From a virus, in the IMG/VR virus record IMGVR_UViG_3300025073_000027, positions 64,001-128,000 of that record: 64,000 nt of DNA. One strand, written 5' to 3'. Of this stretch, positions 1-64,000 are shown piece by piece. Each line of letters opens with the position of its first letter. Position 1 is the first letter of the stretch. The position numbers were made by a program, and so were the translations under genes. A model generated the notes under the pieces. The model made no database searches and was not told the DNA's origin. It worked only from the letters and a program-made list of their open reading frames with translations.

Positions 1-1
1 A

Positions 2-196
2 ATTGAAAGAGAAGTAGGTGAAATAAAGGAAAAATTTGATGCGGCAGAAGAAGTAGCTAAATTAGATTTAAGAGTTGTTTTTAAAAGATTTATTGATAAT
101 AAAGTTACTTGGATTTTAGGAGGGGGTATTACGATAGTTACTTTATTGGAATTATTAAGTCGTATAGATTGGGATAATTTATCTAAGGCTTTTTAA
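2..196 (+). CDS. 3' end of a small membrane protein (partial)
   Basis: Open frame from window edge to TAA 194-196; hydrophobic WILGGGITIVTLL segment. Confidence 0.5.
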   Translation: MEREVGEIKEKFDAAEEVAKLDLRVVFKRFIDNKVTWILGGGITIVTLLELLSRIDWDNLSKAF

Positions 197-272
197 TTAT
201 TAAAATATTTAGAAATAATTATAAAATTATTAAATAAATTTTATTGAATTATAAATTATAAAAGGATAAGAT

Positions 273-866
273 ATGTCTGAGGTAGAAGAAATAAAGTTAA
301 ATAAATTGAATATTGTTTTTTCAGATCAAGAAAGTGAAGAATTTAAATTTCAGGGTAATATAATTATAGTAATTCCATATATATTTATTGGCGAAAAAAT
401 AGGTTTAATTCGGGAATATATAAATAATTTATTTGATGAATTTGAATATGATTTAGCAAAAAGATATATGGTAGCAGAATATGCTTTAATCCTTCAACTT
501 ATAGAAGGACAGACTAATGTTGAAACAGATAAATTAGATGTTGATAAATTAATATCATCTAAATTATGGGAACAAATTAAATCTAGATTATTGAATTATG
601 ATGAATTTCGAGAAGAATTAAATCGAGTATTGGAATTACGACAAGCACAAGAAAGTTTAAATAAATCGGTTGGTACAATATTAGAACAAGTTTCTGTAAA
701 AGCGATAGATCTTTTAAATAAAATAAGTGAAATGGATGTTGAAAATTTCAAAGATGTATCGGCTGAATTTTCTAAACAACTTGAAGTATTGAATGAAAAT
801 TTACCTGGAATTACAAAAAAGGCTTCTGTTTCTACGCCAAAAAGAAAATATACAAAAAAATCTTAA
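273..866 (+). CDS. hypothetical phage protein
   Basis: 197 aa ORF with AAGGA RBS. Confidence 0.6.
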   Translation: MSEVEEIKLNKLNIVFSDQESEEFKFQGNIIIVIPYIFIGEKIGLIREYINNLFDEFEYDLAKRYMVAEYALILQLIEGQTNVETDKLDVDKLISSKLWEQIKSRLLNYDEFREELNRVLELRQAQESLNKSVGTILEQVSVKAIDLLNKISEMDVENFKDVSAEFSKQLEVLNENLPGITKKASVSTPKRKYTKKS

Positions 867-876
867 TAATAAATAA

Positions 877-1092
877 ATGGATACTTTGATGAATGACGAT
901 GCTGTAAAGGTACTTAAAAAATTAAAGTACGAATGTCCCGATTGTGGGGAGAGGAAATTAATTGTAATAATGGTGAAAAAACCTCATAATGGCATTATTT
1001 ATACTGAAAAAATGATCATTTGCCAAGAATGCGATTATAGAACACCTTTCAAAAAAAAGAATGAGAAGAAATTAGAATTTGAAGATAATTGA
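877..1092 (+). CDS. small zinc-ribbon protein
   Basis: CPDC and CQEC pairs. Confidence 0.55.
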   Translation: MDTLMNDDAVKVLKKLKYECPDCGERKLIVIMVKKPHNGIIYTEKMIICQECDYRTPFKKKNEKKLEFEDN

Positions 1093-1111
1093 TAGCAAGA
1101 GGAGGTAATTC

Positions 1112-1612
1112 ATGTTTGATAATGATGTTGCTCTAAATGCTGCAATTATGCAAGATTTGATTTCTATCGTTGATGTAGTTACTGATAAATTACATGAGGA
1201 ATTAAAGAAACTTATTAAAAAGATTGTCTATGATCCATATACTCCAAGAGAATATAATCGTCAAGGAAATAATGGAGGTCTATTGGATGAATGGGATAAA
1301 AAAGACCCCGTTGTGGCAGGTAATGTTGTTTATGCAGAAATATTTGAAGATCCTGCTCGTTTAAATGTTGATCCTGCTACTTTTGTACATGGTAGTAATT
1401 TTTGGATTATGAGTGATATAAGACAATTATTGGCAGAAATAGTTATTGAGGGTAAAAGTGGAAGTTTATTTGACTTTGGACAGCCGCCTCACTTTTGGAA
1501 AAGTCCTCGGAATTTCTGGATTGTATTTGTAAAATTATTGGGAGATGGAACAGTAGATAGGATGATTGAAATGGAAATGAAAAAAAAAGGTATTCCTTTT
1601 ATAAAATTATAA
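1112..1612 (+). CDS. hypothetical protein, possibly virion/tail-associated
   Basis: 166 aa, GGAGG RBS, in late region. Confidence 0.5.
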   Translation: MFDNDVALNAAIMQDLISIVDVVTDKLHEELKKLIKKIVYDPYTPREYNRQGNNGGLLDEWDKKDPVVAGNVVYAEIFEDPARLNVDPATFVHGSNFWIMSDIRQLLAEIVIEGKSGSLFDFGQPPHFWKSPRNFWIVFVKLLGDGTVDRMIEMEMKKKGIPFIKL

Positions 1613-1731
1613 TTGATGGATTTAAGGGGCTAAATTGACGAATTGAAAAGATGTTTTATCACCTCAAACATCCTGCCCCTTTTAGATTTGATTTAAGAGG
1701 TGAGATAAATAATAATATAGAGGTGATAATA

Positions 1732-2469
1732 ATGAAGGATTTAATTGGAAAAAAATTTGGTAAATTAATTGTATTATCTAAAGTAGATAAACCAGTAAAC
1801 GCAAAATCTTATGGATCATATTGGTTATGCTTATGTAATTGCGGTAATAAAAAAGTAATTAAAGGAAAATATTTATTAAATGGGCATAGTAAAACGTGTG
1901 GATGTGAAAAAGGTAGAAAGCGTAAAGATATATCTGGAAAAAGATTTGGTAGATTACTGGCAATTAAAATAGATTATGTCGATAGGGTTAATGGAGCATA
2001 TTGGTTATGCAAATGTGATTGTGGAAATGAAAAAACAATCAGATTAACTAATCTTACTAGCGGTAACACTATTTCCTGCGGTTGTAAACAAAAAGAAAAT
2101 TATGAAAACCGTATAAATGCTTTAGAATATGGTGTTGCGGCATTCAATGAAATATATGCTAAATACCAAGAAGGAGCTAAAAAAAGAAATTTAGTGTTTG
2201 AATTAGATAAAGATTATTTTACATCTATTATTAATTTAAATTGTTATTATTGTGGATGCGAACCAAATCAAATACATAGGGGTAGTAGATGCAATGGATC
2301 ATATATCTATAATGGAATTGATCGAGTTGATAATTCTTTGGGATATATAATTGATAATTGCGTTCCTTGTTGCGGTAAATGCAATAGAATGAAAAGTTCG
2401 TTGTCGCAAGATGAATTTTTAAATTTAATTAAAAATATTTATTTGAATAAAATTGCTAATGAAAATTAA
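1732..2469 (+). CDS. HNH-family homing endonuclease
   Basis: Two G.FG.L..WLCxCxCG repeats, C-terminal CYYCG..GIDRVDN..GY..NCVPCC..CN; start moved to ATG 1732 after GAGGTG RBS. Confidence 0.85.
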   Translation: MKDLIGKKFGKLIVLSKVDKPVNAKSYGSYWLCLCNCGNKKVIKGKYLLNGHSKTCGCEKGRKRKDISGKRFGRLLAIKIDYVDRVNGAYWLCKCDCGNEKTIRLTNLTSGNTISCGCKQKENYENRINALEYGVAAFNEIYAKYQEGAKKRNLVFELDKDYFTSIINLNCYYCGCEPNQIHRGSRCNGSYIYNGIDRVDNSLGYIIDNCVPCCGKCNRMKSSLSQDEFLNLIKNIYLNKIANEN

Positions 2470-2510
2470 TATAATTTACTTTTATTTTAAGGAAGGAGAA
2501 TAATTAAATA

Positions 2511-2816
2511 ATGGAATTAAAAGAGTTTTTGCTTTGGCTGGCAACTGCGGGTGGATCAAGCATAGTGGCTAGTTTTATTTTAGAACGTATTCCTGGTTTT
2601 CAGAAATTAATTGCTGAGGCTAAACAATGGGTATATTTTGCCGTATGCGTAACTTTAAGTATTTCGAGTTATGCGGTTTTGAATTATGTACCAGTTGAAA
2701 TTTTACAGGCAGTAGCGCCTTATTTTGCTTTAATTGCTTCTGTGTTTGCATCTGTATTTGTTGGAACTACGTTTCATAATGTTGATAAGACAGAAAAAGA
2801 TGAAGGTGTGGGTTAA
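2511..2816 (+). CDS. holin-like membrane protein
   Basis: 101 aa, three hydrophobic segments, charged C-terminus. Confidence 0.6.
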   Translation: MELKEFLLWLATAGGSSIVASFILERIPGFQKLIAEAKQWVYFAVCVTLSISSYAVLNYVPVEILQAVAPYFALIASVFASVFVGTTFHNVDKTEKDEGVG

Positions 2817-2840
2817 TATTTAACTGTCTCCCTCGGGGTT

Positions 2841-2886
2841 TGGAGTGTGTTTGGTAGATTTTCTATCAAGCGCACTCCATTTTTTT
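2841..2886 (+). terminator. intrinsic terminator
   Basis: TGGAGTGTGTTTGGTAGA / CTATCAAGCGCACTCCA stem followed by T-run. Confidence 0.75.
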
Positions 2887-2931
2887 GAATTTATAAAAAT
2901 AGAAAATAAAAAATAAAAGGAAGATTTTATA

Positions 2932-3396
2932 ATGTATAGAAAAAAAACAATAAATTCTAAATTTAAAATAGATACCAGCGATAAGGGTAAGTTAAAACGT
3001 ACTTTTAATGGTGTTTTATATGATAGTGAAATGGAGATGAAATTCCATAAAGATTATCTTGTTCCATTATTAAAAAAAGGGAATATAAAAACTATAACAT
3101 TACAACCTAAATACATATTGCAAGATAAATTTAAGAAATATGGAAAAAGCATTTTGCCAATTAATTATGTGGCAGACTTCGAGGTTGAATGGTTAAATGG
3201 ATTAACTATTGTATATGATGTGAAAGGTTTACCTACCCCTGAGGCTAAAATGAAACGAAAAATGTTTGATTTTCGATATCCAGATAAGGTACTTCAATGG
3301 ATTGCTTTATCAAATATTGATGGTGGTTGGATTCAGTATGATGATCTAGTGAAGGCAAGAGCAAAGCGTAAGAAAGAAAAGAATTCTATAAAATAA
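2932..3396 (+). CDS. DUF1064-like PD-(D/E)XK nuclease
   Basis: YDSEME, LQPKY, YVADF, DVKG, KRKMF motifs. Confidence 0.75.
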   Translation: MYRKKTINSKFKIDTSDKGKLKRTFNGVLYDSEMEMKFHKDYLVPLLKKGNIKTITLQPKYILQDKFKKYGKSILPINYVADFEVEWLNGLTIVYDVKGLPTPEAKMKRKMFDFRYPDKVLQWIALSNIDGGWIQYDDLVKARAKRKKEKNSIK

Positions 3397-3411
3397 AAAA
3401 ATTGTTAAATA

Positions 3412-3440
3412 TTGACAAATTTTTATTTTAATGATAAAAT
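3412..3440 (+). promoter_or_regulatory. sigma70-type promoter
   Basis: TTGACA-17 bp-TAAAAT with extended -10 TG. Confidence 0.75.
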
Positions 3441-3461
3441 TATTTACAATAATTGTAAATT

Positions 3462-4865
3462 TTGAAAATGGAGAAATTAGTGAATTACAACAATATAAAA
3501 ACTTATTTAGATTGGAATTATAAAAGTAAAGATTTATATTCTTCTGGTTACGAAGAATATTACCCTTTTTTTAATCAATATAAAAAAGAAAAGTTTTTAA
3601 ATCTTTTAAATGAAGATCAATTGAAAGCAATTGATGATAACTATAATGTCTATCGAAGCGTCAATATTTTTCCAATTTTTTATTATACTGAAAATGGAAT
3701 ATTAGAAGAAATTAAAAAATGTTATAATCGAGATGTTGAATTTTCTGGAAATACATTAGATCTTAAATATAAACAGGGTAATACTTTACTAAAATTTTTG
3801 TTTCCTAATTTTCATAGATCTTCCTATGGACATAGAGAAAATCCAATTAATTCTTTTGATAAATTTTATAAAAATGGATGGCTTAAAGAAATTATTGCTT
3901 TTCAGTTAAAATATGATTCTGCTATACCGCTAAGACTTTTATCCACTATGAATTTATATAGACAAAGAACGCCTAATAATTTCAATCCGATGAAAGCAAA
4001 AGCATTATATGAGCGATATTGTCCTAAAGATGGAATAATATATGATTTTTCTTGTGGTTATGGCGGAAGAATGCTTGGTGCTTTAACGAGTAAAAATAAT
4101 TATAAATATATAGGCGTTGAACCAAATTCTGAAACATTTGACAATCTTTTGATTCTTGGAAATTTTATAGAAATATCATTGCAAAAATTAAATACATTTG
4201 ATATTTATAAAGATGTTAGTGAAAATTATATTGCCGAGAAAAATAGCATAGATTTTGCATTTAGCAGTCCCCCATATTTTGATTTAGAAAAATATTCTGA
4301 TGAAGATACTCAATGCTATATACGATATCCAGAAATAAATGAATGGTTTGAAAATTATGTAACACCTACAATAAATAATATTCATTATGGTTTAAAAGAT
4401 GATGCTTATTATGCTGTAAATATAGCTGATTTTAATGTACCTGGAATTGGAAGAATAAATTTAGTAGATCGTTGGACTGAAATATCTGAAAGAATTGGAT
4501 TTGATTTAGTTGATCATTTATATATGAAATTGAGTAATCGAGGTGGAAGAAGAAGAAGCGGAAAAACTGGTGGTTTCAATAAAAAAGAGGAAAGTATTTA
4601 TGTTTTTAAAAAAGTAGATAAGCATAATAGTAATAATTATAAAAACAGAAATATTCCCAAATATATTGAAGATAAAGTAAAAATATATAATGATTGTATT
4701 CAAACGGCAAATGATATGGAAAACGATATTATTGAATGGTACATAAAATATTCAAATAATTTAAATTTGGATAAATCAATTATTACACAAATATTAAAAA
4801 CTACTTCTGAATATAATAATTTAGAAGAAGCAATACATAAATTAAATAAATTATTAAAAGAATAA
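3462..4865 (+). CDS. DNA amino-methyltransferase
   Basis: SAM motif DFSCGYGG then catalytic SPPY. Confidence 0.8.
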   Translation: MKMEKLVNYNNIKTYLDWNYKSKDLYSSGYEEYYPFFNQYKKEKFLNLLNEDQLKAIDDNYNVYRSVNIFPIFYYTENGILEEIKKCYNRDVEFSGNTLDLKYKQGNTLLKFLFPNFHRSSYGHRENPINSFDKFYKNGWLKEIIAFQLKYDSAIPLRLLSTMNLYRQRTPNNFNPMKAKALYERYCPKDGIIYDFSCGYGGRMLGALTSKNNYKYIGVEPNSETFDNLLILGNFIEISLQKLNTFDIYKDVSENYIAEKNSIDFAFSSPPYFDLEKYSDEDTQCYIRYPEINEWFENYVTPTINNIHYGLKDDAYYAVNIADFNVPGIGRINLVDRWTEISERIGFDLVDHLYMKLSNRGGRRRSGKTGGFNKKEESIYVFKKVDKHNSNNYKNRNIPKYIEDKVKIYNDCIQTANDMENDIIEWYIKYSNNLNLDKSIITQILKTTSEYNNLEEAIHKLNKLLKE

Positions 4866-4887
4866 TCAATACTATTATTTATTTTAT

Positions 4888-4916
4888 AAGGAGCATTTTA
4901 TAAATGCTCCTTTTTC
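4888..4916 (+). terminator. probable terminator
   Basis: AAGGAGCATTT / AAATGCTCCTT stem plus T-run. Confidence 0.55.
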
Positions 4917-4933
4917 ATTATATGGAGAAATAT

Positions 4934-5953
4934 ATGCCAAGGAAAACATTTAAAAAAATAACAACTACGCCAGAATTAATCAACAGCATTAATTATAAAA
5001 ATAAATTATTGATGGAACGATTTTTAAGAGAAAAAAATGTTCGTTCTTCTGATAAAACTATTGTAAATTATCGTAGTCATTTGAATATATTTTTTGTTTG
5101 GAATTTACAATATAATTCAGATAAATTTTTTTGTGATATTAGGAAAATTGAATTTGCTGATTATTTTAATTTTGTAGTTAATGATTTGAATTGGGGTTCT
5201 GCTAGATTTAATGGCGGCAGATCATGTTTAAGTAGTTTATCGAGTTTTACTGAAAAATTTTTAGATGATGAATATCCTCAATTTAGAAATGTAATTTTAA
5301 AAGCGGTTGAATTAATGCCCAAATCTCCAACAAGAGAAAAAACAGTATTGTCGGAGGATCAAATAAATGGACTATTAAAATACTTATCTGATAATAATGA
5401 TATTCAAGAAGCATGTTGGTTAGCACTTGCTACTTCTTCAGGTGCTAGGTTTTCTGAATTGCTTAGATTTACTACTGATATTATTGATGAGAATAATACG
5501 GTGTTTGAAGGTATTTTTATTGAAACAACCAAAAAGATAAAAACTAAAGGTAGAACAAAAACAGGGAAGTTGCTTACAAAATATATTATAAAAGATTTGT
5601 TTTTATCTTATTATGATAAATGGTTATTGGAACGAGAAAAGATATTATTAGAAAAAGATTTAGATCATAATTATATATTTATAAAAAGGGATGGGACTCC
5701 CGCAGAAGAACATATAGTTAGAAGTTGGATTACCAAGTTTGAAAATTATTTAGGTGTTCCTTTTTATCCTCATGCGTTAAGACATTATCTTACCACTCAT
5801 CTTTTCAGAATAGGACTTCCAGCACAATTAATTAAGGAATTATTTGGATGGGAAAGTTTGGAAATGGCAAGTCTTTATAACGATATGGAAGCAAAAGATA
5901 TGAAATGGAACGAATTAGAAAAATTGAAAGAGCATTTAAATAACAAACAATAA
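4934..5953 (+). CDS. tyrosine recombinase (position like SPbeta YomM)
   Basis: SGARFSEL, KTKG, HALRH, FGW, LY catalytic motifs; start at MPRK after GGAG RBS. Confidence 0.85.
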   Translation: MPRKTFKKITTTPELINSINYKNKLLMERFLREKNVRSSDKTIVNYRSHLNIFFVWNLQYNSDKFFCDIRKIEFADYFNFVVNDLNWGSARFNGGRSCLSSLSSFTEKFLDDEYPQFRNVILKAVELMPKSPTREKTVLSEDQINGLLKYLSDNNDIQEACWLALATSSGARFSELLRFTTDIIDENNTVFEGIFIETTKKIKTKGRTKTGKLLTKYIIKDLFLSYYDKWLLEREKILLEKDLDHNYIFIKRDGTPAEEHIVRSWITKFENYLGVPFYPHALRHYLTTHLFRIGLPAQLIKELFGWESLEMASLYNDMEAKDMKWNELEKLKEHLNNKQ

Positions 5954-5967
5954 AATATAAATTTTAT
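5950..5967. repeat. ATAAAA-N6-TTTTAT palindrome overlapping recombinase stop codon
   Basis: ATAAAA TATAAA TTTTAT; TAA at 5951-5953. Confidence 0.75.
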
Positions 5968-5978
5968 CGTGTTTTTAA

Positions 5979-6024
5979 CCCCCATATATAGACACTAATT
6001 TGATAGTACCCCCACATATAGGGG
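5979..6024. promoter_or_regulatory. tandem NrdR-box-like 16-mers
   Basis: CCCCCATATATAGACA (5979) and CCCCCACATATAGGGG (6009), 30 bp apart. Confidence 0.5.
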
Positions 6025-6083
6025 TATATTTTTAATTTAAAGCCTCCTTTAGAGGCAAGAACGTAAGAAGGGAGGTGCGATGA

Positions 6084-7276
6084 ATGGCAAGCAAATATTC
6101 GGTTATAGTAGAAGCTTCAATTAAGGAATCGTCTATTCAAGCCCAATTAAATAACATTTCTAAAAATTATGTTTTTAATATTAAAGCAAAAATTGATTTG
6201 TCCGATATAGAAAATCAAATTAGAAATGTTTCTACTAAATTAGGTGAATTAAGAATGAAGGCAGAGCAGGGAGTAAAAACAAAAAGTGTCAAACCAATGA
6301 TTGACACTACTCAAGATCAAAAATCTCTCGATGCCTTATATGCAAAAATAGAGCAAATCAAATTAGCTACGGGCGCAAGTGCAATTAAATTTGATATTTT
6401 CACAGAAGTTGGTGAAGATGGAGAAAAAATTACTAAAGCATTATTGACTTACAACGATACTCTTGGGAATGTCAAAAAAGAAACATATCAGTGGGCTACT
6501 GTTACTAAGCAAGTAGGAATGGAAGCACAAGAAGTATCTGAATGGCTAAATACTGCTAATAAATATACAGATGATGGTACTAAAAAAGAACGACAAAGAC
6601 AATTGGAATTAAAGAAATCTGCTGATTTAGTTGCACGAATGAATCAACAAGCAGATTCGGCAATTGCTAAAACGGTTGGTAGAAATCAAAGAATTCCAGA
6701 AGTTCAAGAAGTAATTAAAGCCGCTAATGCATTGAAATTAGCAACTGCGGCTGGTAATACGGAAGAAATGGCAAGATTAAATAATGAACTTAAAAATTCT
6801 GTTACTCGAATGGGTAATTTAGGAAAAGAAACATTATCTGTTAGTAATATGCTTTCTACCGCTATTAAAAAGGTTGCAATTTGGGCAGTTGGCACAACTG
6901 CTATTTATGGAACAATTAGAGCAATTAAACAGATGATTGAAGTTGTAAAACAGTTGGATACTTCTCTTGTTGAATTGCAAAAAGTTAGTGATCTTTCAGG
7001 TGCATCTTTACGCGCTTTTACAGATGAAGCATTTAGAATGGGGGAAAAAGTTGGTAAAACGGGTAAAGAAGCGATAGATGCTACTACGGAATTTGTTCGT
7101 GCTGGTTATGATGTATCAGAAGCATTAAAAATGGGTGAAGCGGCATTGATAATGACAAATGTTGCTGAAGGGATTGATAATGCTACAGAAGCCACAAGTG
7201 CATTAATTGCTGTGTTGAGAGGTTTCAATATGGAAGCGGATCAAACACAAAAAATTGTCGATGTGATAAATGAGGT
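6084..7276 (+). CDS. tail tape measure protein, exon 1
   Basis: TP901-type core (LDTSLVELQKVSDL, EFVRAGY, IVDVINEV); ends at P1 splice site GAGGT. Confidence 0.9.
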
Positions 7277-8744
7277 AAATTTGTGCCTCTTAGTATGGTG
7301 ACATACTAAATAAAGTTGGCTTTTATCGGTGGAAGTCTAGGGATAGATAATACCGAGGACAAGATTTGTTTGTTTGTTTGTTTTATAAAAAATAATGGAT
7401 AAGAATATATGGAAATATTAAAATGTAAAATTTGTGATAAAGAAAAATATGTAAATGAATTTGCTTGGAAATCATCTTATATATGCAAAATGTGTCGATA
7501 TTATATTGTCCATAAAGATTTAATATTATTGAATAATTGGAATAAAGATGAATATGATTTAATATTAGATAAAATATTGTTAAATAGAATAACTACTTTA
7601 GATGAAATACTTCCTTTTTTAAATAATAAAAATATATACGATTTAGTAGATTTACTATCTACTACATTAAAAATTGGTGGAAACCATAGTTTAAGAATTA
7701 AATTAACTTGTAATAACTGTGGAAAATATGTAATTAGATCGATGAATTTTTTATATAAAGGAAATATTTATTGTGACATGGATTGTCGAAATGAATATAA
7801 AAAAAATAATGCCAAAATTGGAAAGGACAATCCTTCGTACAAAAAAATTAAAGTAAATTGTTCTAATTGTGGAATAGAAATTGAAATTATACCTTATGAT
7901 TATAAAAAGGTAAATTCCTTTGGAGATAGTAATAATTTTTGTAGTCAGAATTGCTATTGGGAATTTAGAAAAAAATATTATGTTGGTGAAAAAAGCGGCA
8001 TGTATAATTTTCAACCCACTCAAAAACAAAGAAATACTAGAAGAAAAATTGCTGTTAACCTATATACAAAAGGAATTTTCGCGAATAAGATTACTAAACC
8101 ACATGAGGCAATAAATAATATTTTATCTAAAAATAATATTGATTATGTCAATGAAAAAAATTATAAATATTATTCGGCAGATATATATCTTAACGAATAT
8201 GATTTAATAATTGAAATTATGGGCGATTATTTTCACACTAATCCGATTAAGTATTTAGATATAAATAATTTAAATTCTATGCAATTAAAAAATTTAAGAA
8301 AAGATAAAAGTAAAAGATCATATATAAGAAAATATTACAATATTAATATTTTATATTTATGGGAACAAGATATAAATAATAATATAAATCTCTGTGAACA
8401 ATTAATAAATTTGTATATAAAAGATAAAAATAATTTAAGTGATTATAATAGTTTTAATTATCATTTACTAAACAATAAAATTAATTTAAATGATAAAATT
8501 GTATTACCGTTTTTTATGAAAGCAATAAAAATAAAACAAACAAAACAAACAAAAATCCGTAACGAATAAGTTGTAGCATGGTGACATGCTGCACATGCCA
8601 ACCTCTTACGCAAGTAAGATGAAGATATATTCTGACCACATGTATAATCCAAATAATAAGAAGCATGTGAAGTAAGAAGAAATTCTTACTCGCCGCAATG
8701 TTTTGCGGTCAGTATTGCCTTTGGGCAAGAAAGTAACAGAAGTG
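7277..8744 (+). ncRNA. group I self-splicing intron
   Basis: P1 GAGGU/GCCUC with U.G; P3 GTTGGC 7315 / GCCAAC 8597; P7 GAATA 8564 / TATTC 8628; long P6 stem; terminal G8744; splicing restores the frame (INEV-SNTAAINFDDLADGL). Confidence 0.92.
7409..8569 (+). CDS. intron-encoded endonuclease (Zn-finger repeats plus Vsr/EDxHD-like domain)
   Basis: CxxCG..YC/FCS..C repeats; ADIYL..IIEIMGDYFH..D..K..LYLWE. Confidence 0.8.
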   Translation: MEILKCKICDKEKYVNEFAWKSSYICKMCRYYIVHKDLILLNNWNKDEYDLILDKILLNRITTLDEILPFLNNKNIYDLVDLLSTTLKIGGNHSLRIKLTCNNCGKYVIRSMNFLYKGNIYCDMDCRNEYKKNNAKIGKDNPSYKKIKVNCSNCGIEIEIIPYDYKKVNSFGDSNNFCSQNCYWEFRKKYYVGEKSGMYNFQPTQKQRNTRRKIAVNLYTKGIFANKITKPHEAINNILSKNNIDYVNEKNYKYYSADIYLNEYDLIIEIMGDYFHTNPIKYLDINNLNSMQLKNLRKDKSKRSYIRKYYNINILYLWEQDINNNINLCEQLINLYIKDKNNLSDYNSFNYHLLNNKINLNDKIVLPFFMKAIKIKQTKQTKIRNE

Positions 8745-11700
8745 ATCAAATACAGCGGCAATTAATTTTGATGATCTTGCAGATGGTCTTAGGAGAACAT
8801 CTGGTGTTTTATCTCAAACAGGAACAGGCATTGAAGAACTCAGTGGCTTATTAACAGGTGGTTTTGAGCAACTAAGAGATATCGAAAAAGTCTCTAGTGG
8901 ATTAAATTTCATATCTTTACGCTTAAGGGGCATTGGAGAAGATGGGGAAAAGATTGAAGGATTGATGCCTAAACTTCAAGATGATTTTATGAGACTTGCA
9001 GGTATTAGTATTTTAGATCCAGAAACAAATGGACTTCGAAGTACATACGATATTATATCTGACATGGCTCGAATATTACCAACTTTAGATCCATTATCTA
9101 GAGGATTTTTAATGGAAAAGGCGGCAGGTCAGCGGCAAGTTGCTGTACTTGAGGCAATTATTCAAAACTGGCAAAACGTAGAAAAAGCAACCGAATCAGC
9201 AAAAAATTCTACTGGATCTGCTTTACGAGAAAATGAAAAATATCTCAATAGCATTGAAGGTAAAATGAATAAAATGACAAGTGCTTGGCAACAACTTTCT
9301 AAAAATACTATTGATAGTGATTTTACTAAAACGCTTATCGATGCCGGAACAGAACTAATAAAACTTATTGATAAGTTAGGATTAATAAATACTATTATTG
9401 TAAGTGTTACTGTAGTAGCATTTGCAAAATGGGGTTTAACATTGCCCATAATTACTCAAGGTATTTATTCTTTAGCCACTGCATTAGGTGTAGCTTCTGG
9501 TGCGGCTGTAACTCTTTCTTATGCTTTAACAGGAGGTTTAATTGGTATTGCTATTGTAGGAGCTATAATTGCATTTAAAGCATTAACAAAATCTGCTATA
9601 GATACTTATGAAGCATTTGAAAAATTAAAATCTCAAGCGGAAGCAAATCGAGATGAATTAAAATCTTTAGCAGATGAATATGAATCATTGGCTAATAAAC
9701 AAGAAAAAAATTCTGATGATCTTGTTCGTTTATTAAATATACAATCTTTAGTAAATATAAAGTATGGTGCAGCAAAAGAGGGCATAACTTTATATAGCGA
9801 TGCTATTGATAATAATTCAAAAGCAATACAAAATAATATTGATTGGTTAAAAAGACGCGCAGAATTTGAAGCAAGAGAATTTTTAATTAGAAATAAACGC
9901 ACTATTGAAGAAGCTAAAAAAGGATTAAGTGAATCAATAAGAAGAGATCCTACCGATGTATTTGGATATGAAAGTCCTAAAACTTTATATGAAGAGCGAG
10001 ATTATTTATCTAAAAGACTTGAATTAGAGGGAGATTTATTTGGGCTTACGCAAAGGCGCTTAGATAAAATAAACGATGAAATTTATGCATATGAACAAAT
10101 ATTATTAGTTGCAGAAGAATATAGAAATCTATTAATATTTATTAATGATGTTTCCCCTGATTTTTCTGATGCTGGTGTTCATAATATGTTAAATTCTCTT
10201 GGAATTGTTGGAGAATTAACGGAACAATATAAAGGTTTAACTGATACTCTAAAATCTTTAGGTGAAACCTCCGATATAGTTTATTCTACAATCCGTAAAA
10301 ATGCTGAAGGAACACTTACTTTTGCTGATATTCAAAAACTTGGTGAATCTTATGAAGATTATATTGATATTCTTGAAATAGAGGGTGATCGAGTATCAAT
10401 TAATACTGATAAATTACAAGAATATAATATCGCTAATATTGAAGCATCACTTAGTAAGGCGCAACTTGCTTTAGCTACAGATACAAGCAATGAAAAACTC
10501 CAAAAAGAAGTATTAGTATTAGAAGCATATCTTTCTCAAGCAAAGAAAGCAACAGATCAATCTAGAGATTTTGTAAATAATTTTAATACAATGATTGATA
10601 CTGTAACTGCCAGTATGTCTAAAGAAGAATTATCTGGTGGTTTTGATATATTGAGTAGAAAATTAATTGAAGTAAATGGTCAATTCGAAGATGGTGTAAT
10701 TACAGCTAAAGAATATGCGGATGGGATTAATGATGCTTTAAAGAGTATTGATTTTGATCAAGTATTTAAATCTAAAGATTCTGCTGAAATATTCTTTTCT
10801 GGAATGGTTGCAAATGCGGCACAATCATTAAGTCAAATGAATTCAGAATTTAATGCTGGAAGTATTTTGTTTTCAGAGTACACCGATTCTCTTGTTAGTT
10901 TTGCAGGAGTAATGGATACTATTAGTGGTTTAACTCAAAATCTGGCAGAGGCATTTGGGGATGCTGGTGATATTGTCAGTACAATTGCAGATGAAACTAC
11001 AGGCGGGTTTAGTAGAATTGCTGATGGTATGCGAGAATTGCAAGAATTACAAGAAACAAATGTTTTAATGGAATCTGCTGTAGCACAAATTCGTTCTGCT
11101 GCAATTCAGCAAGGTACAGAAGATTATAATATTTTAATGGATAAGATTGCTGAATCTGCTTGGGCAACTAGTCAAAATTGGGTTGATATGGATGGTCAAG
11201 CATTTACTTCGGCAGAAAATTTAGCAACATATTTAAAGGGTAGCACATCTAATTTCTTTAATTTTGCTAATCAAACTGCGAGTGCTTCGGGTACAGCCAT
11301 TAAAAATATTATGACTGGTGCGGGAACAGTATTAGAAGCATTAGGAAAAGCAATTCAAAATTTTGATGCCAAAATAACTTTTACTCCAAAATTAAAAGGA
11401 CCAGTAGATTTTGCTGCTATTATTGGTGGTAAACCCATTAATGATTGGTTTCAAATGCCAAGTATTGAATTTGATATTACTGGTTCAGGTGGTGAATCTG
11501 TTCAAGGTTTAGGAAAGGCTATTTCTGCCTTTGGTTCAAGTTTAATTCCTAAAAGCCCTGGTGGTGGTTGGAGAGATGCGGGGGCGGGTGTACGAGATGA
11601 TGGTGATCCATTTGGTTTTGATTGGACTATTTATGAAAAAGAATTAAATCAAGTAAGTGGTAATGCTGGTAAAGCCGCTAATGCAGCTAAAGATTTAGAA

Positions 11701-12801
11701 GATGCTCTTGGTGGTGCTGGTAAGGTTGCAAAAGAAGATCAAAAAAGTATTGCCGATTTATTCAATTTGGTTATTGATAAAATCAAACAAGAAAAGAAGG
11801 AACAAAAAGAACTTCTTAAACAACAGCAAGAAACAATAAAAGCACAGCAAGAGGCGTTGAAAGAACAACTTAATGCTTATAAAGACATTATTGATGTTCG
11901 AAAAGCATTATTGGATACTCAAAAAGAAGAATTAAATTATGCTGATGAAATAGCAGATAAGAATAAATCAATTGCTCGTTTACAAGATGAACTTGCTACT
12001 TTGGCATTAGATGATTCTTTGGAATCTCAGGCAAGACAACTTGAATTAAAGAATGAACTTGCTGAACAGATGGAGGATCTTGCACGTACTCAAAGAGATC
12101 ATCAATTTGATGAACAAAAAACTGCATTGGATGCAGAATATGAAACTTATAGAAAATCTATAGAAATTCAAGATGCTCTATTACAACAGCAATATGACGC
12201 AATAGATCTGCAAATAAAAATAATTGAAGAATTTTTATCTAAATCTGGAATAATCGCTCAAGAAGCATTGCGTAGAATCGCAGAACAAGCTCCTGGATTA
12301 TATCAATCATTAATTGATTGGAATTCTGAATATGGAAGTGGCATTGATCGCGATGTTACAGATGCGTGGAACGAAGCATATGAAGCATTATCAAGATATG
12401 TAGATTTAATAGATGCTTTACGTGGTACTAGCGAATATGGCGATGTTCTTCTTAGCACAACATTTCCAACACATCATACCGGATTAGCTTCTGGCCCTGT
12501 TGGTGGAGTTAAAACACCAACAAATGAAGTGTTTTCTAAATTAATGGCTGGAGAAATTATTCTTAATGAAAATGATATGCTTGGAATTATTCGTAGAATT
12601 CCTGAAATAGCTGGTAAATTACAAACTGCTTCTACTCCTATGGGTTTAACAATAGCGGGTAATTTGATTAATATTGAAGGTAATGTAGATGAAAACGTTA
12701 TGGAAGATATAAAGAAAATTGCCGATAAAGTTATGAATCAAATTAATCAATCTCTTTTAAGAAGGGGTTATACAAGAGGAGCGCAATTGTTTCAGTTTTA
12801 G
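8745..12801 (+). CDS. tail tape measure protein, exon 2 (spliced product 1749 aa)
   Basis: In frame with ORF 8962-12801; helical, coiled-coil, transmembrane segments, C-terminal HHTG. Confidence 0.9.
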
Positions 12802-12831
12802 TTTTATATAATTAGATTTTATTTTATTGAG

Positions 12832-12863
12832 GAAAGAGGGATTATTCTAGTCCCTCTTTCTTT
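12832..12863 (+). terminator. hairpin/terminator after tape measure gene
   Basis: GAAAGAGGGA / TCCCTCTTTC plus TTT. Confidence 0.55.
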
Positions 12864-12895
12864 AATATTTTATAAAGTATTGAAGGAGGTAGCGT

Positions 12896-13690
12896 ATGGG
12901 ATTTTATTCTCGCAGTTTCGTGTATAACAATATCCCAAGCGAACAATTTAATTTAGAAATTGCTAATATTGAAGGTGGAACAAGTTCTAATCCTGGTTCT
13001 GGATCAGTAGATATTATTGAGCAATTTATTTTTCGGCGTAGTGTCCCGTTTTTCTATGGAGTTAAATGGTCTAAGAAGCTTGAATTTCCAGTTTCATTTT
13101 TTTCTCCTGATGAAATTAGTGCAGTTGATATATCTTATATTTCCTCATGGTTATTTGGGCATTTGTCTTATAAAAGACTTGAACTTTCTCAACCGGATAT
13201 GAGTGGAATATATTTAAATTGTATTTTTACAGATCCGAGGATAATACGTGCAGGAAATAATATATTTGGTATTTCAGGTACTTGTGTGGCAGATTCACAA
13301 TTTGCTTGGAAATATCCTGAAACCACCACATATAATTACGGCAGTTCAATTGTTTCAGGTAGTACGATTTTTTATAATAATTCTCATTATCAAGGTTATT
13401 TATATCCAGATATGACAATTACAACTGGTTCTGCCACAGCAGGAATTACTATTGTAAATATGTCTGATGATGATAGAGAATTTGTTTTTACTGAATTGTC
13501 TCCTTATGAAACACTTACTATTAATAATGATTTAGGAATTATTACCAGTTCTTTAGGAACAAGAAGGTTAGCTAATTTTAATAAAAATTTCTTTAGATTT
13601 GTTCCAGGTTTAAATAATTTATCATTTTCGGGAAGTAACATTAATCAAATAACAATGACTTATTCATTTGCCCGAAGAATTGGGGGATAA
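12896..13690 (+). CDS. distal tail protein (Dit-like)
   Basis: Directly after TMP; F.YNNIPS N-terminus, FFRFVPGLNNL C-terminus. Confidence 0.75.
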   Translation: MGFYSRSFVYNNIPSEQFNLEIANIEGGTSSNPGSGSVDIIEQFIFRRSVPFFYGVKWSKKLEFPVSFFSPDEISAVDISYISSWLFGHLSYKRLELSQPDMSGIYLNCIFTDPRIIRAGNNIFGISGTCVADSQFAWKYPETTTYNYGSSIVSGSTIFYNNSHYQGYLYPDMTITTGSATAGITIVNMSDDDREFVFTELSPYETLTINNDLGIITSSLGTRRLANFNKNFFRFVPGLNNLSFSGSNINQITMTYSFARRIGG

Positions 13691-13693
13691 TAT

Positions 13694-15469
13694 ATGGAAA
13701 TTAATTTTAATGTTTTTGATCAAATTGAAAAACCATCCATTTCGCTCTGCAATCCTGAACGCACTCAATTATATTCTTTAAATGCTTGTTATAACACATT
13801 AATGAAACTTAGATGGAATGGTCAATCGGAATTTATATTTACTTATCCTCAACAAGTAGGTGATATAGAATTAGATGCATTTGATTATCTTGAAGGAAAA
13901 AGAGAAATATTAATAGAAGGAATAGGATATTTTCAAATTACAGATGTTCAAGATGATTCAGATGGTACACCCAATATTAAAACAGTAACTTGCTATTCTC
14001 AAGATTCCGAGTTGGTTTATAAAAAGGTATTAAGATTTTCGGGAACATATTCATTTAGCGATTTAATGACAACTATTCTTGAATTAGTTCCCGAATGGTC
14101 TTTAGGAACTATACATGCTGATTTGTTAAGCGTGAGTAGAACTTTTGATATAAGTGATTCAAATGTTTATCAATTTTTAACTAAAGATGTTTCTGCCGCC
14201 TTTGATTGTGTATTTATTTTTGGATATATTGATAAAACAATATCTGCGATTCCTACTAGTTATCCACCGTTAGAAACAGATATATTTTTATCATTTGATA
14301 ATTTAATTAAACATACTGAATATAAAGAAGTAACTAGTGAAATTGCTACTTGCTTATATTGCTATGGAGGCAATGATTTAACAATACGTTATGTTAATCC
14401 GTTAGGTACTAATGCAATTTATGATTTTACATATTATAAAACTACAGATTGGATGTCTCAAGGATTAGTTGATGCTTTAACTATTTGGGAAACTAGTGCA
14501 AGTGCTATTCAAATATCTTATGCTGATTTAGTAGAGAGTTTAAGCACTTATCAAACAGATATGTTAAATTATCAATCGCAATTAGTTGAACTTGAAACTC
14601 AATTGGCGATATATAGAGAATTAAAAATTGTTCAAGAATTACAAGAACTAGATACTACTGTAGTAGATGCTCAAATTGCTCAATGGGAATTATATGTAAT
14701 ACAACAGAATTCATTAATTTCTCAAACTCAAACTACTATAGATGATATAACAAGTCAATTAACTGAGATAAATTCTGATCTTTCTTTTACAAATACAGAT
14801 AATTTCACAGATGATCAATATTTGGAATTAAGCAATTTTATATTTGAAAATATATATCAAAATGATAGTATTTTAATTACTGATTCAATGACTTTTCCAG
14901 AAATACAAGATCAATCTCAATTATTATATGATATGGCATTAGATGTATTAGCAAAAGTATCATTGCCTCGCTATCAAATTACTATTAATTCAGTTAATTT
15001 CTTAGCATTAAAAGAATATGAGCCATTTATTGAACAATTAACTTTGGGAGATCAAATAACTGTTGACAGCGGTAAAGGATATATGATTGATGCTACTTTA
15101 TTAGAAGTAGATTTTAGTTATGATAATCCTGAGGAATTTACAATAATTCTTGGAAATAGACAAAGATTAGGTGATGCAAATTTTGTATTTGCTGATTTAT
15201 TTGGTCAAAGTTTAAGTACATCTTCATATAGTTCAGCAAGTGGAAGCAGTATTGGTGAAACATGGGTAATGGAAGATTTAACTGGACAAATAGGAGTATC
15301 TTTTTATACTGCTCAAACTTATATTGCTGATTCATTAAGAATTTATGTAAATGGTATTTTACAAAGAAAACTATATACATATACGGAAAGTGTTAGTTTA
15401 CAATCTTTTACTATGCTTGATGAAGTATTAACTGATGATACTCTTGTAATTGAATATAGAATAGCTTAA
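13694..15469 (+). CDS. tail hub/spike (Tal-like) protein
   Basis: After Dit; central coiled coil, LTLGDQITV motif. Confidence 0.7.
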   Translation: MEINFNVFDQIEKPSISLCNPERTQLYSLNACYNTLMKLRWNGQSEFIFTYPQQVGDIELDAFDYLEGKREILIEGIGYFQITDVQDDSDGTPNIKTVTCYSQDSELVYKKVLRFSGTYSFSDLMTTILELVPEWSLGTIHADLLSVSRTFDISDSNVYQFLTKDVSAAFDCVFIFGYIDKTISAIPTSYPPLETDIFLSFDNLIKHTEYKEVTSEIATCLYCYGGNDLTIRYVNPLGTNAIYDFTYYKTTDWMSQGLVDALTIWETSASAIQISYADLVESLSTYQTDMLNYQSQLVELETQLAIYRELKIVQELQELDTTVVDAQIAQWELYVIQQNSLISQTQTTIDDITSQLTEINSDLSFTNTDNFTDDQYLELSNFIFENIYQNDSILITDSMTFPEIQDQSQLLYDMALDVLAKVSLPRYQITINSVNFLALKEYEPFIEQLTLGDQITVDSGKGYMIDATLLEVDFSYDNPEEFTIILGNRQRLGDANFVFADLFGQSLSTSSYSSASGSSIGETWVMEDLTGQIGVSFYTAQTYIADSLRIYVNGILQRKLYTYTESVSLQSFTMLDEVLTDDTLVIEYRIA

Positions 15470-15488
15470 TAATTAGAAAGGAGGTCGA

Positions 15489-15833
15489 ATGACATATAAT
15501 ACGTCATATTCCACGATCAATTCTTTGGGAGATATTCCTTTCGTTGGTGGAACAACTTATACATTATTTTTTGAATGTAATGATCAAAATGGAGGCGAGG
15601 TAGATTTAAGTGGGGCTACAGCGCGATGGAAAGCCGCTCCTTTTGGAACTTCGTATGCAGTAATTAATAAATCGGGTTCTATAATTTCCACAAATGTATT
15701 TGCTGTATATTTAAGTTCAGCAGATACTATTGCTTTAAGTGGTAAATTTAGTCATCAACCTCAAATTACTTTTGCAGATGGAACAGTTGTAATTCCAGCA
15801 CAAGGAACAGTAACTATAGTTGGAGGTTTATAA
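15489..15833 (+). CDS. baseplate upper (BppU-like) protein
   Basis: G..VDLSGATARW, beta-rich, tail region. Confidence 0.55.
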   Translation: MTYNTSYSTINSLGDIPFVGGTTYTLFFECNDQNGGEVDLSGATARWKAAPFGTSYAVINKSGSIISTNVFAVYLSSADTIALSGKFSHQPQITFADGTVVIPAQGTVTIVGGL

Positions 15834-16075
15834 TGCCCGTAACTCCCATTGAAGTAGAAAATACTTTATATATTTATATTGAAAGTAGTGGAAGTAGAGT
15901 TGTTAGAACAGGTTTACTTGGTTATTATGATCCTTTAATGATGACAGATTTATTTAATTTAACACTTGGAGAGCTATCAGTAAGAGATGATACATTACCT
16001 AGTTCAGTAGATGCAATAATTGATGATCTTCCTGCTGGAATAAATGCTCACAAATTTGATTTAATAATAGGATAA
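15833..16075 (+). CDS. small tail-region protein
   Basis: 80 aa, TAATG-coupled to upstream gene. Confidence 0.5.
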   Translation: MPVTPIEVENTLYIYIESSGSRVVRTGLLGYYDPLMMTDLFNLTLGELSVRDDTLPSSVDAIIDDLPAGINAHKFDLIIG

Positions 16076-16080
16076 AAAAT

Positions 16081-16890
16081 ATGGGAAATACTGATAATTT
16101 AAATTTAGAAACTCATGATTTAGGAATAGATACAAATAGGGGTTTTGAAAGTTATCGAATGGGATTAAATGGTTCTGGTTCTATTTGCGATTATCCAGAT
16201 AGTAATATGATGCTTATTTCTGATTGGGCTGGAACTTTACCAATTGCAATGCTTGCATTATTATCTGTTACAAGTGCATCTGTAGCAACAGTAAATACAT
16301 ATGCTACTTCGGCTAGTAGTTCTGCATCTTCTTTATTAGCTGGAATTAATGCTGTAGATAGTAGGTTCGAAATAATAGATGAATTTTCAGGATCAGGACA
16401 AGCGGATTTTGATAGTATATCTCAAGATTATACTCATGTAATTATTATAGGTACTGCTGGTGTTAATCGAGGGGTAGATTTAGCTGATGTTGGATGTGAT
16501 TTCAATGGAGATTCTGGTAGTTCTAATTATGCAACTGTTGAATGGATAAGGTCCGGTTCAGCGGGTGGAAGTGGAGGAAGTTCTGTTGACTTTGCTTCTT
16601 CATCAACTGCTCAAATTTTATTAGGAAATGTTTCTGGTTCTGTAAATAGCGGATATGGAGGTACATTTTTTGCTATTGTTCCATATTATTCTGGATCTAC
16701 GGGTTTTTATAAAACGGCAATGGGCTTTTCTATGAATCATATGAGCGATTGGATGTCATCAATGAAAACGGGTGGTTATTGGCAAAGTGTAGATCCAATT
16801 ACTAGAATTAGAATATTTGGAAGCGATAATACTGCTACACGCTATAATTTTTTAACTGGAACAAAAATTACATTATATGGTTTATTGTAA
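16081..16890 (+). CDS. tail fibre/receptor-binding-like protein, paralog 1
   Basis: Ser/Gly-rich; C-terminal ITRIRIF..GTKITLYG. Confidence 0.6.
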   Translation: MGNTDNLNLETHDLGIDTNRGFESYRMGLNGSGSICDYPDSNMMLISDWAGTLPIAMLALLSVTSASVATVNTYATSASSSASSLLAGINAVDSRFEIIDEFSGSGQADFDSISQDYTHVIIIGTAGVNRGVDLADVGCDFNGDSGSSNYATVEWIRSGSAGGSGGSSVDFASSSTAQILLGNVSGSVNSGYGGTFFAIVPYYSGSTGFYKTAMGFSMNHMSDWMSSMKTGGYWQSVDPITRIRIFGSDNTATRYNFLTGTKITLYGLL

Positions 16891-16901
16891 AGGAATAATA
16901 T

Positions 16902-17684
16902 ATGACTACTGAAAGCGTAAATTTAAATTTAACACTGTATGACAATGATGGCGATCAATCTGGAAGTTTTATAACATGGGTACAAGATATGAGCGGTTCT
17001 AGCAATAGTAATATGACCAAAATTGATGATTATGCTGGAAATATGAGCGGTTCACTCACAGGTATATCTACTTCTGTTAGTGGTTCAATGGTAAATATAT
17101 CTGGATCTATGGCATCAATTAGTGGTTCTTTAGTTACACTTACTGCAAGTTTAGCAGAATTACAATTAAGATTACAAAAAATAGATGAATTTAGTGATGC
17201 TGGTCAAGCTGATTTTGATGATATTCCTCAAACATTTACACATCTTGTTATTATGGGAGTAGTTAATGTCAATCTAGTATATAATAGCAATGGTTTTGGA
17301 TGTGATTTTAATGGCGATGCCAATTCTGCTCATTATAATAATGTTACATGGATAAGATATAATACTCCCCCAACTGAATCATTTTCAGAAGATCTTACGG
17401 GAGAATTATTTTTAGGTAGTGCGCCAGGTAATACTAATTTACAATATGGTACACCTGTCCTTGCCATTATTCCTAATTATTCAGCAAGTGGAGGATTTTA
17501 TAAAACTGGAATGAGTTTTACTACTTATCATCTTGGAGGAACATATATAGTATCCTCAACACAAGGAGGAGTATGGAAAAGTACGGCGGCAATTAATAGG
17601 ATTAGAATATTTGGATTATGGGCTGGTTCTACTCGATACGATTTTTCTGAGGGAACAAAATTATCGCTTTATGGTTTTGGTTAA
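16902..17684 (+). CDS. tail fibre/receptor-binding-like protein, paralog 2
   Basis: Shares IDEFS..GQADFD.I.Q, GCDFNGD, GFYKT, RIRIFG, GTK..LYG with paralog 1. Confidence 0.6.
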   Translation: MTTESVNLNLTLYDNDGDQSGSFITWVQDMSGSSNSNMTKIDDYAGNMSGSLTGISTSVSGSMVNISGSMASISGSLVTLTASLAELQLRLQKIDEFSDAGQADFDDIPQTFTHLVIMGVVNVNLVYNSNGFGCDFNGDANSAHYNNVTWIRYNTPPTESFSEDLTGELFLGSAPGNTNLQYGTPVLAIIPNYSASGGFYKTGMSFTTYHLGGTYIVSSTQGGVWKSTAAINRIRIFGLWAGSTRYDFSEGTKLSLYGFG

Positions 17685-17760
17685 ATAATAAAATTATAAT
17701 TTATAAAATTATATATAATTTACAAATTTATAAATAATAAAATAATAATAAGGAGAAATA

Positions 17761-18699
17761 ATGTCCGAAGTAATTGAAAATTTAGTAGGAACTGAACGAC
17801 CTTTATGGCGAGATTATTCATATTATCAACAACTGGTAAATTTTGATAAAGCGAAAGAAATTGGTGTTCAAGGAATGGCTGCTAGAGCAACTATTTCTTG
17901 GGGATATCAAGATTCTTGGTTTCCTAGAAATTGGGAAGAATCTAAACGAGTTAATATGTTTAGAACATCTTATCATGTTTTATATCCCGAAGAAGATATT
18001 TTAAGACAATTAGATAATTGGTATAAAGTTCATCCTCATATTGATATTATTCCGAGGGTTATAGATCTTGAATTAGAACACGATCAAACACCAAATAAAA
18101 TTGCTGATGTAACTTGGAGAATGTCAGAAATTATATTTTCCAGAGATGGAATTAGGCCTATTATTTATTCTAGATATTTACTTATCAATAAATGGTTAGT
18201 ATCTTGGACAACTGAAATGCTTAATATGCATTTTTGGTGGTTAGCACAATATTTATATGATCGCACTATTGAACATTCTGGACCTCCAACCCCTCCATTA
18301 AGAGTAAATCCAGAAAGAATAATTTTACATCAAACTGCCGATAAAAAATTATCTATTGGTGAAACTATAGGAGCAGTAGATTATGATCGTTGGTGTATTG
18401 GTAATATTTTAAATCAAAATAACTTTATTGATAGAGAGTGGATAAAAAAAAACGAATCTTCCTCCCTACCATCTTTAGATGAAACATCACAAGTTAAAAG
18501 TTTATTTAATAATTTAAGAGTAAGAAAAATTCCAAATAATACAACTAGTTCGTCTACAATAGTGGAATATTTATCTGAAAATGAAATAGTAGATGTTATT
18601 GAAGAAAAACAATTTGGAGATAATATTTGGCTTAGAATAGGTTATAAGCAATGGATTGCTAAAAAACATCTTGGCACTTATTATGTTGATGAAGTTTAA
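17761..18699 (+). CDS. endolysin, GH25 muramidase plus SH3-like domain
   Basis: DYSYYQ, DLE, WLAQY, HQT, VDYD; C-terminal LRVR..WLRIG..WI. Confidence 0.8.
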   Translation: MSEVIENLVGTERPLWRDYSYYQQLVNFDKAKEIGVQGMAARATISWGYQDSWFPRNWEESKRVNMFRTSYHVLYPEEDILRQLDNWYKVHPHIDIIPRVIDLELEHDQTPNKIADVTWRMSEIIFSRDGIRPIIYSRYLLINKWLVSWTTEMLNMHFWWLAQYLYDRTIEHSGPPTPPLRVNPERIILHQTADKKLSIGETIGAVDYDRWCIGNILNQNNFIDREWIKKNESSSLPSLDETSQVKSLFNNLRVRKIPNNTTSSSTIVEYLSENEIVDVIEEKQFGDNIWLRIGYKQWIAKKHLGTYYVDEV

Positions 18700-18707
18700 G
18701 ATGTTGT

Positions 18708-19466
18708 ATGGCAAATTTAATATTTATCTTTCTATTTTTATTTAATTTAATATTACCAATAAATAATAACAATAATATAGATTATAAAAATGAATTAGAA
18801 AAATATAATATTATATTTACTGGTAATTGGTCTGAAACCAATTTATTTTATGTTTATTCGGGTATTGAATTAGTGGGAAATAAAATACTTGATTATTCTG
18901 ATATTCAAGGCAATTCTATTGATGCATTTGTATGGGCTTATAATATAACTAAAAGGAATCCATTTAAAATAGAATATTATGGTACAGGAAAAGTAGGAGG
19001 AATAGCGAGTTCTTCTAATAGAATAGGGTTTTCTGGTTTTTATAGAAATTATTATTCTTTATGTGAAGACATAGAATTAAGTTCTATAAATTTAGTAATA
19101 CATGAATTAGGACATGCTTTTGAATATTTGGTAGATGAAGAATTAGAGGTAGTTGAATTAATACCTTATATGGTATTAATAGATACAATAAAAAATACTT
19201 ATTTTCCAACTAGGGACGGTACAAATAATAATTTTGGTTTTTGCGGAATAAGGTGGGATTATCAACAAAGCCCAAGTATACATCCTAGAGAAGAATTTGC
19301 AGATATGTTTATAGGTTGGGTTTATGATTGTTGGGAGGATTCTGAAGATGGTAAATTGCGTAGTGAATTTATGGATATTCATATGTCGGTATGGTTAATA
19401 TTAGTAATAAAAGAACATTTTTATCATAAGAGTTACACATTTGGTAGTCGGTATTTTGTATATTAA
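18708..19466 (+). CDS. secreted/membrane zinc metallopeptidase-like protein
   Basis: N-terminal hydrophobic signal, HELGH, EEFAD. Confidence 0.65.
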   Translation: MANLIFIFLFLFNLILPINNNNNIDYKNELEKYNIIFTGNWSETNLFYVYSGIELVGNKILDYSDIQGNSIDAFVWAYNITKRNPFKIEYYGTGKVGGIASSSNRIGFSGFYRNYYSLCEDIELSSINLVIHELGHAFEYLVDEELEVVELIPYMVLIDTIKNTYFPTRDGTNNNFGFCGIRWDYQQSPSIHPREEFADMFIGWVYDCWEDSEDGKLRSEFMDIHMSVWLILVIKEHFYHKSYTFGSRYFVY

Positions 19467-19500
19467 TGGTGGTTTTTGATATTTATTGGTATTTTTATAT

Positions 19501-19539
19501 AAAAAAGAGACTCGATTTTATTCGAGTCTCTTTTTTTTT
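19501..19539. terminator. bidirectional terminator at strand switch
   Basis: A-run, GAGACTCGA / TCGAGTCTC, T-run between convergent genes. Confidence 0.85.
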
Positions 19540-19550
19540 ACGTTTTTGGA

Positions 19551-19868
19551 TTATTGTAGATAAGGTGGTAAATTTAATTGTTCTAACTTTTTAGAAAGTT
19601 TATTTGCTAATGCTTGTTCTACATCTACTCCTTCAGCAATTCCAGCAACAATAATCATCATTACAACGTCACCTAATTCTTTAGCGAGATCGTTTTTATC
19701 AAATTCTGGTTTATTTTCTGGATTATTTCTTATCCATCCACCATCTCTAGATAAATCTAATTCGTATACTTCTCCTAATTCTGTATGAACAAATTTAAGT
19801 GCTTGATGAAAATCAGGCCATTTTAAATTACGTTTTATGTAATAATCTTTTATTATATCAATTAACAT
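19551..19868 (-). CDS. MazG-like nucleotide pyrophosphohydrolase
   Basis: ELGEV and ELGDV motifs. Confidence 0.75.
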   Translation of the reverse strand: MLIDIIKDYYIKRNLKWPDFHQALKFVHTELGEVYELDLSRDGGWIRNNPENKPEFDKNDLAKELGDVVMMIIVAGIAEGVDVEQALANKLSKKLEQLNLPPYLQ

Positions 19869-21771
19869 TTTTTTCCTTTGCTGGTTGCTCTAATATTTGA
19901 AATGTTTTTGAATTTTGTCTATATATCGTACCACCTTTTAATCCAACTTTCCACATATATAAATAAATATCATATATATCTTGAATGGTAGAATTTTCGG
20001 GAATATTAATAGTCTTAGATATTGCATTACTAATATATTTTTGCCATGCCGCTTGAATATCTACATGAGTTTTCCAATGAATTTCATTGGCAGTTTTAAA
20101 TAAATTTTGAATATCTTTAGAAACTAATTTGCATCCCGCAATAGTTCCATTGTTAAATGTATATTCTAAAATTTCTACTATTTCTTCTTTTGAATACCCA
20201 AATTCTTTTAGTTTTTTCTCTAGAGATGGATTTGTCTCAAATATGGAGTCTTTAGCCACATTTCCGATACCTTCTGTAATATTTCGCTTATACGCAAGTG
20301 CATAAAAAGGTTCTATGGAACTATTAACTCCTGCAATAATAGCAATGCTGCCCGTAGGTGCAAGGCTGGTGCAAGCAATATTTCGTAAACCCACTTCTTT
20401 CAATACATTAAAAGGTATTTTTGATATGTCATAAGGGTTATGATATAAAACCTTAGTAACTACATCAAGATTCACTTCATCTTTATTGTAATATCCAAAA
20501 GCACCACGTTCTCTTGCTAATTCAAATGATGTTTCCCAAGCGTGAAAATTAATAAACCATGATAAATATTCAGATAATTTGATTGCATCTTCAGAATCAT
20601 AGGGTATATTTAATTCTACCAATAAATCAGCAAATCCAAGTATCCCTACACCGAGTCTTCGAAGATTTTTGGTCATATCATTGATGTAATCCAATGGTGC
20701 TTTTGTAACTTCAGTTACATCTTCGAGGAATCGAGTTATTGTTTTTGTAATATCTTTCAATAATTCATAATCTATATCTTTTGTTTTCTTGTTGTATACT
20801 TCATGCAAATTTATTGATGCTAAAATACAACTTTCACCAGCAAGTAATGGAACTTCTCCGCAAGGATTCGTTGATTCAATATTACCCATATAAGGAGTCA
20901 TATTGTCTCGATTGATCGCATCGTAAAATAACTCCCCCGGATCTCCTGATAACCATGCCTGTTCTGCCATTTGATAAAGTATATCTCTTGCTTTAACAGT
21001 TTTAACAACCTTATTATTCAATGGTGAAATTAAATTCCAATCATCATCTTTTTCAACCGCTTGCATAAAATCATCAGTTAATAAAACTGAAATATTAAAA
21101 TGAGTAAGTTGATCATCTAATAAAGTTTTTTCTAATACTTTTTCATATTTTGTGTTTTTCAATCTACCGTCAAAGGCTTTTAAATTTCTATCATATTCTT
21201 CCATCAATCTTTCATTTCGATGATTCAATCTGGCTTTAAATCGAATAAAATGTTCTATGTCGGGATGAATTACGCTCAAAGAACCCAGTTGCGCTCCTCG
21301 TCTAGATGCTTGTTGAATTACTTCACCTGTTTGATCGAATAAAGACATGAAACTTAATGGGCCAGATGCTTGACCACCAGTAGATTTAATTTCAGCACCT
21401 TCTTCTCTAACATGACTAAATGAATAACCTACGCCACCACCCATAGCAAATATTTCTGCTGCATCTTTAAGCGTATTATAGATAGATGTTCGAGAATCTT
21501 CTACTCCAAGCACAAAGCAATTGGCAAGATTTTTAATTCCTGTTCCAGCATTAGCAATAATTCTACCGCCAGAAATGAATTTTAAATCATATAAATATTC
21601 ATAATACTTATCTGCAATTTCTTGTATTTCACTTTCAGTTTTTCCGTAAGGCTTTTCTCCCTCTGCTATAAAATCTGCAATATTTCTACATGCTTCTTTC
21701 CATACTTTTGTTTTTTTGGTTGAATATTTTAATGCAAATACCTTTTTACCCTTATCGTTAAGTTCTCCCAA
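19858..21771 (-). CDS. nrdJ: class II (B12-dependent) ribonucleotide reductase
   Basis: NCFV, GGGVG, RRGA, TNPCGE, APTGS, AISKTIN, KGGTIYR; no beta subunit nearby. Confidence 0.85.
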   Translation of the reverse strand: MGELNDKGKKVFALKYSTKKTKVWKEACRNIADFIAEGEKPYGKTESEIQEIADKYYEYLYDLKFISGGRIIANAGTGIKNLANCFVLGVEDSRTSIYNTLKDAAEIFAMGGGVGYSFSHVREEGAEIKSTGGQASGPLSFMSLFDQTGEVIQQASRRGAQLGSLSVIHPDIEHFIRFKARLNHRNERLMEEYDRNLKAFDGRLKNTKYEKVLEKTLLDDQLTHFNISVLLTDDFMQAVEKDDDWNLISPLNNKVVKTVKARDILYQMAEQAWLSGDPGELFYDAINRDNMTPYMGNIESTNPCGEVPLLAGESCILASINLHEVYNKKTKDIDYELLKDITKTITRFLEDVTEVTKAPLDYINDMTKNLRRLGVGILGFADLLVELNIPYDSEDAIKLSEYLSWFINFHAWETSFELARERGAFGYYNKDEVNLDVVTKVLYHNPYDISKIPFNVLKEVGLRNIACTSLAPTGSIAIIAGVNSSIEPFYALAYKRNITEGIGNVAKDSIFETNPSLEKKLKEFGYSKEEIVEILEYTFNNGTIAGCKLVSKDIQNLFKTANEIHWKTHVDIQAAWQKYISNAISKTINIPENSTIQDIYDIYLYMWKVGLKGGTIYRQNSKTFQILEQPAKEKNVN

Positions 21772-21793
21772 AATTTTTAAACTACCTCCTAAA

Positions 21794-21811
21794 ATAAAAG
21801 ATGAATTTCAT
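21794..21811. repeat. variant junction palindrome
   Basis: ATAAAA GATGAA TTTCAT overlapping the TGA of the kinase gene and preceding the nrdJ RBS. Confidence 0.55.
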
Positions 21812-22344
21812 TGTAAATTAATAATAGATATAAATTTATCTACTTCAATTTCTAATTTATTTAATCCGCTTTCTGAATAAATATTGTAATCATGTTCAAA
21901 ATTGATTAATTCTGTTTCCGATATATGATTTTTCTGTTTTTCTGTTAAATTATTTTTAAAATTTAATCTATGTACTCGCATAGATATAACATTATTTGGA
22001 AATCTTGCTTGTGGATAATATATTTCGTTTTTATATCTGGTATCAGCAATGGCAAAATAATCATAATAATCACTTAATATATCAATAATATCGCAAGATT
22101 TTTCAATCCAATATAAAGGTTTTTTTAATTCCCATCTTACTTTTTCTGTTCCTAATGTTTGTAGCAATGTTCTTCCTATTTCATCTTTTTCTCCATTCCA
22201 ATTCATATATTGTTTAGCAATATATTTTAAATAATCTGCATTATGTAATATTAAAGTTTTACCAGATAATTTTTGTTTTAAAAAATTGGCAGTAGAATCT
22301 TTACCGTGTTGAGCTAAACCACTAATTAAAAATATTTTGTTCAT
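21808..22344 (-). CDS. deoxynucleoside monophosphate kinase
   Basis: SGLAQHGKDS P-loop, RTLLQTLGTE, DTRY.NE, HISETEL. Confidence 0.8.
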   Translation of the reverse strand: MNKIFLISGLAQHGKDSTANFLKQKLSGKTLILHNADYLKYIAKQYMNWNGEKDEIGRTLLQTLGTEKVRWELKKPLYWIEKSCDIIDILSDYYDYFAIADTRYKNEIYYPQARFPNNVISMRVHRLNFKNNLTEKQKNHISETELINFEHDYNIYSESGLNKLEIEVDKFISIINLQ

Positions 22345-22870
22345 TTTTATATGCTTTTATAGTTTTTATTATATCTTCCCAACCATTTACTCTATTTTTA
22401 TAATTATAATTTTCATTCCATGGAGCATTTATTAAAAGTCCATATGCTGTAGTATTTATAATATTATCGTAATTATCATCTATCATTATTGTTCCATTTA
22501 ATAAAAATTTTGATGCCGTTTGTATATAATGATCATCTTTATTCCAAAATTTATTATTTTTTAACCATTGATATTTATATACTGATCCTTCGGGTGTACC
22601 ACCAGTTACATAAACAATTTTAAAATTTAAATCACGTAAAATATTTATTCCTTCGAGGGCATACGGTAGTGGTTTTATATAATTATAAAGAGTTTTAGAT
22701 TTTAAAAATTCATAAATTTTATCTCCACATTCGGGAACTGTATATTGAACTAAATTCCAATCTTTAATTTGTTTAATTTTAAGTTTATCTTTATATTTTT
22801 GATTATATCTACGAATCCAGACCTTAATTGTATCTGCAATTGTATCGTCAATGTCTATAAGGGCATACAT
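22322..22870 (-). CDS. 5'(3')-deoxyribonucleotidase (HAD)
   Basis: DIDDTIAD, MIDD, PWN. Confidence 0.8.
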   Translation of the reverse strand: MYALIDIDDTIADTIKVWIRRYNQKYKDKLKIKQIKDWNLVQYTVPECGDKIYEFLKSKTLYNYIKPLPYALEGINILRDLNFKIVYVTGGTPEGSVYKYQWLKNNKFWNKDDHYIQTASKFLLNGTIMIDDNYDNIINTTAYGLLINAPWNENYNYKNRVNGWEDIIKTIKAYKNEQNIFN

Positions 22871-22879
22871 ATTTATTCC

Positions 22880-23146
22880 TTATAATTTTATAACTTCTAG
22901 TTTGGGTTCTTCTCTTATTTCAAAATCGACTTTATTATCAGTATTAGGAAAAATAGTGGCCCTCATTCCAATATATTTTTTACATAATTTTTTTGCTTCG
23001 AACCATTTAAGGTTTTTACCAAGAATAATTAATTTTCGTATACGATGTGTTCTTTTTGTGTTTTTCTTTATATCTATTACCTCTTTTTTTTCATAAGACC
23101 ATCCTTTCACACTAAATAGTTTCTTTTCTTTTTTATCAGTATCCAT
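22880..23146 (-). CDS. hypothetical protein
   Basis: 88 aa basic ORF with AGGAG RBS. Confidence 0.5.
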   Translation of the reverse strand: MDTDKKEKKLFSVKGWSYEKKEVIDIKKNTKRTHRIRKLIILGKNLKWFEAKKLCKKYIGMRATIFPNTDNKVDFEIREEPKLEVIKL

Positions 23147-23182
23147 TATTTATTATTTTCTCCTTTTATTTGTTATAAATTT

Positions 23183-24121
23183 TTATATAATATTTTCGTT
23201 TATTGGAACTGCTTTAGCCTTATGTGGTATTTCTTTATATGATTCACAATTAAGATAAGTACATGCGCTACGAATACCCCATAAAATCTGATTGAGAATT
23301 TTTTCTAACGGTTGTCTTTGAGCAATATCTAATTCTGTTTCTTTTCCTTCAATAGATTTAATTTCTTTACCGTTGTTGATATGATTTTTTTCAGAAGCCA
23401 TACCGAAAATTTTACCTGTATTTTCTGCTTCAAATGTATTGGCAATCATTCCACCTAACATAGCAAAATCTGCACCTGCATAAAAAGAATGAACTATATC
23501 GCCAGATTGTTTTATACCTCCATCTGCCACAATTCCAATATTTATTTCAGAACATTCTTTAATTGCCGCTAATTGATTTCTGCTTACGCCAGTTACACGG
23601 CGAGTAAGGCAATTTGACCCTGGTCCAATTCCTATTCTTGCCCAGTTAAATCCACAATCTAATAAATGTATAGCAGCTTCTTTTGTAATAATATTTCCAC
23701 ACATTATAGAAATATCATCGCCTAGTTCTTTTCTTAATTGTTCCCCATATTCCTTGAGATTAGATAAATATCCATTAGCTATATCCACTGTAATTAAGAT
23801 TGCTCCATGATCTATTGCATATTTAGCAAGATCAATTTCCCATTGACCGCTTAATCCAATCGCAACACCAAAAGGAACATCAGCTTTATAAACTTTGCGA
23901 ATATCTGCTTGTCGATCAATATAGACTTTAAATCTATGAAGAATTCCCAAACAATTATTTTTACCCATTTCAATTACGAGTTCACTTCCCGAAATTCCAG
24001 CCATAGGTGAACTCATTATTGGGTATAAATTATGAAAATTACTTTCTAATTTAACATTCCCTCTATGATTTATACAACTAATGCTTTTTGGGATTAAATA
24101 AATACTATCATAATCATCCAT
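23183..24121 (-). CDS. IMP dehydrogenase/GMP reductase family protein
   Basis: DIANG, GIGPGSNCLTR, ADGGI, GMAS, GIRSACTY; no CBS domains. Confidence 0.85.
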   Translation of the reverse strand: MDDYDSIYLIPKSISCINHRGNVKLESNFHNLYPIMSSPMAGISGSELVIEMGKNNCLGILHRFKVYIDRQADIRKVYKADVPFGVAIGLSGQWEIDLAKYAIDHGAILITVDIANGYLSNLKEYGEQLRKELGDDISIMCGNIITKEAAIHLLDCGFNWARIGIGPGSNCLTRRVTGVSRNQLAAIKECSEINIGIVADGGIKQSGDIVHSFYAGADFAMLGGMIANTFEAENTGKIFGMASEKNHINNGKEIKSIEGKETELDIAQRQPLEKILNQILWGIRSACTYLNCESYKEIPHKAKAVPINENII

Positions 24122-24337
24122 TAATACTTTATTGAATTCTCCTTTATTATTTATAATTTATAAATTATTACATTATAATATAAAATAAAAACACTCAATC
24201 TGTTCACTCGATTGTTTTCCCCCATATTAACCGGGTGAAGCACCGTTGAGTATTTTTATTTTGTATTAAAATAATTGTTTGTTTTTATTTTTATTTATTA
24301 TTATTATCTTTTATTAAATATTGAAATTATAGAATAT

Positions 24338-24366
24338 ATTTTACCACAAAATGTAAATTTTGTCAA
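24338..24366 (-). promoter_or_regulatory. sigma70-type promoter for nucleotide metabolism operon
   Basis: TTGACA-17-TAAAAT with TG extension. Confidence 0.75.
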
Positions 24367-24497
24367 GCAAATTTATTACCCTTATTTTTATAGTAATATT
24401 GTTCTTGCATTGATTTTGATTTTATATTATACTTCTGTATGTAACATTTATGTTGGATTGTTTCATAAACATTGTGTTAAATATTTGAGGTTAAATT

Positions 24498-26351
24498 ATG
24501 AATCAATATGCAGAAAAAGAATTATCTGGTTTAGTCTTTCAAACATTTGAACAACTGGCAATAAATGGTTATATTGGTGATCCCTCTGGTGAAGACGCTT
24601 ATGGATATTTGAGAGTATCTACAGATCAGCAAGCAGATGAAAATCGTGCTGGATTACCTAGACAAATTGAACGAATTCATGAAATATCAAAAGAAAAAAG
24701 AAAACGAATTAGTTGGGATAGAATAGTAGCAGATGATTTTTCTGGTTTTGATTTTGAGCATAGACCTCAATTACAAAAGTTATTAAAAGAAACCATAAAT
24801 CCTAATACTCGTAGAGCAAATGTAATTGTAATGGAACAATTAGATAGATTAAGTCGTCAAGCTGATTGGCATCAAGGTTATTTGCTTGAAAAATTTATTA
24901 AAGATCGTGGGATGGAAGTTATTTTTTGGAAATCCTTTGGCAGTCGAATTGAAAGAGTAGTAATGGGGGCTATTTCTCAAGATGGCATGGAAGATGCTCA
25001 AGGAAGAATGAAAGATGGTAAAAAACGTAAAGCAAAAAATAAAAAAGTTACCGCTTCTGTTCGTGCCTATGGATATGAGCGAGTAGATCCAGATGGTAAA
25101 TTTTCAGAAAGAACACAAAGAGAAACGCATTATAAAATAAAAGACGATGAATCTATTTGGATTATTTTTATTTTTAATGAAATTGCTATTAAAGGTACAT
25201 CTGCTAGGCAAGTGGCTAAAATGTTAAATGAAAAGAGTGTACTTTGTAGAAATTCTAAAGCGTGGGAAGCAAGTGATATTACTCGTATTATACATAATCC
25301 ACTATATAAAGGTATGTTCACAGCAAATCGATATCGTGAATATAAAATGGAAGTGGTGGAGAACGGTGTTAGTCGATTAATTAATAAAACTGAAATGCGA
25401 CCAGAATCAGAATGGATTTATGTTCCTGTACCCCCCACAGTTAGTGAAGAAATGTGGGAATTAGCAAATAATATGCTTTCTAAAAATAAGCAAATGTCTC
25501 CTCGAAATCAAAAAAAATATATTTATATTTTATCTGGATTAATTAAATGTGCTACTTGTGGATATACACTTGTTGGAGATGTTAAAACTGTTAAAGCTGG
25601 TACTAATCGAATGAAAGAAACTAAAACCTATCGTTATTATCGTTGTACTTCTACTACTGCTTGGCGTAAAAAAAACTATAAAATGGAATGTAATCAAAAA
25701 TCTATCTCAGTTGAAAAATTAGAGGAAACCGTTTGGTCAGTCATTAGGAAAGTAATATATGAACCAGAAATATTATTGCAAGCAATGGATGCTGAATATA
25801 ATAGTATAAGCAATCAACAAATTATTGATACAATTAAACACTTAGAAAATGAAATAAATAAATTAGAAAAACATTTGGCTAAAGACTATGAATTATATAG
25901 AAATGATTATCTTACTGCACAAGAATTTGGAGAAAAGAAGCGTTTATATGAATTAGATATTAATAATAAATCAAGAGAAATAGAACAACGCAATAATCAA
26001 ATTATTACTCAGGATAAATTAGAACAACGCAAAGAATTTATATTGGGATTATCTGAAAGGGCAAAGCAATATGATTATGGTAAAAACGCCCCTACTAACA
26101 TAAAACAAACATTGATTAAGTCTATAGTTGAAACAATATATGTTAATTCTAATGAAGGTTGGGTGACAATAACTGGTCAAATTAAGGGAACATGGTCATT
26201 GATTGATAATAATGCTTTACATATTGTGAAACAATCATTGGAACGAATGTTATACAATAGGGAAACATTGCGTTTCAAAATACATTATTGGATAAAAGAT
26301 GGCATTACATCTTCTATAACATTGCTCTCTAGTGATCCAAATCTAGATTGA
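24498..26351 (+). CDS. large serine recombinase
   Basis: YLRVST, DRLSR, NPLYKG, LSGLIKCATCG, YYRC zinc ribbon, coiled coil. Confidence 0.9.
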   Translation: MNQYAEKELSGLVFQTFEQLAINGYIGDPSGEDAYGYLRVSTDQQADENRAGLPRQIERIHEISKEKRKRISWDRIVADDFSGFDFEHRPQLQKLLKETINPNTRRANVIVMEQLDRLSRQADWHQGYLLEKFIKDRGMEVIFWKSFGSRIERVVMGAISQDGMEDAQGRMKDGKKRKAKNKKVTASVRAYGYERVDPDGKFSERTQRETHYKIKDDESIWIIFIFNEIAIKGTSARQVAKMLNEKSVLCRNSKAWEASDITRIIHNPLYKGMFTANRYREYKMEVVENGVSRLINKTEMRPESEWIYVPVPPTVSEEMWELANNMLSKNKQMSPRNQKKYIYILSGLIKCATCGYTLVGDVKTVKAGTNRMKETKTYRYYRCTSTTAWRKKNYKMECNQKSISVEKLEETVWSVIRKVIYEPEILLQAMDAEYNSISNQQIIDTIKHLENEINKLEKHLAKDYELYRNDYLTAQEFGEKKRLYELDINNKSREIEQRNNQIITQDKLEQRKEFILGLSERAKQYDYGKNAPTNIKQTLIKSIVETIYVNSNEGWVTITGQIKGTWSLIDNNALHIVKQSLERMLYNRETLRFKIHYWIKDGITSSITLLSSDPNLD

Positions 26352-26473
26352 TCTTCTTGAATTAGATATTCAAGCCAAAGAGATAAAGAGTTTTGAAAAC
26401 TCAGCATTTGGAGATTGCTTATTTCTGATAAATTTAATGTTACTTCGTTTAATACATTATTATCATTATTCAT
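26285..26473 (-). CDS. small hypothetical protein overlapping recombinase 3' end
   Basis: 62 aa with AGGA RBS. Confidence 0.35.
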   Translation of the reverse strand: MNNDNNVLNEVTLNLSEISNLQMLSFQNSLSLWLEYLIQEDQSRFGSLESNVIEDVMPSFIQ

Positions 26474-26493
26474 TATGAGTTCCTATTATTATT

Positions 26494-26754
26494 TTATTTA
26501 TTATAATGTGAAAGATCTAAAAGATCTAAAGGATTGTTTCTTTCTAATCTTAGAACAGTTTCAATTAAACCATCTTCGCTATCTAATTCAAAACCTAAAA
26601 CTTCACATTTATAGCGTCCATTATATCTTTGCTGATTTTCCTCAGTAAGTCCTATTTCAATTGCTTTTTTTGTACTGGTGTAAACACCCACAATATAGGA
26701 GTGAGCATGGCGATCACCATATTTATACATTATTACTGTATAGATTTTATTCAT
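26494..26754 (-). CDS. hypothetical protein
   Basis: 86 aa with AAGGA RBS. Confidence 0.55.
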   Translation of the reverse strand: MNKIYTVIMYKYGDRHAHSYIVGVYTSTKKAIEIGLTEENQQRYNGRYKCEVLGFELDSEDGLIETVLRLERNNPLDLLDLSHYNK

Positions 26755-26810
26755 TGTTATTTATCCTTATATAAAAGCTAAATTTCGTTATATATTATTT
26801 GAATATTTTA

Positions 26811-28028
26811 TTAGATTATATTAACTCTAATTGGGTACAACGATATACCCTTTATCCTGTCATCATATATAAATTCAGGATTACATTTTCTTAAAATATT
26901 AAAACTTCCATTTACATCAGCATTAATCAAAGTGCCATTTTTGGATTGATATAAACCTCTTTTAATTCTTTTTCCACTAAATTTATATTTACCAAATTTA
27001 TCAGGTATAACATCATTATCAATAAAACTGGATTTACTCGTATATTGTTCAGTCATTATTTGAACTTTAATTCCATTTTCCTCTGCTTTATAAATAATCT
27101 TATTTATCAAAGATTCAAAAGGAATTTGAACAAATTTTTGATTATTCTTTTTTCCAATATTGCTTTTTCTTTGCCAATCTTTATTTCTACCAATCACTAT
27201 GTTGTCTATATTATTTTCAATACAATAGTTTATAATCCAGCGACTTACTTTATGTATATGATCTTCTGTAATATTATTTTTTTTAGTTGATATTTTTTTA
27301 ATTCTATTGGATGTACCCTTTCCTATATAACCTTCAGCTTTAGCGAACAATTTATTGTAATAATTATTTATTGATTTTATTATTTTGCCATTTATAACAA
27401 TGGGCTGTAATCCTATGTTATTAGTTAATGTAGCAAAATTATTTATTCCTAAATCAATTGCTAGATGGTTATTATTATAATTTGTTTTTTCTTCAGCTTC
27501 TTTCTCATAAACTATTTCTATTTTATAGCAAGATCCATATGGTACTATTCTGATTTGTTTTAATTCATTTTTGACTATATTGGTTTCTATAAATTTATTT
27601 CTTTTCAAAGAACCCTTTTCTTGAAAATAACATTTATTATCTATTATTTTTAATTGTTGTTTATCAAAAAATGTAACAAATCTTCCATTTTTATTTTTAT
27701 ATTTGGGCAATTTTGGCATACCGCAATATTTCGATTTATTTTTACTCCAATCTTTTATCGCTCTAAAATATGATTTCCAATCTGATCCTAATCGCATAAT
27801 GGTCATTTGAGAAGTTTTAGATGGCAAGGCTTTAAATAATTCATGATGTTTATATTGTTTATTTAAATCAAAAGCAAATAACAATTTTTTATTATTTATA
27901 AATTCCTGTCGCATTATATAGTTGATAAAATTATATAAATTCTTTGATTTATAACATAAATCATCACAATATTTAAATAATCTGTGATTTCGATCAATGA
28001 TATGAATTTGAGTTCTTAATAATTTCAT
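26811..28028 (-). CDS. tnpB: TnpB RNA-guided nuclease (IS200/IS605 family), no tnpA
   Basis: SKNLYN, PKYK, AIDLGINN, EQYTSK, INADVNGSFNI. Confidence 0.9.
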   Translation of the reverse strand: MKLLRTQIHIIDRNHRLFKYCDDLCYKSKNLYNFINYIMRQEFINNKKLLFAFDLNKQYKHHELFKALPSKTSQMTIMRLGSDWKSYFRAIKDWSKNKSKYCGMPKLPKYKNKNGRFVTFFDKQQLKIIDNKCYFQEKGSLKRNKFIETNIVKNELKQIRIVPYGSCYKIEIVYEKEAEEKTNYNNNHLAIDLGINNFATLTNNIGLQPIVINGKIIKSINNYYNKLFAKAEGYIGKGTSNRIKKISTKKNNITEDHIHKVSRWIINYCIENNIDNIVIGRNKDWQRKSNIGKKNNQKFVQIPFESLINKIIYKAEENGIKVQIMTEQYTSKSSFIDNDVIPDKFGKYKFSGKRIKRGLYQSKNGTLINADVNGSFNILRKCNPEFIYDDRIKGISLYPIRVNII

Positions 28029-28036
28029 TTTTTTTA

Positions 28037-28621
28037 TTATATATTATATTTTTTATCGGCAATATCTATTTCTACAAATTCTAATTGTTGAGGCAGATTA
28101 AAATATCGAGTTAACCAAAAACTATGATAATAAGAAGAATGACCTGTAGCACCCGATTTTCCACTTGGGGTTATGTAATCTATTCTTCTCGTTGGAACTA
28201 ATCCTTGACAATCATATTCTGAAAATAATTTTGCCATCTTTTGACACATATCAAACGGTATAAGAAAGGCAAATGGTATATCGTGTTTAATTGCTTTATC
28301 TATGAATCTGTATTTTAAAGAAAAAGGCGGGTTTGTAATAATTGCTGTCGGTTCATTAAACATTAATGTGTCTTCTAATAGAAAATTAATTGGTTGATTG
28401 CCATTTACTATTCTAATATCGGATGCAAATATATAATATCCATATTTTTGAAGTCTATTAATAATTTTTCCTTCGCCAGCAGAACATTCCCAAATTTTGT
28501 GAATATTTTTTGGAATAAATGATACTAATAAATCAACAGCATAATTAGGAGTTTGAAATAGATCTCTACCCTGCACTTCATTTATTATTTCCGGTTGATT
28601 TGTTTTAGGTTTATTACTCAT
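28037..28621 (-). CDS. phage N6-adenine methyltransferase-like protein
   Basis: FQTP, WECSAGEG, ITNPPFS. Confidence 0.75.
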   Translation of the reverse strand: MSNKPKTNQPEIINEVQGRDLFQTPNYAVDLLVSFIPKNIHKIWECSAGEGKIINRLQKYGYYIFASDIRIVNGNQPINFLLEDTLMFNEPTAIITNPPFSLKYRFIDKAIKHDIPFAFLIPFDMCQKMAKLFSEYDCQGLVPTRRIDYITPSGKSGATGHSSYYHSFWLTRYFNLPQQLEFVEIDIADKKYNI

Positions 28622-28639
28622 ATTATTTATTATCCTTTA

Positions 28640-28906
28640 TTAATTAGGTGGTGTTACTTTCACATTATATTTAAAACTATCTATAAAATCTTTTAAACAA
28701 TCTTCACAAATATCAAACTGCCATATTTCCATGTCATATTCACTACCATATTGATATTCAATTGCGAAAGATTGAATAACATCCATCCAAAAGAAATCTT
28801 GTTTATTTTTAGGCTTGAAACTTTTTCCACATTTATTGCATATGATTTCAGTAATTTCTAATTCTTTAATTATTTTTTTTATTTCTCTTGTTTTTTGTAC
28901 CACCAA
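28640..28906 (-). CDS. small Zn-binding hypothetical protein
   Basis: CNKCG, DICEDC. Confidence 0.55.
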   Translation of the reverse strand: MVVQKTREIKKIIKELEITEIICNKCGKSFKPKNKQDFFWMDVIQSFAIEYQYGSEYDMEIWQFDICEDCLKDFIDSFKYNVKVTPPN

Positions 28907-28939
28907 TTATCTCCTTATAAAATAAACTTTTTATTGGTA

Positions 28940-29197
28940 TTACATCGAACTGCCCCACATATCTACTACTTCTCCAAATTCTATCCACATTCGTTTTACA
29001 TATGAACCACAATTTTCACGTTTACCATTATCGTTTCCCCAAATAGCATAACTACAAGCTATCATACCTTCTACTTCTTCAGTAATCCATCTTTCTCCGC
29101 TATCTTGATCAAATATTAACCGATGAATTTTTACCTTTGGACCAAGGAAATTATTTTCTGTTTCTCGCTTATTAACATTAATATCTACATCACCCAT
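28940..29197 (-). CDS. hypothetical protein
   Basis: 85 aa between two palindromes. Confidence 0.5.
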   Translation of the reverse strand: MGDVDINVNKRETENNFLGPKVKIHRLIFDQDSGERWITEEVEGMIACSYAIWGNDNGKRENCGSYVKRMWIEFGEVVDMWGSSM

Positions 29198-29219
29198 AAA
29201 ATTATCCTTTTATTATTTA

Positions 29220-29432
29220 TTACATATTTTGTAAGTATCGTATTATTTTCATTATGAAATCATCTGCTTTATTTCCTAAAGATGCAAGTAATAGCAAAAA
29301 ATAAAATATAGAAAATAAACCCCAAAAATAAATTGCTTTGTTTATTGCATGAAGTTTTCGTAATTCTTCTATTATTACTTCTGGAAATATTGAGAAAATA
29401 AAAGCAAGCAACATTAAGCCTGTTTGTTTCAT
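29220..29432 (-). CDS. small membrane protein
   Basis: Two hydrophobic segments. Confidence 0.5.
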   Translation of the reverse strand: MKQTGLMLLAFIFSIFPEVIIEELRKLHAINKAIYFWGLFSIFYFLLLLASLGNKADDFIMKIIRYLQNM

Positions 29433-29532
29433 TGATAAGAATTTTTACAAGTTTTACAATACCAACTCAATCCCCATTGATAAAATTCTCGATATTTTTT
29501 ACAATGAGGACACCAGAGAATTTTTAAATTCC

Positions 29533-29733
29533 TCACCAAGGACAACCTCCTTCTGTATATAACCAAGATCGACAAAAATATATTTTTAAATGTTTATCAT
29601 AAAACATTCTATCTCCACAATGAGAACAAATACGAGTGTTAGACCAAGCTACATGTCTTTCTCGTTCTAAACCGTCATTTAATTCCCATTGGGGTAGATT
29701 TCTTTCACTTACTTTAGGTTTTTTATATTTCAT
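29533..29733 (-). CDS. small Zn-binding protein
   Basis: CSHCG..YFC..GGC; start at MKYK after AGGAG. Confidence 0.5.
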   Translation of the reverse strand: MKYKKPKVSERNLPQWELNDGLERERHVAWSNTRICSHCGDRMFYDKHLKIYFCRSWLYTEGGCPW

Positions 29734-29970
29734 TATTTTTATTCTCCTAGTAAAATTCACGTTTCATATCCAACTAGCTTCTAAATAAGTTGTTTTATTG
29801 GATTGTTTTTTATTGCATAGATGATCTTCATCTAACCAATAAAATTCACCACAAATATCACAGATATCACAATCGGGAGTTTCTAAATGTGGATATGATA
29901 TTTGAATTGATATTCCGTATGCCCATTCTGGAAATGTATTCATGTATTTATTCCTTATAAAATCCTTGTT

Positions 29971-30297
29971 TTATTTGATTGCAGGAAACTTTTTATTTTT
30001 CTTTCTAGCACCCTTTACTATTTCATCCCATTCATTCTCTAATTCTGTACGTTTTTGTACATGTTGTTGACACAAACTCCATAATTCATCTGAGTATGGA
30101 TAGCAACGGCGAAAAGGATAAAAACCGTATCTGCCATTATTTAATTCTTCTAAGTCTTTATTACCTCTAAGTTCAATACATTTACCTTCACTCGTTGTAT
30201 AAGCATCAGTATAAATAATAATTGGAAATCCTTTAATTGTTCCTGCTTCTAAGCCGGTGGGAATAAATATGTATTTGTTATTTATTATTTTATCCAT
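29971..30297 (-). CDS. hypothetical protein
   Basis: 108 aa; stop inside palindrome at 29957. Confidence 0.55.
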   Translation of the reverse strand: MDKIINNKYIFIPTGLEAGTIKGFPIIIYTDAYTTSEGKCIELRGNKDLEELNNGRYGFYPFRRCYPYSDELWSLCQQHVQKRTELENEWDEIVKGARKKNKKFPAIK

Positions 30298-30359
30298 TTG
30301 TTATTTTATTCTAATAAAAATATAGTTTTATCTGGTTTTCTTATAATAAAAACGTTATT

Positions 30360-30575
30360 TTATTGGTTCAGAGCAGGTATATTCCAGAAAGCAGGATATT
30401 CCCTTCTCATATGTCTTGTCGCTAATATTCTTTGCAAGATATGAATACTGTTTTTAAAATCATTAACATCATCGGCATTTAAATCCTCTAGCCTAATAAA
30501 AGTATTCCACGCCTGAACAATGTGATGTATAACACAATATTCCTCATAAGTTAAACCAGTTTCTTCGTGTTCCAT
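30360..30575 (-). CDS. hypothetical protein
   Basis: 71 aa; stop inside palindrome at 30346. Confidence 0.55.
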   Translation of the reverse strand: MEHEETGLTYEEYCVIHHIVQAWNTFIRLEDLNADDVNDFKNSIHILQRILATRHMRREYPAFWNIPALNQ

Positions 30576-30600
30576 TTTTATTCCTTATAAAAGCATTATT

Positions 30601-30759
30601 TTATTGTTTATAAAATGGTAATCGTGAATCCGCTCCACGTTTTACTTTATCCTTAGAAAGTCCTAAAGATTTTGCTACTTTTTCTATATTTTGAAGATGA
30701 CTACATATACGATAATTTTTATCTTCTATTGTAATTGTATAAAAGTATATATTGTTCAT
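30601..30759 (-). CDS. tiny ORF below track threshold (52 aa)
   Basis: MNNIYFYTITIEDKNY..PFYKQ; stop inside palindrome at 30587. Confidence 0.45.
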   Translation of the reverse strand: MNNIYFYTITIEDKNYRICSHLQNIEKVAKSLGLSKDKVKRGADSRLPFYKQ

Positions 30760-30808
30760 TTTGTTTTTTTATAACCAAAACTTATTTATTTTTTTATATT
30801 TATAATAT

Positions 30809-31066
30809 TTACATTTTTTTTACTGGCTTATCGGGTATAAAATTAATCTTATGTGAAAGCCATTGTTTTAAACTATATTCAATATCGAGGTAATAAAATA
30901 TTTCATTCATATATTCTTTTATCCAACTATAGATTTCTCGTAAACCAAAATTTAATAAGCTGAATTTTCTCGCTTTACAAATATACCAATCCCAATATGA
31001 TATATGTTCACAATGAAGGCATAGGTGATTTTTGTATATTTCTTGCATTTGTTTATTTTTATCCAT
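30809..31066 (-). CDS. hypothetical protein
   Basis: 85 aa, CLHC. Confidence 0.5.
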   Translation of the reverse strand: MDKNKQMQEIYKNHLCLHCEHISYWDWYICKARKFSLLNFGLREIYSWIKEYMNEIFYYLDIEYSLKQWLSHKINFIPDKPVKKM

Positions 31067-31098
31067 TATCCATTTGTTTTCCTTATAAAATATCGGTT

Positions 31099-31266
31099 TT
31101 ATTGTTTATTATTTTCTACCCAATATAAAAATTGATCCAATTCGGATTTAGCATATCCATGCCTTGATTGTATATCTTGATAATCATCATATTTATCTAA
31201 GGTTTCAAGATATTCTGTTACCCATTCATTATATAATTCTAAAAATATTCTTGTTTCAATATTCAT
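31099..31266 (-). CDS. tiny ORF below track threshold (55 aa)
   Basis: MNIETRIFLELYNEW..ENNKQ; RBS next to palindrome 31281, stop in palindrome 31085. Confidence 0.5.
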   Translation of the reverse strand: MNIETRIFLELYNEWVTEYLETLDKYDDYQDIQSRHGYAKSELDQFLYWVENNKQ

Positions 31267-31294
31267 TTACTTATTTCCTTATAAAATTGTGGTT

Positions 31295-31498
31295 TTATTC
31301 TGAAATATATTTATTTGTATCCATAAATTTAATATCAATAGCACTCGATAAAATATTTATAAGTTTTCCTGTTTTAACATCTTCTAAACAATAGCAATGA
31401 TAATTATCAATCATATATGAATACCAAAATAATCCCATCTTCCATTCAATACCTATTTGATATTTACATAATCTATATTGAGGTTCTAATTTAATCAT
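31295..31498 (-). CDS. hypothetical protein
   Basis: 67 aa bracketed by palindromes. Confidence 0.5.
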   Translation of the reverse strand: MIKLEPQYRLCKYQIGIEWKMGLFWYSYMIDNYHCYCLEDVKTGKLINILSSAIDIKFMDTNKYISE

Positions 31499-31530
31499 TT
31501 GTTTTTCCTAATAAAATCTAATTTTTATCA

Positions 31531-31764
31531 TTATAAATTTTTAAGTTCCCATTCTAAATCTTCTATTTTATTTTTTAATTCTTCTATGTCATCATCATAT
31601 CTTTTTTCAAGAACATCCAATTCATCTGCATATTCATAACATAAATTTCTTAATCGATCATTGACTTTTCTAATTACTTTCAGTTCCTTTTCAATTTCAT
31701 CAATGCTAGGGCAAGAGTGTTCAATGTTATCAATTTTTCTAGTTCGTTCACTATAAATAGTCAT
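31531..31764 (-). CDS. small coiled-coil protein
   Basis: CPSID then heptad-rich helix. Confidence 0.55.
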   Translation of the reverse strand: MTIYSERTRKIDNIEHSCPSIDEIEKELKVIRKVNDRLRNLCYEYADELDVLEKRYDDDIEELKNKIEDLEWELKNL

Positions 31765-31768
31765 AATA

Positions 31769-32314
31769 TTAATTATTATTGTCCTTTTTTTCTGTCATTA
31801 TCATTCTTATTTCTTCTAAACTAACTGGATAATAATTATTATTATCTATTCCAACATCATATGCTAAAGATCCATTTGGGTAAATATAATTACCGTGAGA
31901 GTGAGCATGTAAATGCCATGACCCATAATGTTTTCTATCCCATTCCGCAAGAGGATAATGACATAAAACAATTGGTACTTCAAATTCTTCTAATACAATC
32001 ATTGGTGGCAATAATTTAACGGGATGATTTTTAGAATAATATTCTTCTTTATAAGATAGCCAGCGCTTATCGTGATGCCAAGGATTAGATAAAACAGAAA
32101 TTATTCCATTTAATTGTATAAAATATTTTTTGGCAAGAGCAACATTCCCTAAAGTAAAATCACTCAAATGATAAACTATGTCATTTTTAGAAACCTTTTC
32201 ATTCCATTTATTTATTAATTCTTGATCCATTTCTTCTACGGATTGAAAAGGTCTTTTTGTATATTTGATTACATTAGTATGGCCGAAATGTTGATCTGAA
32301 GTAAAAAATATCAT
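31769..32314 (-). CDS. calcineurin-like metallophosphoesterase
   Basis: SDQHFGH, LSDF, HYP, HAHSH, DVGID. Confidence 0.85.
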   Translation of the reverse strand: MIFFTSDQHFGHTNVIKYTKRPFQSVEEMDQELINKWNEKVSKNDIVYHLSDFTLGNVALAKKYFIQLNGIISVLSNPWHHDKRWLSYKEEYYSKNHPVKLLPPMIVLEEFEVPIVLCHYPLAEWDRKHYGSWHLHAHSHGNYIYPNGSLAYDVGIDNNNYYPVSLEEIRMIMTEKKDNNN

Positions 32315-32318
32315 AAAA

Positions 32319-32525
32319 CTATCCTCTTATTTGGTTTTCATTATATTTAACAACTGCTTGACTATAAATAATCATATCGTTTATACCAGGAGAAAAAAGA
32401 AATGCATATGATGGGCCATATAATTTCCATTTCTTTTTTAAATAACTATTTACATTATTATTAAACGTAGATAAATCACAAGATTCAATCATACAATATT
32501 CTTCAATATTTTCTATATTATACAT
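32319..32525 (-). CDS. DUF1737-like small protein
   Basis: VN.YL..KWKLYGP..YSQAVVK. Confidence 0.5.
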   Translation of the reverse strand: MYNIENIEEYCMIESCDLSTFNNNVNSYLKKKWKLYGPSYAFLFSPGINDMIIYSQAVVKYNENQIRG

Positions 32526-32546
32526 ATTATTATACCCTTATTTTGT

Positions 32547-32600
32547 TTTCATTATATTTATGGGTTTCATCGTTTGTTGAAACTCATAGATATAATGAAA
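32547..32600. repeat. 54-bp imperfect inverted repeat
   Basis: 23-bp arms (21/23 complementary) around an 8-bp loop. Confidence 0.75.
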
Positions 32601-32610
32601 TTATTTGTTT

Positions 32611-32805
32611 TTATGGCAACATTGCTCGAACAAAACAATCCTTTGCCTCAAGTAACTTCCTCATTCCTGCTGATTTTTCTGGTCCATCAGGAAGGATGTT
32701 TTCCATATAAAATGCTAATTCGGCTACTTTTTTAGATACATCACGTAATTCACCAGAAAGATGTTCATATATAAAATATTTAATTGTTGTACTTGGCATT
32801 TTCAT
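32611..32805 (-). CDS. conserved small helical phage protein
   Basis: YF.YEHL..VSK..LPDGPEKSAGMRKLLEAKDCFVRA. Confidence 0.6.
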   Translation of the reverse strand: MKMPSTTIKYFIYEHLSGELRDVSKKVAELAFYMENILPDGPEKSAGMRKLLEAKDCFVRAMLP

Positions 32806-32811
32806 TCTCCT

Positions 32812-33102
32812 TTATTCTTCTATAAAAAATTGCATAGATTCTAGTTCTTCTAACCATTTATCCATACAATTCAAGCAAGAATAAGTGCTACCCCATTCTC
32901 CTTCAACAATTGCATGTTCTCTCATTGCCAATTCACCAGTAAGTATTTCATGATATGAATTTTCACCAACCAGTTCTGCTAAACAGCAATTATGAGGTTT
33001 TCTGGTTTTTACTATTTTCCAAGTATATACCTTTATATTTGTATCTCTATCTGTACCTAAAAACGGATTCCAATTTTGATATGTTTCTTTTTTGTATTTC
33101 AT
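32812..33102 (-). CDS. small Zn-binding protein
   Basis: KTRKPHNCC..CLNC. Confidence 0.55.
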   Translation of the reverse strand: MKYKKETYQNWNPFLGTDRDTNIKVYTWKIVKTRKPHNCCLAELVGENSYHEILTGELAMREHAIVEGEWGSTYSCLNCMDKWLEELESMQFFIEE

Positions 33103-33154
33103 TATTAATCTTTTTTCCTTTTTTGATATTTTTTTTATTAATCCTATTCCTTAT

Positions 33155-33427
33155 TCATTCTACACTTGATTTATTAAATATGTGCTCACCGCCCCTAGTA
33201 GAACTATACCAATATAAAATCCATAAAAGACAATTATCTTTTATAGCGGCTATAATTTCTTCGTTGCCAGACCATCCACCTGTAATTAAGTGCCAATCTT
33301 TTCCGATCTTTGATATATATTCGGGCCAATGCCATAGATTAGATACATAGTTCATCAGTCCATCAAAGTCATCAGCGTCCCACTCTCGTATCTTTTGCAA
33401 TTCGTTATCTTCTGGATAGTCACTCAT
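33155..33427 (-). CDS. conserved hypothetical phage protein
   Basis: TGGWSGNEEII..RGG. Confidence 0.6.
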   Translation of the reverse strand: MSDYPEDNELQKIREWDADDFDGLMNYVSNLWHWPEYISKIGKDWHLITGGWSGNEEIIAAIKDNCLLWILYWYSSTRGGEHIFNKSSVE

Positions 33428-33457
33428 GTTATATTTTTTCCTATGAAATTTACTTTT

Positions 33458-33808
33458 TTATTGTAAAATTTTATTCATAATATATTTATATGTTTCAATG
33501 GCCTTATCTGATCCTCTAAATTCAAATGAATATTTTCCAGCTGAAGTCATAATAACAATTGTACTTGTTTTTATAAATGTTCCGGAATCTAATGCGGATA
33601 CGGCAACGATTTTAGAATATGGTACAGATGCCATATTTTTGTTTTTTACCCATCCAGTCATTTCTTGATCATAAAATATAAGTCTTTTATTTGTTATACC
33701 AACAAATCCAGTTCCGACACCTTTACAATCATATACCGATATTAATTCTTCTCCGCTAAGAATATATGGTGCTATTTTTTCATATTGTTCTTTTTTATCG
33801 TAATACAT
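33458..33808 (-). CDS. bacterial PH-domain protein
   Basis: GEE..ITNKRLIFYD..SVPYSKI..VS. Confidence 0.7.
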   Translation of the reverse strand: MYYDKKEQYEKIAPYILSGEELISVYDCKGVGTGFVGITNKRLIFYDQEMTGWVKNKNMASVPYSKIVAVSALDSGTFIKTSTIVIMTSAGKYSFEFRGSDKAIETYKYIMNKILQ

Positions 33809-33841
33809 TTTAAATATCTTTCTCCTAATAAAACTTAATTT

Positions 33842-34027
33842 TTATTCTAAATATTCCCAATACTCTTTACCTAGTGATATTTCACTATCCGATAATTCTG
33901 GTAATCCCAATGTCTTTCTAATCCTATTAATTATTAAATAGCCATCATAAACATAACACCAAGCATGATCAAACCCTTCCATAACAAACTCTTTAATATC
34001 ATTAATTGTCTCTCGATTAATATCCAT
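33842..34027 (-). CDS. hypothetical protein
   Basis: 61 aa bracketed by palindromes. Confidence 0.5.
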   Translation of the reverse strand: MDINRETINDIKEFVMEGFDHAWCYVYDGYLIINRIRKTLGLPELSDSEISLGKEYWEYLE

Positions 34028-34050
34028 ATTTCTCCTATAAAATTGAAGTT

Positions 34051-34263
34051 TTATTGTTCTTCATCATCTTTATAAAATTCTTCAACATCGTGATAACCTG
34101 AATATGGGTTAAGCACATAACCAAGAGCATTTACCTTGTCTTTATGAACAGGTGCATCGTAACCACAAAAGTAAAAATTGTTGTCTATATAACGTGCTAT
34201 TTCTATATCATCATCTGCATATCTTACCCAATAATACATTCCGTCATATAAGTTTATGTCCAT
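34051..34263 (-). CDS. hypothetical protein
   Basis: 70 aa, GMYYWVR. Confidence 0.5.
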   Translation of the reverse strand: MDINLYDGMYYWVRYADDDIEIARYIDNNFYFCGYDAPVHKDKVNALGYVLNPYSGYHDVEEFYKDDEEQ

Positions 34264-34473
34264 TTATATCTCATCTTTCTTTCGCAATCTTTCAACTGAA
34301 AAATAACTTGGATAATCTAACGTAAATAAAATTTTATAAATATCTGGAAAATTATCAAATACTTTAATTGCGTGTTGAATTAAAGCATCATTTACAGTTT
34401 CGTTATCTTTTATATATGTTTCTTCTTTACCTGTAAATGGATCGTCATAAATGCATTTGTATTTATATTCCAT
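34264..34473 (-). CDS. hypothetical protein
   Basis: 69 aa, AAGGAG RBS abutting palindrome 34486. Confidence 0.5.
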   Translation of the reverse strand: MEYKYKCIYDDPFTGKEETYIKDNETVNDALIQHAIKVFDNFPDIYKILFTLDYPSYFSVERLRKKDEI

Positions 34474-34499
34474 ATTTTTCTCCTTATAAAAGAATTATT

Positions 34500-36743
34500 T
34501 TATAATAATTTAAGCCACGTATTTCTACTTGTATTTTTATCAGTTTCAATTGCTTTATTGAAGGCCCAAGGTTCAGCAAGAATAAGACATCGCTTTATTG
34601 CTCTGGTAACAGTTGTGTAAAGATAACATCGATCTAAAAGCATAAAATGTGTATTATCAATTAAAGATATTATTGTATGACACTGGCTTCCTTGGAATTT
34701 GTGTGTTGTTAAAGCATAAGCTAAATCTATATCTTTTAATTCTGTTTTAGTGTATTGAATATATTGATCATCGTATTTCACCACTAAAACCTTTTCTCCA
34801 TCTGGATTTATACCTAAACTATCTACATATCCTAAAGTTCCATTCATTACACCTTTTTCGTAATCGTTTCTAATATGTATTACCTTAGAACCAATTTTAT
34901 ATTTTATTTCACCATATTCCATATAAGGAACATCATCTGATAATAATATATCTTGTATTTGTCTATTTATTTTTTTAGTGCTATTAATACAATCCTTTTT
35001 TCTAGGTGTAAGAATAATTACTTCATCTAAACTTAGACTTTCCTCAGTAATTGAACGTAAAAATGTTTTTACCGCTATTTCATTCAAAGCATCGCGTGAA
35101 TCTCTAAACATATAATAAAGATCTTCTAATTCGCCATGAACAATTTTAAAACTCTTTTGTGGAACAGGATTTTTACCAACTCTTATTTTGTTAGCATCTG
35201 AAATAATTCCTGATTTTTCAGCTTGCCGATGTATCTTAGTTAATTTATTTAATTGTAATCCTTCTTTATCCAATAAATCAGAAAAAATATTGGCATAGCC
35301 GATAGGAGGTAATTGGAAGTTATCGCCTACTAAAATAACTTTTGTTCCAGTTTGAATTGCCTTGAATAAATTAAGAAATAAATAACCATTTAACATTGAA
35401 CATTCATCAATTAAAATAACATCATAAGGCAATTTTAAATATTCATCAAATTTAAAGTTATTTAATCCATCTGCCCCCAAGAGTCTATGCAGCGTTGAAC
35501 TAGGATATCCGGTAACTTCTTCTAATCTTTTAGAAGCTTTAGCGGCAAGTGTAGCGCAAGCAATAGGGTGATTACTATAAATATTTAGGATACCTCGTGA
35601 TATAGACGATTTGCCAGTACCGGCAGGACCACAAAGAAGATTGAAATTGTTTTTAGTGATATTTATTAATGCTTCCCTTTGTTCTTCAGAGAAAATAAAT
35701 CCCTGATCTTCTTCAGCTTTCTTTATACCTTCATTAATTTCTTCTTGTGTAATTTCAAGAAGCTCACTTTCACTAAATTCTTTAACGTATCTCCATATTT
35801 CTCGTTCAACCCAATAATAATAGTCTAATCCTACTTTCCAATTATCATCTTCATCTTTTTCAAAATGTAAAAAAGTGGTAAACCCTTTTTCTTTTTCAAT
35901 TACGGATTGATAAATTTCTTCACACTCAATTAGGTTTTCTTTTACAGCAATTGTAAGATCATCTAAATACAGCCAAGTATGTCCAGAACCATCACCTAAT
36001 TCTCGTAGATAATTTTTTATAAATGAAATGACTCTTTTATCAGAATGTTTCATTTCTGGATTAAGTTTTATTGCTATATTATCTGCTTGTTTGAAACTTA
36101 TTCCAGGTATATCTATAATAATATATGGATCATTTAATAACTTTTGTTTCAATAATTCGGCATTAGGTTCAAAATTTAAAAGTTTGTGTATTTTTGAAAA
36201 CGAAATCCCAAGGGGAGATAGTAATGTAAGAACATCAGCAATAGCATAATTACTAATAATCTTTTCCCTAATCAACTTCCAAGTATGATCTTTAATGCCC
36301 TTAGTATTATTTAAATCAATATCACCTTCGTTACCACTAATAACTTTCTCAATAATGTCTGGATATGCTTCTAATAGAACTTGTGCCTGATTAGGAGTAA
36401 CAATACTTTCTAAAAACTTTTGTTGTTGATCTACAGTCTTAGGAAGTTCTTGACTACTCTTAAGAATCTCGTAACCCCAACCATACTTTGAGTGATTTGT
36501 TAGTTTAGCTTTGAAACGATAAGGCATACCGATTGTAAGTTGTTGAGTTTTACCGGATAAATTAATTTGATAATAAGAATCAATTTTATCGGTTATAAAA
36601 TCAGTATTGAAAATTTGTTTCGCCTGAGGAATTTCTTTATCAAGAGAAACCAAATAAGAACCCCAACTGGAATCGGGACTATAGAATTTCTCAAATGTGG
36701 GTGTTCCATCAAATTCAACAATTTGACCTTCGGAAAAATCCAT
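34500..36743 (-). CDS. recD2: RecD2-like SF1 helicase
   Basis: GPAGTGKS, IDECSM, GD..QLPPIG, IHRQ, YALTTHKFQGS, YTTVTRA. Confidence 0.9.
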   Translation of the reverse strand: MDFSEGQIVEFDGTPTFEKFYSPDSSWGSYLVSLDKEIPQAKQIFNTDFITDKIDSYYQINLSGKTQQLTIGMPYRFKAKLTNHSKYGWGYEILKSSQELPKTVDQQQKFLESIVTPNQAQVLLEAYPDIIEKVISGNEGDIDLNNTKGIKDHTWKLIREKIISNYAIADVLTLLSPLGISFSKIHKLLNFEPNAELLKQKLLNDPYIIIDIPGISFKQADNIAIKLNPEMKHSDKRVISFIKNYLRELGDGSGHTWLYLDDLTIAVKENLIECEEIYQSVIEKEKGFTTFLHFEKDEDDNWKVGLDYYYWVEREIWRYVKEFSESELLEITQEEINEGIKKAEEDQGFIFSEEQREALINITKNNFNLLCGPAGTGKSSISRGILNIYSNHPIACATLAAKASKRLEEVTGYPSSTLHRLLGADGLNNFKFDEYLKLPYDVILIDECSMLNGYLFLNLFKAIQTGTKVILVGDNFQLPPIGYANIFSDLLDKEGLQLNKLTKIHRQAEKSGIISDANKIRVGKNPVPQKSFKIVHGELEDLYYMFRDSRDALNEIAVKTFLRSITEESLSLDEVIILTPRKKDCINSTKKINRQIQDILLSDDVPYMEYGEIKYKIGSKVIHIRNDYEKGVMNGTLGYVDSLGINPDGEKVLVVKYDDQYIQYTKTELKDIDLAYALTTHKFQGSQCHTIISLIDNTHFMLLDRCYLYTTVTRAIKRCLILAEPWAFNKAIETDKNTSRNTWLKLL

Positions 36744-36797
36744 TTATTATTTATTATCCTTGTTATTATTTTATAATTTATTATTTATAGATGTTAT

Positions 36798-36826
36798 ATA
36801 TTATCACAGAATTACAAATTTGTCAA
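36798..36826 (-). promoter_or_regulatory. sigma70-type promoter upstream of recD2
   Basis: TTGACA-17-TAATAT with TG extension. Confidence 0.65.
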
Positions 36827-39432
36827 GACTTGGATAAAAATTCATGTTCCTTTTCTGTAATAAAATAAGTTTCCATCCACCAATCTATCTTATCAGGAAC
36901 TTGTTCCCACTCACCATTCTCATTCTTACGCATAGAATTTTTCTTTTTGAATGATTTACAGAGAAGAATATCACCTTCAGTAAAAGGATGAGAATCAAAT
37001 ATTTTTTTAGATACTTTTACAACTTGGCAAGTGCCAGTCGATAAAGGATATAATTCTATTTTAGGAGTATATTTAGTATCAATTTTCTTTACAACAGCAT
37101 ATCTTTTATCTACATCAAACTTAGTTCGAATATTGCCAGCAACTTCTATCTCGTTATTTATTTGCTCAAAAATAGTAAAACTTTTTTCATCCTGAAAATC
37201 ATACGATAAACGTAATTCTTCTAATCGTTTTACTTTAGATTTATCGGTTAATGTTTTCTTGTATCTATTCTTCCCATTAGTAAATTCTTCAAAAAACCAA
37301 AGTTGTTTTTTATTGCTACCAAATTTATCAAAATAATTTATTTTTATCAAGTCTTTAAATTTACTAGAAATCAGAGAATTTTCTTCACAATATACAAGCA
37401 AGTCTAAGAAATCATTTCCAGTAAAATTTTTATTTATGTATGCTAAATTATCAATTAATTTACTAGGTATACTTTTAATACCTTTTAGAATAGAAACAAC
37501 ACCTTCAATTTCTGTTTCTCGTAACGCTTCTGGATCTACATAATCTTCTGGCTCATCTTCAAAACTAAATGGTTCAATATCTTGATTATTTTCAATGTCT
37601 GTAATGTATTTTTGGGCTTCTTCTTCATAAAAGGCATAATCAATATTATATTTTTCTATAGGTATGGAAGCATCATAATCATTTAATATTGTAGTTAGTT
37701 TGCCAACATATAAACCAATTTCTGTTCCATTAGACATTCTGCGTTTGATTAGTTTACCACCGTTGTTTGACACGAAAAATCTATTGTTTTTTTGAAGTTG
37801 AATAATATTATCATCTTTATGAAACTCTAAAATAAAATCTCCACCTGTCTTTTGAGATATACAGAAATCCAAAATATTGTCAGATTTCTTCAAAGTGTCA
37901 ATAACGGAAATCTTATTTACAAAATAATCATACAACGCTTTAGGAACAATGGGATGACGAAATGCCCGTTTTAATTCAACAGTTTTTAAGTAACGTCCTT
38001 TTTCCTTAGTTTTACCATCTGGTTTAACCGTTATGTAGTTATTAACATCGCTTCTATAATATGCCAGATATTCAGTATCTTCAAGAACAAAACCTGTTTT
38101 CTTTTGCCACCATTCAGAAATTTCTTGACATTTATTTTCTAATTCTACTGGCAAATGTAATACTATACCGTCTGTATTTGTAGAAATAACTTCAATTCCT
38201 TCTACTACCAAGGCTTCTATTAACATTAATAAATATAACTGTCCACTTACCGTTACAGATAATAATTGTTTTGGATCATAAAGCCAAAAAACATCACTGC
38301 CCAATTTTCCAAAAATGCTATTAATTGTGATCTTAAGACTATCGGCTTTAATTTTATCTCCGCTTTTCTTGGCTTTCAATCGTTCTTTAGTAATACGCTT
38401 AAGAATATTAACAAATTTAGGATCGAGATGTTCAGAATAAAGATTATTGTTGATCATAATAGATGGGTAGTATGACGCTACATCTTTATCCATTATTTTT
38501 ATCTTATCCGTAGATATAAAATATCCTGGTTTATCAACACTATGCAAACCACCTACTCCTAATTCATAAGTAACATTTGCAAACTTTACTGTCTTACTAT
38601 ATTTAAAATTATCTTCTTTGTGAACAACCTTTTCTTCAATTTCTCTTTTTATTCGTTTTAGACGATTAGTTTTAAATTCAATGTTCTTACCTAAACAATC
38701 ACCAACACGAATACTATCTCTTTCTGTTCGCAAGTTACGCAATTCTTTAGAAGTTATTCCTGTTGCTTTGCAGTATATATGCTCTAAAATAACATCTGCC
38801 ATCTTGGAATCACTTGCACTCATTAAATCAACTTCATATTCTTCACTTAGTTTTTCACGTAATTCAAGTTGAGAAGATAAGGATTGAAGTAATTTTTGAG
38901 TAATAAGAACATCGTTCAAGTTATAACTTAAAACCTTTTCGTATTCTTCTAGTTGAACATGGTGATCATAAGGTAAAGGTAAATCTTGTACTTTGTGCCA
39001 GAGAAGATTGATACTAATTTGTTTGAGGGACACGCCTAACTTATCAAAGGCCATGAGTTTCATCAAGTCAATTTGTTTGTACTTTACATTATTCGGTCTT
39101 TGATGATTACGTGTTTTTGTATCAAATGCCATACGATTAGAATTAATAAGAGAGTTGGAAAAATTATATATTTCAGGATTTATTTCTTTTGGTTTTACAT
39201 TTATATTTTGTTGATAATATTCAGTAATAAAATGTAAAATAGCACCATCAAAGAGAATGTTGTTAAAACCAATAAGTATCATTTCATGGTCTAAGAAATG
39301 ATAGAGAGATTTAATATCGTTTCGCCCTGGCGCTATTACAAATACGTGTTGCTCTGATTCATTATCAGAATTTAAAAATGTACTTGAAAAAAAATTGGGA
39401 AATATTTCTACATCGTATGTATATCTGACCAT
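36823..39432 (-). CDS. family B-type DNA polymerase with 3'-5' exonuclease and C-terminal extension
   Basis: YDVE, GFNNILFD, YNLNDV; DVASYYPS, KITINSIFGK, NTDG. Confidence 0.85.
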   Translation of the reverse strand: MVRYTYDVEIFPNFFSSTFLNSDNESEQHVFVIAPGRNDIKSLYHFLDHEMILIGFNNILFDGAILHFITEYYQQNINVKPKEINPEIYNFSNSLINSNRMAFDTKTRNHQRPNNVKYKQIDLMKLMAFDKLGVSLKQISINLLWHKVQDLPLPYDHHVQLEEYEKVLSYNLNDVLITQKLLQSLSSQLELREKLSEEYEVDLMSASDSKMADVILEHIYCKATGITSKELRNLRTERDSIRVGDCLGKNIEFKTNRLKRIKREIEEKVVHKEDNFKYSKTVKFANVTYELGVGGLHSVDKPGYFISTDKIKIMDKDVASYYPSIMINNNLYSEHLDPKFVNILKRITKERLKAKKSGDKIKADSLKITINSIFGKLGSDVFWLYDPKQLLSVTVSGQLYLLMLIEALVVEGIEVISTNTDGIVLHLPVELENKCQEISEWWQKKTGFVLEDTEYLAYYRSDVNNYITVKPDGKTKEKGRYLKTVELKRAFRHPIVPKALYDYFVNKISVIDTLKKSDNILDFCISQKTGGDFILEFHKDDNIIQLQKNNRFFVSNNGGKLIKRRMSNGTEIGLYVGKLTTILNDYDASIPIEKYNIDYAFYEEEAQKYITDIENNQDIEPFSFEDEPEDYVDPEALRETEIEGVVSILKGIKSIPSKLIDNLAYINKNFTGNDFLDLLVYCEENSLISSKFKDLIKINYFDKFGSNKKQLWFFEEFTNGKNRYKKTLTDKSKVKRLEELRLSYDFQDEKSFTIFEQINNEIEVAGNIRTKFDVDKRYAVVKKIDTKYTPKIELYPLSTGTCQVVKVSKKIFDSHPFTEGDILLCKSFKKKNSMRKNENGEWEQVPDKIDWWMETYFITEKEHEFLSKS

Positions 39433-39442
39433 TATTATCCTT

Positions 39443-41152
39443 TTATTTATTTATGATGTAATCTGAAACAACCAATTGTGGACTAGAAATTTGATTAAAA
39501 TTATTTATGCCACATCTTCCAACAATTGTAACACAAATCTCCGTACCACCCCAATCTTCATTAATTAATCGTAAAATTTCATCATCCTCTTTGCATTTAA
39601 AGCGAATTATTGAAACATCATCATTTAGCATAAACTTCCATGTATCTTTATTAGCACCCATAATTTCAATGTCTTTAGTGTTCATTTTGATGTTTTCTAC
39701 AGCTACTAGACATTCTCCAATGTTCTGCCCATAATAATCTTTTAATTCATTTACCTGTAATACAAAATCATAAGTTAATTCTTCTGGTGAAAGAATAAAA
39801 TCTACATGATAAACTTTATCGAAATCAACATCAATAAGCATTTCATTGGTTTTAGCAATAACATCTTTGATATTTTCTTTTTTGATTTCACAGCCAAATG
39901 CAGAATTATGTCCAGCGGCAAAACTAACCAAACCTGTACTCAACATAAAATCTTTTAGATTGTCAATCGCTGAATTGTCATAGTTTCTGCCACTACCATT
40001 AAGAAAACCTTTTTTCCAATCCAGTTCACGTACTAAAATACAAGGTTTAGAATATTGTGAAGCAAGTTTCATAGCAACTAAACCAATATAACTACCGTCT
40101 AAATTATCAGCATTAGCAAATAAAATTTTGTTTTCATTCCATTTATATTTCTCAATGTTCTGATTTATAGACTCTAATACCTTATCCACTTCCCTATTCT
40201 GCTTTGCTTTACAATTTACGCACAATCTGGCAACTCTAGTATAAATATCTTCTTTGACTAGTTCTGTTTCACCACGTTTCTTATAATCAAATTCTTCATA
40301 CATTTGAGAAAACGCTTTAAACATCATTTCTTTTTCTTCCTGAGTAGAAGAACGAATCAATCCGTTGATTAATGGAATAATATAAAACATCACATTAATA
40401 ATATTTACTACACCACCAATAGAATAATCTTGCTTTTGAATTAGTGCTTGAAATAGAGGATTTTGAATATTGCTTAATCCCTTATCCACTAGTCTTTTGT
40501 TTTCATAGGGGCGAAGATCCATACTATCAGCAATAATAGATAATGCAACTAAATCCAAATACTTATCTGCTCTATTTTCCCATAACTCATCGTCCAATGC
40601 CTGCAAATACTTATATACTACAGCACCACCAGATAGTTCATTATTCGGATAATTGTCAAGTTGAGGATTAACAATAACAGCATAAGGGTTATCTATTTCT
40701 CTTTGGTGGTGATCTAAAATAATAACATCAATACCTCTTTCTCGTAGTGCCTTACATTGATTAACATCATTAGTTCCAGCATCCGGTACAAAAAGAAGTT
40801 TAATATTATTTGGTATTTTTATCTCAGAACTAAGGCCATGTTGTTTTTTGGTATGAATATAATATTCAATATGTCCTTCAGGATAAATTTCTTTCAAATA
40901 TTGATATAAAATACTAGCAGAACATTGTCCATCAGCATCGGAATCTACAACAATACCAATATCACTTAAAAGTTCAATGTGTTTTAAAAGTAAACTTACC
41001 GCTTCTTGAATGTTCGCCAATGACGAAAAAGAATGTAAGCAAGAGTCGTCCAACGTGAGATATTTTTTAGCATCTATTCCTCGATTATTTAATATTATCT
41101 CTTTGGGAGAATTTTTGTTTAAATTATAATCATTAACTAATTTATATTTCAT
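39443..41152 (-). CDS. recJ: RecJ-like DHH exonuclease
   Basis: DSDADG, ILDHH, GSGR, GHNSAFG. Confidence 0.88.
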   Translation of the reverse strand: MKYKLVNDYNLNKNSPKEIILNNRGIDAKKYLTLDDSCLHSFSSLANIQEAVSLLLKHIELLSDIGIVVDSDADGQCSASILYQYLKEIYPEGHIEYYIHTKKQHGLSSEIKIPNNIKLLFVPDAGTNDVNQCKALRERGIDVIILDHHQREIDNPYAVIVNPQLDNYPNNELSGGAVVYKYLQALDDELWENRADKYLDLVALSIIADSMDLRPYENKRLVDKGLSNIQNPLFQALIQKQDYSIGGVVNIINVMFYIIPLINGLIRSSTQEEKEMMFKAFSQMYEEFDYKKRGETELVKEDIYTRVARLCVNCKAKQNREVDKVLESINQNIEKYKWNENKILFANADNLDGSYIGLVAMKLASQYSKPCILVRELDWKKGFLNGSGRNYDNSAIDNLKDFMLSTGLVSFAAGHNSAFGCEIKKENIKDVIAKTNEMLIDVDFDKVYHVDFILSPEELTYDFVLQVNELKDYYGQNIGECLVAVENIKMNTKDIEIMGANKDTWKFMLNDDVSIIRFKCKEDDEILRLINEDWGGTEICVTIVGRCGINNFNQISSPQLVVSDYIINK

Positions 41153-42100
41153 TTATAATCCTTTATTATTTATATTTATATATGCCTTTTTTAACCATTC
41201 TATAAATAAATTTTGAGGCATATTATTTTTTGATTTATTACATATTTTACAGCACGAAACTACATTATTTTCAATATATCCCTTATTTGAATCAATTCTG
41301 TCTATCCCATTATAATTAAAAATTTCACCTGTTTTATTAATCAATATATTACTTGCTATTTCTCCACAATAATAACAATTTCCGCGTACTAATTCGGTAA
41401 AATATTCCCTTGACAAATTAAATTCTATATTTTTATTTTTAGCCCTTTGTTTATAGTTTTTAATAATTCTATTTATAAGTACATAATCTCTATCTTTATT
41501 AATTTTATTAATATTTAATTTATCAAAAGAAAGACATCCGCAAGATTGAGTATTACCACTACGTAAACTACCATGTTGTACAATAATTTTATTTCCGCAA
41601 TCACATATACATTCCCAATAAGTTTTTTTCTTATTTTCGTATTTAATTTGTCGAAGAACTAATAGACGATTAAATTTTATGCCAGTTAAATCTACAAAAC
41701 AAGCTTCTCTCAATTTTTCGATTCTAAGGCAACCACACGATTGAGTTGTTCCATTTTTTAAATTACTACCTATAACAACCGCGTTTTTTCCACAATCACA
41801 TAAACAATTCCAATAACTATGTTTTCTATTCATATACGCAAAAGATAAAACCAATAATCTTCCAAATTTCTGTCCATTTAATTTTAAAACACTATTTCCC
41901 TTATTTCCTTCTTTTAATAAACAACCGCAAGATTTTACTCTACCCGATTTTAAATCACTTGTTTTTAAAATTTTTTCATTTCCACAATCACATACACATA
42001 ACCAAAATGCACCGGATTTTTGATTTTTCGGTTTCTCAACTCGTTTTACAACAGTTAATTTATTAAATTTTTGTCCAATTAAATCTTTAGTTTTATTCAA
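41153..42100 (-). CDS. HNH-family homing endonuclease
   Basis: Three CxCDCG repeats, GIDRIDSNKGY..NVVSCC..CN; paralog of 1732-2469. Confidence 0.85.
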   Translation of the reverse strand: MNKTKDLIGQKFNKLTVVKRVEKPKNQKSGAFWLCVCDCGNEKILKTSDLKSGRVKSCGCLLKEGNKGNSVLKLNGQKFGRLLVLSFAYMNRKHSYWNCLCDCGKNAVVIGSNLKNGTTQSCGCLRIEKLREACFVDLTGIKFNRLLVLRQIKYENKKKTYWECICDCGNKIIVQHGSLRSGNTQSCGCLSFDKLNINKINKDRDYVLINRIIKNYKQRAKNKNIEFNLSREYFTELVRGNCYYCGEIASNILINKTGEIFNYNGIDRIDSNKGYIENNVVSCCKICNKSKNNMPQNLFIEWLKKAYININNKGL

Positions 42101-42124
42101 TGTATTTATCTCTTATAATTTATA

Positions 42125-42227
42125 ATAAAATAGTCCTTTTATTGGTTTTTTACCCCCTATATATAGGGATCAATTGTTTATATCTCCCATATATGGGGTG
42201 TGATTTACGATAAAACTTTCTTTTTAT
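42125..42227. promoter_or_regulatory. palindrome / NrdR-like box / NrdR-like box / palindrome
   Basis: Cores 42125-42142 and 42210-42227; boxes CCCCTATATATAGGGA (42154) and CTCCCATATATGGGGT (42184). Confidence 0.6.
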
Positions 42228-42967
42228 TATATTTTTTCTAGTCGTTCTTCCGCTATTTCACAATAATATTTGTTATTATCAATTCCTATATAATTTCGAT
42301 TTAATTTTTTTGCACAATAAGCAGTAGTACCAGATCCCAAAAAACAATCCAACACTATATCATTTTTAGTTGTATGAGCGAGAATTATTCGTTCAATTGC
42401 TTTTTCTGGTTTTGGAGTAAAATGATTTTTATCTTTCTTAATAATATCTTTTATTCCTGTAAGACCAGATAAAGTTTCCTCTTTTATATCAGTCCACACA
42501 TTTGTTAGTCTTTTATATTCTTTTTTTAATCTCTTAATCCAGGCATCATCATATTTTTCTGTAGAATATTGACATTCTGTATTCCAAATAAACTTTTTAT
42601 TATCTTTTACAAACCACAAAACTTCTTCTCTGGTGTAAAGCCACCCCTTTCTCATTCCCATTCCACGTTGTTTTTTCCATGTAATCCAATCTTTAAAATA
42701 CCATCCAGTATTTTTGAATATCAAAAACCAATTAATTATAGTTTGAGATTTTTCACCAATACCGCCCCAACAATAAAAATTTCCAGTTGATTTCAATACC
42801 CGAAATAATTCTTTGGATAATTGAGGGGAAACAACATCTTTTTTGTCCCATTGTTCTTTTGTAACTATGTATGGAGGATCAATAATTATTAAATCTACAG
42901 AATTATCTTCTATTAAATTTAATCCTTGAACACAGTCCATATTATATATTTTATTTATTTCAAGCAT
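42227..42967 (-). CDS. DNA methyltransferase, beta class
   Basis: DPPY before HFTPKPE and DCFLGSGTT. Confidence 0.88.
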   Translation of the reverse strand: MLEINKIYNMDCVQGLNLIEDNSVDLIIIDPPYIVTKEQWDKKDVVSPQLSKELFRVLKSTGNFYCWGGIGEKSQTIINWFLIFKNTGWYFKDWITWKKQRGMGMRKGWLYTREEVLWFVKDNKKFIWNTECQYSTEKYDDAWIKRLKKEYKRLTNVWTDIKEETLSGLTGIKDIIKKDKNHFTPKPEKAIERIILAHTTKNDIVLDCFLGSGTTAYCAKKLNRNYIGIDNNKYYCEIAEERLEKI

Positions 42968-43008
42968 TTTATCCTTTATATATTATTCTTATTTATTATA
43001 AAAACCCA

Positions 43009-43026
43009 ATAAAAACTATTTTTTAT
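43009..43026. repeat. junction palindrome
   Basis: ATAAAA ACTATT TTTTAT. Confidence 0.7.
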
Positions 43027-43454
43027 TATAAATTTCTCCAATACTCACGAATTCTTTCCATTAGTTCAGGAGAATATACTTCTAATCCAACCAATTCTCT
43101 TAATTTATTTATTAATGGAAAATTCTCTGATTGCCAATAATCATCAATACCTTCTTCTAAAATAATTTTTAGATCATTTGAATTTATGATTTTATATTTA
43201 TTTACCTGCGATATTGTAAATTGACCACCACAACCACATAAGGGACAATCTTGATCGTGCAATTCATCAACCATAATAACCAATGATCCACACTTATCAC
43301 AATTCCATGCACTTTGAACATAATGATCATTTATTTTTCTATTTAACACGCGTATTCCTACTAATGGTTGACAACAATTATTAGGACATTCTTCATCATT
43401 TCTATCTAATGGAATTGATTCCCAAAATTTATCAAAATCTATTTTATTTTCCAT
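43026..43454 (-). CDS. Cys-rich hypothetical protein
   Basis: CPNNC, CDKCG, CPLCG. Confidence 0.55.
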   Translation of the reverse strand: MENKIDFDKFWESIPLDRNDEECPNNCCQPLVGIRVLNRKINDHYVQSAWNCDKCGSLVIMVDELHDQDCPLCGCGGQFTISQVNKYKIINSNDLKIILEEGIDDYWQSENFPLINKLRELVGLEVYSPELMERIREYWRNL

Positions 43455-43466
43455 ATTGTGTTCCTA

Positions 43467-44480
43467 TTATTTAATTCTATATATATTGTCCTTTGCCAAT
43501 TTTTCAAATTTTTGGCAATTATCGGAAGGTGATTCCTTTTCTCCCAAAATATTATCTCTATCGAACATTGCCCAAATTTCTATTCCATCTATAAATTGAT
43601 TTGCCATATGTTGTACCTTTTCTTCACTCACATCTTTATCAAAAGCGATACAGATAGGAACAGCTAATCTACTTAATTTCTCTATTTGGGTTTTAGATAC
43701 CTTTTCACCACCAGTAGCAACAGCGTTTTTGTAACCATAACTCCATAGTTGTAAAACACCTTTTTCTGCTTCTGTGACCCATGCCCAATTCTTTTCTTTT
43801 ATATAAGGATATGTAAGATGATATCCATAGAGTATTTTTTGTCTTGGACAAGGCTCGATATAGAGGTACTTTAAATCATCTTCATCAAGTTTATCTTTGA
43901 ATAGCCTTCCCTTTACTCCACATAAAATGCTGGTTTCATCACGTATTGGAATAGTTATTCTATTTGTAAAACTATCATATCCAATTTCAAAAATTTTCTG
44001 AGTCTCATAACTTATACCATCTCGTAGAAACATATCATTGACGCAAGGGGTTTGATAATATGTAAGAATGTTTTCTGAAATAGGTTTTATTGGTATATCT
44101 TCTTCATGACAATTGCCAGAATTCATTGCCTTTAATTCTTTAGTTATTCGAAGAGATTCAGGTAAATTAGCATCTACCAAATAAGGATTTATTTCAAATA
44201 ACTCACAAATATATTTAAGTGCTTGAAAGAAATTTAGTTCTTTATAAAATTGTACTAACGTAAATATATCACTTGGAATAGATAAATCTCTTGTATAATT
44301 TATTACATTTAAATTCGGAGCATATATAGTAATTGCTTGTTTATTATCGGCAGGAGGTGGATTACCCGCTGTCCAATATCCAGAAGAATGCCATTTTATA
44401 TGCTGACATCCAATATGTTCAAGTAAAGTTTCTACTTTTTGATTATTGTATAAATATTCCTTAATCTCTTGAGCATTCAT
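43467..44480 (-). CDS. DnaG-type primase
   Basis: RITIPI..GR, EAEK, AFDKD TOPRIM. Confidence 0.85.
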   Translation of the reverse strand: MNAQEIKEYLYNNQKVETLLEHIGCQHIKWHSSGYWTAGNPPPADNKQAITIYAPNLNVINYTRDLSIPSDIFTLVQFYKELNFFQALKYICELFEINPYLVDANLPESLRITKELKAMNSGNCHEEDIPIKPISENILTYYQTPCVNDMFLRDGISYETQKIFEIGYDSFTNRITIPIRDETSILCGVKGRLFKDKLDEDDLKYLYIEPCPRQKILYGYHLTYPYIKEKNWAWVTEAEKGVLQLWSYGYKNAVATGGEKVSKTQIEKLSRLAVPICIAFDKDVSEEKVQHMANQFIDGIEIWAMFDRDNILGEKESPSDNCQKFEKLAKDNIYRIK

Positions 44481-44486
44481 TCATTA

Positions 44487-46016
44487 TTATTTTTTAAATA
44501 CCTCTCCTAATTCTATCCATTTATTTAAATCAAGATCCACGCTAAAGACCAGTTTCTTTCTAGCACCAGCTCTATTTTTTTGTACAACTGCAATATAATG
44601 TTTTTTATTTAAATCAAAACTACGCTCTTTTGCTTTACCCCAATCTTCATCAGGATTGCTTTCAAAATAATAATATTTGCAATAATCTTCTTTATCAACT
44701 TCTTTAAACATAATCATTTGATCAAGTATATGAACTGTATGTTTAGCAGAAGCTATATTTGAAGAATTTAATTCCATCGGTGGAGTAAAATTGGAATCAT
44801 CACTAAGTTGTTGAGAACAATATAACCATATATCTAATTCTGATACCAATTCTCTTAATTTAGTTGTAACTTCTTTAAGTGCCGCCCAATTACCAATATC
44901 ACTAATTGGATTTTTTAAAGTATCATAAAACATATAAGAAACAGAGTAAATCATTTTCATTTTACGCATTTGATGTTCTAAGTTTACAAAACTATAATCT
45001 GTAGAAACATCCATTACATAAATAAGTCCATCTGATTCTTTTTCAATCCAATTAGCAACTTCCATTATTTGATTATATTCAACAGATTTCTTTTTTAATT
45101 TTCCAATAAATATATCAATAGATTCAACAAAATTACCATCATCATCTCGTTCACGATATATAAATTCACCATTATTGTCTTTATATAATCCCAATGCTAT
45201 TTCACGCTCTTTTTTATGCATTTTATAACCATGTATTTGTTGAAATTCGGGATTATTAAGACAAGTTATTAATAATGCCAATTTCATATCTTGTAAACTC
45301 ATTTCATTTAACATTACAAATACTTTTTGCTTTTGAACCAATGCCAGATAAGCTATTGCTTTAAACATTAATCTTGATTTTCCAAAATTGGAAAGCATGG
45401 CAATTGACATCATTGTTTTAGTTCTAATTCCACGAAATAAATCATTTAAGATAGGAAACGGAAATGTAACGCCCATGTCGGGAACTTCTAAACAATCAGT
45501 AATAATATTACTCATGCCTTCATTCAATACTTTTGCTTCATTATTAGTTAAAATTACTGTATGAATTTTATCGGCTTTGCTACGAATTAATTTATAAATA
45601 TCTAATGCACCAAATAAATTAAATTTAGGATGATCTATTATTTTTTGAACATTAAAACCGTTTCTTCCATATTCCCTCAATAATGAATATTTTTTTAAAA
45701 CTTCAAAATATAATTTAAAGTCATCCGTTTGTGCTAAATTCATCCATGCATCAATTGTGTCCCAACCACCGTATTTTCTATATATTGTTAATCTTTCACT
45801 ATCTTCTGACATAAAAAGATTTATAGAACTTTGATTAAAATTCTGTGTTCTTTTCTTGAAAATTATTTCACCGTTATCATATAAGAATTTGCATACTTCA
45901 TCTTGAAAATCATATTTTGACTTAATGAACTTACTATATTCTATAAACAAACTAGGTTCTTTAAAAAAACAACCAATTAATAATATTTCATTCTGTACAT
46001 TGGCAATTGCTTCCAT
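44487..46016 (-). CDS. DnaB-like replicative helicase
   Basis: SNFGKSR Walker A, NEM, YDTLK, QLS, KNRAG. Confidence 0.82.
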   Translation of the reverse strand: MEAIANVQNEILLIGCFFKEPSLFIEYSKFIKSKYDFQDEVCKFLYDNGEIIFKKRTQNFNQSSINLFMSEDSERLTIYRKYGGWDTIDAWMNLAQTDDFKLYFEVLKKYSLLREYGRNGFNVQKIIDHPKFNLFGALDIYKLIRSKADKIHTVILTNNEAKVLNEGMSNIITDCLEVPDMGVTFPFPILNDLFRGIRTKTMMSIAMLSNFGKSRLMFKAIAYLALVQKQKVFVMLNEMSLQDMKLALLITCLNNPEFQQIHGYKMHKKEREIALGLYKDNNGEFIYRERDDDGNFVESIDIFIGKLKKKSVEYNQIMEVANWIEKESDGLIYVMDVSTDYSFVNLEHQMRKMKMIYSVSYMFYDTLKNPISDIGNWAALKEVTTKLRELVSELDIWLYCSQQLSDDSNFTPPMELNSSNIASAKHTVHILDQMIMFKEVDKEDYCKYYYFESNPDEDWGKAKERSFDLNKKHYIAVVQKNRAGARKKLVFSVDLDLNKWIELGEVFKK

Positions 46017-46025
46017 ATACCTCCA

Positions 46026-46670
46026 TTAAACTTCATCAATAAGTTCATTTAATTCAAAACTATTATTGGTTTTACTTTTAACTTTTGAATTAATATTATC
46101 GTAATTAATTTTATTTCGATTTTCTAATTGTAATTCTTTTATTTTTTGTTCAGTTATCTTTTGATTTTCTTTCCATGAATAATAACTAGTTGTTTTTGCT
46201 AATATTACTGCTAAATCATAAAGTAATCTACCAATAGAATCCATGCTTTTACCTTTTTTAACATTCCAACCATAAAGATCATTTAAATCACTCCATTTTC
46301 TTTTCCACATATCTAATAAATCTTCAGCCGGAATAGATCTATCCATACCTTTATAATCACCTTTAAATACACTTTCCAAACGTGTAAAAATATAAGAAGG
46401 CATAACAATTATTTCATATTTTTTTCGCAACCAAGTATAAAGATGATTTTTTGCTATAATATCATTTACAACATCTTTGCTTTGATCTTTCAATTCTCTC
46501 GCAATCCTTCTCGCCTCCCCTATTTCTAAAGGATTACGCTTTTTATTCACCAAACTACTTACATAACAATCAAAATGATAATATTTATTCTTGTAAAGAA
46601 CAAAATTATATTCTTCAAGAACCACATTGGTTTTACATTCATTGCAAATCCTAGTTGTTTGTATAATCAT
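46026..46670 (-). CDS. replication-module Zn-binding protein (position like SPbeta YorH)
   Basis: CNEC..YYHFDC; lies between AAA ATPase and helicase. Confidence 0.5.
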   Translation of the reverse strand: MIIQTTRICNECKTNVVLEEYNFVLYKNKYYHFDCYVSSLVNKKRNPLEIGEARRIARELKDQSKDVVNDIIAKNHLYTWLRKKYEIIVMPSYIFTRLESVFKGDYKGMDRSIPAEDLLDMWKRKWSDLNDLYGWNVKKGKSMDSIGRLLYDLAVILAKTTSYYSWKENQKITEQKIKELQLENRNKINYDNINSKVKSKTNNSFELNELIDEV

Positions 46671-46691
46671 TTTGCAAATTTCCTTTATTAT

Positions 46692-46732
46692 AAATATGAG
46701 CAGGAAAGAATAAATCGTTCCTGCTCATATTT
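46692..46732. terminator. perfect 15-bp stem hairpin
   Basis: AAATATGAGCAGGAA / TTCCTGCTCATATTT; weak U-tract. Confidence 0.45.
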
Positions 46733-46757
46733 TCACCATAACATCATTATTCTTTTA

Positions 46758-47831
46758 TTAATTAGAAATAACTTTTAAAATCTGTTTTAAAACTTCAACA
46801 TCTTCAATAGTCTTCAAATTTGTTGGAAGTCCCTTTTCTTTTACTTCAGCACGTTTTTGATTTTTAGTTTCTTTATCTAACTCAGAAAGTTTTTCATCAA
46901 TTAATTTGCGATAATCATCTGATGTTTGAAGTTCGGCGGCATGTTCAACATCGCCGGTTTTAGCTTTTTCAACATATTCAGCAGCTTTTTCTTCTTTTTC
47001 TTTAAGTTCTTGTTCTTGTAAACGCTTTAATTCTTTATCTGTCACTTTATTATCAAAGGCAGACATTACACCAATTTTAAATGCTTTCAAATATTCTTTT
47101 GCCGATAATGGTACTCGTTCTGGTATATTGGGAAATCGTGTACCAGCATCTACAAATCCATCCGATCTAAAATAAATATAACGTTCTGTACTTACTAACT
47201 CGCTATCTTGAACATTTTTTTCAATGTACATGGTGGCGATAATATCGGCTTTGTCACTAAAAATTTTGTCGAAACGGGATTCCATATTGGATGTCAATTG
47301 CATATATGCACTATCCATATTCTTTTCTTTAATTTCTCTAATCTTAGTATGAGAAATAAAAACTAATCCATATCCAGCAGCTTCTAAGCGGCGAATTTGA
47401 TCATTAATTAATTTTTGAACCATTGTATGTCCCTGTCCGAATCCCCCAAGCGCGGCATTGAGACTGTGGCATTTTTCTCCTTTTCGCTGAAAATGAATCT
47501 TCAAAACCTTTTCGGTTGCTATAGAAACAAGTTCATCTACAGTATCAATAGCAATAATTTTAAATTCATTTTCTGACTTATTTTCAACCAAGTCATCTAT
47601 ATGTTCAACAAATGTATTCCAATCAGGAGCTTCCACCGGATAAAGATTCGATAAACTAGAAAAACCCGTTTCATTACCGGGGGCTATTAGCAAACCGTGT
47701 TTTGGATCGCCATAAGCTTCAATAACTAAATCTCGAAACAAAGATGTTTTTCCTATTTTTGGTATACCGCGCCAATAATGCCTGAATGATCCAAGACTTG
47801 TTTTAGGAACATTAAGTTTATATTTTATCAT
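46758..47831 (-). CDS. AAA_24/Sak4-like ATPase
   Basis: GIPKIGKTS, IAIDTVD, ISH. Confidence 0.75.
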   Translation of the reverse strand: MIKYKLNVPKTSLGSFRHYWRGIPKIGKTSLFRDLVIEAYGDPKHGLLIAPGNETGFSSLSNLYPVEAPDWNTFVEHIDDLVENKSENEFKIIAIDTVDELVSIATEKVLKIHFQRKGEKCHSLNAALGGFGQGHTMVQKLINDQIRRLEAAGYGLVFISHTKIREIKEKNMDSAYMQLTSNMESRFDKIFSDKADIIATMYIEKNVQDSELVSTERYIYFRSDGFVDAGTRFPNIPERVPLSAKEYLKAFKIGVMSAFDNKVTDKELKRLQEQELKEKEEKAAEYVEKAKTGDVEHAAELQTSDDYRKLIDEKLSELDKETKNQKRAEVKEKGLPTNLKTIEDVEVLKQILKVISN

Positions 47832-47849
47832 TTATGCTTTTCTCCTTTA

Positions 47850-48584
47850 TTAGTTATGCAAAATTATATTTAATTTTGCATTAGGCCCAAATATTTCCAA
47901 TGCTTTTTTATTATAAACCAATGCGGCTTCTATTTCAGTTTTATATCTTCCTAAATAATATGTTTTTCTTTCATGGGTTATATGAACAGACCAACTATTA
48001 TTTGATGTTTTTGCTACACCAACATATTTACTAGTAGTATTTTTTCTATTTTTAGAACCCTGTTGAACTTTAGAATTTTGTTCTCTTAGTTCTTTACTGT
48101 GTTTTTTTCCATATTGAGGATGATTTTCACCAGAATAATCTTTATGACTCGCTTTCATTTTTTTTCTTGTTTCATCGGTATGTTTTCTGCCATAAAAACC
48201 ATTCTTTTCACCTCGTACAGAATTACCTATTTGTTTTTTTGATTCTTCTTTATGTGTATAACCTTCAAATAAATTTCCTGCTGTTCCTCCCCAAGCAACA
48301 TTATATCCCCACTCAGTAAAGTGAGATTTTAATTCTCTTATATAATATATTTCTTTTTCATCTAGCTCCTCTAACGATAAATTCTCTTCAACAATCCAAA
48401 GAATATAGCTATTTTCTCCAAATTCGTTCCATTCTTTTTGTAAATAAGGATTATAGTGATTATTCTTTTTTAAAGCAGCAAAATGATGATTATTTCTATC
48501 TTGTATGTTGATACTAGCACCAATATATTTTTTATTATTTATTATATTTTCAATACAATATATACCGCTTATATTATTATTCAT
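47850..48584 (-). CDS. GIY-YIG homing endonuclease with NUMOD3 and AP2 domains
   Basis: SGIYCI..KYIGAS; HTDETRKKM; SKYVGV..YLGRY..EAALVYN. Confidence 0.88.
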   Translation of the reverse strand: MNNNISGIYCIENIINNKKYIGASINIQDRNNHHFAALKKNNHYNPYLQKEWNEFGENSYILWIVEENLSLEELDEKEIYYIRELKSHFTEWGYNVAWGGTAGNLFEGYTHKEESKKQIGNSVRGEKNGFYGRKHTDETRKKMKASHKDYSGENHPQYGKKHSKELREQNSKVQQGSKNRKNTTSKYVGVAKTSNNSWSVHITHERKTYYLGRYKTEIEAALVYNKKALEIFGPNAKLNIILHN

Positions 48585-48651
48585 ATTATCAATTATAGAA
48601 AAGAAAGGAATGATCGCACCATTCCTTATATTTACTCACTCCTACCCATTC

Positions 48652-49725
48652 TTACCAAGGAGTATCCGAATCATCCTCATCATCATCAGATTTACTACCC
48701 CAATCATCATCGTTACTACTACCACCAGCAGTTTCAAATTCCTTTTCTTTATCTGCTAACTTCTTTAATTCTTCCAAAGCCGCATCCATCTTCTTTTCAG
48801 AATAAGTTTCTGTATCTACGGTATCCTTGTCAGCACCAGTAATTAGCCTGAGGGTTCTATAAGGAGCAAAAGTACGCTTCATTTTATTGCCTGTACCCCA
48901 CCCATCATCATCTTCATTATCCACATCTACTTCATCGGTATTGCGAATAGTTGTAATGTCCCCATAGGTTTCAATAAAAGTATAAGGCTTAAGATTTTTC
49001 CTAAAATTAGAAGCCAACTTATTATTTTCAATATAAAATTCAGAAGTTTCAATAGAATTATAATTTACAACATTGCCGATAAGAACAAATCTACCCTCTT
49101 GTTCTTCGTCTTTTTCAATACTTTGGAAAACAAGATTTTGAGTAAAGTTCGCTGTTACCTCAAAATCATCAGCATCAAAATCAACATCTTGGCAACGAGA
49201 GATTTGCTGAGGAATTAGTTTTACGGAATTAACAATATCACCATTCTGATTTTGATAATGACTATATTCCAACTGCCCTCGAATAAATACAGACATGCCA
49301 TCTTCAAGATGTTCCTTTACATATTCAGCAGCATCAAAGGGATGAAGTGTACGCTTATCATTTACTTCCTTGCCCTTTTCGTCATGGGTTTTCACTAATC
49401 CGAGGTTAATTCCTATTAAACGATAACCTTCTTTGGAAAACTTATTGCGATTTTTCCATTCAACTTTTACAGTTTCATTCTTTGTATTTTTATCAGCACC
49501 CTTTGGTTTGCCAGAGTAGTATACAAAGTCCTGAGGCATACCATTGAAGGTTACATATAAAACACTATCCTTGGAAACCTGAACGCCAAAATTCACAGAC
49601 CTCCAATCCTTATTGGTCTTGGTCTTTGTTGACTTATAAAACGTGTCTTTTGATACTCCTAACACCTTCCCTTTTAGTTGAAAATTACCGCGAGTCTGAG
49701 GCAGTTCCAATCCTTTACTTGCCAT
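48652..49725 (-). CDS. single-stranded DNA-binding protein (putative)
   Basis: OB-like strands, acidic tail ending DTPW, heads replication operon. Confidence 0.6.
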   Translation of the reverse strand: MASKGLELPQTRGNFQLKGKVLGVSKDTFYKSTKTKTNKDWRSVNFGVQVSKDSVLYVTFNGMPQDFVYYSGKPKGADKNTKNETVKVEWKNRNKFSKEGYRLIGINLGLVKTHDEKGKEVNDKRTLHPFDAAEYVKEHLEDGMSVFIRGQLEYSHYQNQNGDIVNSVKLIPQQISRCQDVDFDADDFEVTANFTQNLVFQSIEKDEEQEGRFVLIGNVVNYNSIETSEFYIENNKLASNFRKNLKPYTFIETYGDITTIRNTDEVDVDNEDDDGWGTGNKMKRTFAPYRTLRLITGADKDTVDTETYSEKKMDAALEELKKLADKEKEFETAGGSSNDDDWGSKSDDDEDDSDTPW

Positions 49726-49793
49726 ATTTAATTATTCTCCTTTATAATTTTTATTTCTTATAATTATTATTTTTTATAACATTGTGAAATATA

Positions 49794-49811
49794 ATAAAAA
49801 CAACATTTTAT
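49794..49811. repeat. junction palindrome
   Basis: ATAAAA ACAACA TTTTAT. Confidence 0.7.
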
Positions 49812-49888
49812 TTGAAATTCAATATATTTTTAGGTCAAATTTACTCCTTTTATATATTTTTTATTACTTTTATAGGGGGATTACAAAG

Positions 49889-49917
49889 ATTTTATCACAC
49901 ATTTGTAAATTTGTCAA
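49889..49917 (-). promoter_or_regulatory. sigma70-type promoter for replication operon
   Basis: TTGACA-17-TAAAAT with TG extension. Confidence 0.75.
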
Positions 49918-50540
49918 GGGTTTTTATCGAACAACTTTAATTTTGCATAATACCGTTTTTCCATCCAACTAGAATAATTTACATTTTGCATTTCAATATC
50001 GCTATATGAATCTCTTTGAATGGCAATCATTTTAGGTACTGTAATATAGCAAGGTAAATTTGGAATAATATAATTACAATAAATTAGATCCAGCGGCATT
50101 CCATAAATACCTAGAATAGTAAAAATAATTTGAGGAATATATTTGTAATTTACACATATAGAATGTGTACTTTGGCAAAATGTTAATCTTCCGAGATGGT
50201 CTGTTTCTTGTATCACTTCACCTTGATAAATGTTCCCTCCAAGATAAAACAAACTCCAATCTTTTTGTTCTAATTCATTTAATGCTTTTGGCAATATTTC
50301 ATTATATTCATTAATAAGTTTAAAATCATCTTCAAATATCATTGCTGATTTTTGTTGCTGATATGCAAAATTTAAGCAATAAAGATGAGATAATAAGCAA
50401 CCAAATAAACCATTTTCAGTTTTTATCGCCGGAAAACGTATTACATCTGTAAAACCTAACTTAGCAATTTCAACTTTTGATTCTTCTAGCCTATCTTTTC
50501 TTTCATCAAGATTTATTAGAAATTTCATAAATTCAATCAT
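49914..50540 (-). CDS. glycosyltransferase family 25
   Basis: INLDERKDR, GCLLSH, IFEDD. Confidence 0.8.
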   Translation of the reverse strand: MIEFMKFLINLDERKDRLEESKVEIAKLGFTDVIRFPAIKTENGLFGCLLSHLYCLNFAYQQQKSAMIFEDDFKLINEYNEILPKALNELEQKDWSLFYLGGNIYQGEVIQETDHLGRLTFCQSTHSICVNYKYIPQIIFTILGIYGMPLDLIYCNYIIPNLPCYITVPKMIAIQRDSYSDIEMQNVNYSSWMEKRYYAKLKLFDKNP

Positions 50541-50548
50541 ATTTATAC

Positions 50549-51523
50549 CTATTGATCATTAAAAACAATTCTACTTCCTCCTTTTTCAAATTTAAATGGT
50601 AAATTTTGAATATTTTTTATTTTGGTTTCTTCTAATAATTTTTTTTGTTTATCGGGTAAACAAAACGCTAATATAAATCCTCCTCCTCCCGCACCTAATA
50701 ATTTTCCACCACTTACACCATTTTTAATTAAAAAATTATATAATTCATCAATGTTATTATTTGTAATTTTAGAAGCCAATTGTTTTTTTAATTTCCATGA
50801 TTCATATAATAATGTGCCAATTATTTCTATATTGCCTTTTATTAATTGATATTTCGCTTCTTTACATAAGCCCAATAATTCAATTAAAATATTAAAATTT
50901 TTTTCTGAATTATTATTTTGTTCTTCTAAAATATTTGTTGCCATTCTTGTATTGCCAGTATAAAAAAGTAATAAATTTTTTTCTAATTCTTCAACAATAT
51001 CTTGAGAGCAAAATGTAAAAACATTAAAATGTGGTTGTTGATTTGTAAATTTTATTTGATTAAAACCACCATAAGTAACCGCTATTTGATCTTGAATACC
51101 GATATGTTTATGCAATTTATTTATTTCTATATCTATTGCTTCCTTTACTAACATATCCTTTGATATAGATTTATTTTTATAAGCATAAAGTATATGTAAT
51201 AATCCTACCGTTACTGCACTTGAACTTCCTAAACCAGAACCCCCAGGAATATCGGCCATAGTTGAAATTTCAATACCACATACATCAACTTTTTTAATTG
51301 CTTCTCTAGCCAATTCGTGTTTTAAATTATTTAAATTTGACACGTTTTCTGTTGTACTATATCCCAATCGAATATTATTATCAAATCTCTTTTTAGCAAT
51401 TACATATACATATTTATCTATAGTTGTCGAAAGAACCTCTCCATTATGTCGCTTATAAAATGATGGAAAATCCGTACCACCTCCAAATAAAGATATTCGA
51501 AATGGTGTTTTACTAATTATCAT
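50549..51523 (-). CDS. hddA: D-glycero-D-manno-heptose 7-phosphate kinase (GHMP family)
   Basis: PFRISLFGGGTD, GSGLGSS, GIQDQ, KLLGAGGGGF. Confidence 0.85.
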   Translation of the reverse strand: MIISKTPFRISLFGGGTDFPSFYKRHNGEVLSTTIDKYVYVIAKKRFDNNIRLGYSTTENVSNLNNLKHELAREAIKKVDVCGIEISTMADIPGGSGLGSSSAVTVGLLHILYAYKNKSISKDMLVKEAIDIEINKLHKHIGIQDQIAVTYGGFNQIKFTNQQPHFNVFTFCSQDIVEELEKNLLLFYTGNTRMATNILEEQNNNSEKNFNILIELLGLCKEAKYQLIKGNIEIIGTLLYESWKLKKQLASKITNNNIDELYNFLIKNGVSGGKLLGAGGGGFILAFCLPDKQKKLLEETKIKNIQNLPFKFEKGGSRIVFNDQ

Positions 51524-52055
51524 TTAAACGCCTTTTTAATTCATCAATAATAAAATGAAAAATTATTGAATGAATAGATTCGCCAATAAATATATTTTTA
51601 GCATTAATACATATATCTAAATCAGTATATAAAGACAATGTTGATTTTTCATAAGACGGAGATGTAAAACTTATTGCAGGTAAGTTTCTAGTAAATTTTG
51701 TATACCAAACAGCATTAATAATGTTTTTAGAACAACCAGAACAGGAAATAGCAATCAATAAATATTGTTCATTATACCGTTTTAATTGTTCTAAAAAAAT
51801 TGACGCATAATCAACATCATTAGCAAAAGCTGTGACTAAACCAATATTATCCGTTAAACTACTTGCTTTCGCATTGCAAACCTTTACTAGATCCTGCGCA
51901 AAATGAGAACCAGAATATGCACTACCGCCATTGCCAATAATAAAAATTTGAATATTATTATTAATACAATATAAAATTCCTTGAATTGCCTGTTCTATTT
52001 TATTATTATCAATTTTAATTACATAATTATCTTTTATATATTGAGTAAATTTCAT
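51513..52055 (-). CDS. gmhA: phosphoheptose isomerase-like SIS protein
   Basis: GNGGS, TAFAND, ISCSG.S.NI, ESIH. Confidence 0.75.
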   Translation of the reverse strand: MKFTQYIKDNYVIKIDNNKIEQAIQGILYCINNNIQIFIIGNGGSAYSGSHFAQDLVKVCNAKASSLTDNIGLVTAFANDVDYASIFLEQLKRYNEQYLLIAISCSGCSKNIINAVWYTKFTRNLPAISFTSPSYEKSTLSLYTDLDICINAKNIFIGESIHSIIFHFIIDELKRRLNDN

Positions 52056-52130
52056 TTTATTTCCAAAAATAATTTATGGTTTTTATATCGTATTTTTAAA
52101 TAATTAAAATTATTATAAAAAGTAAAATAA

Positions 52131-53102
52131 TTATATACTGCCATATGTATTAAACCACCTCCAAGTATCTTTTATAACACATGATAGATTAGAATAATCT
52201 GGTTGCCAACCTAATTTATTTATAGCCCTATCTCTTGATGCAATTAGTACAGAAGGATCACCTGGCCGTCTATCTGTAAATTCATAATTTATTTTATACT
52301 TAGTAATCTTTTCAGATAGTTCAATAATTTCTAACAAAGAAAAACCTTCTTCACTCCCTAAATTATAAACATCATTTTTTACAGTATCAAATTTATTCAT
52401 TGCTAAAATATGAGCATTAGCTACATCGACTACATGCAAATAATCTCTTACTGCCGTACCGTCTTTAGTATCATAGTCATTTCCAAATATTTTTAAGGTT
52501 TGATTATTTTTTATACATCTCATTATAGTTGGCAATAATCTTGTTTCTTCTTTACGTCTTTCACCATTTAACAAGGTAGAACCGCCCACATTAAAATACC
52601 TAAACATTACATAATCAAGATCATAACATTTTTGATACCACTTTAATATTCTTTCAAAAATATATTTTGATTCACCATAAGCATTTATAGGATTTTGAGG
52701 ATGATTTTCATCAATAGGAGTATATAATGGTATTCCATATGATGATGCAGTAGAAGAATGTATAAATTTATTAACTCCATGTTCTCGCATTGTATCTAAT
52801 AATGTAATTCCACCACTTATATTAGCATTAAAAAATAAAGAAGGATCAATCATAGATTTATCTATAATTGATTCGGCGGCAAAGTGAAATACGAAATCTA
52901 TTTTATTATCGGCAAATATGCGGTTTAACACATATTTATCTTGTACATCTCCATAATAAAATTTTATATTTTTATTTACTGCCTCTGGATAACTGGATGA
53001 AAAATTGTCTAATCCAATTACACTATATCCTTGCTCTACAAGTATTTCTGTTGTAATTGCACCTATGAATCCAGAACAACCAGTCACTAAAACATTATTC
53101 AT
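52131..53102 (-). CDS. galE: UDP-glucose 4-epimerase
   Basis: TGCSGFIG, YGESK, RYFN, DGTAVRDYLHV, RRPGDP. Confidence 0.85.
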   Translation of the reverse strand: MNNVLVTGCSGFIGAITTEILVEQGYSVIGLDNFSSSYPEAVNKNIKFYYGDVQDKYVLNRIFADNKIDFVFHFAAESIIDKSMIDPSLFFNANISGGITLLDTMREHGVNKFIHSSTASSYGIPLYTPIDENHPQNPINAYGESKYIFERILKWYQKCYDLDYVMFRYFNVGGSTLLNGERRKEETRLLPTIMRCIKNNQTLKIFGNDYDTKDGTAVRDYLHVVDVANAHILAMNKFDTVKNDVYNLGSEEGFSLLEIIELSEKITKYKINYEFTDRRPGDPSVLIASRDRAINKLGWQPDYSNLSCVIKDTWRWFNTYGSI

Positions 53103-53968
53103 TATTTAATATAATCCTTAAATTTATTTTGGTTTTCTACAATATATAATGGATGGGTTTCTAATGTAATTGGTACTATACTAAATTTGCTTGGGCGAAA
53201 ATATAGATCGTGACCATTGGTAATACAATTGTCAATATTATCTTGAATACTATCTTTTATTTTTGAAGTATTTAACATTTGCTCCGCATGAGATTCAATT
53301 TTATATTTGATTTTATCCGCACCTCCCATATATGAAAAATGCCATCCAGCATTAGAAACTGAAAATCCACGCCTACGCATTCTCAATTCACAAAGAGAAA
53401 ATTGCTTGAAATTTTTTAGAGTTAAAATTGTATTACCAAACCAATGTTCTTCTTTAAGACAATTGAAATAATAAAAATACATATCGTTTTCTAAATTATA
53501 GATTTCATTTAAATCCAGTTGAGGAATAAGAGATTCAATAACGTTCTTACGAGGAATTTCATCAGCCTCATCTAAAATAAGAATATCATTTAGATCAAAT
53601 CTATCCATTGCCCTAATAAGACATTCTGATTCATAAGTAATGGCGACATAATCGGGTCGATTTTTAGGAAACCAATCCGCTCGAATAACCTTATCGATTA
53701 CATTTTTATGCAATTCATTTTTAGGATGCATAGACAACATTTCATCATAGTTGTTAGGGGTATCGTCTATAATTTGATGAATTATCTTATCTTGAAATTT
53801 TTTGAAATAATCTTTATTCTCGTTATAAAATAAAGGTTTGGGATTTTGTGAATGAGTTTTTGTGCTTTCCGATAGGATAAAATAATCAACCACATCGTAT
53901 AATTCATTTAATCTTACTTCCAATTGCGCCAATTCATTAAAAAAAATAAAAGCATTGATAACTGTCAT
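53102..53968 (-). CDS. glycosyltransferase family 17-like
   Basis: FFNEL..L..RL.ELYDVVDYF, DEIP, GWHFSY. Confidence 0.8.
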   Translation of the reverse strand: MTVINAFIFFNELAQLEVRLNELYDVVDYFILSESTKTHSQNPKPLFYNENKDYFKKFQDKIIHQIIDDTPNNYDEMLSMHPKNELHKNVIDKVIRADWFPKNRPDYVAITYESECLIRAMDRFDLNDILILDEADEIPRKNVIESLIPQLDLNEIYNLENDMYFYYFNCLKEEHWFGNTILTLKNFKQFSLCELRMRRRGFSVSNAGWHFSYMGGADKIKYKIESHAEQMLNTSKIKDSIQDNIDNCITNGHDLYFRPSKFSIVPITLETHPLYIVENQNKFKDYIK

Positions 53969-54852
53969 ATATTTTTCCCTTTTGTTCTTTCTTCTTCAAT
54001 AATCTGTTCATAATTAAATAACTTACCATATCTATTCATAAAATTAAATCCAAATGTCCATATGTCTGAATTAGCCCAAAAACCATTTGAAATATTATGC
54101 CTTGACCAATATTTAGGAGCAATAATATTTATTGCATTTTTATTTAACCAAGCTGGAAATATAGCAAATCCACTATTAGATAAAATTAAATTTTTTGCTT
54201 GATTAATAACATAATAATCACAACCAATTGAAAAATGATATACGGGTACATTGAATACGTTTTTATAAAATTGAGGATCTTCAGTAATAACAATAAATTT
54301 CATTCTAGGATTGATTTTCAGCATTTGTTGAAAAGCATGATTCCAGTATTCTTGTCCTAAAAATAAAGACGGAATTCCTCTATATTCTCCACCTCGACAA
54401 TTTATCACACAAAGATTTTCATTAAATTCAATACCATTATTATTTAAAATTTGATTATATTCATTAATCTTTTCTTCTTTTATCGATAACCATTGCCTAA
54501 CTTTTTCTTTATCATAGTATCGAGCATCATGACAACAATAAATAATCAATTTTGTATTATCTGGAACATTGAATATATCTGGTTGAAAAGGATGATAGTT
54601 ATAATCTGGATATCGAATTATTTTTTCTTCCCAAGTATTTGTAATGCTTGAATGTAATTGACCGTAAGGTGTATGATTTATTTCACCATAATCAATTTCA
54701 AGAAAATCCATTTGTTCTTTACCGCTATAATAATCATGTGATGTTACTGGATTGATACCCCATGAATAATTATTCTTTTCTGCAACTGATCTAACCATGA
54801 GATATCGAACTAGATGATCGCCAATATTCCCTGTTAAATCCGTTGTGATCAT
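53965..54852 (-). CDS. glycosyltransferase family 11-like
   Basis: GNIG, NCRGGEY, ITED, ILSNSGF..AWL, IIAP..W. Confidence 0.7.
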   Translation of the reverse strand: MITTDLTGNIGDHLVRYLMVRSVAEKNNYSWGINPVTSHDYYSGKEQMDFLEIDYGEINHTPYGQLHSSITNTWEEKIIRYPDYNYHPFQPDIFNVPDNTKLIIYCCHDARYYDKEKVRQWLSIKEEKINEYNQILNNNGIEFNENLCVINCRGGEYRGIPSLFLGQEYWNHAFQQMLKINPRMKFIVITEDPQFYKNVFNVPVYHFSIGCDYYVINQAKNLILSNSGFAIFPAWLNKNAINIIAPKYWSRHNISNGFWANSDIWTFGFNFMNRYGKLFNYEQIIEEERTKGKNI

Positions 54853-55505
54853 AATTTTTTCTTTTCAATAACCGCTAATTCGCCATATATTTCGATATTA
54901 GCAATTTCATTTATGATTATATTTAATCTATCTTGTGAAATATAATGAGAAAATAAAATATTATTTTTTAAATTTAAAATCCAGTTTAAAGTTGATGAAT
55001 TTGGATCATCAAATTCTCTAAATTCTCTAATTAAACAAACAGCTAAATCTTCAATAAAATAATAACCACCAGGAATAAGATAATCCCATAATATATTAAA
55101 ACTTTTTTGTTGATCCCAAGATCGATGAGAACCATCATCAATAATAACATCTAAAGATATATTATTAAAATAATTTAATACTTCTTCATCTGCCTGATCG
55201 CCTACAATAACTTTAATTTGAGTAGTTTCAATATCTTCTTTTTTTATCGTACAAGCAGGATCAGAGAAATTATCAATTCCATAAATAGTAGCGAGTGGCA
55301 ACCATTCTGCCCACATTTTATGACTCCAACCTTCTCTAATTCCTATTTCTAAAAAATTTTTAATAATGTGTTTTTTATTATTTAAATATTGATAATAAAT
55401 AGGAGTATATCCGTGATAAATATTTTGACCAATATCATTTGTTCTTTTATCTGTACCATATTTTCTAGCTAATATATCTAATTCATTCATTATTTCTCTC
55501 GCCAT
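54849..55505 (-). CDS. class I SAM-dependent (sugar O-)methyltransferase
   Basis: YGTDK, LEIGI, GDQ, IIDDGSH, PGGYYFIED. Confidence 0.8.
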   Translation of the reverse strand: MAREIMNELDILARKYGTDKRTNDIGQNIYHGYTPIYYQYLNNKKHIIKNFLEIGIREGWSHKMWAEWLPLATIYGIDNFSDPACTIKKEDIETTQIKVIVGDQADEEVLNYFNNISLDVIIDDGSHRSWDQQKSFNILWDYLIPGGYYFIEDLAVCLIREFREFDDPNSSTLNWILNLKNNILFSHYISQDRLNIIINEIANIEIYGELAVIEKKKL

Positions 55506-56170
55506 TTATTTGTAAAAATATAATATAATGCTCGTTCTATTAAAAATGCCTCAGCAGGAATTCTATGATAATCTACATAACTCATTAATTTCTCATAAAA
55601 CTTTTTACTATAAAATAAAATATTTTCTTTTGGCACAATATATTGTCCACCTGGAGAAAATCTAATCCATTTTAAATATCTTGGATTTTTAAATTCTGGA
55701 TTTTCAAATATAGCATCTAAAAATTCATTATAAAAAGTAAAATAACGATGTGTCTCAGAACCATGTGTTTCAGAATGAGAATAAAGATACCATGATGTAT
55801 TTATTTCCATATATCCACCATCCACAGGATCTTTACGATAAGCAGAAGATTCAGGCACATTAGAATAATCTTCTAGTGGTGTAAAAAATTCATTATAAAT
55901 AAGTTTATCAAATGTTTCTCGTTTACAATGAGTCCAAGGATCACCTTCCAAAAATGCTACAAGAGGAGGTAAATTATTATAATTTTCAATAATATATAAA
56001 CAGATATCATTTATGTTATATCCTACATTATTTATTCTTCGTATCTTGTCACTTTCAGGCAAGTTGTGGCTTTTATCGAAAATCAAATAATCATCTGTAT
56101 ATTCTTCCACCCATGAAACATCATTGTTCCACGCACTTATTACAAAAAATGCTTTTGGTTTAATTTTCAT
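55490..56170 (-). CDS. DUF3431-like putative glycosyltransferase
   Basis: NVG, YIIENYNNLP, FLEGDP..H, GGQYIV, LIER. Confidence 0.65.
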   Translation of the reverse strand: MKIKPKAFFVISAWNNDVSWVEEYTDDYLIFDKSHNLPESDKIRRINNVGYNINDICLYIIENYNNLPPLVAFLEGDPWTHCKRETFDKLIYNEFFTPLEDYSNVPESSAYRKDPVDGGYMEINTSWYLYSHSETHGSETHRYFTFYNEFLDAIFENPEFKNPRYLKWIRFSPGGQYIVPKENILFYSKKFYEKLMSYVDYHRIPAEAFLIERALYYIFTNKWREK

Positions 56171-56823
56171 AAAACTCCTTTATTTGCAGGATTCATAAAC
56201 TTATGAAATCCGAAACTAGGAACACCTTGATTTTCTGGTACAGGATTTTCATAAGAAAATTGTGCAGCCAATTCTACAGGAGCATATTTAATTCCTTCTT
56301 CTAAAAATTCTTTTTTATAGTAACAACAAATATTCCCATCCTCATTTTTCCAACCTTGTTCACTTCTCAAGTTCCATCCCTTTTGTTCTGGCAAAGAAAG
56401 TAATCGCTTAGATCTCATTGAAAGCCCACCGTTGCCCACCCTCGAACGAGTTCCATCATTTGCCATATATGCACCATCAATTATCTTCCAAGGCGCACCG
56501 CAATAATCATAATTTAAAAACTCATTAGTCCAAAGTGAAGAAGTTGCAATCCACGCATGATATTGAATAGTTAAACAATATTCTGTATCTACATGTTTAT
56601 AAAGTTTTCGAAAAAAATATTCATTAAAATTATCAATATGATTTATTGTTGGTGCAAATTCCCATGTAATAAAATCGGGTAAATTATCTGGTTTTTTATC
56701 AGAAATCAATTTCACACTACCAAAATTAATATTTTTGCAACTTTTTTGTATCGCCCAAATTGTTTCAGGTATTTTTATGCAGGAATAAGCAATCAATGTT
56801 ACATCTGGTAATTGTATTTTCAT
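56167..56823 (-). CDS. DUF5672-like protein
   Basis: YDYCGAPW, VGNGGLSMRS, NED, FSYE, FGFH. Confidence 0.7.
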   Translation of the reverse strand: MKIQLPDVTLIAYSCIKIPETIWAIQKSCKNINFGSVKLISDKKPDNLPDFITWEFAPTINHIDNFNEYFFRKLYKHVDTEYCLTIQYHAWIATSSLWTNEFLNYDYCGAPWKIIDGAYMANDGTRSRVGNGGLSMRSKRLLSLPEQKGWNLRSEQGWKNEDGNICCYYKKEFLEEGIKYAPVELAAQFSYENPVPENQGVPSFGFHKFMNPANKGVL

Positions 56824-57515
56824 ATTTTAAGACCATATTTATCGAGAATATATTTATTTTCTTTTTCGATCAAATTACTTGATATAGACGAAGTAATAGA
56901 ACCATCCCACAAATAATTTACCATTCCCATTTGTCTAACAAGTTTTGGATATCCATATTTTATAAACAATCTAAAATACCAATCACAATCGTAGGCATAA
57001 CTCAAATTTCCATCCATTTCAGGTAAACCATTTATATTTTTTACCGTTACTGCTGAAGGTGATCCTAAAGTATTTCTAATAAAAATTTGTGGATTTATAT
57101 CTGGTAAATGCCTACGAAAATAATTATGCCAATCATATGTATGAATATAATCTGTAAATAACCAAATTACATGTTCTTCTAAATTATCTACAATAATGTT
57201 CAATGAATATTCATCATATAGATAATCATCCATGCACAATACTTTTATCCATTTGCCGATTGATTTTTTTATTGCGCTATTTGTATTTAAAGCTGCTCCC
57301 AACCTTGTTTTATTTTTATGGTATTTTATATCTAATTTATTGTCCCATTCTTTACACAAGTTCATAACATCATTATTTTGCGAGTCATCGCTTATTGTAA
57401 TATCAAAATTTTTATAATTTTGCCGATATAAGATTTCAAAAGAATGACTTAAAACCAGTGTGCCATAACCATTACATTCATAAGTTGGAATCGCTACACT
57501 TAAATATTTACTCAT
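56820..57515 (-). CDS. glycosyltransferase family 2
   Basis: SVAIPTY, ISDDS, LCMDD, DCDW. Confidence 0.8.
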   Translation of the reverse strand: MSKYLSVAIPTYECNGYGTLVLSHSFEILYRQNYKNFDITISDDSQNNDVMNLCKEWDNKLDIKYHKNKTRLGAALNTNSAIKKSIGKWIKVLCMDDYLYDEYSLNIIVDNLEEHVIWLFTDYIHTYDWHNYFRRHLPDINPQIFIRNTLGSPSAVTVKNINGLPEMDGNLSYAYDCDWYFRLFIKYGYPKLVRQMGMVNYLWDGSITSSISSNLIEKENKYILDKYGLKI

Positions 57516-58207
57516 TCAAAAGCTTCCTTCATTTTATCAATATTCATAGTTATATCTAAAGGCATAGAACGATGTATTTTTTTATTTGTGATTTGAATAT
57601 CTTTATTTGTTTCTTGTGCTAATTGTCCCATAGATTTAACTTTAGTACCAACATTATAAACACCAATCGCATTTTTATTTATTAATTTAATAATTAAAGA
57701 AGCAACAATATCCACATAATCAAAATTTCCAAATTGAAGTATTGCTTCCGAATATGGAAATGGACGAGGTTTAAAAGAAGTTCTAATAATAAGATAATTT
57801 AATAAACGTAATTGAACATGTCCATCTGCCAATAATTTAGTATATGTATACCAGTTAGGGCAATTAGCAGGAGGATCTTTTTCAGAAGCATTAGGGGAAG
57901 AATTACTGTAAATATAATCAGTACTTATATGAATAATTTTTTTTCTATATTCCGAACAATAATCTGCTAAATCAGCTACACCTTTATAATTAATATCCCA
58001 ATGCTTTTGTTTATTATCACTATAAGTATCTGTATAACCAATACAATTTAATATTTCATCATATTTTTTTAAATAATCAACATAAGTATATAAAGCAGTA
58101 AAATCAAAATTATCTTTTTTACGACTTATATAATCCCATCCGGTTTGTTTTTGTATTTCTAAACCTAGTAAACCATCTCCTAAAATTAAAATTTTACTCA
58201 TTATCAA
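57512..58207 (-). CDS. RmlD-like NDP-sugar reductase
   Basis: GDGLLG, HISTDY, YTYTK. Confidence 0.75.
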   Translation of the reverse strand: MIMSKILILGDGLLGLEIQKQTGWDYISRKKDNFDFTALYTYVDYLKKYDEILNCIGYTDTYSDNKQKHWDINYKGVADLADYCSEYRKKIIHISTDYIYSNSSPNASEKDPPANCPNWYTYTKLLADGHVQLRLLNYLIIRTSFKPRPFPYSEAILQFGNFDYVDIVASLIIKLINKNAIGVYNVGTKVKSMGQLAQETNKDIQITNKKIHRSMPLDITMNIDKMKEAFE

Positions 58208-59507
58208 ATTTCCTTAACATATCCTCTACATAATTCAATATATTTGGACCATAATGTGGGGGATTTCCAGTAAAAAATGTTAAATCCAATACAGTATTTG
58301 CCACAGGGTACTTCTTATGATCATCTAAAAACGAATATGCGGGATGCAAGAGTAGATTACCAGAAAATAATGACCGAGTTTGTATTTTTGAATTTTCTAA
58401 ATATGCTACAAGTTTTTGCTTTAATTCTTTATTATCACAAATTATAAAATTACCAAACCATGCCGTATCAGAATGTTCTAATTCTTCTGGTAGATGGATA
58501 TTCTTTATATACCTCATAAACAATTCAGAAATAATTTTATGATTACATTTCCTTTTATCTAATATTTCATCTAGTTTATCTAATTGTTTTAAACCGATAG
58601 ATCCCAAAAGTTCAGGGGGAATCAAGTTAAAACCAATTTCCGTAAACGTGTAGCGATGATCAACAGTTTCGCAATATTTTGGGGCAAGCCAATTATTAAA
58701 GCGTTCTCCACAAGCACCTAGCGGTAAAAGATTTTGTGTTGATTGACAATGGCAACCTCTACCCCAAGTCGCTAATCTACGAGCAATCAAAATGATTTCT
58801 TCATTTGATGAACTAATCATGCCACCTTGAATCGTAGATATTGTATGTGCAGGATAAAAAGATTCAGAAGTTGCTACAGCATATTGATTCAAATTATTAT
58901 ATCGCCAAAGAGATCCTAAACTATCACATCCGTCTAAAATCAGCTTTATATCATGACTTACACATATTTCTAGTATAAAATCTAAATCTGGACTATTGCC
59001 TAAAACTGGACTTAGAAATATTGCCTTAGTTTTATTCGTTATTTTTTCTTCAATTAAATTAAGATCAATGTTATATGTACTTTTTTCAGAATCAATAAAA
59101 ACAGGTATTAAATTATTTTGATATATTACACTAATGGTTGTCGGAAAAGCAACTGGCGATACTAATATTTCTGATCCATCAGGCCAATCATAATAAATTT
59201 TTAACGCATTTATCATAATCAAATTTGCACTACTACCACTATTCAAAAAAACAGCATACTTATCACCAATTTTTTTAGCAAATTTAGTTTCAAATAAATG
59301 AGTATCACTTCCACCAACCAACCATTTACCAGCAAGCAATGATTTAATTCCTGAAATTAATTCATTATAATCCCAATAAGGTGAAGAATAAAGTACAAAA
59401 GATTTTCCAGGTTCAAAAGTTTTATCATTTAGATATGCGTAGGGCATTATATTATGTTTATATTTTAATTCTTCAATAAATTTTAGTATTTCATTATCAA
59501 TAGACAA
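58194..59507 (-). CDS. rfbH: CDP-4-keto-6-deoxyglucose 3-dehydratase-like (DdhC/RfbH)
   Basis: NSGSSAN, SFYPAH (His in place of Lys), WGRGCHC..C Fe-S motif, TRSLFSGN. Confidence 0.8.
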   Translation of the reverse strand: MSIDNEILKFIEELKYKHNIMPYAYLNDKTFEPGKSFVLYSSPYWDYNELISGIKSLLAGKWLVGGSDTHLFETKFAKKIGDKYAVFLNSGSSANLIMINALKIYYDWPDGSEILVSPVAFPTTISVIYQNNLIPVFIDSEKSTYNIDLNLIEEKITNKTKAIFLSPVLGNSPDLDFILEICVSHDIKLILDGCDSLGSLWRYNNLNQYAVATSESFYPAHTISTIQGGMISSSNEEIILIARRLATWGRGCHCQSTQNLLPLGACGERFNNWLAPKYCETVDHRYTFTEIGFNLIPPELLGSIGLKQLDKLDEILDKRKCNHKIISELFMRYIKNIHLPEELEHSDTAWFGNFIICDNKELKQKLVAYLENSKIQTRSLFSGNLLLHPAYSFLDDHKKYPVANTVLDLTFFTGNPPHYGPNILNYVEDMLRKFDNE

Positions 59508-59513
59508 CTTATA

Positions 59514-60113
59514 TTATTCTCCAATATTATCAATAATATTTAATTTAGCATTACTACCATAAATTTCTAATGCTTTTTTGTTATAGGCTAAAGCAGCATC
59601 AATTTCATTATCATATCTTCCAACAAAGATACTCTTTCCCCTATGTTCCATAGTAGCTCTCCATTTGTTTCTAGGTTTTTCATATGAAACACCAGAATAT
59701 TTACTACTTGAATTTTTTGTATGTTTTGTTCCTTGTTTATCATAAGAATCAATTGTTTTATGTTCTTCTGTATGATGTTTACCATAAAAAGGATTTTCTT
59801 TTCCTTCTAAAATTTTTCCTCCATTGGTTTGATTTAATAAATTTTCTTTACCAAAATAATTAATCCAATATCTTTCTCTAGAATCTGCATTGATCGCATT
59901 TGTAATTTCTAAAATAATTAATATTGGTTTTAAATTAAATAATGCTAATTCATTTACCCAATAATTTTTCAGAGTTTTTTCATTTTTTCTAGTAAATTTA
60001 GATAAATGATTATTATATCTATCTTTATAATTTTTGGTAGCTCCAATATATTTTATTTTAATGTTTCTAGGATCTATTAATGCGTAAATATAAATATTAT
60101 TTTTATTATTCAT
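59514..60113 (-). CDS. GIY-YIG-like homing endonuclease with AP2 domain
   Basis: YIYALIDPR..YIG, E..WI, LLN; SKYSGVS..AALAYN. Confidence 0.8.
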   Translation of the reverse strand: MNNKNNIYIYALIDPRNIKIKYIGATKNYKDRYNNHLSKFTRKNEKTLKNYWVNELALFNLKPILIILEITNAINADSRERYWINYFGKENLLNQTNGGKILEGKENPFYGKHHTEEHKTIDSYDKQGTKHTKNSSSKYSGVSYEKPRNKWRATMEHRGKSIFVGRYDNEIDAALAYNKKALEIYGSNAKLNIIDNIGE

Positions 60114-60127
60114 TATTTATAATTATT

Positions 60128-60164
60128 ATAAAAAGAACATTTTATTATAAAACATACATTTTAT
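60128..60164. repeat. two back-to-back junction palindromes
   Basis: ATAAAA AGAACA TTTTAT, T, ATAAAA CATACA TTTTAT. Confidence 0.75.
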
Positions 60165-60364
60165 TATTCCAAAATAACTCGCTCTAATTCTTTTTCAATT
60201 TCATCTGCTTGCTTAAAAATAAATCTACGAACCACACCATAATACTTTAATGCCATAACTCTATACTTTCCAATAATTATTTTTACATCCCTAATATCAT
60301 CTTGATCTTTAGTTTGTGCAATTTTTTGGATTTTATGATAAACAGTATTTTCCATTATAAGCAT
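60164..60364 (-). CDS. hypothetical protein
   Basis: 66 aa ORF. Confidence 0.45.
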   Translation of the reverse strand: MLIMENTVYHKIQKIAQTKDQDDIRDVKIIIGKYRVMALKYYGVVRRFIFKQADEIEKELERVILE

Positions 60365-60553
60365 CCTTTTTTATAATATTTATTATTTATAATATACTAG
60401 AACTAAGGACTAGCATCCTCAAAACCTTCATCATAACCAGCTTGAAATGTAAGCCATAATATATTTTCTACCTCACTCATTTCATAATTATTCAAATCTA
60501 ACAATTCTTCCATCTTTTTTAAAAATTCTTGAAGTTCAGGATACATATAATTA

Positions 60554-60868
60554 TTATTTTACAACCTCCTTATTATCATTTATAATATTATTTATTTTAT
60601 TATTTACAAGTATTGCCACATGCTTAGAAATTTTATCATAATATATTAGATTATTTATTTCACCATATTGTTCTTCGTATTCTTTTATAACTGCTCCAAT
60701 ATCCCCCCAATACAATCTATACTCTTGTAATAATTTAACACTAAAAGGAAAACTTTGTTCTATAATATCATATTTATCACGATCAAATTCAACTTCTTTT
60801 AATTTTGTTGGTTCATGAATCCTAAAATTATTTTTAGGATTTATAATTCCTTTTCGAGGTCTACCCAT
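60554..60868 (-). CDS. hypothetical protein
   Basis: 104 aa, N-terminal GRPRK. Confidence 0.5.
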   Translation of the reverse strand: MGRPRKGIINPKNNFRIHEPTKLKEVEFDRDKYDIIEQSFPFSVKLLQEYRLYWGDIGAVIKEYEEQYGEINNLIYYDKISKHVAILVNNKINNIINDNKEVVK

Positions 60869-61229
60869 TAGATTTATTTAAATTTTTGGGTAGTTGAACA
60901 TATGCTTTTTCTACCGCTCTTAGAAACGCACTTCTGCTACCAAATATTTTTTTAGCAATGGCGTGTGCCACTCCTGCTTCTACTGTAAACACATCATCAT
61001 CAGAACAAGTTACTTTTGTTTTAGATCCATCTTTCCATATGCAAACTACTGTTTTATTATTAACAATAATTTGTTTTGGAATAAATTTATTATTTTCCTT
61101 GAAATTATGAATATCTATATCATCAGGTTTTATAGTATATGAATCACAACCCCAATCAGATCCCCAATCATATGTATAAGATTTTAAATAATATGCCGCC
61201 ATTTTATTATTGTTCTCCTTCATAAACAA
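60861..61229 (-). CDS. conserved hypothetical phage protein
   Basis: TVV.WKDGSKTKV.C..D.F..EAG...AIAKK. Confidence 0.6.
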   Translation of the reverse strand: MFMKENNNKMAAYYLKSYTYDWGSDWGCDSYTIKPDDIDIHNFKENNKFIPKQIIVNNKTVVCIWKDGSKTKVTCSDDDVFTVEAGVAHAIAKKIFGSRSAFLRAVEKAYVQLPKNLNKSNG

Positions 61230-61491
61230 TTCCTTCTAACCAAGCTTCGCCATGTTCATAAGCATCTTGAAATGCACCATCAATAAATCTAGAAAATGCC
61301 GTAGAACCATCTTCTTTATCGTCATATTCAATTAATTTACTATGCAACCATTCTAACATATTGCCCTTATCTGTAATTTGAAAAGGTAAATCTTCACGAT
61401 TTTCTTGCATAAATAAAAGTGAATCAATTGGAATTTCTATAATAATCTTTTCATCATCATAATTAGTATATACATTAATTTTTTCATCCAT
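61207..61491 (-). CDS. hypothetical protein
   Basis: 94 aa acidic ORF. Confidence 0.5.
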   Translation of the reverse strand: MDEKINVYTNYDDEKIIIEIPIDSLLFMQENREDLPFQITDKGNMLEWLHSKLIEYDDKEDGSTAFSRFIDGAFQDAYEHGEAWLEGIVYEGEQ

Positions 61492-61509
61492 TATTATTTA
61501 TATTCTCCT

Positions 61510-62409
61510 TTATAAAATTAATTGCTTTTGACCTCTCATTGCTTTTTCTACAGCAGAATTTCTAAGATTTGCATATCGCATTGTGGTGGAAAGCGCAGAA
61601 TGACCTAATACGCCTTGAATTACTCGAATATCAGTTCCACCTTCTACTAAATTAGTAGCTGCCGTTCTTCGAAGAGTATGAGGAGTTATATCTTCAATAC
61701 GCTCTTCTTCAATACCAGCACGACCAGCAATAGATTTAATTTTTTGTCTAATTGCTTCAGTAGTATATTTATTACCCATTTTAGAACGAAACACATACTC
61801 AAAATCCTGATGTTTACGGACAGAAAGAAATTCATTTAATAGTTTATAAACATCATCTTGAAGATATAAAGAACGATATTTTGATCCTTTTCCTACAATG
61901 TTTACCTGATAATCTTTAATATCATTAACTTTTAAATCAACCAATTCAGATCTTCGCAATCCAAGAGATAAAAACAATGCGAGAATGGTTTTTTCTTCAA
62001 TATTTTTACATCCAGTAAACATTTGAGTAACTTCTTCTTCAGAAAGATAAGATAAACTTTTTTTAGGTTCTTTCATATTACGAACTTTTCCAAAAGGATT
62101 TTCATTAATATATTCATTTTCAAGCAACCAGGAAAACAACGCTTTCAATGCTCGGATGTGAGCATTTATACTAGATGATTGTAATCCATCATCTTTTAAT
62201 TTAAATTGATATTCTCTAATATTGCCAGATATGATTTTAGAAATACTTTCAGTTGTTTCAACTTTCATAAAATCAAAAAACCGTTCTATAGAAGTTAAAT
62301 ACATTCGCAAAGTATGTTTAGATTTATCTAAATTTAAATAACGAGTGTATTCTGCAATACAAGGAATATAGTGATATTTAGAAATAAATAAATTATTTTT
62401 CTTTACCAT
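61510..62409 (-). CDS. XerC/XerD-like tyrosine recombinase
   Basis: SAM-like N-domain; GLRRSEL, GKGSKYR, PHTLRRT, LGHS, RY. Confidence 0.9.
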   Translation of the reverse strand: MVKKNNLFISKYHYIPCIAEYTRYLNLDKSKHTLRMYLTSIERFFDFMKVETTESISKIISGNIREYQFKLKDDGLQSSSINAHIRALKALFSWLLENEYINENPFGKVRNMKEPKKSLSYLSEEEVTQMFTGCKNIEEKTILALFLSLGLRRSELVDLKVNDIKDYQVNIVGKGSKYRSLYLQDDVYKLLNEFLSVRKHQDFEYVFRSKMGNKYTTEAIRQKIKSIAGRAGIEEERIEDITPHTLRRTAATNLVEGGTDIRVIQGVLGHSALSTTMRYANLRNSAVEKAMRGQKQLIL

Positions 62410-62453
62410 TTTGTTTTCCTTTTTCTTATAGAATAAATTGACATTATGAAATT

Positions 62454-62482
62454 ATTTTACTATATATTTAATAATTTGTAAA
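62454..62482 (-). promoter_or_regulatory. promoter upstream of Xer-like recombinase
   Basis: TTTACA-17-TAAAAT. Confidence 0.55.
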
Positions 62483-62484
62483 TA

Positions 62485-62679
62485 CTATGCTTTATAACAA
62501 TCATTGCATAAAGGATACTTTATCGGATCGCATTTATCACAAGGTTTTTCTTTCATAGAAAATAAATAATTATGTTTAGGATGAGGCATACCGGCTTGAA
62601 CAGGCATACCGCATTCAGGACATTCAATAATTCCAATACTTTTTTTATACATTCTTGGATCGAAATTACATATTCTCAT
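62485..62679 (-). CDS. small Cys-rich protein
   Basis: CPECG, CDKC, CNDC. Confidence 0.5.
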   Translation of the reverse strand: MRICNFDPRMYKKSIGIIECPECGMPVQAGMPHPKHNYLFSMKEKPCDKCDPIKYPLCNDCYKA

Positions 62680-62690
62680 TTTATTATTCC

Positions 62691-62882
62691 TTACTCATTA
62701 TCTTTATTTGAAAATAATTCATTGCCTCTATGAAAATTGCCATGTTCCCGTAATTCTTTATCAAAATCTCGTAATGCCTTTTTCTTATTGCGACCAAAAC
62801 CAGTTACTAAAATCCAACCACCTATGATTCCTACAATAAGTGTTCCAATTGGAAATAATAAAGTGTAATAATCAATGGGCAT
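62691..62882 (-). CDS. small membrane protein
   Basis: One transmembrane segment, GGAGG RBS. Confidence 0.5.
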   Translation of the reverse strand: MPIDYYTLLFPIGTLIVGIIGGWILVTGFGRNKKKALRDFDKELREHGNFHRGNELFSNKDNE

Positions 62883-62919
62883 CCTCCTTCTCCTTTATAT
62901 TTTATTTATTATATTATAA

Positions 62920-62948
62920 ATCTTATCATAGAACTATAAATTTGTCAA
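62920..62948 (-). promoter_or_regulatory. sigma70-type promoter
   Basis: TTGACA-17-TAAGAT with TG extension. Confidence 0.65.
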
Positions 62949-62961
62949 TAACGAATTTTAT

Positions 62962-63990
62962 TTATAACAATATATTTGCGTGATTTTTAGCAATTAATCT
63001 AAAATTGTCTGCTATACTTTCTATATTTTTGTCAATATCTTGAGATAAAGCAAATTCATAAGATTCGCCATTCATTTTCTGTTTTTCTATTTCAAAATTA
63101 TCAATATAGTGTAGAATTGCTTCAGTCCAATTATTTTCAGTATTAGGTATCAAAGTACCAAATTGAGATATATCGTTGTATGCTGGCCCTTGTGACGCTA
63201 TCCAGGGGGTACGCGTAAGCATATACTCCATTGGCTTGATCCAACTACGATATTTATCATATTCTCCACATAACGGGGCAATACCAATATCAAACTTTTT
63301 AGCAACTATACTTCCCCATTGATCATGAGGAACAAAAGATTGAAATATTTTATTTTCATCTGGTAATTCAACTTTTTTATATACCCTATCATCGCCACAA
63401 ATCATAACTTTAACATTAGATCTTACTCGACAAACATTTTGTAATGCTTGTAATACTCCACTATCTCTAAAACTTTGCAAATGGGATAAACTACCTCCCC
63501 AACCAATAGTAATATAATCTCTTTCTTCTTTTTGAATATTTATATAATGCTGTGTTTCAAAATAATTTGGAATAAAATATGTTGGAGAATATTCACTATA
63601 ATATTTCATTAATTCTTTTGAGGGTACAATTTGAGCATGGCACAATTTTAATCCTAATTTAAATTGCCAAAGCGGATGAGGAAATACAGTAAGTGTTTTC
63701 AATTCCCCATCTTTCATAATTTTTATAGATCCATCATGCCAGTAATTATAAGAAGCATTTGTAGATTCAATAACATCATAATTATCATCAAAATTAGCAA
63801 TTACTACTTTACCACGAACAATCCAATATATTGCTCTTGTTAAAACATCACCAAATAAATTTCTTTCAATAACAATTATATGAGAATTATTACAAGCTTC
63901 TTCGGCTTCTTTTGTGTGTTCTTGAAATAATTGAGCAGGAATTAAACTTGCTCCATAACCAGCACGACCAAATGCTTTAGCAGGTATCAT
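62962..63990 (-). CDS. GT-B/GT4-like glycosyltransferase (probably 5'-truncated by window)
   Basis: FDD, IGWGGSLSH, DIGIAPL..KYRSWIKPMEY. Confidence 0.75.
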   Translation of the reverse strand: MIPAKAFGRAGYGASLIPAQLFQEHTKEAEEACNNSHIIVIERNLFGDVLTRAIYWIVRGKVVIANFDDNYDVIESTNASYNYWHDGSIKIMKDGELKTLTVFPHPLWQFKLGLKLCHAQIVPSKELMKYYSEYSPTYFIPNYFETQHYINIQKEERDYITIGWGGSLSHLQSFRDSGVLQALQNVCRVRSNVKVMICGDDRVYKKVELPDENKIFQSFVPHDQWGSIVAKKFDIGIAPLCGEYDKYRSWIKPMEYMLTRTPWIASQGPAYNDISQFGTLIPNTENNWTEAILHYIDNFEIEKQKMNGESYEFALSQDIDKNIESIADNFRLIAKNHANILL

Positions 63991-64000
63991 ACATCTAAAA

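Follow-up and report, generated by a model that had tools for sequence, protein, structure and literature searches.

We asked why a run of small phage genes is punctuated by one and the same palindrome, ATAAAA-N6-TTTTAT, at junction after junction. The window, i.e., the whole stretch of 64,000 nucleotides analyzed, covers positions 64001–128000 of the 137,722-bp genome of a large, SPbeta-like phage. A sequence-only reading had listed 12 exact palindromes, all with correct starts and spacers, and had proposed that they serve cassette exchange, a proposal that our analysis partly supports. The array, the gene heading it and its sites are as follows.

28940–34473, minus strand: array of approximately 24 small ORFs (31–181 aa), punctuated by sites
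34500–36743, minus strand: RecD/Dda-like helicase gene heading the array
28917–28934: junction palindrome, spacer TAAACT (plus strand), then AAGGAG on the coding (minus) strand
29196–29213: junction palindrome, spacer TTATCC, arm overlapping the ATG of ORF 28940–29197
29957–29974: junction palindrome, spacer TCCTTG, TAA of ORF 29971–30297 inside
30314–30331: junction palindrome, spacer ATATAG, first of a doublet, next site 14 bp away
30346–30363: junction palindrome, spacer ACGTTA, TAA of ORF 30360–30575 inside
30587–30604: junction palindrome, spacer GCATTA, TAA of ORF 30601–30759 inside
31085–31102: junction palindrome, spacer TATCGG, TAA of ORF 31099–31266 inside
31281–31298: junction palindrome, spacer TTGTGG, TAA of ORF 31295–31498 inside
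31511–31528: junction palindrome, spacer TCTAAT
33828–33845: junction palindrome, spacer CTTAAT, TAA of ORF 33842–34027 inside
34037–34054: junction palindrome, spacer TTGAAG, TAA of ORF 34051–34263 inside
34486–34503: junction palindrome, spacer GAATTA, TAA of the RecD-like helicase gene inside
32313–32330: one-mismatch variant ATAAGA-N6-TTTTAT (coding strand), at the junction of ORFs 31769–32314 and 32319–32525

A sigma-70-like hexamer pair was seen for the helicase gene at 36826–36798. Among eight array ORFs tested against Pfam, only 33458–33808 showed a match, to a bacterial PH/GRAM domain.

The motif occurred 21 times in the window, compared with 0.33 copies expected from 100 dinucleotide shuffles (largest shuffle, 2), and 53 times in the whole genome. 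The intergenic set (234 intervals, 20,431 bp, 76% A+T) contained 46 copies against 0.20 (Markov-1) or 0.21 (per-interval shuffle) expected, with a maximum of 3 in 500 trials each; the frequency is far above that of AT-matched shuffles, the comparison by which the sequence-only reading had proposed to be judged. The spacing was exclusive, as the same arms at other spacings within 0–14 yielded 0–4 copies each, and every other 6-N6-6 palindrome in the genome was present at most three times. These data support the conclusion that the palindromes at gene junctions are genuine DNA-level elements. The copies outside the original array are listed here.

2913–2930: spacer GGAAGA, ATG two bases past the arm
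5950–5967: overlaps the stop codon of a YomM-like recombinase gene
19407–19424: inside a predicted ORF on a crude gene map
42125–42142: upstream of the HNH-like gene 41153–42100
42210–42227: at the stop of ORF 42227–42967
43009–43026: further copy
49794–49811: further copy
60128–60164: two abutting copies (60128–60145 and 60147–60164), upstream of the first gene of a glycan operon (59514–60113, minus strand)

All spacers do differ from one another, as had been remarked, but this lies within chance: no duplicate was found among the 53 sites where 1.58 identical pairs were expected (P(0) = 0.19). Likewise, no spacer was duplicated within any of eight genomes (171 sites), for which our own arithmetic from own-genome rates gives approximately 2.7 identical pairs (P ~0.07).

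Placement relative to genes was assessed on the minus-strand ORF map, where all 12 sites lie at gene junctions; site 31281 fell "inside" a gene only on a crude greedy gene map, which chose a plus-strand ORF there. The first arm supplies the stop codon in eight of the 12 sites, agreeing to the base with the sequence-only reading because minus-strand ORF ends equal the site start + 14. The companion claim, that the second arm runs into the ribosome-binding site (RBS), stood for nine sites, in which (A/T)AGGA directly follows the arm, but not for the other three; at 29196, it is the coding-strand spacer, GGATAA, that resembles an RBS, and the arm shares bases with the ATG. In the genome as a whole, 36 sites lie between the end of one ORF and the start of another that runs in the same direction; the stop is located at arm position 2–4 in 17 of them and overlaps the first A in 6 more (23/36). 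The sites lie 0–50 nt upstream of start codons, and some copies are found between convergent or terminal genes and in both orientations of the flanking genes. Approximately half of the ~24 junctions in 28.9–34.5 kb have no exact site, e.g., none is present between 31531 and 33808. A position just upstream of an RBS would equally suit a regulator.

The same motif was the top 6-N6-6 palindrome in this phage (53 copies), SPbeta (13), Kirov (21), E3 (17), vB_BcoS-136 (14) and three IMG/VR genomes, G001 (18), G002 (19) and G003 (16, at 49.5% G+C). Against 0–2 copies in reversed-pattern controls, c-st contained 13, G004 11, G005 21, G006 41, G007 8, G008 16 and G009 7, where G001–G009 had been chosen because each already had a motif match. 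The motif is a trait common to a large group of Bacillota siphoviruses, which includes SPbeta-, Kirov/Tsamsa-, E3- and c-st-like phages and many uncultured ones. Proteins shared among motif-bearing genomes are only 20–37% identical, yet the arms are conserved; therefore, the arms are probably held by a sequence-specific reader.

We then compared relatives to ask where homology is lost. No close relative of this phage was found, and all breakpoint evidence comes from other families. In the SPbeta family (SPbeta 80–103 kb versus Goe13, phi3T, SPbetaL4 and SPR), 65 of 256 HSP ends were located within 15 bp of a site centre, compared with 1.4% of random positions. A breakpoint was present in 33/39 motif junctions and 49/172 junctions without the motif (odds ratio 13.8, p = 1e-10, from genomes that are not independent of one another), i.e., most breakpoint-bearing junctions (49/82) are without a motif. 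In 32 distinct junction alignments, homology is lost at a site or within it; in most of them identity ends at the outer boundary of one of the arms, and in a few at the arm 1/spacer boundary. Because BLAST extends through the shared arms, crossovers were not placeable inside the site. In the Kirov family, the enrichment was weak (17/30 versus 59/159 junctions; odds ratio 2.2, p = 0.066). The expectation that gain and loss breakpoints fall at sites was borne out in the SPbeta and Kirov/Thrax families, the only ones for which close relatives were available. The same breakpoint pictures would arise if general homologous recombination used the 18 bp of identity. Three laboratory phi3Ts x SPbeta hybrids showed seven parent-switch intervals, several of them common to more than one hybrid; six lie in 1.4–18-kb stretches identical in both parents and are not resolvable, and the sole resolvable interval (40 bp) has no site. 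The contigs of four metagenome runs contained no motif-to-motif joints of this phage.

The new point is that the spacers are conserved between relatives. In the SPbeta family, 11 spacers recur in at least two of five genomes with their order kept; both flanks vary around six of them, only the upstream flank around three, only the downstream flank around one and neither around one. In a 20-kb stretch of Kirov, 9/11 sites keep both their spacer and their order unchanged in Thrax3 and Thrax1, the DNA of which is ~84–87% identical to that of Kirov. Across the five Kirov-family site pairs that passed a flank-synteny filter, the spacer changed at 0/30 positions and the flanks at 73/500 (p = 0.009). 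Identical-spacer pairs had no detectable homology in the 60 nt on either side in 9/30 Kirov-family and 17/69 SPbeta-family cases (26/99), and homology on one side only in 15/30 and 34/69, respectively. The centres are conserved and collinear between relatives even where both flanks are unrelated, and may act as addresses. The sequence-only reading had invoked a Tn916-like tolerance of heterologous spacers. Conserved spacers fit exchange between matching sites better; however, in one SPbeta/phi3T indel the joined sites carry unlike spacers (TTGAAG and AGACTG), an event that would not occur if spacers had to match strictly.

We hypothesized that the sites are hinges, or built-in joints, for gene-module exchange between related phages, a reading that we consider the most likely and to which we give roughly an even chance. 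Each site would be a double-stranded DNA hinge, an 18–20-bp dyad of two invariant 6-bp arms, (A)ATAAAA and TTTTAT(T), which a conserved, dimeric, sequence-specific DNA-binding protein presumably reads, around a 6-bp centre specific to each position. The hinge would fill the minimal gap from the stop of the upstream gene, often the TAA of arm 1, to the Shine-Dalgarno sequence of the next; therefore, exchange inside it would leave both neighbouring genes intact. Related co-infecting phages, or a phage and a prophage, would swap modules at hinges, whereby the hinge including its centre stays in place and in order while one or both of its flanks are replaced. A genome whose own centres differ would be protected from deleting parts of itself, and exchange between hinges with matching centres would resemble heterospecific lox/FRT cassette exchange. 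We infer a site-specific exchange and not ordinary homologous recombination that starts from the 18 bp of shared sequence. The exchange may be catalyzed by a tyrosine recombinase of the phage (YomM-like or Xer-like), although we consider this step rather doubtful. The window encodes two candidates.

4904–5953, plus strand: YomM-like tyrosine recombinase in the tail module; R, HxxR, W and Y present
61510–62409, minus strand: XerC/XerD-like tyrosine recombinase; R, K, HxxR, H and Y all present

That one of these runs the sites, as had been suggested, agrees with the catalytic residues retained in both, but Brevibacillus phage Sundance has a syntenic YomM-like recombinase with 0 sites and no other enriched palindrome. 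Of 13 motif-bearing genomes tested, 12 had a YomM-like or Xer-like recombinase; only in G005, a fragment that is 71% complete, was none found. The conserved arms of the hinge measure 6–7 bp and are shorter than the ~11–13 bp of tyrosine-recombinase sites with solved structures, which counts against a recombinase. The integron-like mechanism first proposed is not supported, as its features are absent: integron attC sites are 57–141 bp long, whereas the site here is an 18-bp perfect-arm palindrome.

The live rival, already named as an alternative to cassette exchange, is an operator for a conserved dimeric phage or host regulator placed before many accessory genes, where it would act as a roadblock or silencer (similar to mycobacteriophage stoperators), an insulator or a per-gene switch; we regard this as possible, if on the unlikely side. 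Breakpoint coincidence would then be secondary, arising from homologous or microhomology recombination with selection for intact genes, and recombination would land at the sites because they are the only sequence common to otherwise unrelated junctions. The strict dyad, fixed spacing, mirrored degeneracy and position before start codons all suit an operator, as does the resolvable laboratory crossover that needed no site. The tandem pairs 30314/30346 and 60128/60147, the latter before a 12-gene operon, resemble cooperative operators. SPbeta copies at 113663 and 132746 lie directly upstream of sequences similar to the repressor box (box taken from a preprint), and by our comparison an exact or one-mismatch site lies no more than a few hundred bp from the genes named for 5 or 6 of the 10 published MrpR peaks. 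However, the motif differs from the YonO promoter and from the SPbeta repressor box, which is non-palindromic and is bound by the repressor as a monomer (preprint). Using blastp, no regulator common to the motif-bearing genomes was found; they share only recombinases, nucleases, replication proteins and structural proteins. Moreover, a site may include the RBS with the ATG right beside it (29196, 2913) or fall between convergent or terminal genes, and an operator alone fails to explain a centre kept between relatives after both flanks are replaced.

A second rival is a small AU hairpin between cistrons that serves mRNA processing, stability or translational coupling; we consider it improbable, and the earlier suggestion of an RNA processing signal is disfavoured by fold energies and variant patterns. 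The sites do lie inside polycistronic arrays with stop codons and Shine-Dalgarno sequences against their arms, and the minimum-energy fold of 30 nt pairs the arms in 44/53 sites. However, the hairpin is essentially unstable, as the mean fold energy was -0.35 kcal/mol for RNA 18-mers and -2.1 for 30-mers versus -0.85 in shuffles. One-mismatch sites numbered 218 at N6 and 54–70 at N4, N5, N7 and N8, and their tolerance was mirrored: T>C at position 10 occurred 45 times and its mirror A>G at position 3 24 times, and T>A at position 12 occurred 31 times and its mirror 11 times. The commonest variant, TTTCAT (the 45 cases), creates an A.C mismatch that would break an RNA pair, while its G.U-compatible mirror is the rarer one; no compensatory changes were seen among the arm variants. 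Low fold energy together with mirrored commonest variants indicates that the site acts as DNA, not as an RNA hairpin. Copies at convergent or terminal positions and in both gene orientations also oppose a hairpin, which gives no reason for a loop conserved between relatives while the flanks are replaced. On the coding strand, degeneracy in arm 2 is two to three times that in arm 1, a strand-specific constraint that a hairpin would accommodate and that points to some directional function. The flanks show no fixed -35/-10-type positions and only a weak symmetric extension.

The sites may instead be targets of a phage nuclease or nickase, e.g., the HNH endonucleases shared with SPbeta YoqL, or replication or packaging signals, which we think very improbable. 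Breaks at the sites would stimulate local recombination and likewise concentrate exchanges there, and yoqL-homologous HNH genes occur twice in the window (1651–2469 and 41153–42100) and also in SPbeta, G001, G002 and G003. However, a search with the window's protein found no member of the family in Kirov, E3 or vB_BcoS-136, all of which bear the motif, and a nuclease provides no reason for a conserved, site-specific centre. Finally, that the motif arose by chance in an A+T-rich genome, or as a side effect of AT-rich stop/RBS context, has a negligible probability: the genome has 29% G+C and the single hexamers ATAAAA (405) and TTTTAT (517) are common, but the window and intergenic counts, the exclusive N6 spacing, the 16 copies at 49.5% G+C and the reversed-pattern controls refute it.

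A pattern scan of the window returned all 12 palindromes that the sequence-only reading had placed at 28917-34503, each with the coordinate and spacer it had been given. The site, ATAAAA-N6-TTTTAT, consists of two hexamer arms around a six-base centre (the spacer). It occurred 21 times in the 64-kb window, compared with 0.33 expected from dinucleotide shuffles (largest count, 2), and 53 times in the whole 137,722-bp genome, whose G+C content is 29%. Genome-wide, the two hexamers co-occurred only 0-4 times at each gap other than 6, and no other 6-N6-6 palindrome exceeded 3 copies. Intergenic DNA (234 intervals, 20.4 kb, 76% A+T) held 46 copies versus 0.2 expected from Markov-1 simulations or per-interval shuffles; that is, the comparison with AT-matched intergenic shuffles, by which the earlier proposal was to be judged, came out widely in its favor. 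The spacers were also said to be unique, and every one of them did differ, but no more than chance gives (P = 0.19).

All sites have 12 of their 18 bp in common, and each has a site-specific centre. Among 119 pooled oriented sites, the conserved arm comprised 6 bp and a weak seventh position (A 55%/T 40%). The symmetry extended faintly to an A preceding arm 1, a T following arm 2 and T/A at either end of the spacer, and no additional fixed positions were found around the palindrome in this pool. Two pairs of sites nearly abut, at 30314-30363 (14 bp apart) and at 60128-60164 (1 bp apart, preceding a 12-gene glycan operon), forming slots with nothing between. A comparable close pair was observed at 7962/7987 in G002, one of the IMG/VR virus genomes carrying the motif.

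Genes of the window, with coordinates, strand where assigned and product
1651-2469, plus strand: HNH-type endonuclease related to SPbeta yoqL
4904-5953, plus strand: homologue (blastp) of the SPbeta tail-module integrase YomM
26811-28028, minus strand: 405-aa IS605 OrfB/TnpB-type protein (Pfam OrfB_IS605, 1e-18, and a Cas12f1-like TNB domain)
28917-34503, minus strand: genes of the stretch with the 12 sites
34500-36743: helicase, at the head of the small-gene array
41153-42100, minus strand: paralogue of the HNH-type endonuclease at 1651-2469
61510-62409, minus strand: canonical XerC/D-type enzyme (Pfam E = 6e-36)

On the coding strand, a unit of the array reads as an ORF, TAA in arm 1, six variable bases, arm 2, (A/T)AGGA and an ATG ~7-10 nt on. 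Each unit had been described as a site, a ribosome-binding site, an ORF and a stop within the next site; this was observed at most sites, with TAA in arm 1 at 8/12 and (A/T)AGGA after arm 2 at 9/12, but not at every one. Approximately half of the junctions in 28.9-34.5 kb had no exact site. Genome-wide, 36 sites sat between a co-directional ORF end and ORF start; the stop was the arm-1 TAA in 17 of these junctions and overlapped the first A in 6 more. The array is 23 kb and 27 kb away from the two recombinase genes. Self-comparison of the genome revealed no site-bounded duplicated cassette. Only 2 small accessory ORFs had homologues in the other compared genomes (4 matches), and sites did not consistently flank these. 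The IS605 OrfB/TnpB-type gene lies just outside the array on its low-coordinate side, with ORFs at 28037-28621 and 28640-28906 between it and the first palindrome.

The helicase showed ~28-33% identity to the helicases of Sundance, c-st, E3 and Kirov, which are large Bacillota siphoviruses. Using blastp, we also found a YonO-type RNA polymerase (26% identity to SPbeta, E = 5e-28), homologues of the YonF terminase (36%) and the YorK RecJ-like nuclease (37%) of SPbeta, and further SPbeta homologues, namely a replicative helicase and YorJ. The two ends of the full phage record (1-126 and 137592-137717, neither within the window) carry an exact 126-bp direct repeat, which may reflect terminal redundancy or a circular assembly.

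We then assessed the distribution of the element. Scanning IMG/VR with the motif joined to AAGGAG gave more than 108 matching stretches, at least 24 of them with two or more copies. The same query matched at least 120 stretches in bacterial genome contigs, none from a close relative of the present phage; among the matches listed, 109 were single-copy and 11 had two or more. Single copies thus dominate the bacterial matches, indicating that clustering is a phage trait. Counts over whole records were paired with a reversed-pattern control; the IMG/VR records (G001-G009) had been chosen for a prior motif match, and their counts therefore show conservation, not prevalence.

Sites per whole record, with the reversed-pattern control where given
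SPbeta: 13 sites, control 1
G001: 18 sites, control 0
G002: 19 sites, control 0
G003 (G+C 49.5%): 16 sites, control 0
Sundance: 0 sites
Kirov: 21 sites
c-st: 13 sites, control 1
E3: 17 sites
vB_BcoS-136: 14 sites
G004: 11 sites
G005: 21 sites
G006: 41 sites, control 1
G007: 8 sites, control 2
G008: 16 sites
G009: 7 sites

ATAAAA-N6-TTTTAT was by far the commonest 6-N6-6 palindrome in 8/8 genomes examined in full. The element spans Bacillus and Geobacillus phages, a Clostridium phage and uncultured groundwater phages; the present finding is one instance of a widespread element. Sundance shares structural and replication modules with the present phage and showed neither a site nor any other enriched palindrome. 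Full-text searches and the SPbeta reviews and genome papers, a scope that leaves out the 1999 SPbeta genome and 2023 repressor-operon papers, gave no description of the motif, and the element is apparently new to the literature.

Why mosaic breakpoints fall at gene boundaries is an old question, to which 'linker' sequences and illegitimate recombination with selection are the rival answers. With 28000-36800 as the megablast query, none of 50,697 phage records matched, and pattern matches to the helicase protein (3 in viral contigs and 87 in metagenome contigs) included 0 confirmed relatives. Therefore, breakpoints were examined in the SPbeta family by comparing SPbeta 80-103 kb with the matching stretches of Goe13, phi3T, SPbetaL4 and SPR. 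Homology blocks ended within 15 bp of a site centre in 65/256 cases, compared with 1.4% of random positions. Identity was lost at or within a site in 32 distinct junction alignments, mostly at the outer edge of either arm and in a few at the boundary between arm 1 and the spacer. A breakpoint was present in 33/39 motif junctions versus 49/172 other junctions (odds ratio 13.8), for which p = 1e-10 overstates independence as the five genomes are related; 49/82 breakpoint junctions thus had no motif. In a second family, in which Kirov 140-160 kb was compared with Thrax3 and Thrax1 (~84-87% identical), breakpoints occurred at 17/30 motif junctions versus 59/159 others (p = 0.066). The expectation that breakpoints in relatives fall at the sites was therefore borne out in the SPbeta family and more weakly in the Kirov family.

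BLAST runs through the shared arms, so that the crossover point within a site is not visible in these alignments, and homologous recombination seeded on 18-bp identity would produce the same alignments. One SPbeta/phi3T indel joins sites with unlike spacers, TTGAAG and AGACTG, which is at odds with strict spacer matching. Three experimentally evolved phi3Ts x SPbeta hybrids showed seven parent-switch intervals, several of them shared. Six of these lie in 1.4-18-kb stretches that are identical in both parents, where crossovers are unresolvable, and at least 5/12 ends of the parent-identical stretches are at a site; the sole resolvable interval (40 bp) contains no site. Ordinary homologous recombination clearly suffices in these hybrids.

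Fifteen groundwater and soil metagenome runs from 6 studies contain the phage stretch near-complete, nine of them being marked as possible sources, and no RNA run was listed as containing the phage. Contig pieces from 4/15 runs (X8, X10, X12 and X14) were identical to the window. The 15 contig joints had sides of 20-38 letters, with one exception of 69 letters in the polymerase region 37434-37672; they were matched at 80% likeness, a level at which such joints are often spurious. One joint ended at 31299, just past a site, and 0/15 ran from site to site, the sides being short and the runs four. Two further groundwater samples hold 8-16% of the stretch's words and may contain relatives.

The centres behaved as if tied to position. 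Identical spacers recurred in the same order across the five SPbeta-family genomes. Of the 11 spacers present in at least two genomes, 6 had differing flanks on both sides, 3 on the upstream side only, 1 on the downstream side only and 1 on neither side; as the flanks vary around kept spacers, the site belongs to neither neighboring gene. Similarly, 9/11 Kirov sites had an identical spacer in Thrax3 and Thrax1, with the order kept. In the 5 Kirov-family pairs that passed an ungapped flank-synteny filter, spacers changed at 0/30 positions versus 73/500 in the flanks (p = 0.009). In both families together, 99 identical-spacer site pairs had homology on neither side in 26, on one side in 49 and on both sides in 24, when flank homology was judged in 60 nt per side with the 99th percentile of random 60-mers as the threshold; we estimated that chance would account for about two of the 99. 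Most shared boundaries carry identical spacers. Spacer duplicates within genomes numbered 0 (171 sites, 8 genomes), weakly below expectation (P about 0.07). To judge from these alignments, an 18-bp island that remains identical and in order amid replaced surroundings would be hard to reconcile with a passive by-product. In the phi3T record, the site at 15986-16003 carries the reverse complement of the spacer at the syntenic SPbeta position 99497 (TTATCA versus TGATAA); in this single case it is as if the hinge had been flipped.

Our leading reading, which we hold to be about as probable as not, is that the site is a duplex DNA hinge with a centre specific to its position; a protein would read the arms, and related phages would swap gene modules there. 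One-mismatch sites, pooled over 8 genomes, numbered 218 at N6 versus 54-70 at other spacings, and the tolerated changes were mirror images on the two arms (TTTCAT 45/ATGAAA 24; TTTTAA 31/TTAAAA 11). Such mirrored tolerance at N6 is, at the level of sequence, the signature expected of a dyad-symmetric duplex site, for which a dimeric reader is predicted. On the coding strand, the downstream arm 2 was degenerate two to three times more often than arm 1 (8 genomes pooled), an unexplained polarity in an otherwise symmetric site. The TTTTAA arm form dominates in the early plus-strand region of SPbeta.

The mechanism that we favor, while regarding it as unlikely in itself, is catalysis by a tyrosine recombinase with spacer matching. 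The 61510-62409 protein aligned with XerD with all six residues kept (R, K, HxxR, H and Y), and the window thus resembles Xer systems in encoding an Xer-like recombinase with the full catalytic set. In the YomM-like 4904-5953 protein, R, HxxR, W and Y align, and K is uncertain. A YomM- or Xer-like gene was found in 12/13 motif genomes tested, but also in motif-free Sundance, whose YomM-like gene is syntenic and whose sites number 0. A site lies by the 3' end of the recombinase gene in the present phage (5 bp) and in G003 (14 bp). In G008 it lies ~25 bp past the matched part of the gene, not its end, and in the remaining genomes the distance is 200 bp to 5 kb. As a rule, this adjacency was dropped because it holds in only some genomes. 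The link between recombinase and site is circumstantial. We also searched for a reader protein by blastp of all genome ORFs of at least 45 aa against 8 genomes, a design with little power since it includes one motif-free genome. Families present in at least 4 motif genomes and absent from Sundance were a 343-aa structural-region protein, an HNH nuclease, a tail protein and a DNA polymerase; no obvious regulator was among these shared families. Homologues of the HNH-type endonuclease paralogues were found in G001, G002 and G003.

Known site-specific systems resemble the element in part. In Xer (dif) sites, inverted arms of ~11 bp enclose a 6-8-bp central region, of which each replicon or module type has a single conserved version; in Acinetobacter plasmids, such sites (pdif) flank genes. 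The present sites share with dif/pdif (XerC/XerD; the single-recombinase systems XerH, XerS and XerA) the inverted arms around a 6-bp centre, with a spacing of 6 only, but differ in having arms of 6-7 bp, 13-53 copies per genome and an individual centre in each copy. In heterospecific lox/FRT sites, engineered for Cre/Flp, 13-bp arms flank an 8-bp spacer, and only matching spacers recombine; such matching predicts unrepeated spacers per genome and collinear spacers around different cargo. Here too the same arms carry different spacers within a genome, and the same spacer recurs at the same position in relatives. Unlike in the engineered systems, that the hinges need a recombinase and matching spacers is our inference, and one indel joins unlike spacers.

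The sequence-only reading had proposed an integron-like mechanism. As in integrons, small promoterless genes of one orientation are bounded by palindromes, and the genome encodes a tyrosine recombinase. However, attC is a ~57-141-bp imperfect palindrome with R''-L''/L'-R' boxes and extrahelical bases, recombining as a folded single strand at a single attI beside intI and the Pc promoter, whereas the present sites are 18-bp duplex elements with perfect 6-bp arms, spread genome-wide, with flanks conserved for at most 1 base. The attI/Pc arrangement was not found either; the helicase gene is at the head of the array, and the recombinases match Xer and phage-integrase models rather than a dedicated IntI (the best structure-sequence matches were Xer proteins, with IntI4 only at 3.9e-12). 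The integron analogy was therefore given up because of the site anatomy.

The main rival is that the site is an operator whose identity islands merely attract recombination, which we regard as possible but rather improbable. Stoperators of cluster A mycobacteriophages and start-associated sequences of cluster K occur in tens of copies in short intergenic gaps of temperate phages, by start and stop codons; they are asymmetric, 13 bp long and orientation-dependent, and stoperators are bound by a monomeric immunity repressor. The present motif is likewise a short sequence in tens of copies in small gaps near starts and stops. We know of no link of those elements to mosaic breakpoints or site-specific centres. 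A second likeness is to the boxes of the SPbeta master repressor MrpR (YopR, SroF), which are A-tract-rich intergenic repeats in the same phage family, with ATAAAA as part of the box. According to the accessible parts of the sources, this repressor has a tyrosine-recombinase fold and binds the repeated element SPBRE (PMC10516654), and the phi3T box, present at ~ten promoters (PMC10516654; bioRxiv 10.1101/2025.11.27.690993), is 26 bp, non-palindromic and monomer-bound, with two direct A-tracts (bioRxiv 10.1101/2025.11.27.690993). As far as the box is described there, the site was rejected as an SPBRE/SroF (MrpR) operator, since its arms are inverted with a strict 6-bp gap and it occupies other and more locations. 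The direct-repeat core of the repressor box occurred 6 times in SPbeta at coordinates other than those of the palindromes; overlap of MrpR peaks with palindrome sites was judged on the gene names in the accessible part of the source. Repressor-box-like direct A-tracts were observed 3-8 bp downstream of a palindrome and upstream of the Shine-Dalgarno sequence (SD) at SPbeta 113663-113710 and 132746-132790 and at ~14880 of SPbetaL4, which suggests composite junction elements in the SPbeta family. ComK-type AAAA-N5-TTTT boxes, the CodY box, MerR-type spacer operators and REP elements were also rejected, since they differ from the site in spacing, orientation or anatomy.

A promoter was rejected as a general explanation because SD directly follows the arm in the present phage and the pooled flanks lack a fixed element; no conserved -35/-10 positions were found around the 119 pooled sites. 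In 28-37 kb, sigma-70-like matches numbered 64 versus 66.4 in shuffles and terminator-like matches 4 versus 2.3, none of these 4 being at a site. A TAGAAT-like hexamer often follows the site in SPbeta. For YonO, one late promoter has been reported, upstream of yonK (PMC5467207), and SPbeta 59.1-60.8 kb, the mapped YonO start region, contains no site with 2 or fewer mismatches, which excludes the site as this promoter. YonO-like genes were found in the present phage, SPbeta, G001 and G003, and Sundance has neither YonO nor sites; the association was nevertheless dropped, as motif-bearing Kirov, E3, vB_BcoS-136, c-st and G004 gave no YonO match, an empty result that is weak evidence in this search. 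The 1.7-kb gene-free stretch between yonK and yonN (SPbeta 59153-60833) is G+C-richer than its surroundings, has no palindrome site and resembles a large, structured non-coding RNA. Readings of the site as an RNA element, a nuclease target or a product of chance rank low; folded as RNA, the site 18-mers had a mean of -0.35 kcal/mol with a stem of A-U only, and the commonest variant, TTTCAT, gives an A.C mismatch if a hairpin is formed.

Under the hinge reading, the described elements nearest in function are the PeSLs (promoter-early stem-loops) of T4-type phages, and the nearest mechanistic logic is that of heterospecific lox/FRT exchange. In the accessible parts of the reports, PeSLs are composites of a sigma-70 promoter and a stem-loop terminator that recombine by whole-repeat homology and are proposed to drive modular shuffling, with mini-circles shown physically (Arbiol et al. 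2010, PMC2839356; Comeau et al. 2014, PMC4122927). Like PeSLs as described there, the hinges are short, conserved intergenic sequences that cluster where a large phage carries its small non-essential genes, and insertions, deletions and replacements between close relatives end at them (in the SPbeta family, and more weakly in the Kirov family). Unlike those PeSLs, they have no promoter consensus and no stable stem or terminator, their centre is site-specific and conserved between relatives with 12/18 bp common, and they are known here from sequences.

Our broadest proposal, a tentative one held with low confidence, is natural recombinase-mediated cassette exchange across a supergroup of large Bacillota siphoviruses including SPbeta, with a YomM-like reader and centres as addresses. 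Each genome would carry dozens of minimal core sites, the arms of which would be read by a conserved, late-expressed YomM-like tyrosine recombinase. The 6-bp overlap sequences would act as position addresses, and co-infecting relatives would swap accessory genes slot-for-slot, with their own genome neither scrambled nor deleted. In two well-sampled phage families, a large proportion of exchange points coincide with one precisely defined 18-bp element, whose position-specific centres persist even where all the surrounding DNA is different. Should the sites prove to be recombinase targets, they would form a natural system for multiplexed cassette exchange, and large phages could be engineered through them; should they be operators, they would define a regulon-wide control element that has gone unrecognised in a model phage. 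SPbeta and phi3T carry sites and are tractable in Bacillus subtilis, and the idea is therefore directly testable.

The stretch at 42143-42200, flanked by the sites at 42125 and 42210, contains two palindromes with G+C clamps (CCCTATATATAGGG-like and CCCATATATGGG-like), which could be terminators or another repeated element. A C-run/TATATA sequence after the site at 5950 resembles them.
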